Source of the DNA: Podarcis filfolensis
Lineage: Eukaryota
Strand: one strand, 5' to 3'
DNA length: 64,000 nucleotides
NCBI GenBank assembly: GCA_964270895.1
Contig: OZ185440.1
A program made the translations under genes and the position numbers. Below, one piece after another: positions 1 through 64,000 of the stretch (positions are counted from its first letter, which is position 1; each line of letters starts with the position of its first letter). The notes beneath the pieces were generated by a model. That model ran no database searches. It saw only the letters and a program-made list of their open reading frames with translations, and was not told where the DNA came from.

Positions 1-442
1 CCTGTATCCAGGTTGTGTTTAGAACTTGGTTAACTTTTTTCCATTCCCTGGGAAGAAAGGAGGCTGGGACTGCAAAGATGTGTGTTTTAACTCTGAGGCT
101 GAAATACACAGTTGTCTGCTTTACCTTTTTGTGTTAAAGCTTACAAGGACAGACAAAATATCATGGTAGAAGAGGAGGCAAGGACGCTGGCCTTCTGCCA
201 TCGTAAGTCCATCTGCCAAATATGTCTATAGACCCATTATAGCTAGAAGGACTCAGCAGTTTCTTTTGCAGAAATGCTTCATTCTGGTTGCCCCCAAGGT
301 GCAACTGAAATCTCTGGCTCAACTGAGCTAATCCCTCTTCCAGAGTGCAGAGGTTTCCACATGCTAGAGGTGGAAGGTACAAATAGGCATATGAAGAACT
401 GGACCATTAAGTCAGCAATGATAATCTTCACTGATCCCACCA

Positions 443-468
443 TTTATTTATTTATTTATTTATTTATT
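443..468. repeat. (TTTA)n microsatellite
   Basis: About 6 direct TTTA copies; reads (AAAT)n on the minus strand, possibly an old retroelement tail. Confidence 0.9.
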
Positions 469-3400
469 GTAGCCAGCATATAAACTGGCGGCAATATTTC
501 AAAACTAGGAATCCCAATTTTCATTCTTTGGAGTATGTTTTTGAAAGAGCAGGTTTGTAGGCTTTGTAGTTTTAAGGACATTTGAAAGAATGAAAGCAGT
601 GCCACAAAAGATTCTAGCAATGGCTGTATGTTTTGTGACATGCATTAGTATCTGTCTCAAAAGCTTGGGTCAAAAAATCCTCTCCTTCATTTTATGATGT
701 GAACCCTGGAGAACCTGTTTTAATTATGCTCCTTTTGCAAAGGAAGAATTCTGTTTTTAAATCTAGTTTCTTTACTAAGTGGCATTTAGGGTAAGGAAGC
801 TACACAGAAGATGTTATACCATAGGACCATACTAAAATTCCATGTGTTCTCCAGCACAAAGACTCCAGAAACAACCATTGTCAAGACTAAGAAAGGATAC
901 TGAAATCGAGGGAGATATGTCCAAATGTTTTGCCTCGATTCCAACCCAATGAATAGCTCACCTGTACAAAGATCCCATTTGAAATGGATATCTGGACAAA
1001 ATGAGCACACAGTAAGGTAGCTTTACTGAAGACTTAGTCTCTCCTTCAAACTCTCCTTTGATTGATGTGTGTAAAGTTTGTCTAACTGAACTAATGCTGC
1101 CTTGGGATCCAGTTTCAGCTGACTGGGTGGTCTGGTCACAAACCTTCCCTACACATGGGATACATTTCAATCACTGGGAGTGCCAGATGAATCAGCCTGA
1201 GTCACCCCAGTCCAAAGGTTCCAAAAAATATGCTACTATCAGTACTATTAAATCTTTGCCATTTTATTAATAAAAATCATTGATATATGAAAATAAAGAA
1301 ATAGCAAAAAAAAACAGTTTGAGTGTTTGTCTTATGTGATGCAATGATCAGAGGGAAGGACAAGACAAGCTCAAGTTCAAGTCCCCATTCAGCCAAGGAG
1401 CTGTCTGAATAAATGTTGGCCACTTGTCCCACCTCACAGGTTTGTTCTGAGGATCTGCATTTGAGTAGGAGACCCAAAGATATTTACCTGGAGCCATTTC
1501 ATTTGGAGAATTTTTTTTTAACCCAACCAATTTTAATGCTTTAAATTATGTTTCATGGGGAACCATGTAGCTTTTATTTTTATACACAGTATTCCACCTT
1601 GTTATTTTTTATAGAAGTGTGGCTTATAAATTTGTATAATAATTACAAAAATGTCACTAATTCTGACTATTCCTTCTCTGCTGCTTCCTACTCAGCACCA
1701 ACAGCTAGACCCCTATGTCCCTAGCCCTACTGGGATGATGCTTTCATTTTATTTTTTAACCAATTAGAATGTTCATAAGCATTTCCATAACACTTCAGCA
1801 CCTGAGACAATGGCATCGGAGGGCTAATTTAAATCAGATGAAGTCAGATCTCTTACAGTTAGCAGCTCAGGAGGTTCTAAAGGAAGGAGGCCATGTTTAT
1901 ATCAGTTTTGCTGTTGTTGTATTTACCTGTTTCACTGTGGCAAGTTGGCAAAAGCACCCTTTTCTGGAAATCGACATGATCTGTGCTCTAATTAGGCACT
2001 TACTGAATCTCTTGAAAACTGTGAAGATTATCCAAAGAAGGATTTGACTTCACAAATAGATATATAGATATTTTGATAACTACAGCAGCCAAGTGATGGT
2101 GTCTCTAGGGTTAAATGGAGGTAAACCTAAGGAACAAGCGTGCCTTTTAACCAGCTAGCCTTTTCATAAACTGATTAGTAAGCATGAAAGGAAGAAGATG
2201 TGGGAAATGTGGCTGAAATCTGTGGCCAGGCCTTTATGTCCTGTAGACTGTTATGTTAGCTTTTGTAACAAAGCCTTGTAGAATATCACAGATATTAAAT
2301 GTGTGGTGCTCATTTTAACATTACTAGTGCAGTATGTTATTGACCAGCTAATTATGCTGAATTCCATTTATAAACATAGCTAACCACTAAGTTTATGGAG
2401 ACTTTTTGTGCTGCTTTAATAGGATATTGATTGAGAGCAAGGTTTGAGTGGGCGGCCATTGAATTGTGTAATGGCATACAAAAGGCAAGGTCACTGCAAC
2501 GGTTGATTCTAAGCCTGCCGTCTATTTTGTATTATAATTTTTCTTTTTTCACGTCTGCCTTTTCATAGCCAAACTCGGGTTGTAGCCTGTGGGCAGTGGT
2601 GCTTTGCTGTTGAATATGAACTTAAGCTTCTTTAGCGTTTAGTTTCATGCTGCTGATTTTTAACTACTCCTCTTACAATATTGATTAGCACAGCGGAAAA
2701 CTCAAAGGCTTGTGCAAGGAGAAACAGTGTAGCTATCTTGCAGCAGAATATAAGAGATACAACCCTTCAAAATACTGGCTGGTCAATCATCTTTCATTCA
2801 GCACTTCTCACACAAAATCAGCTCCTAGCTGAGACTGTGTTTGTATGAACAATCCTGAACACCGCTTAAATTGAAATGAAGTCAGTGACAGTTGAGAAGG
2901 TTGCATAATTTCCACCAAATTATTCGATATCATACAACAAGTGAACCCTTTCCACTAGTGGTTAACTAGTTAAAGAGGGGGAATCGCATAACCACAGGCA
3001 CTCTATCATGATTTTATTTATTCCAAGCACAGAAAAAGGTTCTGAGCCAAACCACAAAGGTTCCTGGCTAAGGTCATACCCTGTTTGCCATTTCTACCGA
3101 AAAGTGCTCTGGCACTCATATTTATTGACTAGTGACTAATTGCCAGTAGCCATTCTACATGTTCAGGCTTCAGCTATTGAGAAAACTGCTGCTGCTCTGG
3201 ATCCAGGGATCTGTTGCAACAGGCTGCATGATCCTAAGGTCTGCTTAAATCACTCTATACACACAGGTCTGGTTCGCAGGACACAGTAACCCAACCTTAC
3301 CATGTGGATGTTGCAGGTATCCAAAGGGGAACACGTCACTCTGCTCCTCCTTGATCTTTGCATGCTGTACTGAGCTAATCCAAGATTTCACTTAGCAAGT

Positions 3401-6084
3401 TGTCCAAACCCAGGCCCATGATTAAGCTCTCTCCTCGCTAACCATAAACTGTAGTCAAAACCAAACCATGGTTAGAGCTTGTGGTTAGTCTGGACAGAAC
3501 TTAACCACAAGCCTGAGTTTGGATGACATGCCAACTTGCTCAGTGCAGCAAGCAAATAAAAAAGATCAGGGAAGAGCAAAGTTCTCCAAGTTCCTTTTTG
3601 CAAGCCCACATGTTTGTGTGGTCCTGGTAAACCAAAAAAATAAACTGTGCCTTTCCTGCCAGCTTTCAGCAGTGTGAATAATTCAGGGCATGATTCAGTT
3701 AATGAGTTCCGTCAATGGAAGCCTGAGCAATGACTTTCGCCCGTGCAATGGAGCTTTGCCATCTCTCCTTCCTCAGTATGCCCCACACCCCTGAAATTGG
3801 CTTGGGGGTGGTCAGGAAAACCCCCAGAACAGTGAATGAGTGGAGGAGAGGGGGGAATCATTCCATATGACAAGCTGAAATGCTTGCACTGGCAAAACAA
3901 ACGACACAGTGTGATGTTGAATCCCTCTCATTGTTAAATCCCTGTGTATGTTAATTTCCCAACAACATTACATTCTAGTCAGCAGGCTTAGGTGCCTCAA
4001 ACTAGATTTGTTGTGTTTTTTGTAGAATCAAATATCTTAAGCCAGAGATAAACTGTGTCAACTTCCATCCTGACCACTTTATAGCAGACTGGGATCAATG
4101 ATGATGATGATACCACCCTATACCTGCTGGTCTCAGGACAGTTCACAGGATAAAATCAGAATATAAAACTACGTAATCAAAATAAAAACAACAACAACAA
4201 CCCAATAACACCCCCCCCAAGGATCTACCAAGTTCAAAACTGCAATGGCAGTAGTCACAATGTACCACCTGTTCACTGGGACCTCTTTCTTGCAATACCT
4301 TTTGCTCCCTCCCATCCTGCACTTTCAGCCTTAGTGATACAGCCCAAAACCAGCAATCTGTCTGGCCTTACAAAATCTTCAGGTCAAAAGGTGATAAAAG
4401 AAGAGGTTTGACCTCCCAAGGTGATTGTGGGGAGTCATGCTGTACATGAGGGTTCACTGCTTTATTGCTTTTTAAGCAATAATGATTCATGCTATACAGT
4501 AGTTGAATTATTGCAAGTTTCAAACACTAGGGTGCCACCTTATGCCAATCTAAAACATACATTTCATTTTAGTTTCCTATTGCCAGAGACGCTACATACA
4601 ATTCACCTGTTTGTGTGACAGTGAAACAGATTGTTATCTGTTGCTTTAACGGAAGAGTCTAACCAAAGGCTGCATACCTAGACAGTCTAATGCCAGGCAA
4701 CAGTACCACAAGATTCACTTTTTCCTAGGTTTTCTAGTTGCAATAAATTATATCATCCTTGTCGTGTTTGGTTTACTGTTTGAATAGACTGATTTATAAA
4801 GTAAAATATTGACTAGAAGTTTAATAACTAGAGCAGGTGAAAAATAAGCTTATTAATTTGATGTGTGGATATGAGTGTGGATGTATGTGTTTGCGTGGGG
4901 AGGATCCCTCTGTCAGTACTTTAAAATTATTGCATCAACACGAGGATCTAAGTGTGACATATAGATCTCTTATGTACACAGAGATCTCCATTTAGTTTAA
5001 TGAGATAGTGATCCATATGTGTAATAAACTATGCATATAGATTGGCACCTTCCACTGAAATGAATATGGACATTTCTCTGAATATGTGTTGGAGCAAATA
5101 AAAAATTAAGCCCCCCGCCCTTCCGCAGAATTAGAGAAAATTCTGGCAAAAGCATTCCTAAAATGGCAGTAATAATTAACTGGAGTTAGATTATGAGGAG
5201 TTAGATTATGATTTAAATTTAGTTTTTCACTGGAGATGAAAATCAGCAAAGCACTAACTTTTTGAGCCCTGGGACAATGGAGTCCATTTCTCCTTGGACT
5301 GTCTGGATTATGTCATAGTAAAATACAATCAAGGAACCTTTGATCAATTGAACAGGGTGGTGACAGGTACTCCTAATTCACTGTTGTTAGTGAATATTGA
5401 CAAACTGGTAATGATCATACTGCAGAATGTCATTCAGACCAAGAATATTAGCATTCTTTAAAGGTCAAAAGCAATAGCTTCATAGAGACAGAATTCCATA
5501 CAATTCCAGCATCAGATACTTCACATTCTACATAGAATGACCATATATTTCAGCACAAGAACCATTATTTTCAAAAAGACTGGGCATGACCCCATATTTG
5601 TGCATGAATCTGTATTTAAAGGTTGCTAAACCACTGGTTGTATAAATCATCAGTGTTACATCAAACAAATATTGCACATGCATGTACACAGGTGGTGCAA
5701 ATGCAAAGCCTATGCTATTGTGCATTAAAAGACTGACTGTTTAAAGTTTGGTTAAACATTAACGTTCTAATTTCAAAAATGTAGAAATGGGCTCTGAAAA
5801 TATTTGCAATGTGAGGCAACTGTTCTCAAACTGTGGGTCCTGACACATCGGTGAGTTCCGACTTGTTCCTAGGTGTACTGAACAATCAGCATTTGTTTCC
5901 CCTCTATTCCGAGGGCAAATGGATAAGAGCCAGCCATTTATATCTTCTTCCACTAAGCCTGTCAATTCTCGAGCACATTCTACACAGAAACCTATATGCA
6001 AAGTTATGCCAACTTTCTAGCCCTCAGGGCTCCTCGTAGTTGGACACCCAGCTCCTCTCTGCTTCAAGTCACAGTGTAGAAGTG

Positions 6085-6087
<3 letters not shown>

Positions 6088-6117
<30 letters not shown>
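6088..6117. repeat. (TG)n microsatellite
   Basis: About 15 TG units. Confidence 0.95.
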
Positions 6118-6118
<1 letters not shown>

Positions 6119-6154
6119 TAACACCTTTATTGTGCTTTATGTAAACGGCTTAGG

Positions 6155-6290
6155 CAGGCATGGCCAAACCTGGCCCTCCAGCTGTTTTGGGACTACAATT
6201 CCCATCATCCCTGACCAGTGGTCCTGTTAGCTATGGATGATGGGAGCTGTAGTCCAAAAACAGCTGGAGGGCCAAGTTTGGCCATGCCTG
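6155..6290. mobile_element. Non-autonomous hAT-type MITE (136 bp, near-palindromic)
   Basis: TIRs caggcatggccaaac / gtttggccatgcctg, extended internal palindrome, 8-bp TSD ggcttagg/agcttagg (7 of 8 match). Confidence 0.85.
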
Positions 6291-6306
6291 AGCTTAGGGA
6301 TCCTGC

Positions 6307-6307
<1 letters not shown>

Positions 6308-6350
<43 letters not shown>
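6308..6350. repeat. (TAT)n microsatellite
   Basis: About 14 TAT units. Confidence 0.95.
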
Positions 6351-6806
6351 TTGTTATAAATAAATAGCAAACAATAGTGGCACACAACAGCAATGCTGAA
6401 ACACAACAGCAGCTCCCTCCCATCAATTGGGACTACCAGGACAGAGCAACCCAATCAGTTGCAGTTTCTTCTAGAGTGCCGTTTGGTGGCCATATATGTC
6501 CTTAATCAGTGTAACATCACAAATTGTATCAGGCTAGAGTCTGCATGCATGCTTTGCTTTTCTACTACAGCAATTTGTAGGACAGCAGGTTTCAGAATGA
6601 ACAACGTCCTTTTGTAAAATCAGGACCCTATTACTATAATATGATACATCCAACCTAATTAGAAATATAGCACGATTTACTTGATGTAAAGCATGGTGAA
6701 CTGGAGAATGAATGATCAGTTTCATAAAACGTTTTGCATAGTAATCATGAGGGATGGAGGAATCAAAGAAAGAAATATGTCAAAGTAAGATATTCTAATG
6801 TAACTA

Positions 6807-6974
<168 letters not shown>

Positions 6975-7901
6975 TTAATGTGAATGAAATTGAATATTTA
7001 ATTTTCCACTTATCACTAATTGCTGTTTAGGTAGGCAGATATATGGTTAGAGTTGAGGAAAGTTAACATGACAGATTAACAGGGAGAATTGTATATATTA
7101 AAGCATCACAGCTGGAAATCTGAAACAAAAGAAGCTCATTTTAATAAACAGTTACCTCAGATGACCCTAAAGACTTAACAATTGAAATTAAAATACTGTA
7201 CCTAGGAATCAGATGGGACAGCTAAGTTCTTTAATCGTTTTAAACATTATTCTCTAAAGAAACATCTGATCAGGATTATCTACTCATTCATTCAAACAAA
7301 ACAAGATTTAAAGATGTACTCTTCTTTTCTGAGGTTACATTAGGGAAATCTTAAAATAGCAGCTGTTAAAAAATCTTGAAAATGAATGCTTTTCACATAA
7401 AAAGAAAAAAAAACTCTTTAAAATGAGCTTTTCAAAACAGAAACCAAATCTTTGCATAAGAAAGCTTTAACTCTAATCCTCTGAATTTCTTTAAGAGACA
7501 AGGCGTATGCTTGCTTGCCGGTTTCATTTGTGTAAGGGATATTTTATATCAAAATGTTATTACACTTCCCATAACAGTATTTCCCTTTTTCTATGAAAAC
7601 ATGTCTATCACCAAATGTTAATTTAATTTTCTGGGTATAATCAATTACAAAACAAGAAGCCTTCAAACTGCAAACCGGGTAACAAGGAATTCTGCTGAAC
7701 CAGATACTATAGTTCATACAGTACATATCAGGACTTCAATTAGAGGTCTGTGGCTGATAGGGCAGCCTGACCTATTGCTTTTGAAATCAGGGTCAAAGAA
7801 ATCTGAGGATAAAGGGATTATTAACAGAACTGTAAAGTTGTTCTTGTCCATAGGATAAGTGGCATACATTTTAAGGTTGTTCTAATTAAGATTACCAAGT
7901 C

Positions 7902-7903
<2 letters not shown>

Positions 7904-7941
<38 letters not shown>
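7904..7941. repeat. (AC)n microsatellite
   Basis: About 19 AC units. Confidence 0.95.
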
Positions 7942-7944
<3 letters not shown>

Positions 7945-8731
7945 TATATTATTTAATGTAATATAAAGCTTTGCTATGCCCAGACATACTAAATTCCTTC
8001 AGCTTCAGTTTCATTGATTTCATTTCCAAATTACCGAAAATACTTTTTATTTATTTAAGTTCTTGCATAATATAACTCCCCCCACAAAAAACCCATATGC
8101 ACACAATTTTATATTTATTTTGCCGGCAAGGTTTAATTGAACTCGAATGATTTATTTTGATTTATCAAAAATTAAAATTGCAGGTCCATTACTGTTAAAG
8201 TGTTTCAGTATTGATATAGCATTATTAGAAGCAGCCTTTGTACATTCTCCATTCAAGCAACACATTCAAGCTGATTTCCCAATAAATAATGTAGGGCTGG
8301 AAGCACATTTCTTCAGCCCACTGGCACCAGCAGAATCCTGAATCTGCCAGCATTATTTTCATTTCTATAACCCAGGTTTATAGCGTTTGAGCAAACAGTA
8401 AAAGCCAGGTGTTATTAGCTAACATTTCTCCTAGATAGGTACCCAGCTAACCTGAATGGCAGAGTATCAAGCTCAGAACACAAAATCAATGCAGGCTTTA
8501 CAATTGTGAACCGCATTCACAAATACATAAATTAATTCCCAGTGTAAGCCATGTGCATGCTCACAAACTCATAGGAAATGTTTGCATCCACAAGCACTAC
8601 TGAATGTAAGCCTTGCGTATATTCTCATCAATAAGGATTATAGGAAATTGTATAGAATAGCCATGGAAAGATGTGCATAATAACCAGCAATTATGCACAT
8701 TCACTATGGTCATTCTGCACATTCTCTACAG

Positions 8732-8983
8732 CAGGGGTAGGCAACCTAAGGCCCGTGGGCCGGATGCGGTCCAATTGCCTTCTCAATCCGGCCCATGGAC
8801 GGTCCGGGAATCAGCGTGTTTTTACATGAGTAGAATGTGTCCTTTTATTTAAAATGCATCTCTGGGTTATTTGTGGGGCATAGGAATTCATTCATTCTTT
8901 TTTTTTCAAAATATAGCCCAGCCCACCACATGGTCTGAGGGATGGTGGACCAGCCCACGGCTGAAAAAGGTTGCTGACCCCTG
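8732..8983. mobile_element. Non-autonomous hAT (Charlie-like) element, 252 bp
   Basis: Termini caggggtaggcaacct / aggttgctgacccctg; perfect 8-bp TSD ctctacag at 8724-8731 and 8984-8991. Confidence 0.9.
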
Positions 8984-9148
8984 CTCTACAGTTTAGCTAT
9001 TTAGAGTAAAAGGTATAGTGTGCTGTCCTTTTAATGAAGACACTCAAAGCTGCTAACAAAACATACAAAACAAGATAAGAAGAAGCCAATCATTAAAAAC
9101 AGGTTCATACATAAAAACCACAGCAGCTGAAAACAGCATTAAAATGCA

Positions 9149-9150
<2 letters not shown>

Positions 9151-9220
<70 letters not shown>
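9151..9220. repeat. Compound (CA)15(GA)20 microsatellite
   Basis: Direct reading. Confidence 0.97.
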
Positions 9221-9223
<3 letters not shown>

Positions 9224-9749
9224 TGACTTGATGAATAAACTCTTACAAAATGAGACTTTTAGTATTTGTTGCACAAGTTGTAAATACTGCTTTTCTGTAC
9301 TGCAAAGTAATGCCAGCATTGAAAATCCTTGCCATGTAGAGTATCTTACTATACAGAGACATCTTAAAATCTTAAAATAGTAGTGATCAATTAGAACTTA
9401 AAGCCTATTATCTTAACCAAATGCCTGATTAGAAAGAAAAGCCTTCCCTACTCTAACTGCAACTTGATTCCTCTTGGTTTTATCCCCTACCTAGATAATC
9501 CTCTGTTTCACAAACAATGTCAAGCAAGTAACTTCTAATAATACTTACAAAATAGGTGTCCATGATACTTATTACAGGGGCACCTGAAAAAGTTGCTGAA
9601 AAGATTTCTGATCTATCAAGCAGTACACCTACTAACTTAAGTATTAGCCATATGTTCTGATGTGACAGTGAAGCTGGAAAAGATTTGAAATGCAATGAAA
9701 TGATTAAATTTGGATAATGATGTATGAAGTACATGTCTGGTGTCTTTCA

Positions 9750-11310
9750 GATTATACATTGTAAACTATCAATGGAAGGGGATACATTCTGGGACTTTAT
9801 GCTGATGATGTTGCTTTATGTACACAGACCCAGTTGATGCTGGAAGGTTACTGAGTATAGAATCGGATACCTTTTTCAATGTCTCTGGACAAAAATGGGA
9901 AGTATTGTTATTTCATACTTCCCCACAATTTTCCAAAATATTACAAATCCCAATAACTAAGAAATGCTCCAGATACTGCAACTAAACTAACGCTTGTTTC
10001 AAAATTATTATTTTTATTTCAGATGGTACCAGTTTGGATCCCACCTGCCCATATGTTCCAGTGGGGAAGAAAACTTAACAAACTCATATTTCAGACAGAC
10101 AGACAGACCACGCATTTAAAAATATTTGCTGTACCTTCACCGAACTGTTGGAGGATGGGAACTCCAAAATCTAAACAGCTATTACAATGCATGTCAACTC
10201 AGCAACATGACAGACCTAATGTCTGGCAACAAAGAAACTCAATGGAACATTTGAAAACTTAGAAATAAATGGTGTTCCTCTAAAAGTAATACCTTTAAAA
10301 AAAATAAATTCCTCTCTTTGCACTGGCTTACAAATCTGTTCACACTTACAACTTTGAAAATTTGGACAAAATAGGCGAAGGTTCTGGTTTCAGGCCTCTC
10401 ACCTATTATTTCATTACAATTCCACTCTGTTTTCAAAAATAAATATAGTGTCTATACTACAGATATATGGAAATAAAAATAATGTTTTTATTGGAATTTA
10501 TTTTTACAAAGATGAACGACTGCTTATCTTTAATAAGATGCAATTTAAATTGGAAAATATTGAAATATCATGGCTATTAGGCTACCAATTAAGGTCGTTT
10601 TTCACATATTCCCAGATTAAAAATGAAGCCACAAGACAATTAATGACATATGAAGAAATAATAGTCAAAGAAAATATAATAGCAAACATATTATCATCAT
10701 CTTTGTATAAATATATTACAGAGATTGAGTTTTGTCCTCAGCAAAATTTGAGAAGGTTGTAGGAACTGAATTAAGATTTAGAAGTTGAAATAGAGGCATG
10801 GAACAGAAAGTGGACAAAAGTGCCATAAAAATCCATTTTAGCAACAATGAAAGGAAGAGCCCTAAACCAGAGAAAGAACCCTAGACGCCTAGCCTATATA
10901 AAACTGGACAGTTCTCCTATGTGTTGTAGAGGATCTCCCACTATAAGGACATATCAGCACATGTGGTGGGAGTGTCCAAAAACAGAAAAGTTCTGGGAAA
11001 ACGTATTTACAGAAATATAGATTATAAGACAGGCAGTCCTCATGATCCCAGGAATGGCTATACTTAACTCGCATGTTGCAAATTAGAAACGAAGAACTTA
11101 TAACATAGCTATTAACTGCCGCAAGAACTATTATTAACTATTGACCAATGGGTATAACGCAATTTGCAAAACAACATTATTGGAAAAACTGACATAAAAA
11201 TTAAAAGTAGCAAGAGGTTAAAAGAAACATGACAATTTTCATGCAATCTGGTGTGACTTTATTGACTACACACTTAATGAGGCATATGGTAGAACAGTAC
11301 CCCTAGTTTA
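9750..11310 (+). mobile_element. Decayed L1/Tx1-type LINE ORF2 (RT to C-terminus)
   Basis: LYADD RT motif at 9795-9809; zinc-knuckle-like CCRG...QHMWWECPKTEKFWENVF from 10922; many stops and frameshifts. Boundaries approximate. Antisense to NFIA. Confidence 0.8.
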
Positions 11311-13362
11311 CACTTCTGGTATAGGTACAAAGAAGTTCTAGGCAGTCTCCAATGCAGGCATTGAACAGATCCCAACATATTTAAGTTTCCTCAAAGGTGA
11401 AGTGAAATAAGTCACTATCTGCACTAGAAACAGAACTGTCAGATGTTCCTGAAGTCACCAGAATTGTAATTCACTGTATTTAAATTGAATTTGCGGCAGG
11501 CTAGAAAAGATTTCAACTGTCTTTATGCTTAATAAAAGGTGAAAGCTGTGAAAGCGACGCATCCCTCTGTGGAATTCCGACTATTCACTCACATGCTCCT
11601 ATGTGATGGTGACAATCAGCATGCTGTGAATTATATTCTTCCCATGCCAGTCTATTTAAAAGTTTCACAGTTTGATCAATGCATATTTGCAGTGTGTGCT
11701 TGTGTGTGTTTAATAAAGACATTTAAGTATGGACTTATTGTCCAAATATCTCAGCGTTAAAATAAAGTTAGATGAAATGAAGGCTTTAAAAATAACGGGC
11801 CAATTGCTATTCCAAAGAAATCACTTTAGCTGTACTGCATGGGTTTCCCCTCTATTGCTCTTGCTACCATCATTTGCTGACAGTTGCTTTTCATATCAGT
11901 TCAGCATCACACGAATAACTAACGGCCACTTCGTTAGCCATTCAAATGAAGCATTTCCTTCCAAATAACCACTAAGCTACTGGGTTCACATGCCCATATT
12001 ATCCAAAGCTTGCTTGCACATATGGCTTTAGAAAAGTTTTTAAGAACCACCAGCACATTCTTTGAGGCATATAGCAGGAAAAAAATTAGACTATCTGGGA
12101 TAAATCATGTTAGCACAATGGATGGACACCTTAAAGACTTTAAAGTCATGTAATACAATCCTAGGCTGGATCTTTCTTGTTGAAAAAGGCAGAATACAAG
12201 TGGCCGAGAGAAAAAAGAGCCAATATTTGACAACACAAATCAGCATAACCTTTTAACTGCAGCAGTCATGGATGACTGCCCTTTGACCTGGAGAGATTAT
12301 GTGGGATTTCAATGACAACAGCTGGAAGTGAGCATGTGTGAATAGAGAACAGAAGATCTTAGGCCTAACACAAAAGCCTGTCCAGATCAGAGCATTGATT
12401 AGAAATTGTTTCCTGGTCCCAGTTTAATAGAGTGTAATAATGAAAGTTTTGTTAACTCTTCATAGCATGCACAAAATTAGTTGGAACTTGTTCTTTGTAG
12501 TCTTCTCAAAAATTTCACAGATTCATCTCGTAAGAGAGATCATTTCAGAATAATTGCAAATGGGGATAATTGCCTAAGAATTCTTTGGACTGCACATTGA
12601 AATAAGAGCAACATCATGTAAAAGATAATAATCTTGGCTTCAAAGGACACTGTCAAATTCTACACCTGGAATAAATATAAATAAAGCTAAAATGAAATAC
12701 TCTTATTTATCCCTGTTTTGTCTCTTACAATGCATGATAACATGGAATAATAGAAAATTACCACTGAACCAAAACTTTCTATCTAGGGTACTAAACTTAT
12801 TTCACAACATTCAAATGAGAGATTCTTAAGTGGGTCATGTGGAACTTGTTAACATGAGTAGTCATAATATTTACAATAATTATTGGAACAATATGACGCA
12901 TAATCCTAAGAAGAAGGATTGCAGCAGGGCGACATCAGGCTAGTTCTCAAAGGGGGAGAAACCTGTGGTGAGCTGTACTTCTTGATACTGCACGTGAAAG
13001 CTCAGATGTATATATAAAACTAGATGTCAAATAAAAGATTTCTAATGTAGCCTTCTCCCGAACAGCTAGTTTTCCATGTGCAGGAATTCTATTTTGTATT
13101 GAGAAGAACTCCACCATATAAATCCTCATCTGCTGTTGCAAGTGGCATAGCCCAATTGGTTTGCCATCTCACTGAGTTGGCTGCTACAGATGTGAGAGAG
13201 AAGGGGCAAGGAGGAGTTTAATATGGCAGTTCAATATAAGCTGGCTTATAGTGAGTTAAACCACTGGTAGGTACATCTAGTAAAGTAGTACTCTCCAACA
13301 TTTCAGGCAATGGTCTCTACTAGGTGCTACCTGACATGCCTTAATTGAAGATAGTAGAGATG

Positions 13363-13720
13363 CCTGAAGGAGTGTCTCCACGCCCATTGTTCAGCCCAGA
13401 CACTGAGGTCCAGTGCCAAGGGCCTTCTGGCAGTTCCCTCACTGTGAGAAGTGAGGTTACAGGGAACCAGGCATAGGGCCTTCTCGGTAGTGGCACCCGT
13501 CCTGTGGAACGCCCTCCCATCAGATGTCAAGAAAATAAACAACTATCTGACTTTTAGAAGACACCTGAAGGCAGCCCTGTAACGGATTTTTTTTTTTAAA
13601 TGTTTGATGCTTTATTGTGTTTTTAATATTCTGTTGTAAGCCACCCAGAGTGGTTGGGGCAACCCAGTCAGATGGGTGGCATACAAAAAGAAGAAGAAGA
13701 GGAGGAGGAGGAGGAGGAGA
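13363..13720 (+). mobile_element. L2-clade LINE 3' fragment with (GAA)/(GGA) tail
   Basis: Encodes ...RAFSVVAPVLWNALPSDVKKINNYLTFRRHLKAAL, a typical L2 ORF2 C-terminus, followed by a 3' UTR; closely similar to the copy at 37840. Confidence 0.85.
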
Positions 13721-14480
13721 CCATCTTAATGCAGAGACACAGTCTACTACTGAGCTCTGGTCTCCCACAACAGGGTAAGGATTTGCTACATTTTGAGTTG
13801 TGAGCAATACTTCTGACAGCCTTAGATCACTGCTGGTGGCCTGACCCACCCAAGGGTGATCCCAACATGGCTGAAACCTGGACCTCCCAATTCGTTTGGA
13901 CTTTGGCGGAATCTGGCACATAGCACTAGTCAATGCAGATGCCCACACTATAAGTCAGGGTTTCTTTTTTGTTCAATCTATCTAATATCAAGGTATATGA
14001 TTAAAGCTAGAGCCTTAAAATGTTAAAATAATGACACAAAAGTTAAGTAAGCTAATGCTATGTTAAAAGTCGACCAATATTTTTGTGAAATAAAAATTAA
14101 TAACCTTTTTGTTAGAAAAATCAACATCATAGTAATTGTTTGGACAAACACATCTCTGAAAACAACAGATGTCTTCGCATTTTTTATAGCTTTTTCATAT
14201 TTCCAATGCAAAAAGGAAATGTTAAAAGGGGAAACATAATTATAAATAGACATATTCATTTTGTAGATTAGTTTACCACACATTCCTCAAAACCCTTTCA
14301 AAGCAAACGAGATGGAATCTATAGAAAGTTAATCATTTTGGAATATGTATGGCCTCTGAAAAGACTGTAATAAAAAGAAAAGCCACCTTTAGAAAATAAT
14401 AAAAAGGAGTTGTTTATCTTCTTCTTCCTATCACTACTGCCATAATTTCTTTTACTGATCGCAACAAACAACATAACTGT

Positions 14481-14518
14481 AATCTCAGGAATTGCTTAAA
14501 ATCTCAGGAATTGCTTAA
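14481..14518. repeat. 19-bp tandem duplication (aatctcaggaattgcttaa)x2
   Basis: Two perfect copies followed by decayed aattcag...cttaa units up to about 14541. Confidence 0.9.
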
Positions 14519-16560
14519 AATTCAGTGACTTAAAATTCAGGTTTAGAGCTCAGTGATCAAGTCAATAAATAAATGAACAGCAAGTTAACATTAGGAGTGC
14601 AGACAATACTGACTGCTCAGTAATGGAACTGATTCCACAGGATGCTGGATATAGGCTTAGGGCCTTTCCACACTTTGGTCTCATTTGGATACAAAGCTGA
14701 ACTACTGTTATGTGAATGAGCATGTACCAGCCGAGGAGTCATGTGCTGCTCCATTCCTCTCTTCTTCTTCAGAATGTTCATTTCCATTTTTAACTAATCA
14801 CAATTTAGTGTTATATCTGAAGCCGAATAAACTGTGATGATTCTTAATTACAGTTTACCTTGGCTTACGAAAGTTGCTTGTTTCAATAAACCATAGTTAA
14901 GCTTAACCACAGTGTAGGGTTTGGTCATAACACCAAAATTTCAATACTAAACTTTGGTTAATTGAAAATGGAAATGAAAGTTTCTGATTTCCCCCAGGGA
15001 CATCTCAACTTAAAGATTTCTCAGGCTTGTTTTTGAAACACTAAACTAGGACAGTATGTCCTAGTTCTCTCAAGGGTTTATCTGTATGATATACCTGTTT
15101 TCAAATACATGTTGTCTCCTTCACACATTATGTATATATATAAAGTTTAAAAACAACCAAAGCAAACTGGACCTGCAAATATGTTTCAATGGCTTAATAA
15201 GAGTGCTCATATGTTTTTAACTTGGCTAGATATTGCAAACATTAATCTGCTTCAATGTTCCCTGTTTATAATTCTGATTTTGACAAATGTGAATTTTTGG
15301 ACTGATCTTAATCATCAGCAATGTTATGTCCAGAAAGTTCCCAATTGCAAAGCTCTGTGTGTGTGTGTTGGATAGATAATGTACAGTAACTAGAACAACT
15401 CTCATTAAGCTAAATCTTGTTAGCTTACTCAGTATGTGTAACTGTTACTTCTAAAGCTTATAAAACCGCAAGAAGGAATGGGTGGCTCGCTCATTCCTTA
15501 TTTTGCTCAAAGAAACATAAATTTAAAGTCATTTTAATTTTTTGCAGTATTTACATATTCAAACCAATCAAGAGCTGAAATAATCACATTTGTTTCAGCG
15601 CCTTGTTTATTGCTGCCCAGCCCCTCCCTCCTTTAAATCTTTCCCTTAGCCAGAATGATGTTTATTGAATACCTGTCATTTCTGCAGCGGCTTGTGCCAA
15701 GAGCAGCTTACCAATGCCAGTCTTACTGAAACCCCTTCTGTTTCATATTCTCTAAGGGGCTTCCTTAGATCAGCTGCTCCCCATACCCAATACACAGAGA
15801 CCTATAAATTTGCAAGCGCTGCAGTCAGCGTCCTTAACAGCAAGTGGCACCCATTTTGCCCAGTGTGGCATACTCTTGAAGGGACAGAAGAGATGCCACA
15901 TGGTGAGCAGCATTCCTCACCATGTGTAAACTGTCAATTTGATTTGAAATTAAAATTTTTGATTAACACGAGTGTTTCTGAGCCTCCCACTGGCAGCAGC
16001 CTAGTTACTGAAAAGCGACATGATTTGTGACATGCATGCTGTACAGAAAGCCCCATGCCAGGAACTGAAAGACCAGTTTTCATTTTGTTTAAATATTGAC
16101 ACTAGGGTGGTGTGTTTTTTTTTAAGGGGGTGGGATAGAAATGAACTTTGTATTTTGGACAACACCAAACAGGATGTCGATACTGAGTGGTATCCTGTTG
16201 CTTTTTAAAAGTGCCCCATGAGTATTAAAGGATGAGAACTCTGTGCGTGGTTGTATTTGTGGGGTCTACACTTTCAAATGTCATGTCTTCTCAGCATCAG
16301 GGCCTCTTCCACTGGGTGAAGGAAAATAAGGTATTAAAAACATGTTAGCTTGATAAATATTTCACACATGACAAGAAATGCTAGGCAACCCAGCCCCAGG
16401 GGCTGTGATGAGCTACACAGGTACCCTTTTAATCTAATCTGTTCACGAACACCTACCGGCAACTTGTAGGAAGCCAATGAGATGCAGCCTCCAAATGGTC
16501 TATTTCAGACAAATCCTTATGTGAATTAAATTAACAGAATTACATAAAAATTAAGAAAGT

Positions 16561-16751
16561 CAGTGTGCTATAGTGATTCAGAGTGTCAAAGAGGAGAGGA
16601 GAGGCATGGGCTCAAATCCCTACTCATCAATGAAGATTACTGTACCAGCCAGTTTCATCTACTTCATAGGGTTGTTGTGAGGATTAAAATGGGTGGACAC
16701 GCTGCTTTAAGCTCCTTGGAAGACAGATGTGGTATAAATGCAAACAATCAA
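16561..16751 (+). mobile_element. Decayed tRNA-derived squamate SINE (Squam3-like)
   Basis: Box A-like tgctatagtgattc, box B-like gggctcaaatccc (16608-16620), body cttcatagggttgttgtgaggattaaaatg, L2-type tail ...ggtataaatgcaaacaatcaa. Family name from recall. Confidence 0.7.
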
Positions 16752-16793
16752 GTACTCAATCAAATATTCCAAAGCACCTACTTTGTCCCAATA

Positions 16794-17011
16794 CAGTGGT
16801 ACCTCTGGTTACGTACTTAATTCGTTCCGGAGGTCCGTTCTTAACCTGAAACTGTTCTTAACCTGAAGCACCACTTTGGCTAATGGGGCCTCCTGCTGCT
16901 GCCACCACGTGATTTCTGTTCTCATCCTGAAGCAAAGTTCTTACCCCGAGGTACTATTTCTGGGTTAGCAGAGTCTGTAACCTGAAGCGTATGTAACCCG
17001 AGGTACCACTG
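16794..17011 (+). mobile_element. Tc1/mariner-type MITE, copy A (strand = arbitrary reference orientation)
   Basis: TIR cagtggtacctc/gaggtaccactg, TA target duplication on both sides, subterminal taacc(t/c)ga repeats. Confidence 0.92.
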
Positions 17012-17212
17012 TATCTTGTGCTGAAAATTGGGCACCTAATTACAGCCCTATTTGACATCTATCAGCAAGCTATATTGTATCATTTCCTAGGGCTTAGCTG
17101 TTCCAAAATGCTAGTCTTTCTGGCAGGAATACTTCATTAAGGAAAATGGTTCTCTGATTCAATCTGTCATAGTTTGTAGAAAGTGAAAAGAACATTTCAC
17201 TTGGGCCCAATT

Positions 17213-17338
17213 CAGGGGTGGCTAGCATACGGTCCTCTAGATATGGTTAAAAAACTACAATTCCCATCCTCTCTGGCTGGGGCTGATGGGAGTTGAAGTC
17301 CAACAATGTTTGTAGGGTCACAGGTTGCCTCATCCCTG
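17213..17338. mobile_element. Decayed hAT-type MITE related to the 6155 element
   Basis: cagggg...ccctg ends and internal actacaattcccatc...gatgggagttgaagt palindrome; TSD not recoverable. Confidence 0.6.
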
Positions 17339-17814
17339 ACAGAGCTCACAAGTTTAGATAATAATACAAGTAGTTCAAGCATTTTGGAATAATGGCATCA
17401 CAGCAAGGGACCCACAGAGCCAGGAAAAATACATTTAAAGAAGCTTTAATTTGATTTTTAAACATTAAAGAAAAGACCCAGGAGAGCTTCAAAAATCTCT
17501 TGGGGCAGCTGCAACCCAGAGGCTGCAGGTTAGCCACCCTGTTTATACGCCCTTCTGAAAATATCTACACATGGACTGGCATTGGAGAGGAAGGAATGAC
17601 AACTCAGTCTGCTCTCTCTAAATGGCACCCCATGTTTAGCCCAAAGGCAGTGTTTAAAGGAGGGAGGTCTTAAAAAGCCAGTGTTGGTGTTTATTATTGC
17701 TTCGCAATGCTCACACCTTATTGAGCACCAGTTCTCCTCACAAAGGAGGAAAAGAGGGGGAAACCTTTCCTATTACGGCTTGCTTGTGTTCATCATGCTA
17801 ATTTGAATGCTTAC

Positions 17815-17840
17815 CTTTATTCCTGGCACACAGTTTTAAC
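17815..17840 (-). other. Candidate 26-nt cassette (poison) microexon of NFIA
   Basis: catgacttttacaaccttttatgtcttag|GTTAAAACTGTGTGCCAGGAATAAAG|gtaagc: branch-like motif, pyrimidine tract, TAG/G acceptor, AAG/GTAAGC donor. No transcript evidence available. Confidence 0.45.
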
Positions 17841-19139
17841 CTAAGACATAAAAGGTTGTAAAAGTCATGTACTGTACTGCCAGGCTACCCTTGTGTTCCT
17901 GTCCATCATCCTGTTCAGACACGGAAAGGGCTAATGATCTGTCAGCTAGGTAAATTCATTACCCAGGAGAGAATAGCGCGCTGCTGCTTTTGCCCATTCA
18001 CAGCAAGGATTTCTTTCGGCATGATGCTGCATCTTCCAAGTCTCACGGGAACAGTTTATGGTTGGCAGAATAGCACTAATAACAACAATTTACATTTATG
18101 TGGTTCAGGGCATGCTCTATATTTCTACTCCTAGATCGTTCATACTCCCACTGGCAGATTCATCAGTCAGCATAGAGGAGATGCTGCCCTCCTACTCTCA
18201 GGACCAGGTTTCGCCTAGTTTTTCTTTAATGAAAATGGGTCAAGAAAGCTACAATTTGAAAGGAAGGGAAAAGGGGGGAGTGGAAATAGAGCAGTGATAA
18301 CCAGCTGATGCCTTGAAGAAAATAATCTTTCGAGAGCCAATTCCAATGAAACATTTTCTTCTATTCGTGGACGGATGAATTTTAAACAAGCTGGGTTGTG
18401 TCCAAAAGGTTCCCTAACTTTGACTCACTATGTCAGAGAAAAAAACCCTATCACTGCCAGGAGGGAACCTTTGAAGCCAGCTCATTATTTGCTGATTTGA
18501 TTTATTGTGTGACCCACCTCAAAGACTTGGGATGGATAAAAGAAAAGTTAAAACGTATAAAACACAAAATGTGATGTAACCCTTCTACTACCTTGCCTTA
18601 GGTTACAAAAAGTCAACTGAAATAAATAAATGAGTACTTAAGTTCCAATTTCCAAAGTTAGATTCTGGCTGTTTCCTGGTAGAGATCATTTGAGAAGCAG
18701 CTAATAAGGCCTCTTTATGCATATTTGCAGTCCTTACATAATATTTGTAAGAGGGCATTTTCACTTGATGTGGTTTTTATGGATTGTGATGGAACATAAA
18801 ATTGGAAACACTGGTTCACTTTCATATGCCACTTCATATGCCATAAACAGCATCCTGAAATATGTTGGAAGGTGGACCTGCATGAATTTTGCAGCAGTGG
18901 TCTGTAAGTATTTTCTGAAATTCCTGTTCTGCTGCTGCTTTCAGATTTTTGAGGCAAAATCCACAATCTTTTGAATTTTGATGTCTGCTGAGATCTGAAG
19001 GGGAAACTGGCTGTACTGGTATTCAGGAGTCCTATGGCGGGTGTCTCCTCTGCCGACTTAAACAAGTGCGGAAAACTTTTCTGTTCTGCCAGCCCTTCAC
19101 AGGCAGTTAAGATTACATCCCCCCCACAATGGTCTATTG

Positions 19140-19263
19140 ATGTTTATTTTATTTTAAATGTTAAAAAACTTTTTATGATTTTATTGTTTGGTTTTATGTT
19201 TTATATTGTTGTAAACGACTGTGATATATCTTTATGACGCAGTGGTATACAAATAAATAATAA
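19140..19263 (+). mobile_element. Old L2-type LINE 3' UTR/tail remnant
   Basis: T-rich tract then tgtaaacgactgtga...gtggtatacaaataaataataa, resembling the L2 tails at 13363 and 37840. Confidence 0.4.
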
Positions 19264-19599
19264 ACTATATTGTGATCATTTCTAGATGGCTTGATTCATA
19301 AGTTTGCCCAGTAAGTTTTCCAGATCACAAATGAGAAACCTAGGTACTGTCAGAAACTTATTTCATAGTTTTCTACAAAGTCCTCCTGCCTTCAGCCACT
19401 GAGAACCACATATTTAAAGTAAGTGACAACTGCTAAGCTTGATATAGAGGTGGGATGGAGTGAATAAAACCAGTGTTCCATTAGAAAATGGGCTAGTTGC
19501 AATAAGGGCCTGCTAACTCTAAGAATTAAACTTTGAGAGTATAAAAAAAATGCATTTGTTTTGCTACTTAGATAAACAGGACACTGGACTAGATGAATC

Positions 19600-19810
19600 T
19601 TTCCCCTGATTCATATTGGGTGAATTGTGTTTTTATATTTTGACTTTACTTGGTGTTTTACTATTTCTGCTTCATTAACCACTATCGGTATATTTTGCAT
19701 TTTATACTTTTGCATTGTTGTTGCAGTTTTGAAATTTTATCATGTAAGCTGTCTTAAGAGAGACTTTTACTGAGAACGGCAGACTATAATCGTTTTAAAG
19801 AAATAAACCA
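19600..19810 (+). mobile_element. Old L2-type LINE 3' UTR/tail remnant
   Basis: T-rich tract then tgtaagctgtcttaagag...ggcagactataat...aaataaa. Confidence 0.35.
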
Positions 19811-20619
19811 ATCAAGCAGGGCTCTTTCTTACAGCCGCGCATTACAGTGCTCCGTTTTCTCTACCAGTACTGCTTCCCACAGTGCAAAACACACACAAAT
19901 CAGGAGCAGGAAGGATTTCCTGTGCAGAACTGCCATTATTAAGTAGCAGGGAAACAATTCACTGGTGCAACAGTAAGATCAACAACCGAAAATGAAGTTA
20001 GTTACAGATTAAACTGTGTTAAAAGCATTAAAAAGAAACGAAAAGGGAGATCTGTATCTAGAATCACTACCTCTTTATTATAAATGACTCCAAGGTTTAT
20101 TCTAACAAATCACAGGAAAAACCTTCCTTTGTGAATTCAATCTTCCAATCTTGCTTTTTTGGTACTTTCCGAGAAACACACACAGTAGCTTAGAGTTGTG
20201 CTTCCCATCTACTTCTAAGACTCCTGTGTAAACTGCCTGGAGGTGATTGTAAGAACTTGCTCAAGAATCATTTGATAAATCACTTGGCATCATTCAGATG
20301 AGACGGAGGAGGAGAAAGAGGTGGCATATTTCATTGCATGCATTCAGCAAAATTTCTCAGTTGTCAAACACCCGCATCTTCTAGGAATACTATAGTATGT
20401 AAAACATGCAAACAAACACAGTAAATGTGATGGACGTGATTACCAGTATACATGCAGCTAAACACTATGGTGCTGCTTTGGCTGCTGCAACACAAGGAGA
20501 CACTTCTGCCACTGCAGCTAAAGTGATAAATTACGCTATGCAGTCTGCCTTACGTTACATTTGAATACTTGGAAACTTTACACTCTCCCTTATTACAATG
20601 GCATGCCACAACCGGGGAA

Positions 20620-21060
20620 CCAAGTGACCCTGACCTTATTCTATTTTATCTGTTTCCTTTTGTTGTCTTTGCACTCAATTTTTCTGCCAGTATAAGTGAC
20701 CATACTCTGTTATATCATGCTTCTATTGATAGATCTTGCAAATTCTTCCAGCATTTCACAACTAATAAGCGTGCTGCTATAAACAAAATGATAAGCATTT
20801 CCTCATATGGAATTCTGACATTTTGGCCACTAAAGATTGATAACATTCATTTTGGATCCATCTGTATTTCCTTCTTTTCTATATGACTTATTCCAGTTTG
20901 GGGCTTTCCAGGAAAGTGCAAGAAAGCATCTGATGAGGCATAATGGTGTCTTTACATTGTACAGGGCTGCTGCACACGCCTTGCTAAGTTTAGCTACCAT
21001 TCTGGGCTCTGTTTTGAAGCCTGCAATGGACTTCAGAATCAATACTGGGTGGAGGAATTT
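20620..21060 (-). mobile_element. Decayed L1/Tx1-type ORF2 C-terminal fragment
   Basis: Minus-strand translation IILFIAARLLVVKCWKNLQDLSIEA*YNRVWSLILAEKL parallels AARILIAKYWKTQDLPTLEEW of the young L1 at 25639. Confidence 0.65.
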
Positions 21061-22141
21061 GATTTAAAAAAAAAAAGTTTCAACAAGATGTTTGAGCAAA
21101 ACAATTCCATTTATTGCTATCCCCACCATATCCCCAAACTGCGCTCTCATTCACTAAAACCAGATTTCAGTTCCCTTTTAGGATTGTTTTAGTACCCAGT
21201 TTGCAGACATTTAACATGAAGAAGTCCAGCATACACTCTGACATAGCCTGGCCTCACTTTCGACATGCTACCACTAGCTCACATTTTTAGGCGACTTGTA
21301 GAGAAGTGGCAAAGCCCTAACACAGCCACTTGACACAGGATGAAGTGGCATCTGTTAGGCTTTCCCTGTGACTGCTAAAGCTGAATGTGAGCAAACTTTA
21401 AATCCTCTCTAAGTCAAAACAGAAATTCCCTTCCTTCTTTCTCTTTCCCCTCATTTTGGCTCTTCATGTGCAGAGGAAGAGTTTATAACTGCTAATGTAA
21501 AATTCCTCACAAGATGACAGGCCTGCTCATGAGACAATAACCTCTCAGCACTTCTAAAGTCAATGGATAAGCTTTTTATAAGAGGAAGTATAAAAATGGA
21601 TGAGGAAGGAAGAAACCTATAAAACTTTTACACATACCTCTGTCTCAGAACTCTTCCTTGATTACGACCAAGTAATGAATACTTCTATTAACTGACTGAT
21701 TTTTAGAGTGCACTTTTATCTACAGGTTCTATATTTACAGTGCAAGCCCTTTCAATTAATACACGAAACAGGAAATAAGTGGCTAATTATTGTATTTCAC
21801 TGCAAGTAACAGGTCTTTCATTGGACCTGTTAAACGAGGGAGTTAAAAAAGAAGCTATGGTATGCAAATTGAGGACAAGGGTTACTGGGTTGACAGCAAA
21901 AGATACACTAATTTGTAGCACAGCTTGAGACATTTTTAAGGAAGAAACTTTTTGGGCTAACTGTTTTGGGAGTCTAGTGCTGTAGAATCGTATTACATAT
22001 GATGGAAGATTTAGAACTCAGTTTCATATCTGCACAACCATTTTGAACTACAGTCACAGTAAAAAAACAAAAACAAAAACAAACAAACAATAACTTATGT
22101 TTCTCTATATTATCCTCCTTGGAATTCTTGCTGAACAAGTA

Positions 22142-22382
22142 CAGTGGTACCTCGAGTTACAAACGCCTCAGATTACAAACGCTTCAGGTTACAAACTCAG
22201 CTAACCTGGAAGAGTTACCTCGAGTTGAGAACTTTGCCCCAGGATGAGAACGGAAATCGTGTGCTGGCGGCGCAGCAGCAGCAAGAGGCCCCATTAGCGA
22301 AAGCATGGTTCTAGTTAAGAACAGTTTCAGGTTAAGAACGGACCTCCAGAATGAATTTAGTTCATAACCAGAGGTACCACTG
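22142..22382 (-). mobile_element. Tc1/mariner-type MITE, copy B (inverted relative to copy A)
   Basis: Same TIRs and TA TSD; its reverse complement aligns by eye along copy A. Confidence 0.92.
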
Positions 22383-23686
22383 TACAATTTTTCTGATTAA
22401 ATCTTCTTTATTACCAGCCTACAGCATTTTCCCTTGCAGGTACCCACTTCTGGAATGGCCCTAACACCCAGCTATCTTCCTGTGTGGGTACAGGATTGTT
22501 CTCAAACTCTCCTTCCTTCCATCATTTATTCACTTACAAAGATTTATACCTTGTCTTTTGATAAGTGCCTGCAAACCAAATCCATATCAGAAGCATAATA
22601 AATAATAAATTGGATTAAAACACCAATAAAGCCTACAATAGATAAACACAATAAACATTCAGCAAGATAAAAATAGAAACTAAACCAATTAAAAGGTCAT
22701 CTCTAAAAGAACATGAAAACTGAGCACACGTCTCTCAGTGCAATGAAGCAACCATCAGCCATGCCTAGGAGGAAAGTTCCAGAGTTTGTTTGGCACACGA
22801 GAAAAAACATGTTCTCTGGTAGTCACTCACCTAATTTCCAAGGAGGAGCCACACTTAGAGAAGATTATCTTAATTGATGAACAGGTTATAAGGTTCTAAA
22901 TACCTTGACCCCAGTCGGTTTTGAACAAAACCTGCTCTTTGAATAAGTTGAGAAGCAAACTGAATGTGAAACAGCATGGAGGTGTCCCACTGGACATGGA
23001 ATAAGTGATTCTTGGATTGTGACTACATATATATTCATGTGTGTGTGTGTCCTCTCCTGTCTTGAGAAACCAGATACTTATTTTTGCTACATTGCCTATT
23101 CCTTCACAGAGACTGCTAACTTCAAAGTGCAATGAGTATGTCATGTCCTTCAGGCACCATGTGGTCAGGCCACAAACATTTGCTGCATGCTATCAGTACT
23201 TTGTGTCAGTATTTGCTTGGATGATTTCTTTTTATCAGAATGTGTTTCTTGCGGAGGTTAATGGTTAACAGCTGTGACATCCAAAGTGCTCTGTCAATTT
23301 GTAGCTCTTGCAACCTGTAGGTCACTGTTGAGGCAGCCTTCATGTTTGGCCTGAACATTGTCTTGAGAACTGACCTTGAGTGACTCCCCGATATGACGTT
23401 GGATTGACAGCCAACTTCCACAGGAGCTCTACAGCAGAATGGCAGTGATGCCAACAGCCAGACTATGGCTGGAATCCTGTGCACACTTATGTCAGGGAAA
23501 GTCTTGCTGAAGTCAATGTTACCAGTAAACCTGCACAAGATTTATGATCGGGGGAGTAACTGTATAAGACTGACTATAACATAAAAGACCTTTGCAAATA
23601 ATTGCATACTTTTGACTTTAATATGAAAACACACTAAATATGCAATAGCATATCCAAGCTATATGCATTAAAAAAAATATACAGTA

Positions 23687-23918
23687 CAGTGGTACCTCGG
23701 TTTAAGAACAGTCCTGTTTATAAACGATTTGGTTTACGAACTCCGCAAAACCGGAAGTTTTTGAGAACTTCACCTTGGTCTAAGAACAGAATCCAAACGG
23801 TGGAAGGGCACCGGTGGCAAGAGGCCTCATATGGGAAAGTGCGCCTTGGTTTAAGAACAGCTTCGGTTTAAGAACAGACTTCCGGAATGGATTAAGTGTG
23901 TAAACTGAGGTACCACTG
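23687..23918 (-). mobile_element. Tc1/mariner-type MITE, copy C (related subfamily, oriented like copy B)
   Basis: TIR cagtggtacctc/gaggtaccactg, TA TSD, ttaagaac subterminal repeats. Confidence 0.9.
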
Positions 23919-25197
23919 TATGGTAATTTTCACTAATAGCCAATATACAAAAGTACTTCTAGAGCAGGGGAAAGGTTGCTTAGTAGTTTTTCCAACAGTT
24001 TTCTATGTAGTCACCTCCCCTGTCCCTCAAAGTTCTAGAAACAGGATTAACAACTTCAGAATTTGGGATTAGAAGCAATAAGGGAAGGAAAACACTTTAT
24101 TATGGATGGGTAATGCATGCAGTAAAGAGTGTTTGCTGTTCTTGGGCACAGTGCTGCCATGGTAAGCAGATTGTGGCATAGTGCATTGGTGGGCACCAGT
24201 GACCTCTGTACCAGACATGAATCAGTAAGGGTGCAAATCTATGGAGAACATACTCTTTGCACAGAGATGGTTTTATGGTTCATGTTGGAACTGATCTTCA
24301 CCTAGTACATTTATCTTATCAATTCAGTTTTGGTGCTTTATCAGTGAGAAGCCACCTGAAACCACAAGAAAGGTGAATAGATAGCCAACTATTGGTTATG
24401 TTAGAGATGAATCATATGAGCAGGAAATTGATTTATTCAAAACCAAGAGTCAAAGTTTTTAATCTCCACTCCTCATGCATGAAGGACAAGAGGAAAGGAG
24501 GAGCGAACAACCACAAGGCTTATAATGGAAGTCTTGCAATGGGAAACCATGGTTTCCTGTTACATTTGTAATGAATAAATATCTATATCCATAATTCAGC
24601 TCTATTTCTGTGTCATGTGACTGGGCACCCTTTCTACCTACTTTACTTGTTATTAACTCTTTCCTCCTACTAATTTATCTCAAAGGAATAGCTACTCCAG
24701 AACTTGTAGTCCTCGAACTGCAATTTTAATGATATTATAAGCCAAACTGTTTGCTTCCATATTGTGATAAATATGGCAGCTTCGAGCAAAACCTTCTCCT
24801 GAACAATATTCAGAAGCATGGGTATAAAGATGAGGTTCTGTAAGAATGTTAGCAAGATGACACGAACCACTTTTTAACTGCATTACTTATCATTTCAACA
24901 TGCATTCAATTGAATTATGGCAATGCAGTATGAGACTGGGTTCAACATGCAAATGCCAGGAGAGTCATTCTCTGATTTCATCAAAGTCTCTTTGAGATAT
25001 TGATCTATCTTCTACAATGAAGGGGCAGCCTTAGGAAAGACAGTCATGCATAGCAATGACATTATTGTAAGGTTAGGGCCAATTTATACATGATACACAA
25101 CTGCATGTAACTCTCTCTCTGTTTCTCTCTTCAGAATGCAAAGCCGGAATGGAAGTTGAGGGTGGGAAGGAGCTATTTAACACTTTCTGCTTGGGTT

Positions 25198-26190
25198 ATT
25201 TTTCTTTTCTTTTTCTTTTTTTAAATATATTTATTGAAATTTTACAAAAACATAGGTTTACAGAATCCCCCCCCCCAAAAAAACATAGGAAAAGAAAAAG
25301 ATAAAAAAAGAAAACATACAAAAATACATAAAAAAGCAAAAATAAAAATAAAAATACAAAATACAAAAAACAGATAGATAAAAAAGAATTAAAAACAAAT
25401 CCATTTTTTGTAACTTTAAACTCATAAGCTTGTTTCCTTGACCTCCTCACACCTCCCCTTTTTGTATTCCCATTTAAATAATCAAATCAGCAAATCCTTA
25501 CCCTCTTTCATTTATCTTAACTCTATATCTTAACATATTATAACTCTATATTTTCATCCATTATCAATTCATTTTTGCATATTCTCATTAACTTTGTTGC
25601 TAATGCCACTTATTTTCAATCCAACATCATTTTTAACATTAATTAATTTTACAGTGTTTCTGCAGATAGTCTTTAAATTTCTTCCAATCTTCTTCCACCA
25701 ACTCTTCTCCCAGGTCTCGGATTCTGCCAGTCATTTCCGCTAATTCCATATAGTCCATCACCTTCATCTGCCACTCTTCCAGGGTGGGTAAATCTTGTGT
25801 CTTCCAATACTTTGCAATGAGTATTCTTGCTGCTGTTGTTGCATACATGAAGAAAGTTCTATCCTTCTTTGGCACCAATTGGCCGACAATGCCCAGGAGA
25901 AAGGCCTCTGGTTTCTTCAGGAAGGTATATTTAAATACCTTTTTCATTTCATTATAGATCATCTCCCAGAAAGCCTTAATCTTTGGGCACGTCCACCAAA
26001 GGTGAAAGAATGTACCTTCATTTTCTTTACATTTCCAACATTTGTTATCGGGCAAATGATATATTTTTGCAAGCTTGACTGGTGTCATGTACCACCTGTA
26101 TATCATTTTCATAATATTCTCTCTTAAGGCATTACATGCCGTAAATTTCATACCGGTGGTCCACAATACAGCCATAATGTCTTTGATGTC
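25198..26190 (-). mobile_element. Young 5'-truncated L1-type LINE (ORF2 C-terminus, 3' UTR, polyA tail)
   Basis: Uninterrupted ORF (25639-26217) with CWKC-x7-HLWWTC zinc knuckle and AARILIAKYWK motif; AATAAA at 25230-25235 followed by an A-rich tail. 5' boundary and TSD uncertain. Same strand as NFIA. Confidence 0.93.
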
Positions 26191-27858
26191 CAATAGATTT
26201 TTTTTTTTTACCACCATTCAGCCAAAGTTTAACACATTTAAAGTCCCATTGCTTCTAATGGGAAAGTTTGAAGTGCCCTCTTACTGATTTAAACCTGCTT
26301 AAATCTCATGCATGCACATCCCTATCTAAATAAATAAATAAGTGGGTGGATGAATTCTTAGGCCACCTTTATAAATTCAATACTATTATCACAAGGGTTA
26401 ACAAACTACGGTAGTTCCGTGAGTAGCTGCATGCCATTATTTAGCACTTTTTACTGTTAGGAAGAACAAGGTGCCTTTCCTTTACTGAGGTACAGTTAAG
26501 GTATTGCAACTCAAAGCACAAAGAAAGCACTGGAATTACAATTAGTATCAATTTAGATGCTAAATACCTTTTTTTGGGAGGGAATCTAAAATCTCTACAT
26601 TTATTTAATGAGCAATTAATTCAGTAAACATTGGCGCACAGCTGCACTAATGTATACTGTCCTGTTTGCATTTACATATAAAAGCAGCCAATTCCTTGGA
26701 AAAAAACCCCAACTTTTAAATTTACGGTTAAAACTTGTTCTATCAATTTCTGTCTGTCAAATGACAGTTATGCATGATGCGTAAGAGCTTTGCTGGACTT
26801 GAACTCCTGTCATGTTCTATTTCACTATCCCAGCACTAATCTTTGCACAGTTCTATAAATACCATCTCCCTCCTCCTTCAAGAGGGCTTGACTTCTTTTC
26901 AAAATGCTGAAGTTTGAAAGGCATACCATGTCCCCATACACATTCTAATAAATTTGATGTAGTTTGATGGGGGGAAATTATGAATCGTCAAGTTTATCTT
27001 ATTCTTTTTTAAAAAAGACAATGTTAACAAAATGTTTAGACAAAAGCATGCAATGGCATGAATTCACCATGGAGGAAAAAGAGTTCTGAAAAGAGAGGGG
27101 CCCAGGAAGCAGGATGACACAGATCTATCAAGGCTGAACACGGGTTAAAGAATGTCTCCTGATACATTTTCATTGCTGTCTTCTACTTTTGTTTGTTTAT
27201 GCTTTTTAATCTAAAAGAAGTAATAGGAAATCAGGATTTCAAACAACTTCTTTTTGCTTTTTTTTTTTTAAACGACTCGAGCTCCTGCGTTGTGTCTGAG
27301 TCCTTGCATGAGAAAAACAATTTCCACTTGTGCAGTGGAACATTCCATTCCTTCCCCTTGCTTCCCAATATGTTCTTCAGAACAGATTTAGGAGGTGTTT
27401 GGGAGGGGGACACATACTGGGAGAAGAGGGAGGGGGTTTCCAATGCACTAGTGGGATTCATTCCGCTTGCACAAGGACTTCCTGGGATTCAATCCTCTTC
27501 GACTTGAAATGGCACCCAGCTCTTCAAATATCGCATGTATTTTGCTGCTGCTTTTACTCTCCTGTGGCACATTCAAGGAATAGCTGGTGCAGTTTGCATC
27601 TTACTGATTTGTGTTGCAGAAGCTGCTCACCCACAATATTCCATACATAATGAGGAATGCTGAACCTGTTCTTAATGAAGATCTAAAGCAAATCTGCTGA
27701 CTGGGAAAGGCTATGTTCAAAATGGCACATGCTTAAGTCTCAGTGAGGAAAGTAACAAAGTATCATCACCCACCTGACTTCCCCCCAAATCAATTGAGCT
27801 GCTCAAGTGCTTAAGTCAGTGGGTTTTGTGTGTGTTCATGTTCAACACTCGAACAGTA

Positions 27859-27896
27859 CAGTTCTTGCATGTCCCATTCAGTTCTTGCATGTCCCA
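27859..27896. repeat. 20-bp-period tandem duplication (cagttcttgcatgtccca)
   Basis: Two perfect 18-nt copies 20 nt apart, about 250 bp into intron 3. Confidence 0.9.
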
Positions 27897-28150
27897 GCCA
27901 GCTGATCCCCTTCCTCAAGAAAAAAATTAATACTCTATAATTGGAGGGGTGGTGATAACTAGCAGTGAAGGGTGGGTGTGTGATCAGTAGGTGGGGATTA
28001 CTGGGCTCTGCCGACCCTGCTAATGACAACCAACTCCACACAGCTCAGGTGAGGCACTTGCTAAGAGACAGTACAAGTCTAATTTTGCCTGGGGAAAACC
28101 CAAACAGATATGGACTCAAAGAATTTAGGCAGCAACAGGTACATACTTAC

Positions 28151-28216
28151 CATTTTCTGGCTGGTCCTTGATATCAGCTTCACTTGGCTGGCTTGGACTT
28201 TCAGACTGACTTGAAT
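28151..28216 (-). CDS. NFIA: Nuclear factor I A, coding exon 3 (66 nt, phase 1-1)
   Basis: Minus strand atttttatgttttttag|ATTCAAGTCAGTCTGAAAGT...CAGCCAGAAAATG|gtaagt; translates (D)[21 protein letters not shown](G), the NFIA segment just after the DNA-binding domain; phase-compatible with exon 4. Confidence 0.97.
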
Positions 28217-29792
28217 CTAAAAAACATAAAAATGGCCAAAAATTATAGGAATCGGTTGTTGAAATAAGATTTCCAAGTTCCAGACTTTAGATGATATATA
28301 TTGCAATCTCTCTATATTTCCATCCGATAGAATATACAGTATTATATTTTCACTGAACTTTAATGGAGTAATCAGATTACATTACATAGCTTTCCATTAA
28401 TCAAACTTTGTTGTAGAATAAATTCTACAAAATCTGAAACCAAAATTCGTAATTATACAAAACTTTGAAAAACCATGCCGCCAGGCAAAGAATTTGGCTT
28501 TGTAATGCAGTGTGGGTTTGGGGCATATGAGATTCCCTAATACTGCAATGTCATTATTTTTCAATAGCCTAACAACTTGCTGTTGAGACATTAACCTTTT
28601 CATGTTTGTATTATTAACTACCTTTGTATGAAAGCGCAGGCTTAATCAGCTGCTTTAATTCACAGAAGCTTCTGAATGAATTTCAGCCTGAATAAAGAGC
28701 TATGGGGACTGAACGTTATCATTCTTTTCCAGCCTGAGAAGCCTGTTCCTAAACCCTAGAAACCTCTCTGGTTCTTGATGCCAGTGCCTCAGGTTCCCAG
28801 AGCTGCAATTCCCAGGGTTGGCAGACCTCGAAACTTCGGAAGAGCTGGGGATCACACCTGCTATTTTCCTTTCTTCTCTTAACCTAGATAGTGTGTGAAG
28901 CTGGGGAGGATGAAAACTGGGGGGGAAAGACGGCTGCTGGAAGAGCTTCCCATACCTGTGCCTTTCTGAGAGTTAGCCAAAAATGCTCAGAAAAGCCATC
29001 TATTACTCTCTTTAAGTGGTGAACTCAAGTGGTGAATCGTGACCGATTCTGGTGACAAAACAGGACCTTGGTGCCAAAGAAAAGCCAATGAGAAACAAGA
29101 AGGAATTATCAGCAATGCTCTGGGAAACCTTGAGGTTTCCTGAAGTACAAGGGACATTGAAAATATCTGAAGTCGGCAATCCCACGAAAAAGAAATGGAC
29201 CAATGTCATCTGAGCATGCTCAGTGCTCAGTAGTCATGACTGCTGAGTGTCAGCTGGAAGAGAAAACCAGGAAATTGTATGTGTGAGCCTGCAGAAGGAA
29301 TGAAATGCCCTGCTTCAGCCCCCTGCAACTTATAATATCATGGAAGAAAGCATGGCTGGCTGAAACCAGCATTTTGTTACAGATCCCCCTTCTGTCTAAT
29401 TGGCATTGAAAGAGTGAAGCTTATGCTTGTGGCAACCCTTGAGTTGACTTCACCTTGAATTTCCAAGGTGCAGTGAAAAAGTCTGAAATTTGACCACATT
29501 TTAGAGAGAACTCCACACAAGATCAAAAGGTCATAACACCATACTGTGATTAAATTGAAAATCTTACTTCTATTGCTATGAAGTGATAACACCACCCTTG
29601 AGGTATTAACAGCACGAAAGAAGAAGTACTGCTGATGACTTTGGGTCAAACTATGATAACATATTACTTTTTGAAAAGCGTGCTAGCTTTTAAGCTAATG
29701 AATATTTTAATTATCAGACTACCATAAAGAAACTTTTGATACTCCATATGGATTCCCCCCCCCCCACCTCCTGTCAATATGCATTTGTTATA

Positions 29793-30007
29793 CAATGGTA
29801 CCTCGGGTTAAGAACTTAATTCATTCTGGAGGTCCATTCTTAACCTGAAACTGTTCTTAACCTGAGGTACCATTTTAGCTAATGCGGCCTCCCGCTGCCG
29901 ATGCCCGATTTCTGTTCTCATCCTGAAGCAAAGTTCTCAACCCGAGGTACTATTTCTGGGTTAGCGGAGTCTATAACCTGAAGCGTCTGTAACCCGAGGT
30001 ACCACTG
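29793..30007 (+). mobile_element. Tc1/mariner-type MITE, copy D (same orientation as copy A)
   Basis: caatggtacctc/gaggtaccactg TIRs, TA TSD, high similarity to copy A by eye. Confidence 0.92.
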
Positions 30008-33000
30008 TAGAGTAAAATAGACAAGCCCGTATCAACTAAGAAACTATAGCTAATTTAAGTACATGAAACGATGTGTATATTTACAATTGTACATCTAAAC
30101 ATCTAAAATAAGTTTCATTCAAATGCATTTTTTCAATGTGTGTTCAGTTCAACCAAACTGTTAGTGACATAGTGGATTTCAGAATTAGTGGCTTTATTAC
30201 CAAACATTAACAAGTAATTTTTCCTTGATTTTTGTAAAAGAAACGAAAATGATTAAAAAATAAACAACTCATTTAGCACTGTGCCAAATTTCAGTGTTGT
30301 GAGATAGTATTATTATACTGTCATTTAAGATGAAATGGCTTGCACGTTAAAATTCTAATTCTGTAATCCTATGCACTCCTATTTAGGAATAACTCACATG
30401 CAACCTACATCTGAGTAAATGTGTTTATGACTGGGCTGCAGGAGTTGCTAACTATTTGTATGCTGGTTACAGATAGGTAGCCGTGTTGGTCTGCCATAGT
30501 CAAAACAAAAAAAATTTTTTTTCTTCCAGTAGCACCTTAAAGACCAACTAAGTTAGTTCTTGGTATGAGCTTTCGTGTGCATGCATTTTCGTGTGTGTAT
30601 TTGTATGCTATTCTTTTAAAGGGTATTCATGCTATTGGGTCGCACTGTTTTGCTCTGTTTTTAAATTTATATATAATTGTATACCACTTTTGCCATGGAA
30701 GGCTTAGAGGACACACTAGTCAGGAAACAAGACAAGAACCTTATCTTTTTTCTTAAACAAGAACAGAACAGCAACATGTTATAAGGTTGCAATAACATGG
30801 TTTGTTTTTTTCTGACTACAGCATCATCATGCTTTTTCAGATCTACAAACGTATTTATTTTCTCAATTGTCCTGATATCTGGGACCAATGGTTCATACTA
30901 CAATACTTCCTATTAATGCATTCCTCCATCCTTTCCAGCTTCATTTCCATTTTGGGGGGAGAAGGGTATGGAGATTCTGCATGCTGTCCATATGATTCAT
31001 GCTTTGGTGTCAGGTATTAAAACAAAGTCCACAGGATCAATGTCCCAAACATTCTTTCTGTTTCTCCAACTCTCCATAGTGCCATTTTGACAACTACTGC
31101 ATGATTTAGGAGATTATCCAGGTTATGGCTTCTGAGCTCTTTGATGGAAGCCAGTCCTCCCATAAACTACATTTCTCTTGTGGATGAAATGGGCATCAAA
31201 ACTGGTCAGAACAGTCTCATAGTTGTGTTTAAGGCCTACTTCAGCAAAGATGAAAGATTTGTAAGCATTGCAGAGTTTTGTGGGTGACATGGTATTTCTA
31301 TTCAAATCAAACCATTACAGGATTATTAAAGGGAATGTGTCTGCTGCAGAAAATGGTGCTAATTTTCTTTGTCAGAAATTGGTGCATTTAAAACTTGACC
31401 TCCCATACCATGGCATGGAGCACTTAGAGGAAACAGCTAGGAGGCTAGACAATATTTATTGCCCCCCAAAACAAAAACAGCAGCATCAAGACACACCTAA
31501 CTATACTGGAGTTCAGTGCCTTCTAGGGTCTAAAATATATAATACTGATTGACATGTACAATTACAATAATATTAGAATGAAGTATTATATATAAACAAG
31601 TAATGTAAAAGGATATTATGATATTATGTTGCAAACAAGGAATATAAAACTATACTATGTCGTTCTTGGATTTGAAATACAATAAAGCTTGGATGTCACA
31701 AATTTATCCCATATTTTATACTTTTTCTGACCTTGTATTTTTCATCCAGGCTATCTTTAAATTTATTCTGTTTTTGAAAAGACCCTTCAGTCTTTTCGGC
31801 TACCATCAGGATTAAACATGGGAACTATGGCTCTGAAGAAAGCAAACTACCAAAATGTTTCAAAACAAAATATAATTCTGTTTCCTTGATTTTTATTCAG
31901 ATACTGAAGATGATTTGACACAGTCAAGAGTTTCAGTGTTTGGTTATTAAAGAGGAAATTCACAGAGCAGTCCTAAAAATGCAAAGTACACAGCAGAGGG
32001 TTTTCATTTGGTTCACACACCACAGCCCTATTCAATAGTATGCTGACTGTAACTTCCCTATTTTGGATTGCTAAAAAGATAACTCAAAATCCTGCTTTTA
32101 CAGTATATTACACACTTTGTGTTCTGATGCACACAAAACATATCCAGTGAAATCAATGTGCACAGTAGATAACCTATTTAATTTATGTAAATGAAAGAAA
32201 TTTTCATCCACATTTGAATTAAATTAATATTACTTAATATTATTACTTAATATAAATTCAGGTTAGCCATTCATTTATTTTTTTCTCCCTCCACACACAC
32301 ACTCATATACACAAACACACAGAGGTAGAGTTATATTCCACCACCTACATAAATTAAGAATCATGCAAAAATGCATAACCATATACATACTAAATTGGTG
32401 TTCCCCTCAAAGCAGGTTTTATTGCTGTTAGGGCAGGTAAGATAAATAATTATAAAATTATTATGAAAACAGGGCAGTTCTGATCCAACTAAACATAATA
32501 ATTTTAAAATCTCATTAACGTCAATGGAAGAAAGTTAAATATATACATAACTCTGCCGCTGAAATCAATGGGATTTAAAAGCAGATTGTGCCTGGTATTA
32601 TTAAAGTGAGACTTTAATTTATTACAGATGGAGATAGAGCCATTATAGTGAAGTAAATTATTAGTCACACACATCCAGTAATCTGGTTTGAGGAAACGTT
32701 TGCTGGTGGATTCCAACAAATCATAAACATCACAGTATTGGAAGGTGAAAAAAGCCTATAGATAAGCTTTTCTGGGGCTGTATAAGCTAGTTATATGGTG
32801 CTGCTCCCAAGGAATTATACTGTGGAGTCTCTAAGTGGACTTTCTCTTCTCCATTCTCCTTTCCATTGTCAATGGTGGCAGCGACAGAGGGATCTTGGGA
32901 TGCATTGCAAGGGGAGAGTTTTGGACAATGAGAGGGAATTGGGTTGGCAATGGCTTGGGAGGGGTTAGTAGGTAGGCTGGGATGGTGAAGGAGAAGGGGC

Positions 33001-35699
33001 TGTGAAGTGAAGTGGGTTGGAGGGCGTTGTGAGGGGATAGGGGCTTGGGGCAAGGTGTAAAGGGGGTGAATTCGCAAGGGGTGGATGGGTATGTGGGCAG
33101 CAACGGAAAGCAAGACAGCCCCTAGTAATCACATATATTTCCTCTACTTTTGATGAATATACTGTGTCTAATGAGAGAAATGGCATGACAGACGAGCCAA
33201 ACTTTCTTCTTCTGATGCAGCATCTGATTTCATGATCAGGTTTTCTGAGACTTTTTAGCCCTTAGACAGGATTTCTTGACTTTCACAGGCACAGTAATAT
33301 TATATCAAAATCCTAACTTGGATCCTGAAACTTTATCAGTCTCTAAAAACCACAGAAAGCTGCGGCCTCTTTCTCTAACATAGAAAAAGCCTTTTGACCT
33401 TTTTGATTCAAAGAATTCTACTCTCTATTTTTCCCCTGACAACTTGGGGATAAACCTATAAACCCATTAACAATTGGAACTGAGAAGACGACAGGTCATT
33501 CAAACCCAAAAAGTCATTATTCATAATGAATAATAATGACATTTATAAATAAACATGTGCAGAAGACTATGAGTAGAAGATTGAAGGAAAATAATACTAT
33601 TGGCTAGTTTATGGCTACAGATCACATATTCACTGAGCAAAGTATGTCAAATATCTCCATTGAAAATATTTTGGGGGCAAGAGGAATATATACTTTCTCT
33701 GATCTTTGCCCACATGTGGCTTTTCTTTCACACGTGGAAATTGCTTTTGCTGTCATGAGTTGCAATACTGAACATATACACGGTGAAGGAACTCTCAGTG
33801 AACCCAACAGTGCCCAACTATGTCTGAATAAACATGTTTAGGACTAGGTTATACATATTTTAGTTTCATGGAGTCAAAGAACGATGCTATGGGACAACAC
33901 TCATGTCTCTTAACATCTAAAAACCCAATAGGTAGAGGCAAGGTAGCACATTTGTAGAGTTTTCTGAGAGTAGTAGTCACTGGGAGTGTCAATTGGGAGC
34001 CTGATTTGAATAACAGGCAGAACTTTGTGGGATGGTTTATTTCCCCCATGAATGCTTTTCAGAAAATAGAGGTGTGATCCCTTGCTACGTATATAATCAA
34101 AGGACTCAGAAAGAAGTATGGTGAGGACAGGCATTTCCAGTTTCAGTGATGTGGATGGAGAGGACAGAGCCATTAATGGCAACAAAATGAAGCTTTACAC
34201 CAGGGAGGAAACTCTGTGATAAGTCTGTGCGCTTTCTTGGGTAAGTATAAAGAGATGCAGGACTGCCTGAGGGTACTCCAACAGTGTTCCCTAACACTCC
34301 CCCCCCAACAAATCCCCATCCCTAGCCTAAGGTGGGCATTTGAAAAAAAAATAATTGGTGGATTTGCTTACCACCTGCAACTTACATCAGCTTCTAATTT
34401 TCCCTCAGCAGTATAGATACAGGTACAGTATATTCAACTTGTTGCTCAAGTGCTCTTCACTGCTCTACCCTACCCCTTAACTTCAAAGTCCTTTCCTTTT
34501 CAGCAACTCTATTTACCTAAGTTGTATCCCATTAACTCCTGAGAAAAAAGGTTCCACACAGTGGTAAAATCACAGCAACCCTAGCCTCATTTTTGTGAGA
34601 GGACTCTTAATTCCCATACACTGGGAAAGAGATTATCTTTGATAATAGAAATGTAAATCAAAGCTTGCTGTTGTTTATTCCAGACAGACATTTCTGTGTT
34701 AAGTCTGTTTATCAGGCAACACTCTGTCTAAGCCAGGAAGCAGTCAGCCTTTGTGAGAAGATGTCTGCAAATATATTTCCCAGGAGCCCTTGCAGCAAAC
34801 TTTTGTGGCCAATCCCCCCAACCTCCCACTCCTTGTTACTTTACCAGAAAATTGTACTAAGACAGCCCATAAGTAGATGAGCAAAAACAACTAGCTAGAC
34901 TATGCTGATGAGCATGAATGAAACCAAAACATGTGCGCACAGTCTGCTGCCCTTTATTCTAAGCAGACTTTGTGTATTACATCTGTTTAGCAAGCAACAC
35001 TTTGTCTGAGTTGTCAAGCTTTGTAAAAAGGAGTTCCCAGAAACTCCAAGGTGACTTTTTTTTGGGGGGGGAAGGGGGCTGCACAAAAGATCCTTATTGC
35101 AGGCTATATCTCAAGAACTGTATATATAATATGATTATGATATTTACAAGGCTCAAAAAAATATAGAATTTCGCTTCAGTTTAAGTTATTCTATTTTTTG
35201 CATGAACAATGTACTGGTATGGAGTGATAGGCAACAGAGTTTCAGAGGGGAGGGGGAATTTGTTACTAGTTTTTAATACACTTATAAATGTTTGCTTTTT
35301 TAGAGGTTTGCTCTCTTTGTTTATTACTAGACCATATTTCTTTTGTAGCAGCATACATTAACTTTTGACTTAATTCATACTGTCATAAAAGGCTTCCGGC
35401 TTTATGAAAATATTCTTAAAACACTGCACAACTATGCTAAAAAAGAACAACACAGGAGGAGAAAATCTGTTGCCCAAAGGAATTAAAACCCAAATTTTCA
35501 GGCTTCCCCTCCCCCGAAGACAAAATAAACTTAACTTGTTTGTATTCTCCTCAGTCGTGTTGTATGCATCAGCAACTAAAAACAAAGAAACTTTTAGCTG
35601 CTCAGACAAAATGCAGAAGCTCCCCAAACGACAAAGCAAGCGGGGTGGGAGGAGGGGGGGTAGCTGGGAAGCATTCAAAAAGTCTGACAGTCCATTCAA

Positions 35700-36060
35700 T
35701 ATACGGATGATGGCCATAATGCATCCAGGGTCCCCTTGCTAATTAAATATGCATTGGCACAGTTTTGATCGATGCAAGCCATGGATCAGATGACACACCT
35801 GCAAAATCGTGAGCCCAGAGCTCCCAGGGAAAAAAAGGGGGAAAATACAGCCTGTCTCCTTATCTTTGTTTTCAAAGGCTCTCAATTTCTGTGCTTAGAT
35901 ATCTAATTTAATTCTCTCACCCCTCAGCAAACTGGATTAGGAAAGTCAATACTGCCTTTGTGCATCGACAGGAACACACAGCTTTCCTTTTATTCAATTT
36001 AGCCGTGACCTTTAGACAAAGATAATGACAACTGTCTAAAAGAAAGGTACAGCTTCAAGG
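35700..36060. promoter_or_regulatory. Candidate intronic enhancer of NFIA
   Basis: Repeat-free block retaining several CpGs with clustered POU3-like, SOX, TCF/LEF and NBRE motifs. Conservation not computed. Confidence 0.4.
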
Positions 36061-37839
36061 AAGGAGCTCTTGAGGGGCCTCCTGCAGTTCCACCACTCTG
36101 GATTTGCCTGCAAGACGTGAGTCAAGATTGGGAGGGAACCCTTAAAAAAAAACCAAAAAGAAAAAACCCTCTTATACGCAACCAACAGTAACCTGCACCT
36201 TAAAGCACTTCATAAAGAACTTTTTGTTCAGCACCCAGTCTTGGGACTTGCACTCACTTCCTAACTGGTTGCCAAGGAAAGTAACAATGGCTCCAATGGT
36301 ATACTGATTAGGGGTTGGCGGTTTAGAAAAAGGAGATGAAGCAAATTCCAAAGGGGGGGGGGGGGAGAAGAGTTGAATTAGCGTAGGTATGAGTACTTAT
36401 ACCTTTGCATCAATAGGTGGAGCTGAATAAAAGTTGTGAAGATTCTACAACCAAAAATTCACCATGAAAACATTCCAAATTTGAAATCATTTATGGCTCT
36501 CTCAAAAGAGCTGGAATTAACCTCATTTCCTATTGGTGTTCCTGCTATCACTGGTTAGTACCAAAGTGTTCATTGGTGCTAGCACGTTTATCATTTCTTC
36601 ATAATACTTGGACTGGCTCTTCATTCTTCTATGGCAGTAAGTTACCACCATGGTGTAGCATATGTAAAATTTCTAGGCTACTTTTACTTTATGGTAAAAT
36701 ATGTTTTGGGGCTAGTCATAGGCTCCTACCGGTATTATCTGAGCCATGACAAAGGTATGACAAAGGAGGTAGAGTGATAACAACACAACCCTTGCAATAC
36801 AGAAAAAAGTATTAATGGAAACTTGCATTCCTGAGCATCCACAATATGAAAAAATAAAGAACAACACGGATCAACAATTGATGCCCTCCTTATCTTAGAG
36901 AACTTAAGATCACATTTCATCATTATAAACTCCAAACTGAAAATATATATCTATTCAAATTAGAGTCTCCGTCCTCCTATCCATTTCCTAACCTGCCCTT
37001 ACAACTGATTTACATTATCCACTTCTATGAATTCTAACGTGATTTAAATTTATTGGGCCATTTAAAATTTTAGAGAGCTTCCAATTGGATCTGTATGGCT
37101 TTCTAGACATATGCAGAGTTCAGTTATTTAAAATTAATTGCAGTACAATAATTTTAAATTACTTCACACTGTACTAATCTCAAGTGCTTTGAAATATCTG
37201 AACTGCCCTATTTAGAGCCATCATAGTACTGCTGCATATGTGCACCACAGAGCAGTTTAAAATGCTGATCGGACCTGTGATGATTTATGCCAACAAGCAG
37301 GCAGACATGGTGGACCCATTGTTAATTATAGTGTCCAAATTTTAAAAATTATTCCAGATCATTTTTTTCTCTAGATCTTTCCCTTAAACCTGTCATCTCA
37401 GTGTAATCTGAAAAGTGGCTGTAAAATAGTCACAATATTAACTGTATTATGACAAAGATAGATTATAAAATATGTAGGGAGAAATTCAACACTGAGCTAG
37501 TGATTTCATCATGGCAAACTTTTCAGCTTGCCGGATGGAACAATCCTTCCTCTTCGCACCCAACACACTGTTCTGTGTGTTCTCCCAATCCCTCTCCCAA
37601 GCCAGTTTTGGAGAAGGCACAAGCGGGGCTTCTCCTGATGAGAATGAAATTGCAATAGCGTTTTTACACCAGAAGGACATAATATAAATGTCTTACTAAG
37701 TAAATAATAAAACAGTTGACCAAATGTGAGGGAAAGGGCCAACAAGATTCTTACCTCTGAGATGAATTATCTCACTGCTACTCCAGGAGTATAGGATATG
37801 CTTCACTGTTCAGGATAGAAAGTGTACTGGTATCAGTAC

Positions 37840-38418
37840 ATGGCCTCGGCTCAGTATATCTGAAGGAGTGTCTCCACCCCATCATTCAGCCCGGACACTG
37901 AGGTCCAGCGCCAAGGGCCTTCTGGTGGTTCCCTCACTGTGAGATGTGAGGTTGCAGGGAACCAGGCAGAGGGCCTTCTCGGTAGTGGCGCCGGCCCTGT
38001 GGAATGCCCTCCCATCAGATGACAAAGAAATAAACAATTATCTGACTTTTAGAAGACATCTGAAGGCAGCCCTGTTTAGGGAAATTTTTAATGATTGATG
38101 TTTTATTGTGTTTTTAATATTCTGTTGGAAGCAGCCAAAAGTGGCTGGGGAAACCCAGCCAGATGGGTAGGGTATAAATAATACAGTGGAACCTCGGGTT
38201 GCGGACGTAATCCATGACGGAGGCATGTCTGCAACCCACAGCGTTCAAATCCTGAAGCGCTGTGTGTGTGCAGGCACCGGCGCAATTTGGCACTTCTGCG
38301 CATGCACGAGCCGCAAAACCCGGAAGTAAACTGTTATGGTACTTCTGGGTTTCCCGCAGTCCGTAACCCGAAAACACGTAACCTGAAGCGTCCGTAACAT
38401 GAGGTATGACTGTAAATT

Positions 38419-38452
<34 letters not shown>
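37840..38452 (+). mobile_element. L2-clade LINE 3' fragment whose tail is interrupted by a MITE and ends in (CAT)n
   Basis: Encodes GLGSVYLKECLH...RQRAFSVVAPALWNALPSDDKEINNYLTFRRHLKAALFREIFND*; same family as the 13363 copy. Confidence 0.88.
38184..38412 (+). mobile_element. Tc1/mariner-type MITE, copy E (divergent subfamily), nested in the L2 tail
   Basis: cagtggaacctc / gaggtatgactg termini with TA at 38182-38183 and 38413-38414. Confidence 0.85.
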
Positions 38453-38454
<2 letters not shown>

Positions 38455-41400
38455 GACCACCTCAACGACCCTTTCCTGTGGTTTCTCTGTCAATAACTTC
38501 CCAAGCAGCAAGCAAGAAACAGCACTTCAAAAATCTCAAAAAATATAAACCAAAACTGCAGCGTCAAAACCAAAGTTTAGGAACAGGGAAGACATTTTCA
38601 TTCCCCTTCAATGTAGCAGTTTTCTTTCCTCAAGGCTATACAAATCTCAGAAACTACACTAACATATTTTCCAGCTTTGTTTTCTCTTTTGGTTTATATA
38701 TACACACACATTCTTTGTTCTTAGAGGGACAACCAACAGTGGCAGCAGATATAGCTGAAGATCAAGTAATAGGTAAGAATCACTTGGCTGTTCTTTAAGT
38801 TATATCTGTTGTCACTCCAGGTGAATGGGGTGTACCAAAGCAGTACAACCCCACAATGTAGTGTGTGCCACTGGGCAGTAAAGAAAGGGTATACTCCAAA
38901 TAAAGTGAACACTAACTCTCCTGTTAAGAAGAAAAGAATTAGTCTAGGATAGCCTGAAGTACTGTATGCCCAAACACAGCATTTGCAGATGAAAGTGTCT
39001 CAATTCTGTAATATCTTACAAAGAGATATGAAGCTTATCTACACGCCTCCAGGGACACTCCAGATTGCAGGACACAGCAAGATGCTGGTCCCTCTTGCAA
39101 ATGAGATATGACATATAATGCAGAGGAAGTCCCATGGTTCTTTTTTCTTTTTCAAAGTTTCTAAAATGCAGGGCTTGAGCAACTTTGCAATGGAGGAAGT
39201 AAACACCTTCATACTTCTATTAACATGTCACAGTTATGAAAAAGAGGAATCTACCAGGAAATGTGTTGTACTGAAGAAAAATACCTTGAGGGCATTTTGT
39301 ACATAAGGGGAATCCCTACCTTTCCCCAATAATAAATAAGACCAGAAAAGAGAGAAAGAGAACCATGCCAGTTCTTGCCAACAGTTAAAAAAAAAAAAAA
39401 GGCACCAGCCTATGTCTTCTTCACACAAATAGAATGGTTTTTCACCTCCAACCAGAATTTAAGACTGACAGCCAAATTGGACAGAATGGGGACACGCTAT
39501 GCACTTTTCTGTCAGCCCAACTCTTGACAGCAGTTTGGGGTGAAAAGTGTAAAAAGCAATGGGGCATCCTAAGCAATGGAAGAGGTTGGGGAGGAGCCAG
39601 TATCAACCTTGTGCTTCTTTTGTTGTAAAAATCAGACCCAACCCTCCACTTTGTATGTGAATGGTGTGCAGAAACAGAAGGGGCTGCCCAATCATGTTTT
39701 AAAGCCTGGACTGAGGTGAAGAACCATTGTGACATGTGAAAGGCATACTCGCTCACAAATATAGGCTGGCCTGGCATGGAACCCAGCTCCAACACCCTCC
39801 TGGAGGAAGAGATAAAAAATGATATTTTCAATGCATAAGAAATAACACAATACTGTGCATAGTGTATCAAAGGAAGTCTTGAATATAGGTTCTAAAAAGA
39901 GAACAGCACTTACCCTTAAAAATCTTAATATAGGAAGAAGTCTGGAAATTATGCTCTCTAGAACTTCAAGGTGTCTCTTTAAAGTATTCAGTTTGAGAAC
40001 CTCATCCTGACAATCTTGCAAGAAATCTCAAACCTTGACTTTAGCAGGTTGGATACCAAGTGAATGACACCATGGTATGAGAATTTTTCCTTTCAGAAGA
40101 AAGTCGGCAGTCTACAAATATGCCTCCTTGTCAGAATAACCTTGAATGCTTCCTGTTCAGTTGCTGGGTGGATTTATGGATTGGGATGGACCAATGTACT
40201 TTATCATAAAATGTTCATCTGTGACCTTAGCAGGGTGACTGACTACATTCAGGTCCAACAATCTTGGGAAGCAAGGGCTGAAAGGCTAATGTGGAATGTT
40301 AATGATTATTTGAGTTTCCTCCACCTTGTTCTCCTTGATAGACCATATGTTGGAGTCCAGTTCTGATTACTTAGCTAGCCCATTCCGATAGTTTAGAAGA
40401 ATTCTGAAGTGGACAACTGCAACCAGTTAGGCCCAGGAGATCTGCTGCTGCCTCTTCACTTCTTCAGTCTCATGTTGTACAACTGGACAAGGAAATTTCC
40501 TCCCTGTGCTTTGCAGCTAAATGACAGAAGGCTTACTGTATCACTCTGAGTTCTGGCATACTTAATTAAAAATACTCTTCCACATGGGACTACCTACTCT
40601 GAATCCAATGTGAAACCAGAATGGCTTCCTTCAAATTCAGACTGGTATCAATATTTACCAAAACCCCTATCTGGTTCTACAAGTGATATCCTTAAACCAG
40701 TAGAGAAACCAACAGTCAATTAAAATCAGTACTATCAACCCTAACTGGGGCTGTCTGTCTGGTGTTTCTTAGGAAGAGGTCTTTCTAAGACCCATTTTCT
40801 GAAATATTTTTAATATTGGAAGTCTGAGGACCCACATAGGGTATTCTAATTGGGCCAAAGATATGCAATCCATTAGGTTAAGTTATCTTCATTTTTAATA
40901 AGAAACTCCACCATAATGAATGAGAGGAACCTCATCTGTTCCAATATGCCAGAATACTTAAGGATAAAAAAGACACCAAACAACAACAACCCACACTCAC
41001 TGTTCAGGTTTGTTGGGGTGGGAGTTCAATATTTATTTGATCAATTCTTAGCAGCCCAATAAATCAGTGAGCAAAAACATGACTCTAGCAAAGTTATTTT
41101 TAAATGATAGGTTCATGTAGTGGCTGATATATTTATATTTGCTAGAGTATGAACCTAACACCTTTTGATACAGCTTCTACGTCAGTTTGGCTAAATTCAT
41201 ATTCAGTTGCAGTAGCCAAAAGCATTTTCCCCCCTAATGACTTGCCATTTCTTGCTCTTTATTTCAAACAATGTGCTTCTTTTTCAAGCTTTTTTAAAGA
41301 CCTTTTTTGGGGGAACAAACTATTTGAAAATATACTGAACTACAGAAAACAGATTTGAGCACAATTTCTAAGTTCCTGATTTTGCCAGTCTTACACAATT

Positions 41401-44400
41401 GCACTGTTTCTTATATCTGTCTCATACCCAAACCAACACTTTTTCTTTTAATCAACTGAGACCAAAATAGCATATTTGTCCTCCTAGGGCGGCTGCAGCC
41501 TAGGCCCTTGGTATATAGTAAAACAAAAGGTTGTGTCAAGTTCATATGGTGTTCATGCGTGCATAAATTTCCCCCTACACCTTTGCATACCCATATAGGT
41601 AAAAGTCAAATACACAAACATCCTTATTTCACACAGAATCAGAGGGAGTTGCTTACAAGAAAACTGAATTGGAATTTAGAAACAAACCCAAATGTCATGA
41701 TATTAAGGGTGCATTATAGTTGCATCTGTATCATTACAGGCATTCCTAAAACAGATTTGTTGTGCCGTGATAAAGTTCCCTCCCCCTTTTAATCTGATAG
41801 CTTGTCGGTAAGTTGCTCACGAAGATGCTAGAGTTAAAACTTGGAAAGATAATAGTATCCCGCAGATTCAATATGCTGCAGTAGATTGTGCCAAAGCTCA
41901 AAGTACTAGGTTATATGTTAAGAAACTCGCCATTTTAAAAATAACTTCTCATTGGAAGGGCAGCAGATGCTCACCAATGTGAGTGAAGTAGAGAAAACTA
42001 TGCTACTCTCTTTTTAATATAAAGCATATGGGATGGAGAGAAAGCTTTAAAATGTTGCACTCAAAATATTAAGTAAAGGCTATTTTTCACTTGATGTCGT
42101 GCTCAGCAACTGCAGCTTGGAAGGGAAATTAAAAATAGCAAAGCTTTAAGAGACCAATTTAAAGATTGGTCATGATACTGGCAGAGAGCATCACTTTCTA
42201 CTTCTGTTTCAGAATGAAAATGATCATGTAGCATTGAAAACTACAACCAGGGAATGCTTCTGCAGGCTTCAAAAATGAGCAGAAGTGCAACTCCCCACCT
42301 CTACTGAGTTACCATTGCCCACTTTCTGAATAACTGAAACTTTACTAAGAGAATTAATTTATTGCATTAGGAAAGTCACTAATTAGTTTTGTTGATTTTC
42401 ATTATTATAACTGATGTTATTTAAGCTCCTTGTTTAAATCCTTACACTGAAGTAAAAGAACAACGCCATTTTGTTCATCTGGCTGTATCATCTATAACTC
42501 CTGATAATATTTCCATATTAGGCTCTGATTTACTTCTATTTTTCATTTGCAATTCTATATCTTTAATAAATTAAAAATCTGTAAATCCTATGCCATGCTG
42601 AGACTAAAGAGACAGAATACAGTTCAAACATATGAAGTCTTAAAAATCATTGGAAAAAATCAAAGGAAAGAAGATAATTTTGAAGGCCGTTTGGCTGAAA
42701 TCTATATTCCTTTGAATTACACAAGTGTTTTATACTGTTAAACACACGAAAGAGCAAATAATGGATGTAGAAGAATGATAAGTGTCAGTTATACACCTAA
42801 AACTAATTTGGGATACTGTGGCCCTGTAAACGATAACCAACAGAACCAGCAGCTCTTAATACATGCAACAATGGTTAAGGACAGCATTTTAATGATTTAG
42901 GAATTGTAAGGGGTTTTCTCAATGTTTCCACAGCCCAATGTTGCATATTTATAAAGTCCCAAAATGGGGCTTTCTGTGGGTAGGGAGGTGATGAGGCTGA
43001 ATTGGCCCAGGATCCACTGTATTGGCCTTCCTGCTGTTACATGACAGCATTGAGGCAGACCAGGGCCAGACTGCTGTGGCAGCTCCAGGCTCACATAGCA
43101 ACCTGTCTGTACCCCACCTTCCACCCTGGCTGTCATGTGTTCCCTTTTCTGCTGCTCCCTTTTCTGTAAGAGCTCAAGCAGAGAGGAAAGTGTCTCAGCC
43201 GACTTGTGTCCCTTACCAATACGCCAAATGTAGTCCATACACTTCACAATTGCATGCAATAAATGTGCTGCGTGCAACTGCATTTTAAAGCTTTAAATAG
43301 CCGTAAAGAGGGCTTGCATTTCTGCTGTGCACTGACCTTATTTGTATTCTTTCACGAAGAACACATAGCAGTGTTACTAAGGATTAAATATACATTTCTA
43401 TGGAAAATTTGTTTCTTTGTGCAACTGGAGTGTGGCCCCCAACAGTTTTCCATTGGACAATGTGGCCCTCAGGCCCCAAAATGTTCTCCACCTCCATTTT
43501 AGTCCCAGGGGTGGCAAACAGAGGAGGAAGGAGATGCCCACACAAACAAATTAATTGTGCTCAGGGCTATCCACCAATGTAATGGGAAAAACACATACAA
43601 GATCAATGTGCAAAAGCCAATACAGAGAGTTTGTGCCTTGCTAGCAAATTGTTGGTACATTCTATACACTTGGGTCACCGCAGGGACAGAGAACCAACAA
43701 AGCATGCACAGGAAGTTAACCTCACTGTGGTATACAATAGAAGGGAATAAAATGTTTGCAGATCCATTGGACAATTAAATCTGCAGTTCTGTAAACCGAA
43801 GTATCTGTTGGGCAATGCTGTGGATAAATAGATTACCGTAATAAAGACACATTGTATCTGTTCACTTCAAATCATCATAGCAATTGTACCTTTCAGAATA
43901 ATAACATAAAACAACAGAATAAATAGCCATGCTATGTCTGAACGATGGTCCATTGAAATCAGTATTTCATCTTTGATGAATCTGGATGCTCATGGGAAGG
44001 TCACACGCACAGCAAGATGGAGAAACCTATTCTGCATTTGACCCTGCATATCAGAGCTGAGATTTTCACTGCATTCGTAGGATGCATTTCTAGATATTAC
44101 TCCTAGCAGTTTCAGACAGTCCTATATTTCTTAAAATTGCAGTTCTTAAAAAAGTACTGTACTGTAATGGTAATTATGGCAATGGTATCCTGTAGACATT
44201 TATTTATTTCTTCTTCACATTATACTTGCTGCCTCTTATTTAGACACTTTCCATTTTATTTTTTTGATTTTGTTCCTAATAAATCTTAAACCATGCACTG
44301 GCCATTTCTATGATGGAGCAAACTAAAGCTAATGTTTTCAGCAAACTCTACAGATTCTCGTGAACACCAAGGCCTAACACGATGAAACAATGATACAACA

Positions 44401-47400
44401 AAAAGTATCTATTTATCTATACAGTATCATGCCATGTTTAACAACTTCATTAATCGACCTACTAACAAAAAGACACTAACAAGGGTCTTTTTGTATATCT
44501 AGGCTTACAGTATGTATAGACCACGTTTGCTTGTCTTCTTTTCCCTTTAGATATATGTAAATGATTAGCAGTGCACAATTTTGCCTTGCAGAAGTCATGC
44601 TGAGATTGCTACTTGGACAGGAATATTTATATCCATTTAAATAAACAAAGCCTTAAAAATAAATCCTTTGCAGGTTTACTCAGAAGAAAGTTCCACTGAA
44701 TTCAATGCTGCTTGCATTAAGAGGAGTGTGTTTAATAATGCTTTCTACCAATCTACCAAGGACAAATATTTCAAGGATTACACACACATCAATCTTGGAT
44801 TTTTTTCTTGTATGTTTTTGTTGGGAGACGTCAGACTGAATTGTATCACTCCCACGGATACCCACACCTCAGTCTGCTTTATTTATCAGGGGAAATGGAA
44901 CTTTCAATTTTACTTCTTTTCCCCCCAATAGTAAAAAATAAATAAACCCACATGCATGTGCAGAGCACCAGTTCTGGAAAAAGTTTAATTCTCTTCTGAT
45001 CTATGTATCTTATAAAGCTCTGTGACTTTGTACCACAGGAATGGCTGGACAGTAAAGAAAAAGAATCTGAGGTCCCTTGACTGCTCCTTTGCAAACAATA
45101 CAAAGCATAAGATTCAGGACATATTGCTGACACAGCAACATCCCTGCCTCAAAGAAACTGTGGGAAATGTCAGATTTATGGTCCTATGGGTGATGGGTGG
45201 AAGGTTGTTTTTTCCCCCTTCAACAAGCCCTTCAACAGAGCCTCTAGAAAGTTTTTGGCTATATCCCAGCAAAGCAGAAGGAAGCTGTATTCCTCATTTC
45301 CCCTGGGACCCAATGAAATATACAGCCTCTAGGCTTCTTTCAATTTGGTCTTTCAGATTGCTAAACCAGTGAAAAAAGGATCCTAGCTGTTAGGGACATC
45401 ACATGTTGGGGGTCACCTGCTGCTCAGGGGTTCTCATGCCAGTTGTTGATATAATAAGCACCCCTTATACTTTAATTACAATTCACAGTGTGCAAACTCT
45501 GCAATCTGTTTTTTAAGCCAACTGAAGTTGTTGTTGTTGTTTTGTAAAAAAGCACCACAGTGAGCTCAGAAATGGGGTCTGTGTCTAGGTAACCAAATAA
45601 CTTTTTTAAAGTACTGGGGAGGAAAGCAGGCAATATACTTCAGATCAGGTGATCAAGCAATAACTGTGTGAGCTAAGAGTTTTCAACTGATGGGTGCTTC
45701 TGATAAATGACTTCCCTATGAAAACTTATCAGGACCTTCTCTTCTCAGCAACAAAATAAAAGCACCTTTGTGTTTACTGTATCTTTGAATGTTCATAAGC
45801 TCGAAAAAGACAGGCATTTCTGACAAATGTATACACACACACATTATTATATGGGTAATGGAATTTGAACCATTCCATTTCCCTCGTGACCAGTGGGGTT
45901 TCAGCCCCTTTACCTATTTTTCTGGAATATACTCCACTCACCTGCCTCCTGATCTTCCTCAAAGTAGATATAATGATAGGGCAGATTCTGGAAAAGATCT
46001 ACAGCACCAACACATGGTCTCTGGTAACGAAAAACAGGATTCTGCTCATCATACACTATTTACTTCTCTCTTCTATGTTTTCTAGTCAATATCCACTGGG
46101 AACACCAGGGTTTCCTGGTTTTAGGTTTGATTTGAAGTTTCGGGTATTTAGTCCATTCAACAAGTTGTGAGGTGAAGGGAGTGAAATCTTAGACAAAGGA
46201 GCAAGGAAGGAAGACCAGCAGACTGTTTTCCATAGGATCGGGTGAGCAACAGCTCTCTCTGCCATTTCAAACTTTTAATCAACCTTTTCCCAGCACATTC
46301 TGCCAGTCTCCGCATTTCTCTCTTTTTACTGAGAGAGAAGGTGTGTCTGGACAAAGACCTCTCACACAACAGCGGGGTGAGTGGGCTCATACTCAACAGC
46401 CATGTCTCCCTGACCTCTGCTATAGCCAGTGGTGAAAATTAGGTCTAGTCTGTACAGCTTTATGATTCCACCACACATTATTTGAACATGGGAGGAGATT
46501 TGTCTGAACCCCCTACAGTGACCAAAAAGGGGACACCAAGAGAGGGATGATGAATTTATTTTAAATGCATAGCTGGAAGGGCACAAGAATACTGAATTCA
46601 AGCTTAGTTACAAAAAGAACATTGAGACCTCTTTTTACACAATCAATAGGTGCTGTTAAACTCCATGAATCTACATTCCTGAGCATCCATCACCCCCTGC
46701 CCAGTTTCAGGAAGCTGACAACCTTCACCCCCTACTCTTCCTTTCCTCAGATCTGCAGGCAGAACCAAACTTATACACCCTGGATCCAGAGTATCTAAGG
46801 CACTGGTTCTTTTCCTCATCCGTATGGCTTTAATGTTTATTTATCTTCACAAACTGTAGATACTGCTTACTTTGACAGAAAATCCCTAAGTGGTTTACAT
46901 ACTGTAGTCTGGCCACATCTTCCCATCCTTCAGAACAGATGAATATTCCAAAATCACTATTGCATTTCCTTGCAGGTATCAGTTCAGATGGGACTAACAT
47001 GATATGAATATTTCGACTGGGGAGCAAACTGAAGCCCCGATTCCTCACATACTTCAGTGCAGCCAGATCTCAAAACAGTTGTTTGGGACTTGGCACACAG
47101 CACTTGGCCCATTTTTCCACCATGTTGTTGCAACCCGACAGGTGAAGCTGGGAAAGCTGCTTCCACTGGAATAACTGGAGTAGCACAAAACTTCAAGGGT
47201 TGCCCATGCTACTACTTTGCTGCAGCTTAAGTATTATTTATTTTTAAAAACTTCTATCAAACTTTTTCCCAAAACCCAAACTCGACACAGCTTACGACAA
47301 TAAAATATGCATTGTCAAAGACAATTCAAAATAAAACAAAAAACAAAAATGGCAACTCATAACCACGATTGCCCCCAAAATCCCCAAAGTGAAGATACAT

Positions 47401-49016
47401 AAATAGGAAATCAGCTTTAACATATTAATAATGAAAAAATCCAAGTTCTCCAGCATACTTATACTGACAGATAAGTATCACTGCAGGCCCTAAATTATTG
47501 CAGTTAAGACAACCCTGGATTGAAATGTGGCCAAATTAAACACCATCCATTTAAAGTGCTATATCACATTACTAACAGACACTTCACATTATCCCTAGGC
47601 ATCTGCCATCACATTTGTAGTTCATTGTATCCTAGCACCTAGCTCATCTGCTCCTCATCTGGTACAAAATGAGAACTGAAGACCCAGGAGAACCAATTTT
47701 TCACTGTTCCCACCTTTTGTCATTGGCCAATCCCTAGGCACTGACTAGCTGTTCCAAAATAAACCAATCCATACAGACAAAGAACATGGAAAAGAACATA
47801 TTTATTAGCTGTGGGACTAAGAAAGGAAGCAATCAATAAAGTACAAATATGTTCATCTCTGGACCAAACTACATTAAATGAACCTAGGATTGCCAAGCTA
47901 TGTAGACACACCCTTAGCATTACTTCTTGATGATTTTATTTATTGTGTACTGAAGTTGTAATGCTATATTTTCAATCGCCCATGGAATATTTCTTGATAG
48001 GTGACCAAATAAATTTAATAAACAGAGTAAGTAAAAACAGTGCTAGTTATTTTCTACGGTTGCAATCCTAACCCTGAGCTGTGCTGTTGGAGGCAATTAG
48101 GATCTGGCAGAAGTCCCCATCTGCTCCCCTCTGCCACCATGAATGATCCTGTTGCCACCATGGAAAGGATGGTGGAAACAACACCGATGCCAGAAGTGGG
48201 CCCTGAAATTGGGCATTTCGGGGCAGGGGCAGGGCTGGGGCAGCCAAGGGTCTTCTGGATTCTAAGCCAGTCCAGCTTCCTGGGGGGTTGCCATATTTTG
48301 AAGAGCAAAAAAGAGGACACATCCGCCGACTTCTACTTTTAACTATGGATCACTATGAAAACTCTCATTTTAGGAAAGAGTACGTGTCCTGAAAAAAGAT
48401 AGCAACCCTCTGCATATAGCAACCCTCTGCAGCCCTATTTGAATCTCTCTACTGTGCCAGTCACTAACTGGTGCAGCATAAAACGCCCATATATTGATAC
48501 AGAGAGAAAATACCATAGCTATTTTTAGCAGAATGCAATTGCAGTTTGTGACAAAAAATCTGTCTCTGTGACCCCAGGGTAATTGTTTAATTTGCCTTAA
48601 CGGTGTATGAGTAATTCATGGAAATGTACTATGCATTTGGTGGACTAGCTGAGATGTGTTATCACTGTAGGATAAAGCACGATGACATGAAGTATGGAAA
48701 CGTAGTTCAATGGCATGAGTTCACAACATCTTTCATGTAAGTAATCCTGGCAACAGGCATTAGCGTTGCTATGAAATGGTCTCTGTGTAGGACGGAGAAT
48801 AAAACTCTTTTGCTTTCCCTTCCAAAAGGCTCAAGTCTCAATCACATAAGCAGACATAGGCAATATGTGGTCCACATGCTCAAAAGAGCCAATACAGGCA
48901 TCTTGGCTGCTGTCTTCCTTAAAAGTAGCAAAGGGTTCTTTAGCTCTATCAAAGTATGAAACAAGTACACAGGTAGGCACTTTAACTGTGGCCCACATCA
49001 TGTCTGTTTCGGTCCT

Positions 49017-49268
49017 TAAAGGTAAATGTACCCCTGACCATTAGATCCAGTCGTGGATGACTCTAGGGTTGCGGCGCTCATCTTGCTCTATAGGCCAAGG
49101 GAGCCGGCATTTGTCCGCAGACAGCTTCCGGGTCCTGTGGCCAGCATGACTAAGCCGCTTCCGGCGAACCAGAGCAGCGCACGGAAACGCCATTTACATT
49201 CCCGCCGGAGTGGTACCTATTTATCTACTTACACTTTGTCGTGCTTTCGAACTGTTAGGTGGGCAGGA
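49017..49268 (-). mobile_element. Sauria SINE, 5'-truncated
   Basis: Plus strand taaaggtaaa...cccctgaccattagatccagtcg...cagcttccgggtc...tggccagcatgactaagccgcttc...ggtacctatttatctactt...gtgctttcgaactgttagg matches the Sauria SINE reverse complement as I recall it; tRNA-derived head absent. Confidence 0.88.
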
Positions 49269-50399
49269 CTGCCATTAAAGCAGTGGATACCATGGTCCAG
49301 ACTGAGTATTTCAGGGACTGGTCTGACACAGTGCTTATAAAAACAAAAACAAAAAAACTATCTTGAAAACTTAAGGACAGCAGGCTGCATAAGCAAAAAG
49401 AACACAAACTTACTGTTACATATAAAGTCTCTCTCCCCCTCCGACAGTGTTAGTGGGGGTGTACAGTACACAGCGTGTTTGGTTAAACCATTTCATGTTC
49501 AAAAGGAAATGAAACCAAAGAATAAGTTATTAAAAGGAGTCTTTGAAGCCAAAAGCAGTGATGTGTGAAAGGCATAACCAGAAGAGTTTATTTAAACACA
49601 GAGCTGAGAAAACAGGGGAAAACAGGAATTAGGAAATCAGAGGCACAGTCATCATGGCACCCAGCAGCCCTTTCTTGGTACTAGAATTTTTTATATCTAT
49701 GAATATTTCATCCAGATTCCAAATACCTTTTTCAAGTTTTCCATATCAAAATCCCAGACTCCTTCTTCAATAAATTTAGAAACGCGTCTCCCAAATTTAT
49801 CAGTCCTGGTGGATGATGCACAATTAGTTGCATATGGCCATGACAAGTAAAGCTTCAGGAAGTCTTGTGCCCTTCTGTTTTCATGCATTTTTTAAAAACC
49901 ATTCAGCAGAACAATAATTAAATCTGCAATGGATGGGCTTCGTGTTTATTTCACACCAAAAGGAAAAGAGGGAAGAAGAAATGAAAGAGAAGGGAATATA
50001 ACCATATCATTCCTTTCCTATTAATGTCAGGCTTTGACACACTTTCCCTCAAATATTTTAAAATGTGCTTCTTGTCCAGAATCAATTACTATAGGAAAAG
50101 ATACAAAGTAAGTAATAATCAATGCGCAGTGTTTGTTCTTCCCAAGAATAAAACAAAGAAATCATCTTTACTGGGCCAGACCAAATATTGGTCATCCCAA
50201 CACTCTGATTTCAAGAGTAATCTAGGTATTATAGATGATGTCCTTTATTTTTATATATATTATAGCCACTCTATTTTTAACCTGCCTTTCCTCAGTTAAG
50301 ATTACAGGGTAGTTTCCAATAAAATAACTAAAGCAATAAAAAAAACCCCACATTTATCAAACTCATAATTAAAGCCATCATATCAATACATGCCTGTGC

Positions 50400-51350
50400 A
50401 TTATATAAACAGATACATTACAAAGGCCTTATCTGTTACATCAACCAAATCGATTTCTCTCAAAGTCATGAGTGAAAGGGTGTTATCTTTAGGTGGTACT
50501 GAGAACCCAGCGAACACAGTACCATATACCCAAAAGGAGGGAGTTCCATAAATGGAGTGACACTGTAAAAATGGTCCTATCCTGGGCAGCCTGATATAGG
50601 GAGACATGCTTCTTGAAGTATTTTTGTTCCAAGTCATTTAAGCTTTATAAGCTAACAACAGCACCTTTAATTGGACCTGGTGGTATGTTGGAAACCAGTG
50701 TAGAACCTGCAGGATTGATGCTATACAATTCTGATTACATGCATTCCTCATAAATCTGGCAGTCACATAATGCACTAGCTGCAGCTCCAGACCATCTTAA
50801 ACAATAGTCCTATGTAGAGTACATTACAGTAATTCTAACGGAGAGGTTACCAGGGAGTGCATTATTGTGGCAAGGCTCTTTCACAGCAGGAACAGCTGGA
50901 GCTGACAAACCAGCTGCAACTGGAAACAAGCACTTCTAACCATTGACACCACCTAGTCCTCCTGAGATAATGCTGGATCCATGAGTACCTCCAAGCTATA
51001 TTCAGGGGGAATGGGCCCGATCTAGAACACTCTGTCCTCGCTTCCCAACAGAAGTATGAGGACAAGATGAAACTCCTGATACTAATGATATGGAGACTTA
51101 GGTCATCTGCATGTTGATATTAGCAAAGTCCACATTAACTGAACAATCCAAATCCATTAAATTATCTGCCATCAAACTGCATAGTCAACCTTTTTAATTA
51201 AACATTTTCACACGTGTACTGCAGCACCAAGCACCATCCCTAGAGTCACACGACCGGAACTGGACCAAGTAAGGCTTCAGTGTTCAAACAAGGCTGCTTG
51301 TATTAAACTGCAGCAGTTCTACTGCTCTGCTGAAAGACCTACTCTGTCAG
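50400..51350 (-). mobile_element. Old, heavily decayed L2 LINE ORF2 fragment
   Basis: Minus-strand relics in the expected order: QHADD (degenerate YADD, 51101-51118), YCNVLYIGL (about 50807-50833), LWNSL (50537-50551). Boundaries approximate. Confidence 0.65.
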
Positions 51351-51609
51351 GCCTCTTCGGCCTATTCACCTGGTAGTAGTCATTCCCTTAAGACTGCCTC
51401 AGTGGGAAAAATAAGAAGCAGGAACATTCCATCAGCTTTTCCCAAAGGGCAGCTCCATCAGGCGCCTCTTGGGCCCAAGTAGTGTTTTTCACCAGCAGGT
51501 CATCATAAGAGATGTTAGAGTTGGTACTTGAGTTTGCTTTTTTCATCTTCCCTCCCTGTCCATTTTCCTTGTGTGCTGTAATTAAGCCTGTAGGCCACTT
51601 TTCTTTTAA

Positions 51610-51683
51610 TTTATTGTATGTAAGCCATCCGGAGTGACCTTTAGACTGAAGAGTGGGATATAAATGATCTAAATAAATAATAA
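51610..51683 (+). mobile_element. L2/Squam-type retroelement 3' tail remnant
   Basis: tgtaagccatccggag...gagtgggatataaatgatctaaataaataataa. Confidence 0.45.
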
Positions 51684-52769
51684 CAGCATCACAGAACTTA
51701 ACAGATTTGACAATTTATTAATATTAACTCATACTACATAGTAGTATTTTTCTCTCTCTCTCTCCCTCTCCCCCCCCCCCACTTCTCTCTTCTTCAGGAG
51801 CAAGGTACTGAAGATTTTAATGGGATTTCACCCACGCTTGAGCCATTCCCGCAAAGGCTAGAAAAGCAGATACACAGCCCACAGAAAGCAGGTTATTCAA
51901 GGGTACAAGTTCAGCACATCCTGTGAACTTCAACGGCTTTAGCACACCAGGATTTTGACAAAGAAAGAGATTCTACAAATATTTTCTAATTAATCAGATG
52001 CAAGATCCTGATGAAATGTTCTTTCCCATTCTTTTATCCCTTTCTGTTATCAATTGTGCACTTCCATGAGAATTTCATTGTGCAATTATTTTATTATTTG
52101 TTATGCTGGAAAAAAATATATTTGTGAATGGCTCTATTATCTGGATAATCAGCCTTCTGGAGACCAAAAAGAAACTTTCTGAACAGCCATTCACTGAGCC
52201 TGTTGTACTCTTTTACATTCTATGGTTAGGCACATAGGGAGAAAAGGCCTCTATTTTTTTTTCTTTCTTTCAGTGTTTCTAATTTCAATAGGATTTTTTT
52301 TAAAAAAGTAGCTTCTACTGTATTTATACCACATCAAATGAATGAGTGTAACTTCTAACAATGCAGTCCTTTTCTAAAGGAGGGCTCTTATGGAATGCTG
52401 CATCTAATAACATTCTTCCGGATTTTGAATTTTCTTCCACAATATATTAAAAAATGCCCCTTTTAATTAAATAATTTGTTCAGATGATGAACATAAATCA
52501 GTAATATTCTGCTTCTATTAAAACAACATTCCATTTACATTAATTTGGTGCAAAAGCTGATTATAATACACCAATGGCTCTTTGCCCTAGCCCTATGTTG
52601 CAAAAAAAGAAAATGGGAAAAGAAACAGTGGCAGTGGCAGTAATAATCAGTAGGATCATAGTAGAATCAGTAGGATTATCAGGAGGGGAAATAATTGAAT
52701 TACATTGGTCCAGCACAGAATGAGGCTAACACAAGTAAGCAAAGTAATCCTAAACTTAAAGCTAAGTTA

Positions 52770-52960
52770 AATTAATTTTGGGGGAGCTCTCAAAGCCAAA
52801 ACAAAGAGAGGTGTTTTCAAATAGCGGTCAGAAGAGAATGGAGTGAAAAAGCACCTGACCACCCTTTGAGGCATGAGCACAATGCAAGAATTTCTCCATT
52901 GAAAAGTTCTAAAAAGCTCTGGAAGTTTTGGAGGTGTTGCTCTGAACAGGTGCAGATCCC
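52770..52960 (-). mobile_element. Possible old L2 ORF2 C-terminal remnant
   Basis: Minus translation ...PQRVVRCFFTPFSSDRYLKTPLFVLAL resembles the LP..VR......F...LKT.LF end of L2 ORF2. Confidence 0.35.
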
Positions 52961-54247
52961 ACAGAGGCAAAGAAGAAGATGGAATAAAAACAGAATTTGT
53001 GGACCATTTGAACGGCTGTCCCTTAAATGCAGGTTTCCACAAGCCTAATGCCAAAGAATAACAATAAAATATTGGTAGATGGATTCTGAAATGTAAAAAC
53101 TGAGGATACCATATCTCCCAAACTATTATTCACCCTCCCCACATTTTCTTATGTATTGCGTCTAGATACTGTGGTGGTTTTGAAGCTCCAAGCTTGTCCT
53201 CATAGTAATCTCAGTTGACTTCTATTTCTACTACCACAGCCCTGAACCTATACCTGCTGCTTCCTATCACTATTAGAATAAATGCAAAATTAATGCACAT
53301 GAACAAAATGTTTATAAATGTACAAAAATCAACATGGGGTCTGCTTCATAACCCCTCATCATCTGTTGAAGGCTCTACTGCCACTTCTCTATATCTTTGC
53401 TTATAAACCCTCAGTTCCAGGAGTATTACTAGGTCCCCTTAAATGTGATGCAAAATCTGTAGAACATACACCCCAGACACCATCTGTACTCCCAGGCAGC
53501 AATGTACCAACCTGTTCATACCTACAAAAAACAAACTCCCTGCTGGCTTTTCAGGTGAAATTGAAAAGAAGTTTTAAAGATCCCATATTTGGCAGTCAGG
53601 GAAATAGGTGAGAGCTGATCACAGCTAGAAGTGGTGTCTTGTAAGACTGCCTGAAATGGGAGTAGGATACAATTTTGGTTGGGTTTTTTTTTTTTTTGGA
53701 TGTGCTTAAGGTCTTCTGCTAGTTGTCAATTTTATCAATGTTCTTTAAATTGTCACCGTCTCTGCTTCAGAGGTCCAAACATATGTCACTATACCTTGTC
53801 ACCTAAAGATACCAGTACATTACACATAAAACAGATTATTACTGAGGAGACAATGTGATACCTTTCAAGTTGCATGACATAACTTTGAGAAACCTCTCTA
53901 TATTGGCTGAAGCTATCTTTTTAAATTTTAAATTAATCATCATTTGGACTCTTTTCTCTTTTTTTGCAGTAGCTAATACAACGGTTAAATAAAATCACTA
54001 GGACTTAAGCTGAGCCTAGCAATGGCATTTGGAGAGTTCGTCACACTCTCTCACCTATGCTGGCAAACACATAGCTCTGGCTGTGAAGAAAACCACAATG
54101 TGGGAAGGAAAGCCTACAAAAGAACGAAAACAGAAAGTGTCTAAGGCCTTGGCAGAAGGACACTAAATAAAATAGAGAGCCGTGACTCATTCTGGCAGGG
54201 AATCCACCTCAACCCCTTCAAAGGTTTTGGCAACAGTCCTCGGAGGA

Positions 54248-54387
54248 NNNNNNNNNNNNNNNNNNNNNNNNNNNNNNNNNNNNNNNNNNNNNNNNNNNNN
54301 NNNNNNNNNNNNNNNNNNNNNNNNNNNNNNNNNNNNNNNNNNNNNNNNNNNNNNNNNNNNNNNNNNNNNNNNNNNNNNNNNNNNNNN
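54248..54387. other. Assembly gap (140 N)
   Basis: Run of n characters. Confidence 0.99.
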
Positions 54388-56850
54388 GCACTGAAACTCA
54401 CTCTACAAAAAGTATGTTCTGCATGAGCCATGGGCATACATGTATGTTAGCGCACTATGTGCATGCAGGCAACCATAAGCATTCACTACATCAGAATTAG
54501 TTTTAAAATAAAGAGGATAACATTGGAAGCCATAATGTTGACTGCTGCCAGTTCAAAAATAGTTCAGTTACAATTACATTGAAGGGAAATGGGCAAAGTC
54601 TATTTCCACAGACTCAAAACTGAAGTGACTGCAGCTCAAATGTAAAGGGCAGCAAGACTGCCCTCCATTTTATAATGGTGTAAGAGAAGGAATATTAGTA
54701 GGTGAAGCTTGTCATTCAGGGGTACGAAAAGCAATGGCTGCTAAAATTCCTATGCCACAACTATTAATGGTAAATAAGTTCTTTCTGTGTCCAAACTTCT
54801 GTGTCTTACTGATCCAGTTTACTGACCTCCAGCTCTGACACTGGCTTGGTAATGCTGAACGTGAGCCTGTTTTGTTCAGTTTACACTGTTTCTGTTGGTA
54901 GCCTTGTCCCACAAAAGGTATGCATATTCAGTGATTGTCCTCTGCATCTGGTTACCCACTGGTAACCAATGGGCAGCCCTGAGAGCACAATGTCCAATAT
55001 AGTAGCCAGAAAGTCAGGAACCAGAAAATGAAATAATGTTGTATCAAAGAGATATGGTAGTAGTTCAACGAATGTATGCATGGTGACCACAATTCCAGTC
55101 TGCACTAGAACAAAGAAAGATATGCACAGGGCTGGAAGCAGGATAGAAACCGAGCTTAGGAGGTCCAAGAGCAAAGCATTCAGGCAATAATGCAAAATTC
55201 AAAATGAAATAGGGAGTTACTTCTATGGAAAATAGTCAGTGAGAAAGAAAGTTGGAGGGTTGAGAAAATGCCTTCTTAGAGAGACAAGACACCACTTTTG
55301 CCTGTTTTGTTTTGGTGAGAGAAATAAGTCAATTGGGAAGCCAGGAATTTACAACTGATGTGGGTATCCTTCAACTTGACGAGCATGAAGGAGCTTAAGG
55401 TTGCAATCCTACACACACTTATCTGAGTGTATCTAAACATAATGGGACTCATGCCTAAGTAAATATACACAGGGCTGCTCTCTATGAGATATTAAAACAG
55501 TATTTAACAACCAACTCATTCTTCAAGAAGATGAAGGTAGGGAACACCCCCATATAAAGCACTCCATGTAAAACAAACATTTCTTTTGTTAAAACTCATA
55601 CAAAACTTTTTACATTCCAGAGCATATGTGCACATGCAACCCCCATATAAGACATTCAAAAATCTGTGAATACATCCTACACTTTACTAAATATACTTCA
55701 GATATTTTACCCAATGGTGTATTTAAAGCTTGTCTTTTAGAGAAGCATTTAGACAACAATGCTTAAGATTTAAATACATTCCAGCTTTTCAGCATTCTTA
55801 GGGACCAATATGTTGCATTATCTTATTCCTTTTCTTCCTTCTTTACAGCTTCCAAGGAACCATATAGCATATTATTCAACTACATAATTAACCAGCACAC
55901 TAGCAGAAGTAGCTAAGTTCTACCTCTCCAAGTCTTTATAAAAGCATTCAAGTACACACTGTCTTCTCTATAGCCCAGAGATCCCTGTTGAGTCTTTGCC
56001 AAGTCCGGAAAAGTTGGACACAACATCCGGTATTTACACTAAGCTAAAATTCTAATCAGCACGAACAGCAGTGTGTTTTAATTCAACCTTATGATTTTAT
56101 TTCAATCTGCTAAGTAGTTCTACTGCCAGAATGCAACTTGCTATAAATGTAAGTAAACAAATGCAGCAACTAAAATACGTTTGAAGCTTGCAGTATATAT
56201 AAAGTTTGCATTTCTTTAGATGCATGTAACAAAAGAAAACAGTCTGAAATATCATTGATGGCTGCTTACTTCTGAGTTCTTTGAAAATAATACAGCTTTC
56301 CAGTTCATGCTTGGTATACTGTAGCCAAGGAAAGAAAGCTCTTAACGTTATTTTACACTAGCTAGTTCACCTCACGTCATCCCTTAAACAGCTTTCTGCC
56401 AAGTACTGTGAAAGAAGAACACAGTTACTACTCGGATCTCTGGATGACTCTATAAATTGTAGTGCCAAGAGACTGGTGCCAAGTTCAGCATCTTCGTTGC
56501 CTGGGCGGGGAGGGATACAGGAAAATTTTGTGAAGTTGGTCACCATCTTGGACCTGTTCTATGTATTCAGTCCTTGGCAGCCATCTTATAGCTTGGCAAC
56601 CATTTTGAGAATTTGTCTGGCATTCATTCAGAAGTCGCAGACACTATTTAAACAGAATGGTGGTTAAATATAGTCCAAATTAACCAATGTAGTGTGATAT
56701 CAGGTAAAACGGTTCTTTGTAATATCAAACAAAACAGTTTTTTTTTTTAAATGAGGGTTATTCTGATTTCCTAGAACACATGTTTTATTAAGGAAATTCA
56801 AGCTGCATGGTCCTTAACCCTTTAATGTTTTCTTTTGCTGCAATACAAAA

Positions 56851-56866
56851 CACACACACATACACA

Positions 56867-56920
<54 letters not shown>
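56851..56920. repeat. Compound (CA)n(GA)n microsatellite
   Basis: About 17 CA units (one TA interruption) followed by 18 GA units. Confidence 0.97.
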
Positions 56921-56922
<2 letters not shown>

Positions 56923-58070
56923 CAAAGAGGAAACAAAAACATGCTGGATGGTTATGATCTCAGATAACCTACCCAGATCGCAGGTATAGTGTTCAAGTAC
57001 TACTGACATATACTGACATGTACATATACTGTGCTATCCAGCTATTACGGATATACAATAAAAAAGTGACAGATCAAGAATTACAAAATGCAGAATGCAC
57101 TTTCTCTTTTGTTAATGTTTAATGAGGCCATCGAAACTCTAGCTGGAGTCAAAGTACAGGATCATTCTTTCTTTGTATACATTTAAGATCACATGGAGAG
57201 AGAAAAAGATTTTAACTGGGTTATTTAAGAAAAGCGCAAGTGAAAGTTAACTATTTAAAAGAGGCACTTCCCTGAAAGAGAACATTGTGTTTTTCATTAG
57301 CTACTTTAGACATTTCCCAAGTGTCAATGAAAGGGGAAGTACTCTCATCAGTTAATTATCTGAAATCACTATTTTTTATTAGGAAACTCAAAGGTTATTC
57401 TTGCTCATGAACAAGATTCCACCCCCAATTTCCCCTAATTCATAAAAAAGGATTATATGGCTACTACACGCAATCCTCTTCCAAAAAACAAATTCTAGCA
57501 CAATCTTCCCCAAGCTGATGCCCCCTATATGTTTGGAACTACAACTGCTAGCCCCAGCATGATTCTCCACAATCAGCTAGAAGCAGAATCGAATCAGAAG
57601 GTTCCATACAACACTTAATATTAACCAGCAAGGTCCCTCACCATGGCATCCACTCACAATAAAGTTCCATTGACTAAAGATACTTTCTAACCCTAATTTT
57701 AAAACTCTCTATTTGCAAGTTTAGTGTATTTTATTGCTTCCCTTGTGTTAGGAGGGTGTGTGTGTTGAATTGCCCCTTAGTTGCCCCATATTTAGTCAAC
57801 TTTTGTTGCCAGCACCAGTGGGGTATATTAAATCATTGGTTTTATTCCATTATCTTTTCTTCTTTCTTTCCAATGTAGCCTGCTCTAGAAAACAGTATCT
57901 AATTTTTGAGTGACAATTTCAGTTTCAAACATATTGTGAAAATCAGTAGGCCCCTGCAACAAAATGTTGTCATGTGGAGTGCTTCTGTTCAAGGTTGGCA
58001 AATACAGAATTATCTGAACTGGGTCAGTGCTGCCAGAAACTTTCCCCCTTCCTGCATTTCATCTACTGTC

Positions 58071-58198
58071 ACATCTGCACTATGCATTTATAGCAGTATT
58101 ATACCACTTTAAGCAGTCATGAGTTCCCCCAAAGTATCCTGGGAACTGTACTTTGTTAAGGGCGTTGAGAGTTGTTATAAAATTCATAGTGCAGATGT
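58071..58198. mobile_element. Short inverted-repeat-bounded element (probable non-autonomous DNA transposon relic)
   Basis: Perfect 14-bp inverted repeat acatctgcactatg/catagtgcagatgt enclosing cagtcatgagttcccccaaagtatcctgggaactgta, a motif I recall as a common lizard repeat. Confidence 0.55.
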
Positions 58199-58317
58199 CT
58201 ATCTCACTGGGGAATAAGTTGCTCAGGAGCTGCCTGGACTAGACATTGCTTGAATAGCAGCAAAGTGGCAAATACTGTCCTGGCACAATTATGGAATTCC
58301 ACAATTTTCAAAACTGC

Positions 58318-58649
58318 AAATTTCAAGGCAAAAACCAAACCAAACCGCTTATTTAAAACAAAAAAATCACTTACTATAGACAATGGTATCATATTATCAA
58401 AGTTTACAAAGTTAGACTGCAACCCTAACACCCCGATGGTGACAGTAACATTCTCAATGCCTGAATTAGACCAAATTCCAAAATTTCAAGGCTAAAACCA
58501 AACCAAACCACTTATTTCAAACAAAAAAATCACTTACTATAGACAATGGTATCATATTATCAACGTTTACAAAGTTAGACTGCAACCCTAACACCCCGAG
58601 GGTGACAGTAACATTATCAATGCCTGAATTAGACCAAATTCCAAAATTT
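58318..58649. repeat. 163-bp tandem duplication (2 copies, 6 mismatches)
   Basis: Units 58318-58480 and 58481-58643 align ungapped; aaattt recurs at the junctions. Confidence 0.95.
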
Positions 58650-61600
58650 AAACTATTTGGGATTTTTACAACCTCGCAGCACAAAATACTTCATTTTTAC
58701 CCTTATTAAAAATACATTTTAGGAATTGGAATATAAACTGTCTAAATTAAGTATAATTTCATAGTGAATACTAATTACAGAAAATATTAAATAAAGAGAA
58801 AAAGATAGAAATAACATCCGGGTTGTAGGATATTTTTAGATTGAGGGATAGTATCTGCAGTTGCATGACGTCAACTGCGCTACACAAGTTTGGAATGCAT
58901 TGATAAATTACTCCATCGATTCTGTTCTGCTTCACTTACCATAATTATAGCACAGTAATGGATGGCATGAGTGATATATTCTTACTTTAAAGGAAAGCCA
59001 AGAGTTTGCCTGTTTCTTTACGAGATTAGACCAAATCCTTTCAATTAATACAGCATGATTGATATCTGAAAGTGTAGTGGGTTAAGATACTTGCTTTAAG
59101 TGTGCATACTTGAAGTTTATTTGTATAAGTATTCACTTGAAGATATATACCATGTTTGAAATATTTAGAAAGTCACACTGTGACAATTTCCCAGTCTCTT
59201 CCAAAGCTTAAATCCAAAAGCTGATTTTGCAGTTATTGTTGGCATGCTGTTTGCATAGTTAGGCATAACACAGGAAGCTCATGTATTTGGGACTACCCCT
59301 CTACTGTGATCTTGACATTTGCTAGGCTCATCGCTTCAGGCTGGCCTTTAATAGCATCCAGTGCCTTGGTAAATATTTTATGTATTTCCCATTTCTTCTG
59401 CTGTCAGAAAGAAATAAGTCCACAGCTGAGCACAGTTATTCTTGACTGTCTAACAAACTTTATTTGGACCATCTGAATGGAGCTTGTGGTCCACTGAGAT
59501 TTAAGAACCTCTGGTGTAGGGTCTCTGGACCTTCAAAGAAAAATTCTGTTTGGAATATGATGTGTGCGATAAAGATGGAAATATAACAGAGATTTCACTT
59601 GCAAAACGTCTCACTGCTCATATAGACATTCTCAACCAGATCTAAGTGAAGAGGGACAAAGTGAGAAATAAGTGAGTGTAGAAATAAGTGAGCCTTAGAT
59701 GGAAAGAGAAGATACTTACATGCTGCTGCTGGACCTGTAAGCACCATGTCTAATAATTAATTGTTGAATTAACTATTTGAGCCCTATCCTTATGTTTTTT
59801 ATAAATGGTGAGCACTCTATGCAGCAATTCCCATGCATTCAATATGTAACAATTCTATTACTTTGTCATCCAATCATTTTAGTGGAAAAGAGCTTCGAAT
59901 GCATAAACTAGAATGGAAATAATATAAGCAGTTTCAGCGCTACAGTATTTCTTCTGCAGAAAGCAGAACCATATTCTGAGTTATTTCCCCAATAAGTCAG
60001 GAACTGCAGCCATCTGATGCTGAACTCAGCACCCCTGTGCCAACCAGAGTGGAACCAAAAGAAGACCCCAGAGAAACAAGAGGAAGGTACACTCAACTTT
60101 GCTTAGCTAAAAGGAAAAAAAAAAAAACCTTAAAAGTTTTTTTCTCACCAGATCAACAGCTAATGCATTAAGGACCTGGTGGCAAAGGCCATGGAAATGG
60201 GCAGAACTGGGGAAACCAGGGTCCCGTCAAACACAATATTCACCTTCCACACTTCTTGGAAGTCTTGAGAGGACTGCCAAAAGGCAGAAGAAGGTAGGCT
60301 GAGACCCAGTGGTCTCAGGAAGCCTCTGAAGAATTCACAGTAAGTCATCAAGCCTTAAAGGGATGCTATTTAATCCACAAAACACTTTGTCAGAGGTTCC
60401 CACTTGGGTTTATCTACAAAACAAGATTGTCTGAAGCTGGTACTCAGTGTTCCTATTTATCCAGAATTAATGTTTCCATATCAGCTACTCAGTGTGTAAA
60501 TGAAGCAACTGTTTTAATAGATATTTCCCTTTATCCAAGTGTTGCTGGTTTTTGCTTCACTAAAATGTTTACGTTATGCTGAAATGGGTGGGTGAAGGAA
60601 ATGGAGAAAATCACATCACCTTTGAATTAAATGTACGTTCAACTGTTTAAACAGAACTGGCTTCTCAAAAAATTTGCTCCTCAGCTATTGCAGTAGTGTA
60701 AAATTGATCTGTACTTAGAAATGTTGAATTTCTTCCCTTCTCATCTTACAAAGCCTGTCACTGGAAATAAAATGTAATCTGGGATGACTATAGCAGCTAT
60801 CAAAGCTCCTTTGACACATTATAATGTCTGAAACCCAGACACTCACCGTTTACATCTGAAATACTTCAGCATGTCGTGAACAACTCAAAACCAACCATTG
60901 ATCATATATATTGATTTTTACAAGGGAAACCAAGAAGGAAAAGGCCCCAGAAAAGATAGGATTTCTTTTCCCCACCCTTGTCTCTAACTTATTGGCTGCC
61001 AAACCCAGGTCTTCTCAGGCTAAAGGCATCAGAAGTTTGCACTGCAGCTAGCCAGGATGTCTGCACAAGATAATTCAAGCTGAAGGCAGATATTCTGTAG
61101 TGGGGAATGATTAGCCAGTGAATTCCACTGTGATCTGTCGAGATCCCAAAACAAGCTCCCTTACCGTAGGTAGGTGGACTTCCAAACAATACAAATAACC
61201 TATTTGTGTTTCAGTGGTATTTGAATATAACTGACTTTTCTAAGTCAGTAGTTAAAATATTTCTAAGAAACAAATGTGAATCCTAGTCTTCAAGAAGGTT
61301 TAAACAACAGGCTTAAATCAAACTGCTACCATTAAAACAAGAGAGAAACTGGTGAAGTTAAGAATAACAAAGACTAATGATGCCCATGTCACTGTGTTCA
61401 ATGGGATTGTATAGGACTGCAGCCTGAAATTTCAAACAGTTCTTTGGGACATTTACAGGGATGGATAGGAGACTGACAAGACTGGCTCAAAGGGACACTT
61501 AATCCTATAGTTCTGATGGTGGACATTGCCCAGCTCCAACATTGGTGCAGCAATGACAGCTGGGGAGGATTGGGTAGGTGGGCACTCAGCAACCCCCTAC

Positions 61601-63203
61601 AAGGATGGCTCAGGATTCATTCCATGGGTGCAGCCATTCCCTCCTCTTTCTTTATAAAAAGTAAGTGGCTGGGAGTGGGTTTTAAATGGAAAAGGAGGCA
61701 GAGCTGTAGGGTTAATAATTATATACAAATATTTATGAAAGCTTAACTAAGGCATCCTTCCATCAAAAGATCAGAGAGACAACGAGAAATAAAATACTGC
61801 TGATCTTTATTCCTTCATAATTCAAGAACAAATTAAAATGCATTTGTATCCTAATGTTTTGATATCTGATTTTGAAACAGCTTGGCCAGTGTTCAAAATC
61901 CAGGAAAGATTCAGAGTCCCATGCTACACCACTAGAGAAACATTCCCTCCCTCCATTTCTACAGAGTATGGTGTGAGTGTAAATCCTTGTACATATTTTA
62001 TACACTGTTAGCACAGCATTTTGAGGAAACCTAAACAGATAACCTTTTGAATAAGTATCTCTAACAAAAATACGTTGAGGCATCAGAATTGTAACAATAA
62101 CATGCTAGATTTTGTTTGTTAGCAAACCCTGAACTTAAATAATGCCATTATTCTAGTGCACAAAAACACTCAAAACCACTTACTTGGCTGAAATCTTCTT
62201 CAATAGGTACACTGTGTTGTTGCTCTCTCTCTATAACTCATATTTCAAGTTCCTACTATTCTACATATTAACTGTATAACAAAATGCTCAGTTTTGGGAA
62301 ACAATTATTTTTAATGCAATATAGACCTGTGTATCACACATGGGGAGGGCTGCAAGTTTTCTACACTAAATATTGCAGAAAATTCATTGTGAATTGACAC
62401 AACAACAAGTTGAAGCTGTAATGATATACATGGTGTTATGTGCTAATGCTTGCTACTGGTGAATTGCATTCTTGAAGTATGGGAAGCAAGACAGAGGTGA
62501 TAGGCTCTGTTTGGCCTTTTTGGACACCCCACCACCACCAATTTATGAAGTAATTCCTAGCCAAAACACAGTGATGCATTTAGATGTTTGGAAACAAACA
62601 GTTAGAAAATGCAGAAGGGGAAAAAAGCAGTTTCAAGAGCTAATCTGAAGTGTAGCAGTGGACATGTGAAGGGTTCAGCAACTTTAGCTGACACTTCTAT
62701 GTTATAAACTGGCCCCTTCCTGAAGTGGATTTTTATTTCAAAACTCTGCTTTATGTGCTTGTGTGTAACCATTGTACGGTTCTCTGAATCAAGTTACAAA
62801 GTTTTAAAACTAATTCAAAGTTAACTGAAGCAAACCTAGGTGACATAGTTAGCAGTTTATCTAATTTTCAAATCTGGAAATCAAGTTATTAGGACTAAAG
62901 CCCAGTCCCTCTCTGCAGCTGCAGAGACATGTAAAATGGAGAGCTACCTAACCCACAATACAAATGAAAGCAATCTGGAACCCAAAAACTAATGCCAGCA
63001 GAGAACATCTGGCTGAAGACAACTCATAATTTTTAAAAGAATTTTTTGCATTACTTAATACTCACTAGTAAATTGACCCCAAAGTAAAATCAGAATTGGT
63101 TTCTTCATCAATCTGTTTGTCAAACTGTGCCATATGTTTAGAGCACAGCTAACCAGCTTCATTTTCAAAAATTCCCTGATATAACAACCTGAATATCATA
63201 CCT

Positions 63204-63224
63204 ACAGACACAGACACAGACACA

Positions 63225-63262
<38 letters not shown>
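63204..63262. repeat. (ACAGAC)n grading into (CA)n microsatellite
   Basis: Direct reading. Confidence 0.95.
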
Positions 63263-63263
<1 letters not shown>

Positions 63264-63845
63264 CACCTTTTCTGTGTGTTCCACTTGATAGTATTCTGAA
63301 AAAGGAAATCACACCCCTTGTCCCTGCTTATACTGGGAGAGTTACATTGTACATAATTTTGACAAGAGACAATTGGTGGGACTCTGGATGAATATTGGTG
63401 CACCATTAACTGGCTGAAATGAAACAGACACTGAGTGAAAAATGTCCATTTCACAGCAAACAGAATACTGATAAAAGGAAAAGGTTAATTACGAGATACA
63501 GGAAAAGAGATTTACAAATTTAACATTTGCTGGTTTATGACAAAATGCACCTTTTATTAGGAAGAGAGAGGGAACCTACCCATCCCTAGCAGGTTGACAA
63601 GTATATCAAAACTGCATGCATTTATTTCAAAAGGACAGAGGCAAAACAAAATTATTTGCTAGGGTCTACTTGCAAAATGCTTTATTAATCCAGCAGCAGG
63701 ACATGACAACTAACCTTGAGTTGTCACTTTTGAATGGACAGAAGCTCATTGAACTACTGTGCAGAAATCAAGAGTCAGAGTTTCCTCCAGCAGTGGCGAC
63801 CCAATGATGAGGAAACTATAGTATTCTAGTGCTGATATTCTAGTG

Positions 63846-64000
63846 CTGAGACTCCAATACTTTGGCCACCTCATGAGAAGAGATGACTCCCTGGAAAAGA
63901 CCCTGATGTTGGGAAAGATGGAAGGCACAAGGAGAAGGGGACGACAGAGGACGAGATGGTTGGATAGTGTTCTCAAGCTACCAGCATGAGTTTGACCAAA
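63846..64000 (+). mobile_element. RTE-BovB LINE 3' ORF fragment (5'-truncated, runs off the window)
   Basis: Encodes LRLQYFGHLMRRDDSLEKTLMLGKMEGTRRRGRQRTRWLDSV, the characteristic BovB/RTE C-terminus. Confidence 0.93.

What the first reader, a model, noticed from the sequence alone, without database searches (positions are those of the whole stretch)
17680..18060. Candidate 26-nt poison microexon in NFIA intron 3
Seen: on the NFIA strand, a branch-like catgac (A at 17865, 23 nt upstream of the AG), a 29-nt AG-free pyrimidine-rich tract, TAG|G acceptor, 26-nt exon 17815-17840, AAG|GTAAGC donor, and a GCATG (RBFOX core) at +17 to +21 downstream, all within a repeat-free block. Exon 3 ends in phase 1 (AAT G), so inclusion reads GGT TAA, a stop at the second codon. 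Established: a stop followed by many downstream junctions triggers NMD; poison exons tune the dosage of regulators; NFIA is haploinsufficient; DNA-binding-domain-only NFI isoforms such as NFI-B3 act as repressors. Inference: a regulated unproductive-splicing switch controlling NFIA dose, or producing a truncated ...QPENG* protein. Caveat: consensus donors occur by chance dozens of times per strand in 64 kb.
Basis: partly seen in the sequence, partly recalled or inferred. Interest (0 to 1): 0.7.

Follow-up and report, generated by a model that had tools for sequence, protein, structure and literature searches.

The report
Splice-like motifs in conserved NFIA intron block
The 26-letter "hidden exon" signals are really present in this lizard NFIA intron and sit inside a stretch kept almost unchanged in distant relatives. 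I found no RNA evidence that it is ever spliced in, so it is more likely a conserved regulatory DNA element than a proven dose-control exon.

Summary
**Observation confirmed.** NFIA lies on the minus strand, with exon 3 at 28216..28151 (ends in phase 1) and exon 4 at 6895..6821. Inclusion of 17840..17815 would read G|GT TAA.

**Motifs alone are not beyond chance.**
- The donor is among the 5 best of 3639 GT on the sense strand.
- The acceptor is mediocre (rank 212 of 4225).
- Equally good pairs occur about 2 (up to 30 nt) to 9 (up to 300 nt) times on that strand.

**New result: conservation.**
- Contigs of other organisms show a conserved non-coding element at 17796-18153.
- Its core, 17796-17944, has 2 differences in 149 nt in organism C, against at least 22 in the next 209 nt. 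The rest of the laid 2 kb does not align at 80%.
- The core holds the exon, its AG and GT, and a better acceptor at 17910. That acceptor gives a 96-nt exon, which also stops at once.

- The GCATG is not conserved.
- A hairpin buries the 26-nt acceptor.
- The only contig from an RNA library runs unspliced through both acceptors and the donor.
- No paper in the searched library links NFIA to a poison exon.

**Verdict.** Most likely an intronic regulatory element with an incidental pseudo-exon (about 0.5). A conserved poison exon remains possible (about 0.2).

The parts
28151..28216 (-). NFIA exon 3 (66 nt). It encodes (D)[21 protein letters not shown] plus the first base of Gly, and ends in phase 1. 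Donor is ATG|GTAAGT.
6821..6895 (-). NFIA exon 4 (75 nt). It encodes (G)[24 protein letters not shown]. Acceptor is tttgtAG|GA and donor is AAA|GTAAGT.
17815..17840 (-). Acceptor is cttAG|G and donor is AAG|GTAAGC. After exon 3 it would read G|GT TAA.
   Evidence: Donor is in the top 5 of 3639 GT and acceptor ranks 212 of 4225 AG. AG, GT, length and TAA are kept in organisms C and D.
17815..17910 (-). Alternative 96-nt version using the same donor and the acceptor gtctgaacAG|GATGA. After exon 3 it would read G|GA TGA.
   Evidence: Acceptor ranks 47 of 4225. It lies wholly inside the conserved core.
17796..17944 (.). Core of a conserved non-coding element. Organism C has 2 differences in 149 nt and organism D has 3 in 144 nt. 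The four core differences the table places (two each in C and D) are TG>CA dinucleotide changes on the NFIA strand; D's third difference was not placed.
   Evidence: tables 3 and 8. Fisher test of core against shoulder gives p = 4e-4. Stops or very short ORFs in all six frames.
17945..18153 (.). Less conserved shoulder of the same element. Organism C has at least 22 differences and 2 indels in 209 nt, about 88% identity. Beyond it nothing aligns at 80%.
17822..17884 (-). Predicted RNA hairpin of 22 pairs, -23.4 kcal/mol. It pairs the acceptor AG (17842-17841), the branch-like A (17865) and exon bases 17840-17822.
   Evidence: z = -3.2; 1 of 200 shuffles folds as well. Organism D's change at 17832-17831 breaks two pairs without compensation.
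17794..17798 (-). GCATG at +17 to +21 from the donor. It is present here and in the close relative B, but not in organisms C and D.
   Evidence: (loose end of X5 at 17796; the X3 alignment ends at the same base)
17816..17821 (-). AATAAA hexamer overlapping the donor (AATAAAG|GTAAGC).
   Evidence: There are 87 AATAAA on this strand, so chance presence in a 150-nt block is about 18%.

Best explanation
The candidate exon is a pseudo-exon. Its splice-like motifs lie at the downstream edge of a conserved non-coding element of about 360 nt (17796-18153, core 17796-17944) in the 21-kb intron 3 of NFIA.

The element most likely acts as DNA, as an intronic cis-regulatory module (enhancer) of the kind that crowds the introns of developmental transcription-factor genes. 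Its sequence is kept for that reason. On this reading the strong donor and the two acceptors inside it are incidental and are normally not used.

Shown: the motifs, the gene model, the conservation, the lack of coding capacity, and the unspliced contig. Inferred: the enhancer function itself. It rests on base rates for conserved intronic blocks in such genes, which I take from general knowledge and did not test.
For: - Conservation covers the whole block, not the splice signals. Organism C has 2 of 149 positions changed in the core against at least 22 of 209 next to it.
- X3 holds 1.64 Gb of contigs with high-copy repeats, so it looks like whole-genome DNA. Even so, apart from shared repeats and a few short low-depth pieces, nothing else in the 2-kb stretch aligns at 80%.
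- Most of the element (17841-18153) lies upstream of the exon. Only 18 nt after the donor are kept.
- The GCATG is not kept.
- The only contig from an RNA library is colinear through both acceptors and the donor.
- The motif pair alone is within chance.
- There is no coding frame and no Rfam family.
- No paper in the searched library links NFIA with a poison exon or an NMD cassette exon.
Against: - One of the five best sense-strand donor matches in 64 kb falls inside a 358-nt element. By chance that is about 3%.
- A good acceptor (rank 47 of 4225) lies 96 nt upstream, inside the most conserved core.
- AG, GT and exon length are kept in both distant organisms.
- No enhancer assay, chromatin data or motif test was possible here.
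- Only two distant organisms were seen. Their distance is unknown because names are coded.
Confidence: 0.5

Rival explanations
1. A conserved poison cassette exon of 96 nt (17910..17815) or 26 nt (17840..17815). When included after exon 3 it places a stop at the second codon (G|GA TGA or G|GT TAA), upstream of exon 4 and later junctions. The mRNA would then be degraded by NMD, lowering the NFIA dose. The hairpin over the 26-nt acceptor could set which acceptor is used, or how often.
For: - The donor AAG|GTAAGC is in the top 5 of 3639 GT. Acceptor 17910 ranks 47 of 4225, and acceptor 17840 is about as good as the real exon 3 acceptor (ranks 212 and 196).
- Both versions lie in the near-invariant core, with AG, GT, length and stop kept in organisms C and D.
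- The core's upstream limit (17944) lies about 34 nt before acceptor 17910, next to a CTGAC branch-like motif.
- Ultraconserved poison exons are an established class (Lareau et al. 2007, cited in PMC8162057).
Against: - There is no junction evidence. The one contig from an RNA library is unspliced.
- Conservation stops 18 nt after the donor and the GCATG is lost in C and D.
- AG dinucleotides (17940-39, 17932-31) lie between the CTGAC and acceptor 17910.
- Known conserved poison exons are concentrated in RNA-binding protein genes (general knowledge).
- No literature mention for NFIA.
Confidence: 0.2
2. A composite alternative terminal exon. Splicing from exon 3 to 17910 or 17840 is followed by cleavage and polyadenylation directed by the AATAAA at 17821-17816. 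This would give a DNA-binding-domain-only ...QPENG* protein, analogous to NFI-B3. The overlapping strong 5' splice site would bind U1 snRNP and normally silence this poly(A) signal.
For: - AATAAA overlaps the donor inside the conserved core.
- NFI-B3 is recorded as a repressor made by alternative RNA processing (Liu, Bernard and Apt 1997, listed in PMC6138789).
Against: - AATAAA occurs 87 times on this strand, so about 18% chance in 150 nt.
- There is no clear U/GU-rich element within 30 nt downstream.
- The sequence downstream of +18 is not conserved.
- The X5 contig runs at least 44 nt past the hexamer without ending.
Confidence: 0.07
3. An RNA-level intron element that is not an included exon. 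It could be a splicing decoy or a U1-binding site that slows or guides removal of the 21-kb intron, or a structured RNA built on the 17884-17822 hairpin.
For: - Hairpin z = -3.2.
- A strong U1-type site in a conserved block.
- Human NFIA transcripts are reported as poorly spliced, with strong intronic signal (PMC10251645).
Against: - Organism D breaks two hairpin pairs without compensation.
- No Rfam match.
- 22 pairs is too short for a canonical microRNA precursor (general knowledge).
- The 161-nt block as a whole folds no better than shuffles (z = -0.9 and +0.5).
Confidence: 0.08
4. No function at all: a chance pseudo-exon in a patch that happens to have changed little.
For: The motif pair is within chance. 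Only two distant organisms were compared.
Against: The contrast of 1.3% against at least 11% differences over adjoining stretches has p = 4e-4. The four placed core differences (two each in C and D) are TG>CA changes, as expected from decay of a CpG, a hypermutable site (inference). Two organisms show the same core independently.
Confidence: 0.1

Closest known systems
Conserved non-coding elements (intronic developmental enhancers) in transcription-factor genes
   Same: It is a few hundred bases long, single-copy and non-coding. It sits deep in a long intron of a developmental regulator and is far better conserved than its surroundings.
   Different: No enhancer activity, chromatin mark or bound factor is known for it. 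It carries an unusually good sense-strand 5' splice site match.
Highly conserved poison exons (unproductive splicing coupled to NMD, as in SR protein genes; Lareau et al. 2007)
   Same: It has a cassette-like AG...GT unit with an immediate in-frame stop, inside a near-invariant block, in a dosage-sensitive regulator gene.
   Different: No inclusion has been seen. Conservation is not centred on the exon and ends 18 nt after the donor. The gene is a transcription factor, not a splicing factor.
Neuronal microexons (3-27 nt, SRRM4- and RBFOX-dependent)
   Same: The length is 26 nt, the donor is strong and the upstream intron is conserved.
   Different: The length is not a multiple of three. There is no UGC between the pyrimidine tract and the AG. 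The GCATG is not conserved. The acceptor is buried in a hairpin.
NFI-B3, the DNA-binding-domain-only NFIB isoform made by alternative RNA processing
   Same: The predicted product ...QPENG* would be a DNA-binding-domain-only NFI protein, and an AATAAA lies in the unit.
   Different: It is a different gene, and no transcript evidence exists here. The details of how NFI-B3 is processed come from memory of Liu et al. 1997, which I could cite but not read.
Vertebrate recursive-splice sites with RS-exons (Sibley et al. 2015, from memory)
   Same: The 26-nt acceptor reads AG|GT (TAG|GTTAAA) and is followed by a strong 5' splice site.
   Different: The 5' site rebuilt after joining exon 3 (ATG|GTTAAA) is weak, so the unit would be retained rather than removed. 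The intron is only 21 kb.

Membership tests
Poison (NMD-coupled) cassette exon | Bounded by a usable 3' and 5' splice site on the gene's strand | tested here: met
   Met at motif level only. Donor is in the top 5 of 3639. Acceptors rank 212 (26 nt) and 47 (96 nt) of 4225.
Poison (NMD-coupled) cassette exon | Inclusion puts a stop codon upstream of a later exon junction | tested here: met
   G|GT TAA or G|GA TGA after the phase-1 end of exon 3, with exon 4 following.
Poison (NMD-coupled) cassette exon | Inclusion seen in RNA (junction reads) | tested here: inconclusive
   Only one contig from an RNA library covers the place and it is unspliced. No RNA run of the species itself was served.
Poison (NMD-coupled) cassette exon | Included isoform rises when NMD is blocked | not testable with these tools
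   Needs cycloheximide or UPF1/SMG1 knock-down RNA-seq.
Poison (NMD-coupled) cassette exon | Splice sites and exon length conserved in orthologous introns | tested here: met
   Kept in organisms C and D, but so is every neighbouring base of the core.
Neuronal microexon | Length 3-27 nt, usually a multiple of three | tested here: not met
   The length of 26 nt is in range, but it shifts the frame.
Neuronal microexon | UGC motif just upstream of the acceptor AG (SRRM4 response; from general knowledge) | tested here: not met
   There is no TGC in 17864-17843.
RBFOX-activated exon | Conserved (U)GCAUG in the downstream intron | tested here: not met
   It is present here and in close relative B. 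Alignments of C and D end at 17796 inside the motif, and D reads GCACT.
Conserved non-coding element / enhancer | Conservation well above that of neighbouring sequence, without coding capacity | tested here: met
Conserved non-coding element / enhancer | Enhancer activity or open, marked chromatin | not testable with these tools
   No chromatin or reporter data are available.
MicroRNA or other described structured RNA | Match to a curated family, or a hairpin kept by compensatory change | tested here: not met
   Rfam gives no match at gathering scores. Organism D's change breaks two pairs.
Recursive splice site with RS-exon | AG|GT whose rebuilt 5' site can compete with the RS-exon donor, in a very long intron | tested here: not met
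   The rebuilt site is ATG|GTTAAA, against AAG|GTAAGC downstream. The intron is 21 kb.

The most novel reading that the evidence does not exclude
NFIA intron 3 carries a deeply conserved poison exon (96 or 26 nt, with a shared strong donor). Its inclusion stops translation right after the DNA-binding domain and so tunes the dose of a haploinsufficient gliogenic transcription factor. A local hairpin would choose between the two acceptors.
Probability: 0.2. Interest if true: 0.65.

Novelty: new member of a known kind. Interest (0 to 1): 0.35.

Why it matters
NFIA dose matters. A conserved unproductive-splicing switch in such a gene would offer a handle for raising its output by blocking the exon.

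As the evidence stands, the block is one more conserved intronic element in a gene full of them, and its exon-like look is unproven. That hints, weakly, that it is not near-identical in human.

The useful outcome is a precise, cheap test. Three primer pairs or one deep RNA-seq data set would decide between an enhancer and a poison exon.

Tried and rejected
- **Rfam.** A scan of the whole window at gathering scores found nothing.
- **Metagenome contigs.** Two exact 24-mer scans with pieces of the core, the donor region and the hairpin arm, found 0 hits. This says little, because those collections hold little vertebrate DNA.
- **Literature.**
  - NFIA with 'poison exon' gave 0 papers and NFIA with 'nonsense-mediated decay' plus 'cassette exon' gave 0.
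  - The four NFIA with 'microexon' hits were judged from titles and abstracts only and not opened; none concerns NFIA splicing.
  - NFIA with 'cryptic exon' led to two mouse Nfia events after TDP-43 loss. By their coordinates, and from my memory of the mouse gene, these lie in the 3' part and not in this intron.
  - NFIA with 'unproductive splicing' led only to a zebrafish paper that reports nfia alternative splicing without detail.
- **MicroRNA idea.** Rejected because the hairpin is short, has no covariation and has no Rfam match.
- **Coding-exon idea.** Rejected because there are stops in all frames, and the open 28-codon frame is not the frame set by exon 3.
- **Other NFIA exons in the window.** None found by short peptide motifs.
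- **Pfam scan of the LINE-like ORF.** No hit.
- **Not attempted.**
  - A search for annotated truncated ...QPENG* proteins, because the DNA-binding-domain exon is outside the window and I would have had to type it from memory.
  - A protein search with the short spurious ORFs of the block, judged too long a shot for its cost.

Full report
**Gene model**

Six-frame motif searches and direct reading place NFIA on the minus strand of the window.
- Exon 3 is 28216..28151 (66 nt). It follows the acceptor ttttAG|AT and ends CCA GAA AAT G|gtaagt, so one base of the next codon is carried over.
- Exon 4 is 6895..6821 (75 nt). It starts GA CAT TTG GGC and encodes [24 protein letters not shown].
- Intron 3 is therefore about 21.3 kb, and the finding lies near its middle.
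- No other NFIA exon was found in the window by short peptide motifs.
- Notes from other agents of this scan call the genome a lizard's. I did not test that.

**The observation**

- The branch-like A is at 17865.
- 17871-17843 is free of AG.
- The acceptor is cttAG|G, with AG at 17842-17841.
- The unit is 26 nt, 17840..17815.
- The donor is AAG|GTAAGC.
- GCATG is at 17798-17794.

After the phase-1 end of exon 3 the reading is G|GT TAA. I read this across the junction by eye.

**Is it more than chance?**

I used a rough weight matrix, with frequencies recalled from published vertebrate consensus tables, so the scores are approximate.
- The donor is one of only 5 sense-strand GT of 3639 that score this high.
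- The acceptor is ordinary, ranking 212 of 4225. The genuine exon 3 acceptor scores about the same, at rank 196. This shows how little such a matrix discriminates.
- Acceptor-donor pairs at least this good occur 2 times on the sense strand and once on the antisense strand for units up to 30 nt. For units up to 300 nt they occur 9 and 2 times.
- AGGTAAG occurs 4 times in the window, fewer than the 9.0 expected from shuffles.
- GCATG occurs about once per 800 nt per strand.

The motif set alone is thus what 64 kb gives by chance once or twice.

**A second candidate unit**

The same donor can pair with a better acceptor, gtctgaacAG|GATGA at 17910, which ranks 47 of 4225. That gives a 96-nt unit. 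After exon 3 it reads G|GA TGA, again an immediate stop. Any exon hypothesis must consider both versions.

**Conservation, the new evidence**

The run search found no RNA run of the source species. It did find contigs from several other, coded organisms. I laid four runs on 16900-18900 at 80% likeness.

- **Organisms A and B** are close relatives, at 97-99% identity. Their runs are low-coverage DNA, judged by the enormous depth on repeats.
- **Organism C (run X3).**
  - The run holds 1.64 Gb of contigs and shows high-copy repeats, so I take it to be whole-genome DNA.
  - It gives one single-copy-depth contig of 622 nt, of which only 17796-18153 aligns.
  - There are 2 differences in 17796-17944 (149 nt). 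There are at least 22 differences and 2 indels in 17945-18153 (209 nt). A Fisher test gives p = 4e-4.
  - Apart from shared repeats and a few short low-depth pieces, nothing else of the 2 kb aligns at 80%.
- **Organism D (run X5).** It gives a 170-nt contig matching 17939..17796 with 3 differences, followed by 26 unlike letters.

The four core differences that the table places, two each in C and D, are TG>CA on the NFIA strand, at 17848-47 in C and 17832-31 in D; D's third difference was not placed. That is what decay of an ancestral CpG would give (inference).

So 17796-18153 is a conserved non-coding element with a near-invariant 149-nt core. It is single-copy in the window. All six frames have stops or only very short ORFs. 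The core contains the 26-nt unit, the 96-nt unit, both acceptors, the donor and 18 nt beyond it.

**What speaks against a regulated microexon**

- The conservation is of the whole block, and most of it lies upstream. It ends 18 nt after the donor.
- The alignments of C and D both end at 17796, inside the GCATG, and D reads GCACT there. The RBFOX core is therefore specific to this lineage and its close relative B.
- A hairpin (17884-17822, 22 pairs, -23.4 kcal/mol, z = -3.2) pairs the acceptor AG, the branch-like A and most of the 26-nt unit. This would hinder use of that acceptor. The hairpin has no covariation support, because D's change breaks two pairs. The 161-nt block as a whole folds no better than shuffles.
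- There is no UGC near the acceptor, and the length is not a multiple of three.
- X5 is the only run on record as RNA (metatranscriptomic). Its contig is colinear with the genome through 17910, 17840 and 17814, so it is unspliced. It may be pre-mRNA or contaminating DNA. Human NFIA is reported to give strong intronic signal (PMC10251645).

**Literature**

No paper in the searchable library mentions NFIA together with 'poison exon', or with 'nonsense-mediated decay' plus 'cassette exon'. The two mouse Nfia splicing events listed after TDP-43 loss lie, by their coordinates and my memory of the mouse gene, in the 3' part of the gene. The NFI-B3 precedent exists as a citation, but I could not read the paper.

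**Weighing the explanations**

- A motif-picked pseudo-exon has a low prior of being a real exon, a few percent.
- Landing in a strongly conserved core, which covers only a few percent of such introns, raises that roughly tenfold.
- Conversely, a conserved intronic block in a developmental transcription-factor gene is usually an enhancer. The chance that such a block carries a top-5 donor is about 3%.

Both routes give roughly one in five for a genuine conserved poison exon. My estimates are:

| Explanation | Confidence |
|---|---|
| Conserved cis-regulatory DNA element with an incidental pseudo-exon | about 0.5 |
| Poison exon (96 or 26 nt) | about 0.2 |
| Composite terminal exon using the AATAAA that overlaps the donor (17821-17816; about 18% chance presence) | about 0.07 |
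| RNA-level intron element or decoy | about 0.08 |
| No function | about 0.1 |

**Limits**

- Only two distant organisms were seen. Their names are coded, so the depth of conservation is unknown.
- Two metagenome scans with core 24-mers found nothing, which is uninformative.
That is a weak hint against near-identity with human.
- The N run at 54248-54387 was left untouched.

Noticed in passing
window 16900-17033 and 17235-17368: These are high-copy repeats. Contig depth is in the tens of thousands in the low-coverage DNA runs of two close relatives, and the second repeat is also present in many copies in the distant organism C. They look like SINE-type elements shared across these lizards.
   Followed up: partly
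window 25639-26217 (-): A 192-aa ORF with a Cys/His-rich stretch (…DNKCWKC…FFHLWWTCPK…). From memory it resembles the C-terminal end of a LINE ORF2. It has no Pfam hit.
   Followed up: partly
window 17795/17796: The alignments of organisms C and D both break at the same base. D's following 26 letters look like the orthologous sequence with an insertion of about 9 nt. This indel or divergence point is what creates the GCATG in this lineage.
   Followed up: partly
window 962-991 (-), 37750-37756 (-), 32416-32441 (+): Other splice-like sites of similar quality: a 30-nt sense-strand acceptor-donor pair at 991-962 (donor CAG|GTGAGC), a 21-nt antisense-strand pair starting at 32416 whose donor is the AGGTAAG at 32435-32441, and a lone sense-strand AGGTAAG at 37750-37756 that is not paired with a qualifying acceptor. 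They serve as in-window examples of what chance gives.
   Followed up: no
window 38406-38460 (+): A CAC/CAT microsatellite that reads as a run of histidines in an ORF list entry.
   Followed up: no
window 54248-54387: A run of 140 N, which is an assembly gap or masked stretch. It was left as is.
   Followed up: no
whole window: AGGTAAG is under-represented, with 4 found against 9.0 ± 3.1 in shuffles, and every one of 100 shuffles had at least 4. This may reflect selection against strong cryptic donors in this long-intron gene, or just local composition.
   Followed up: no
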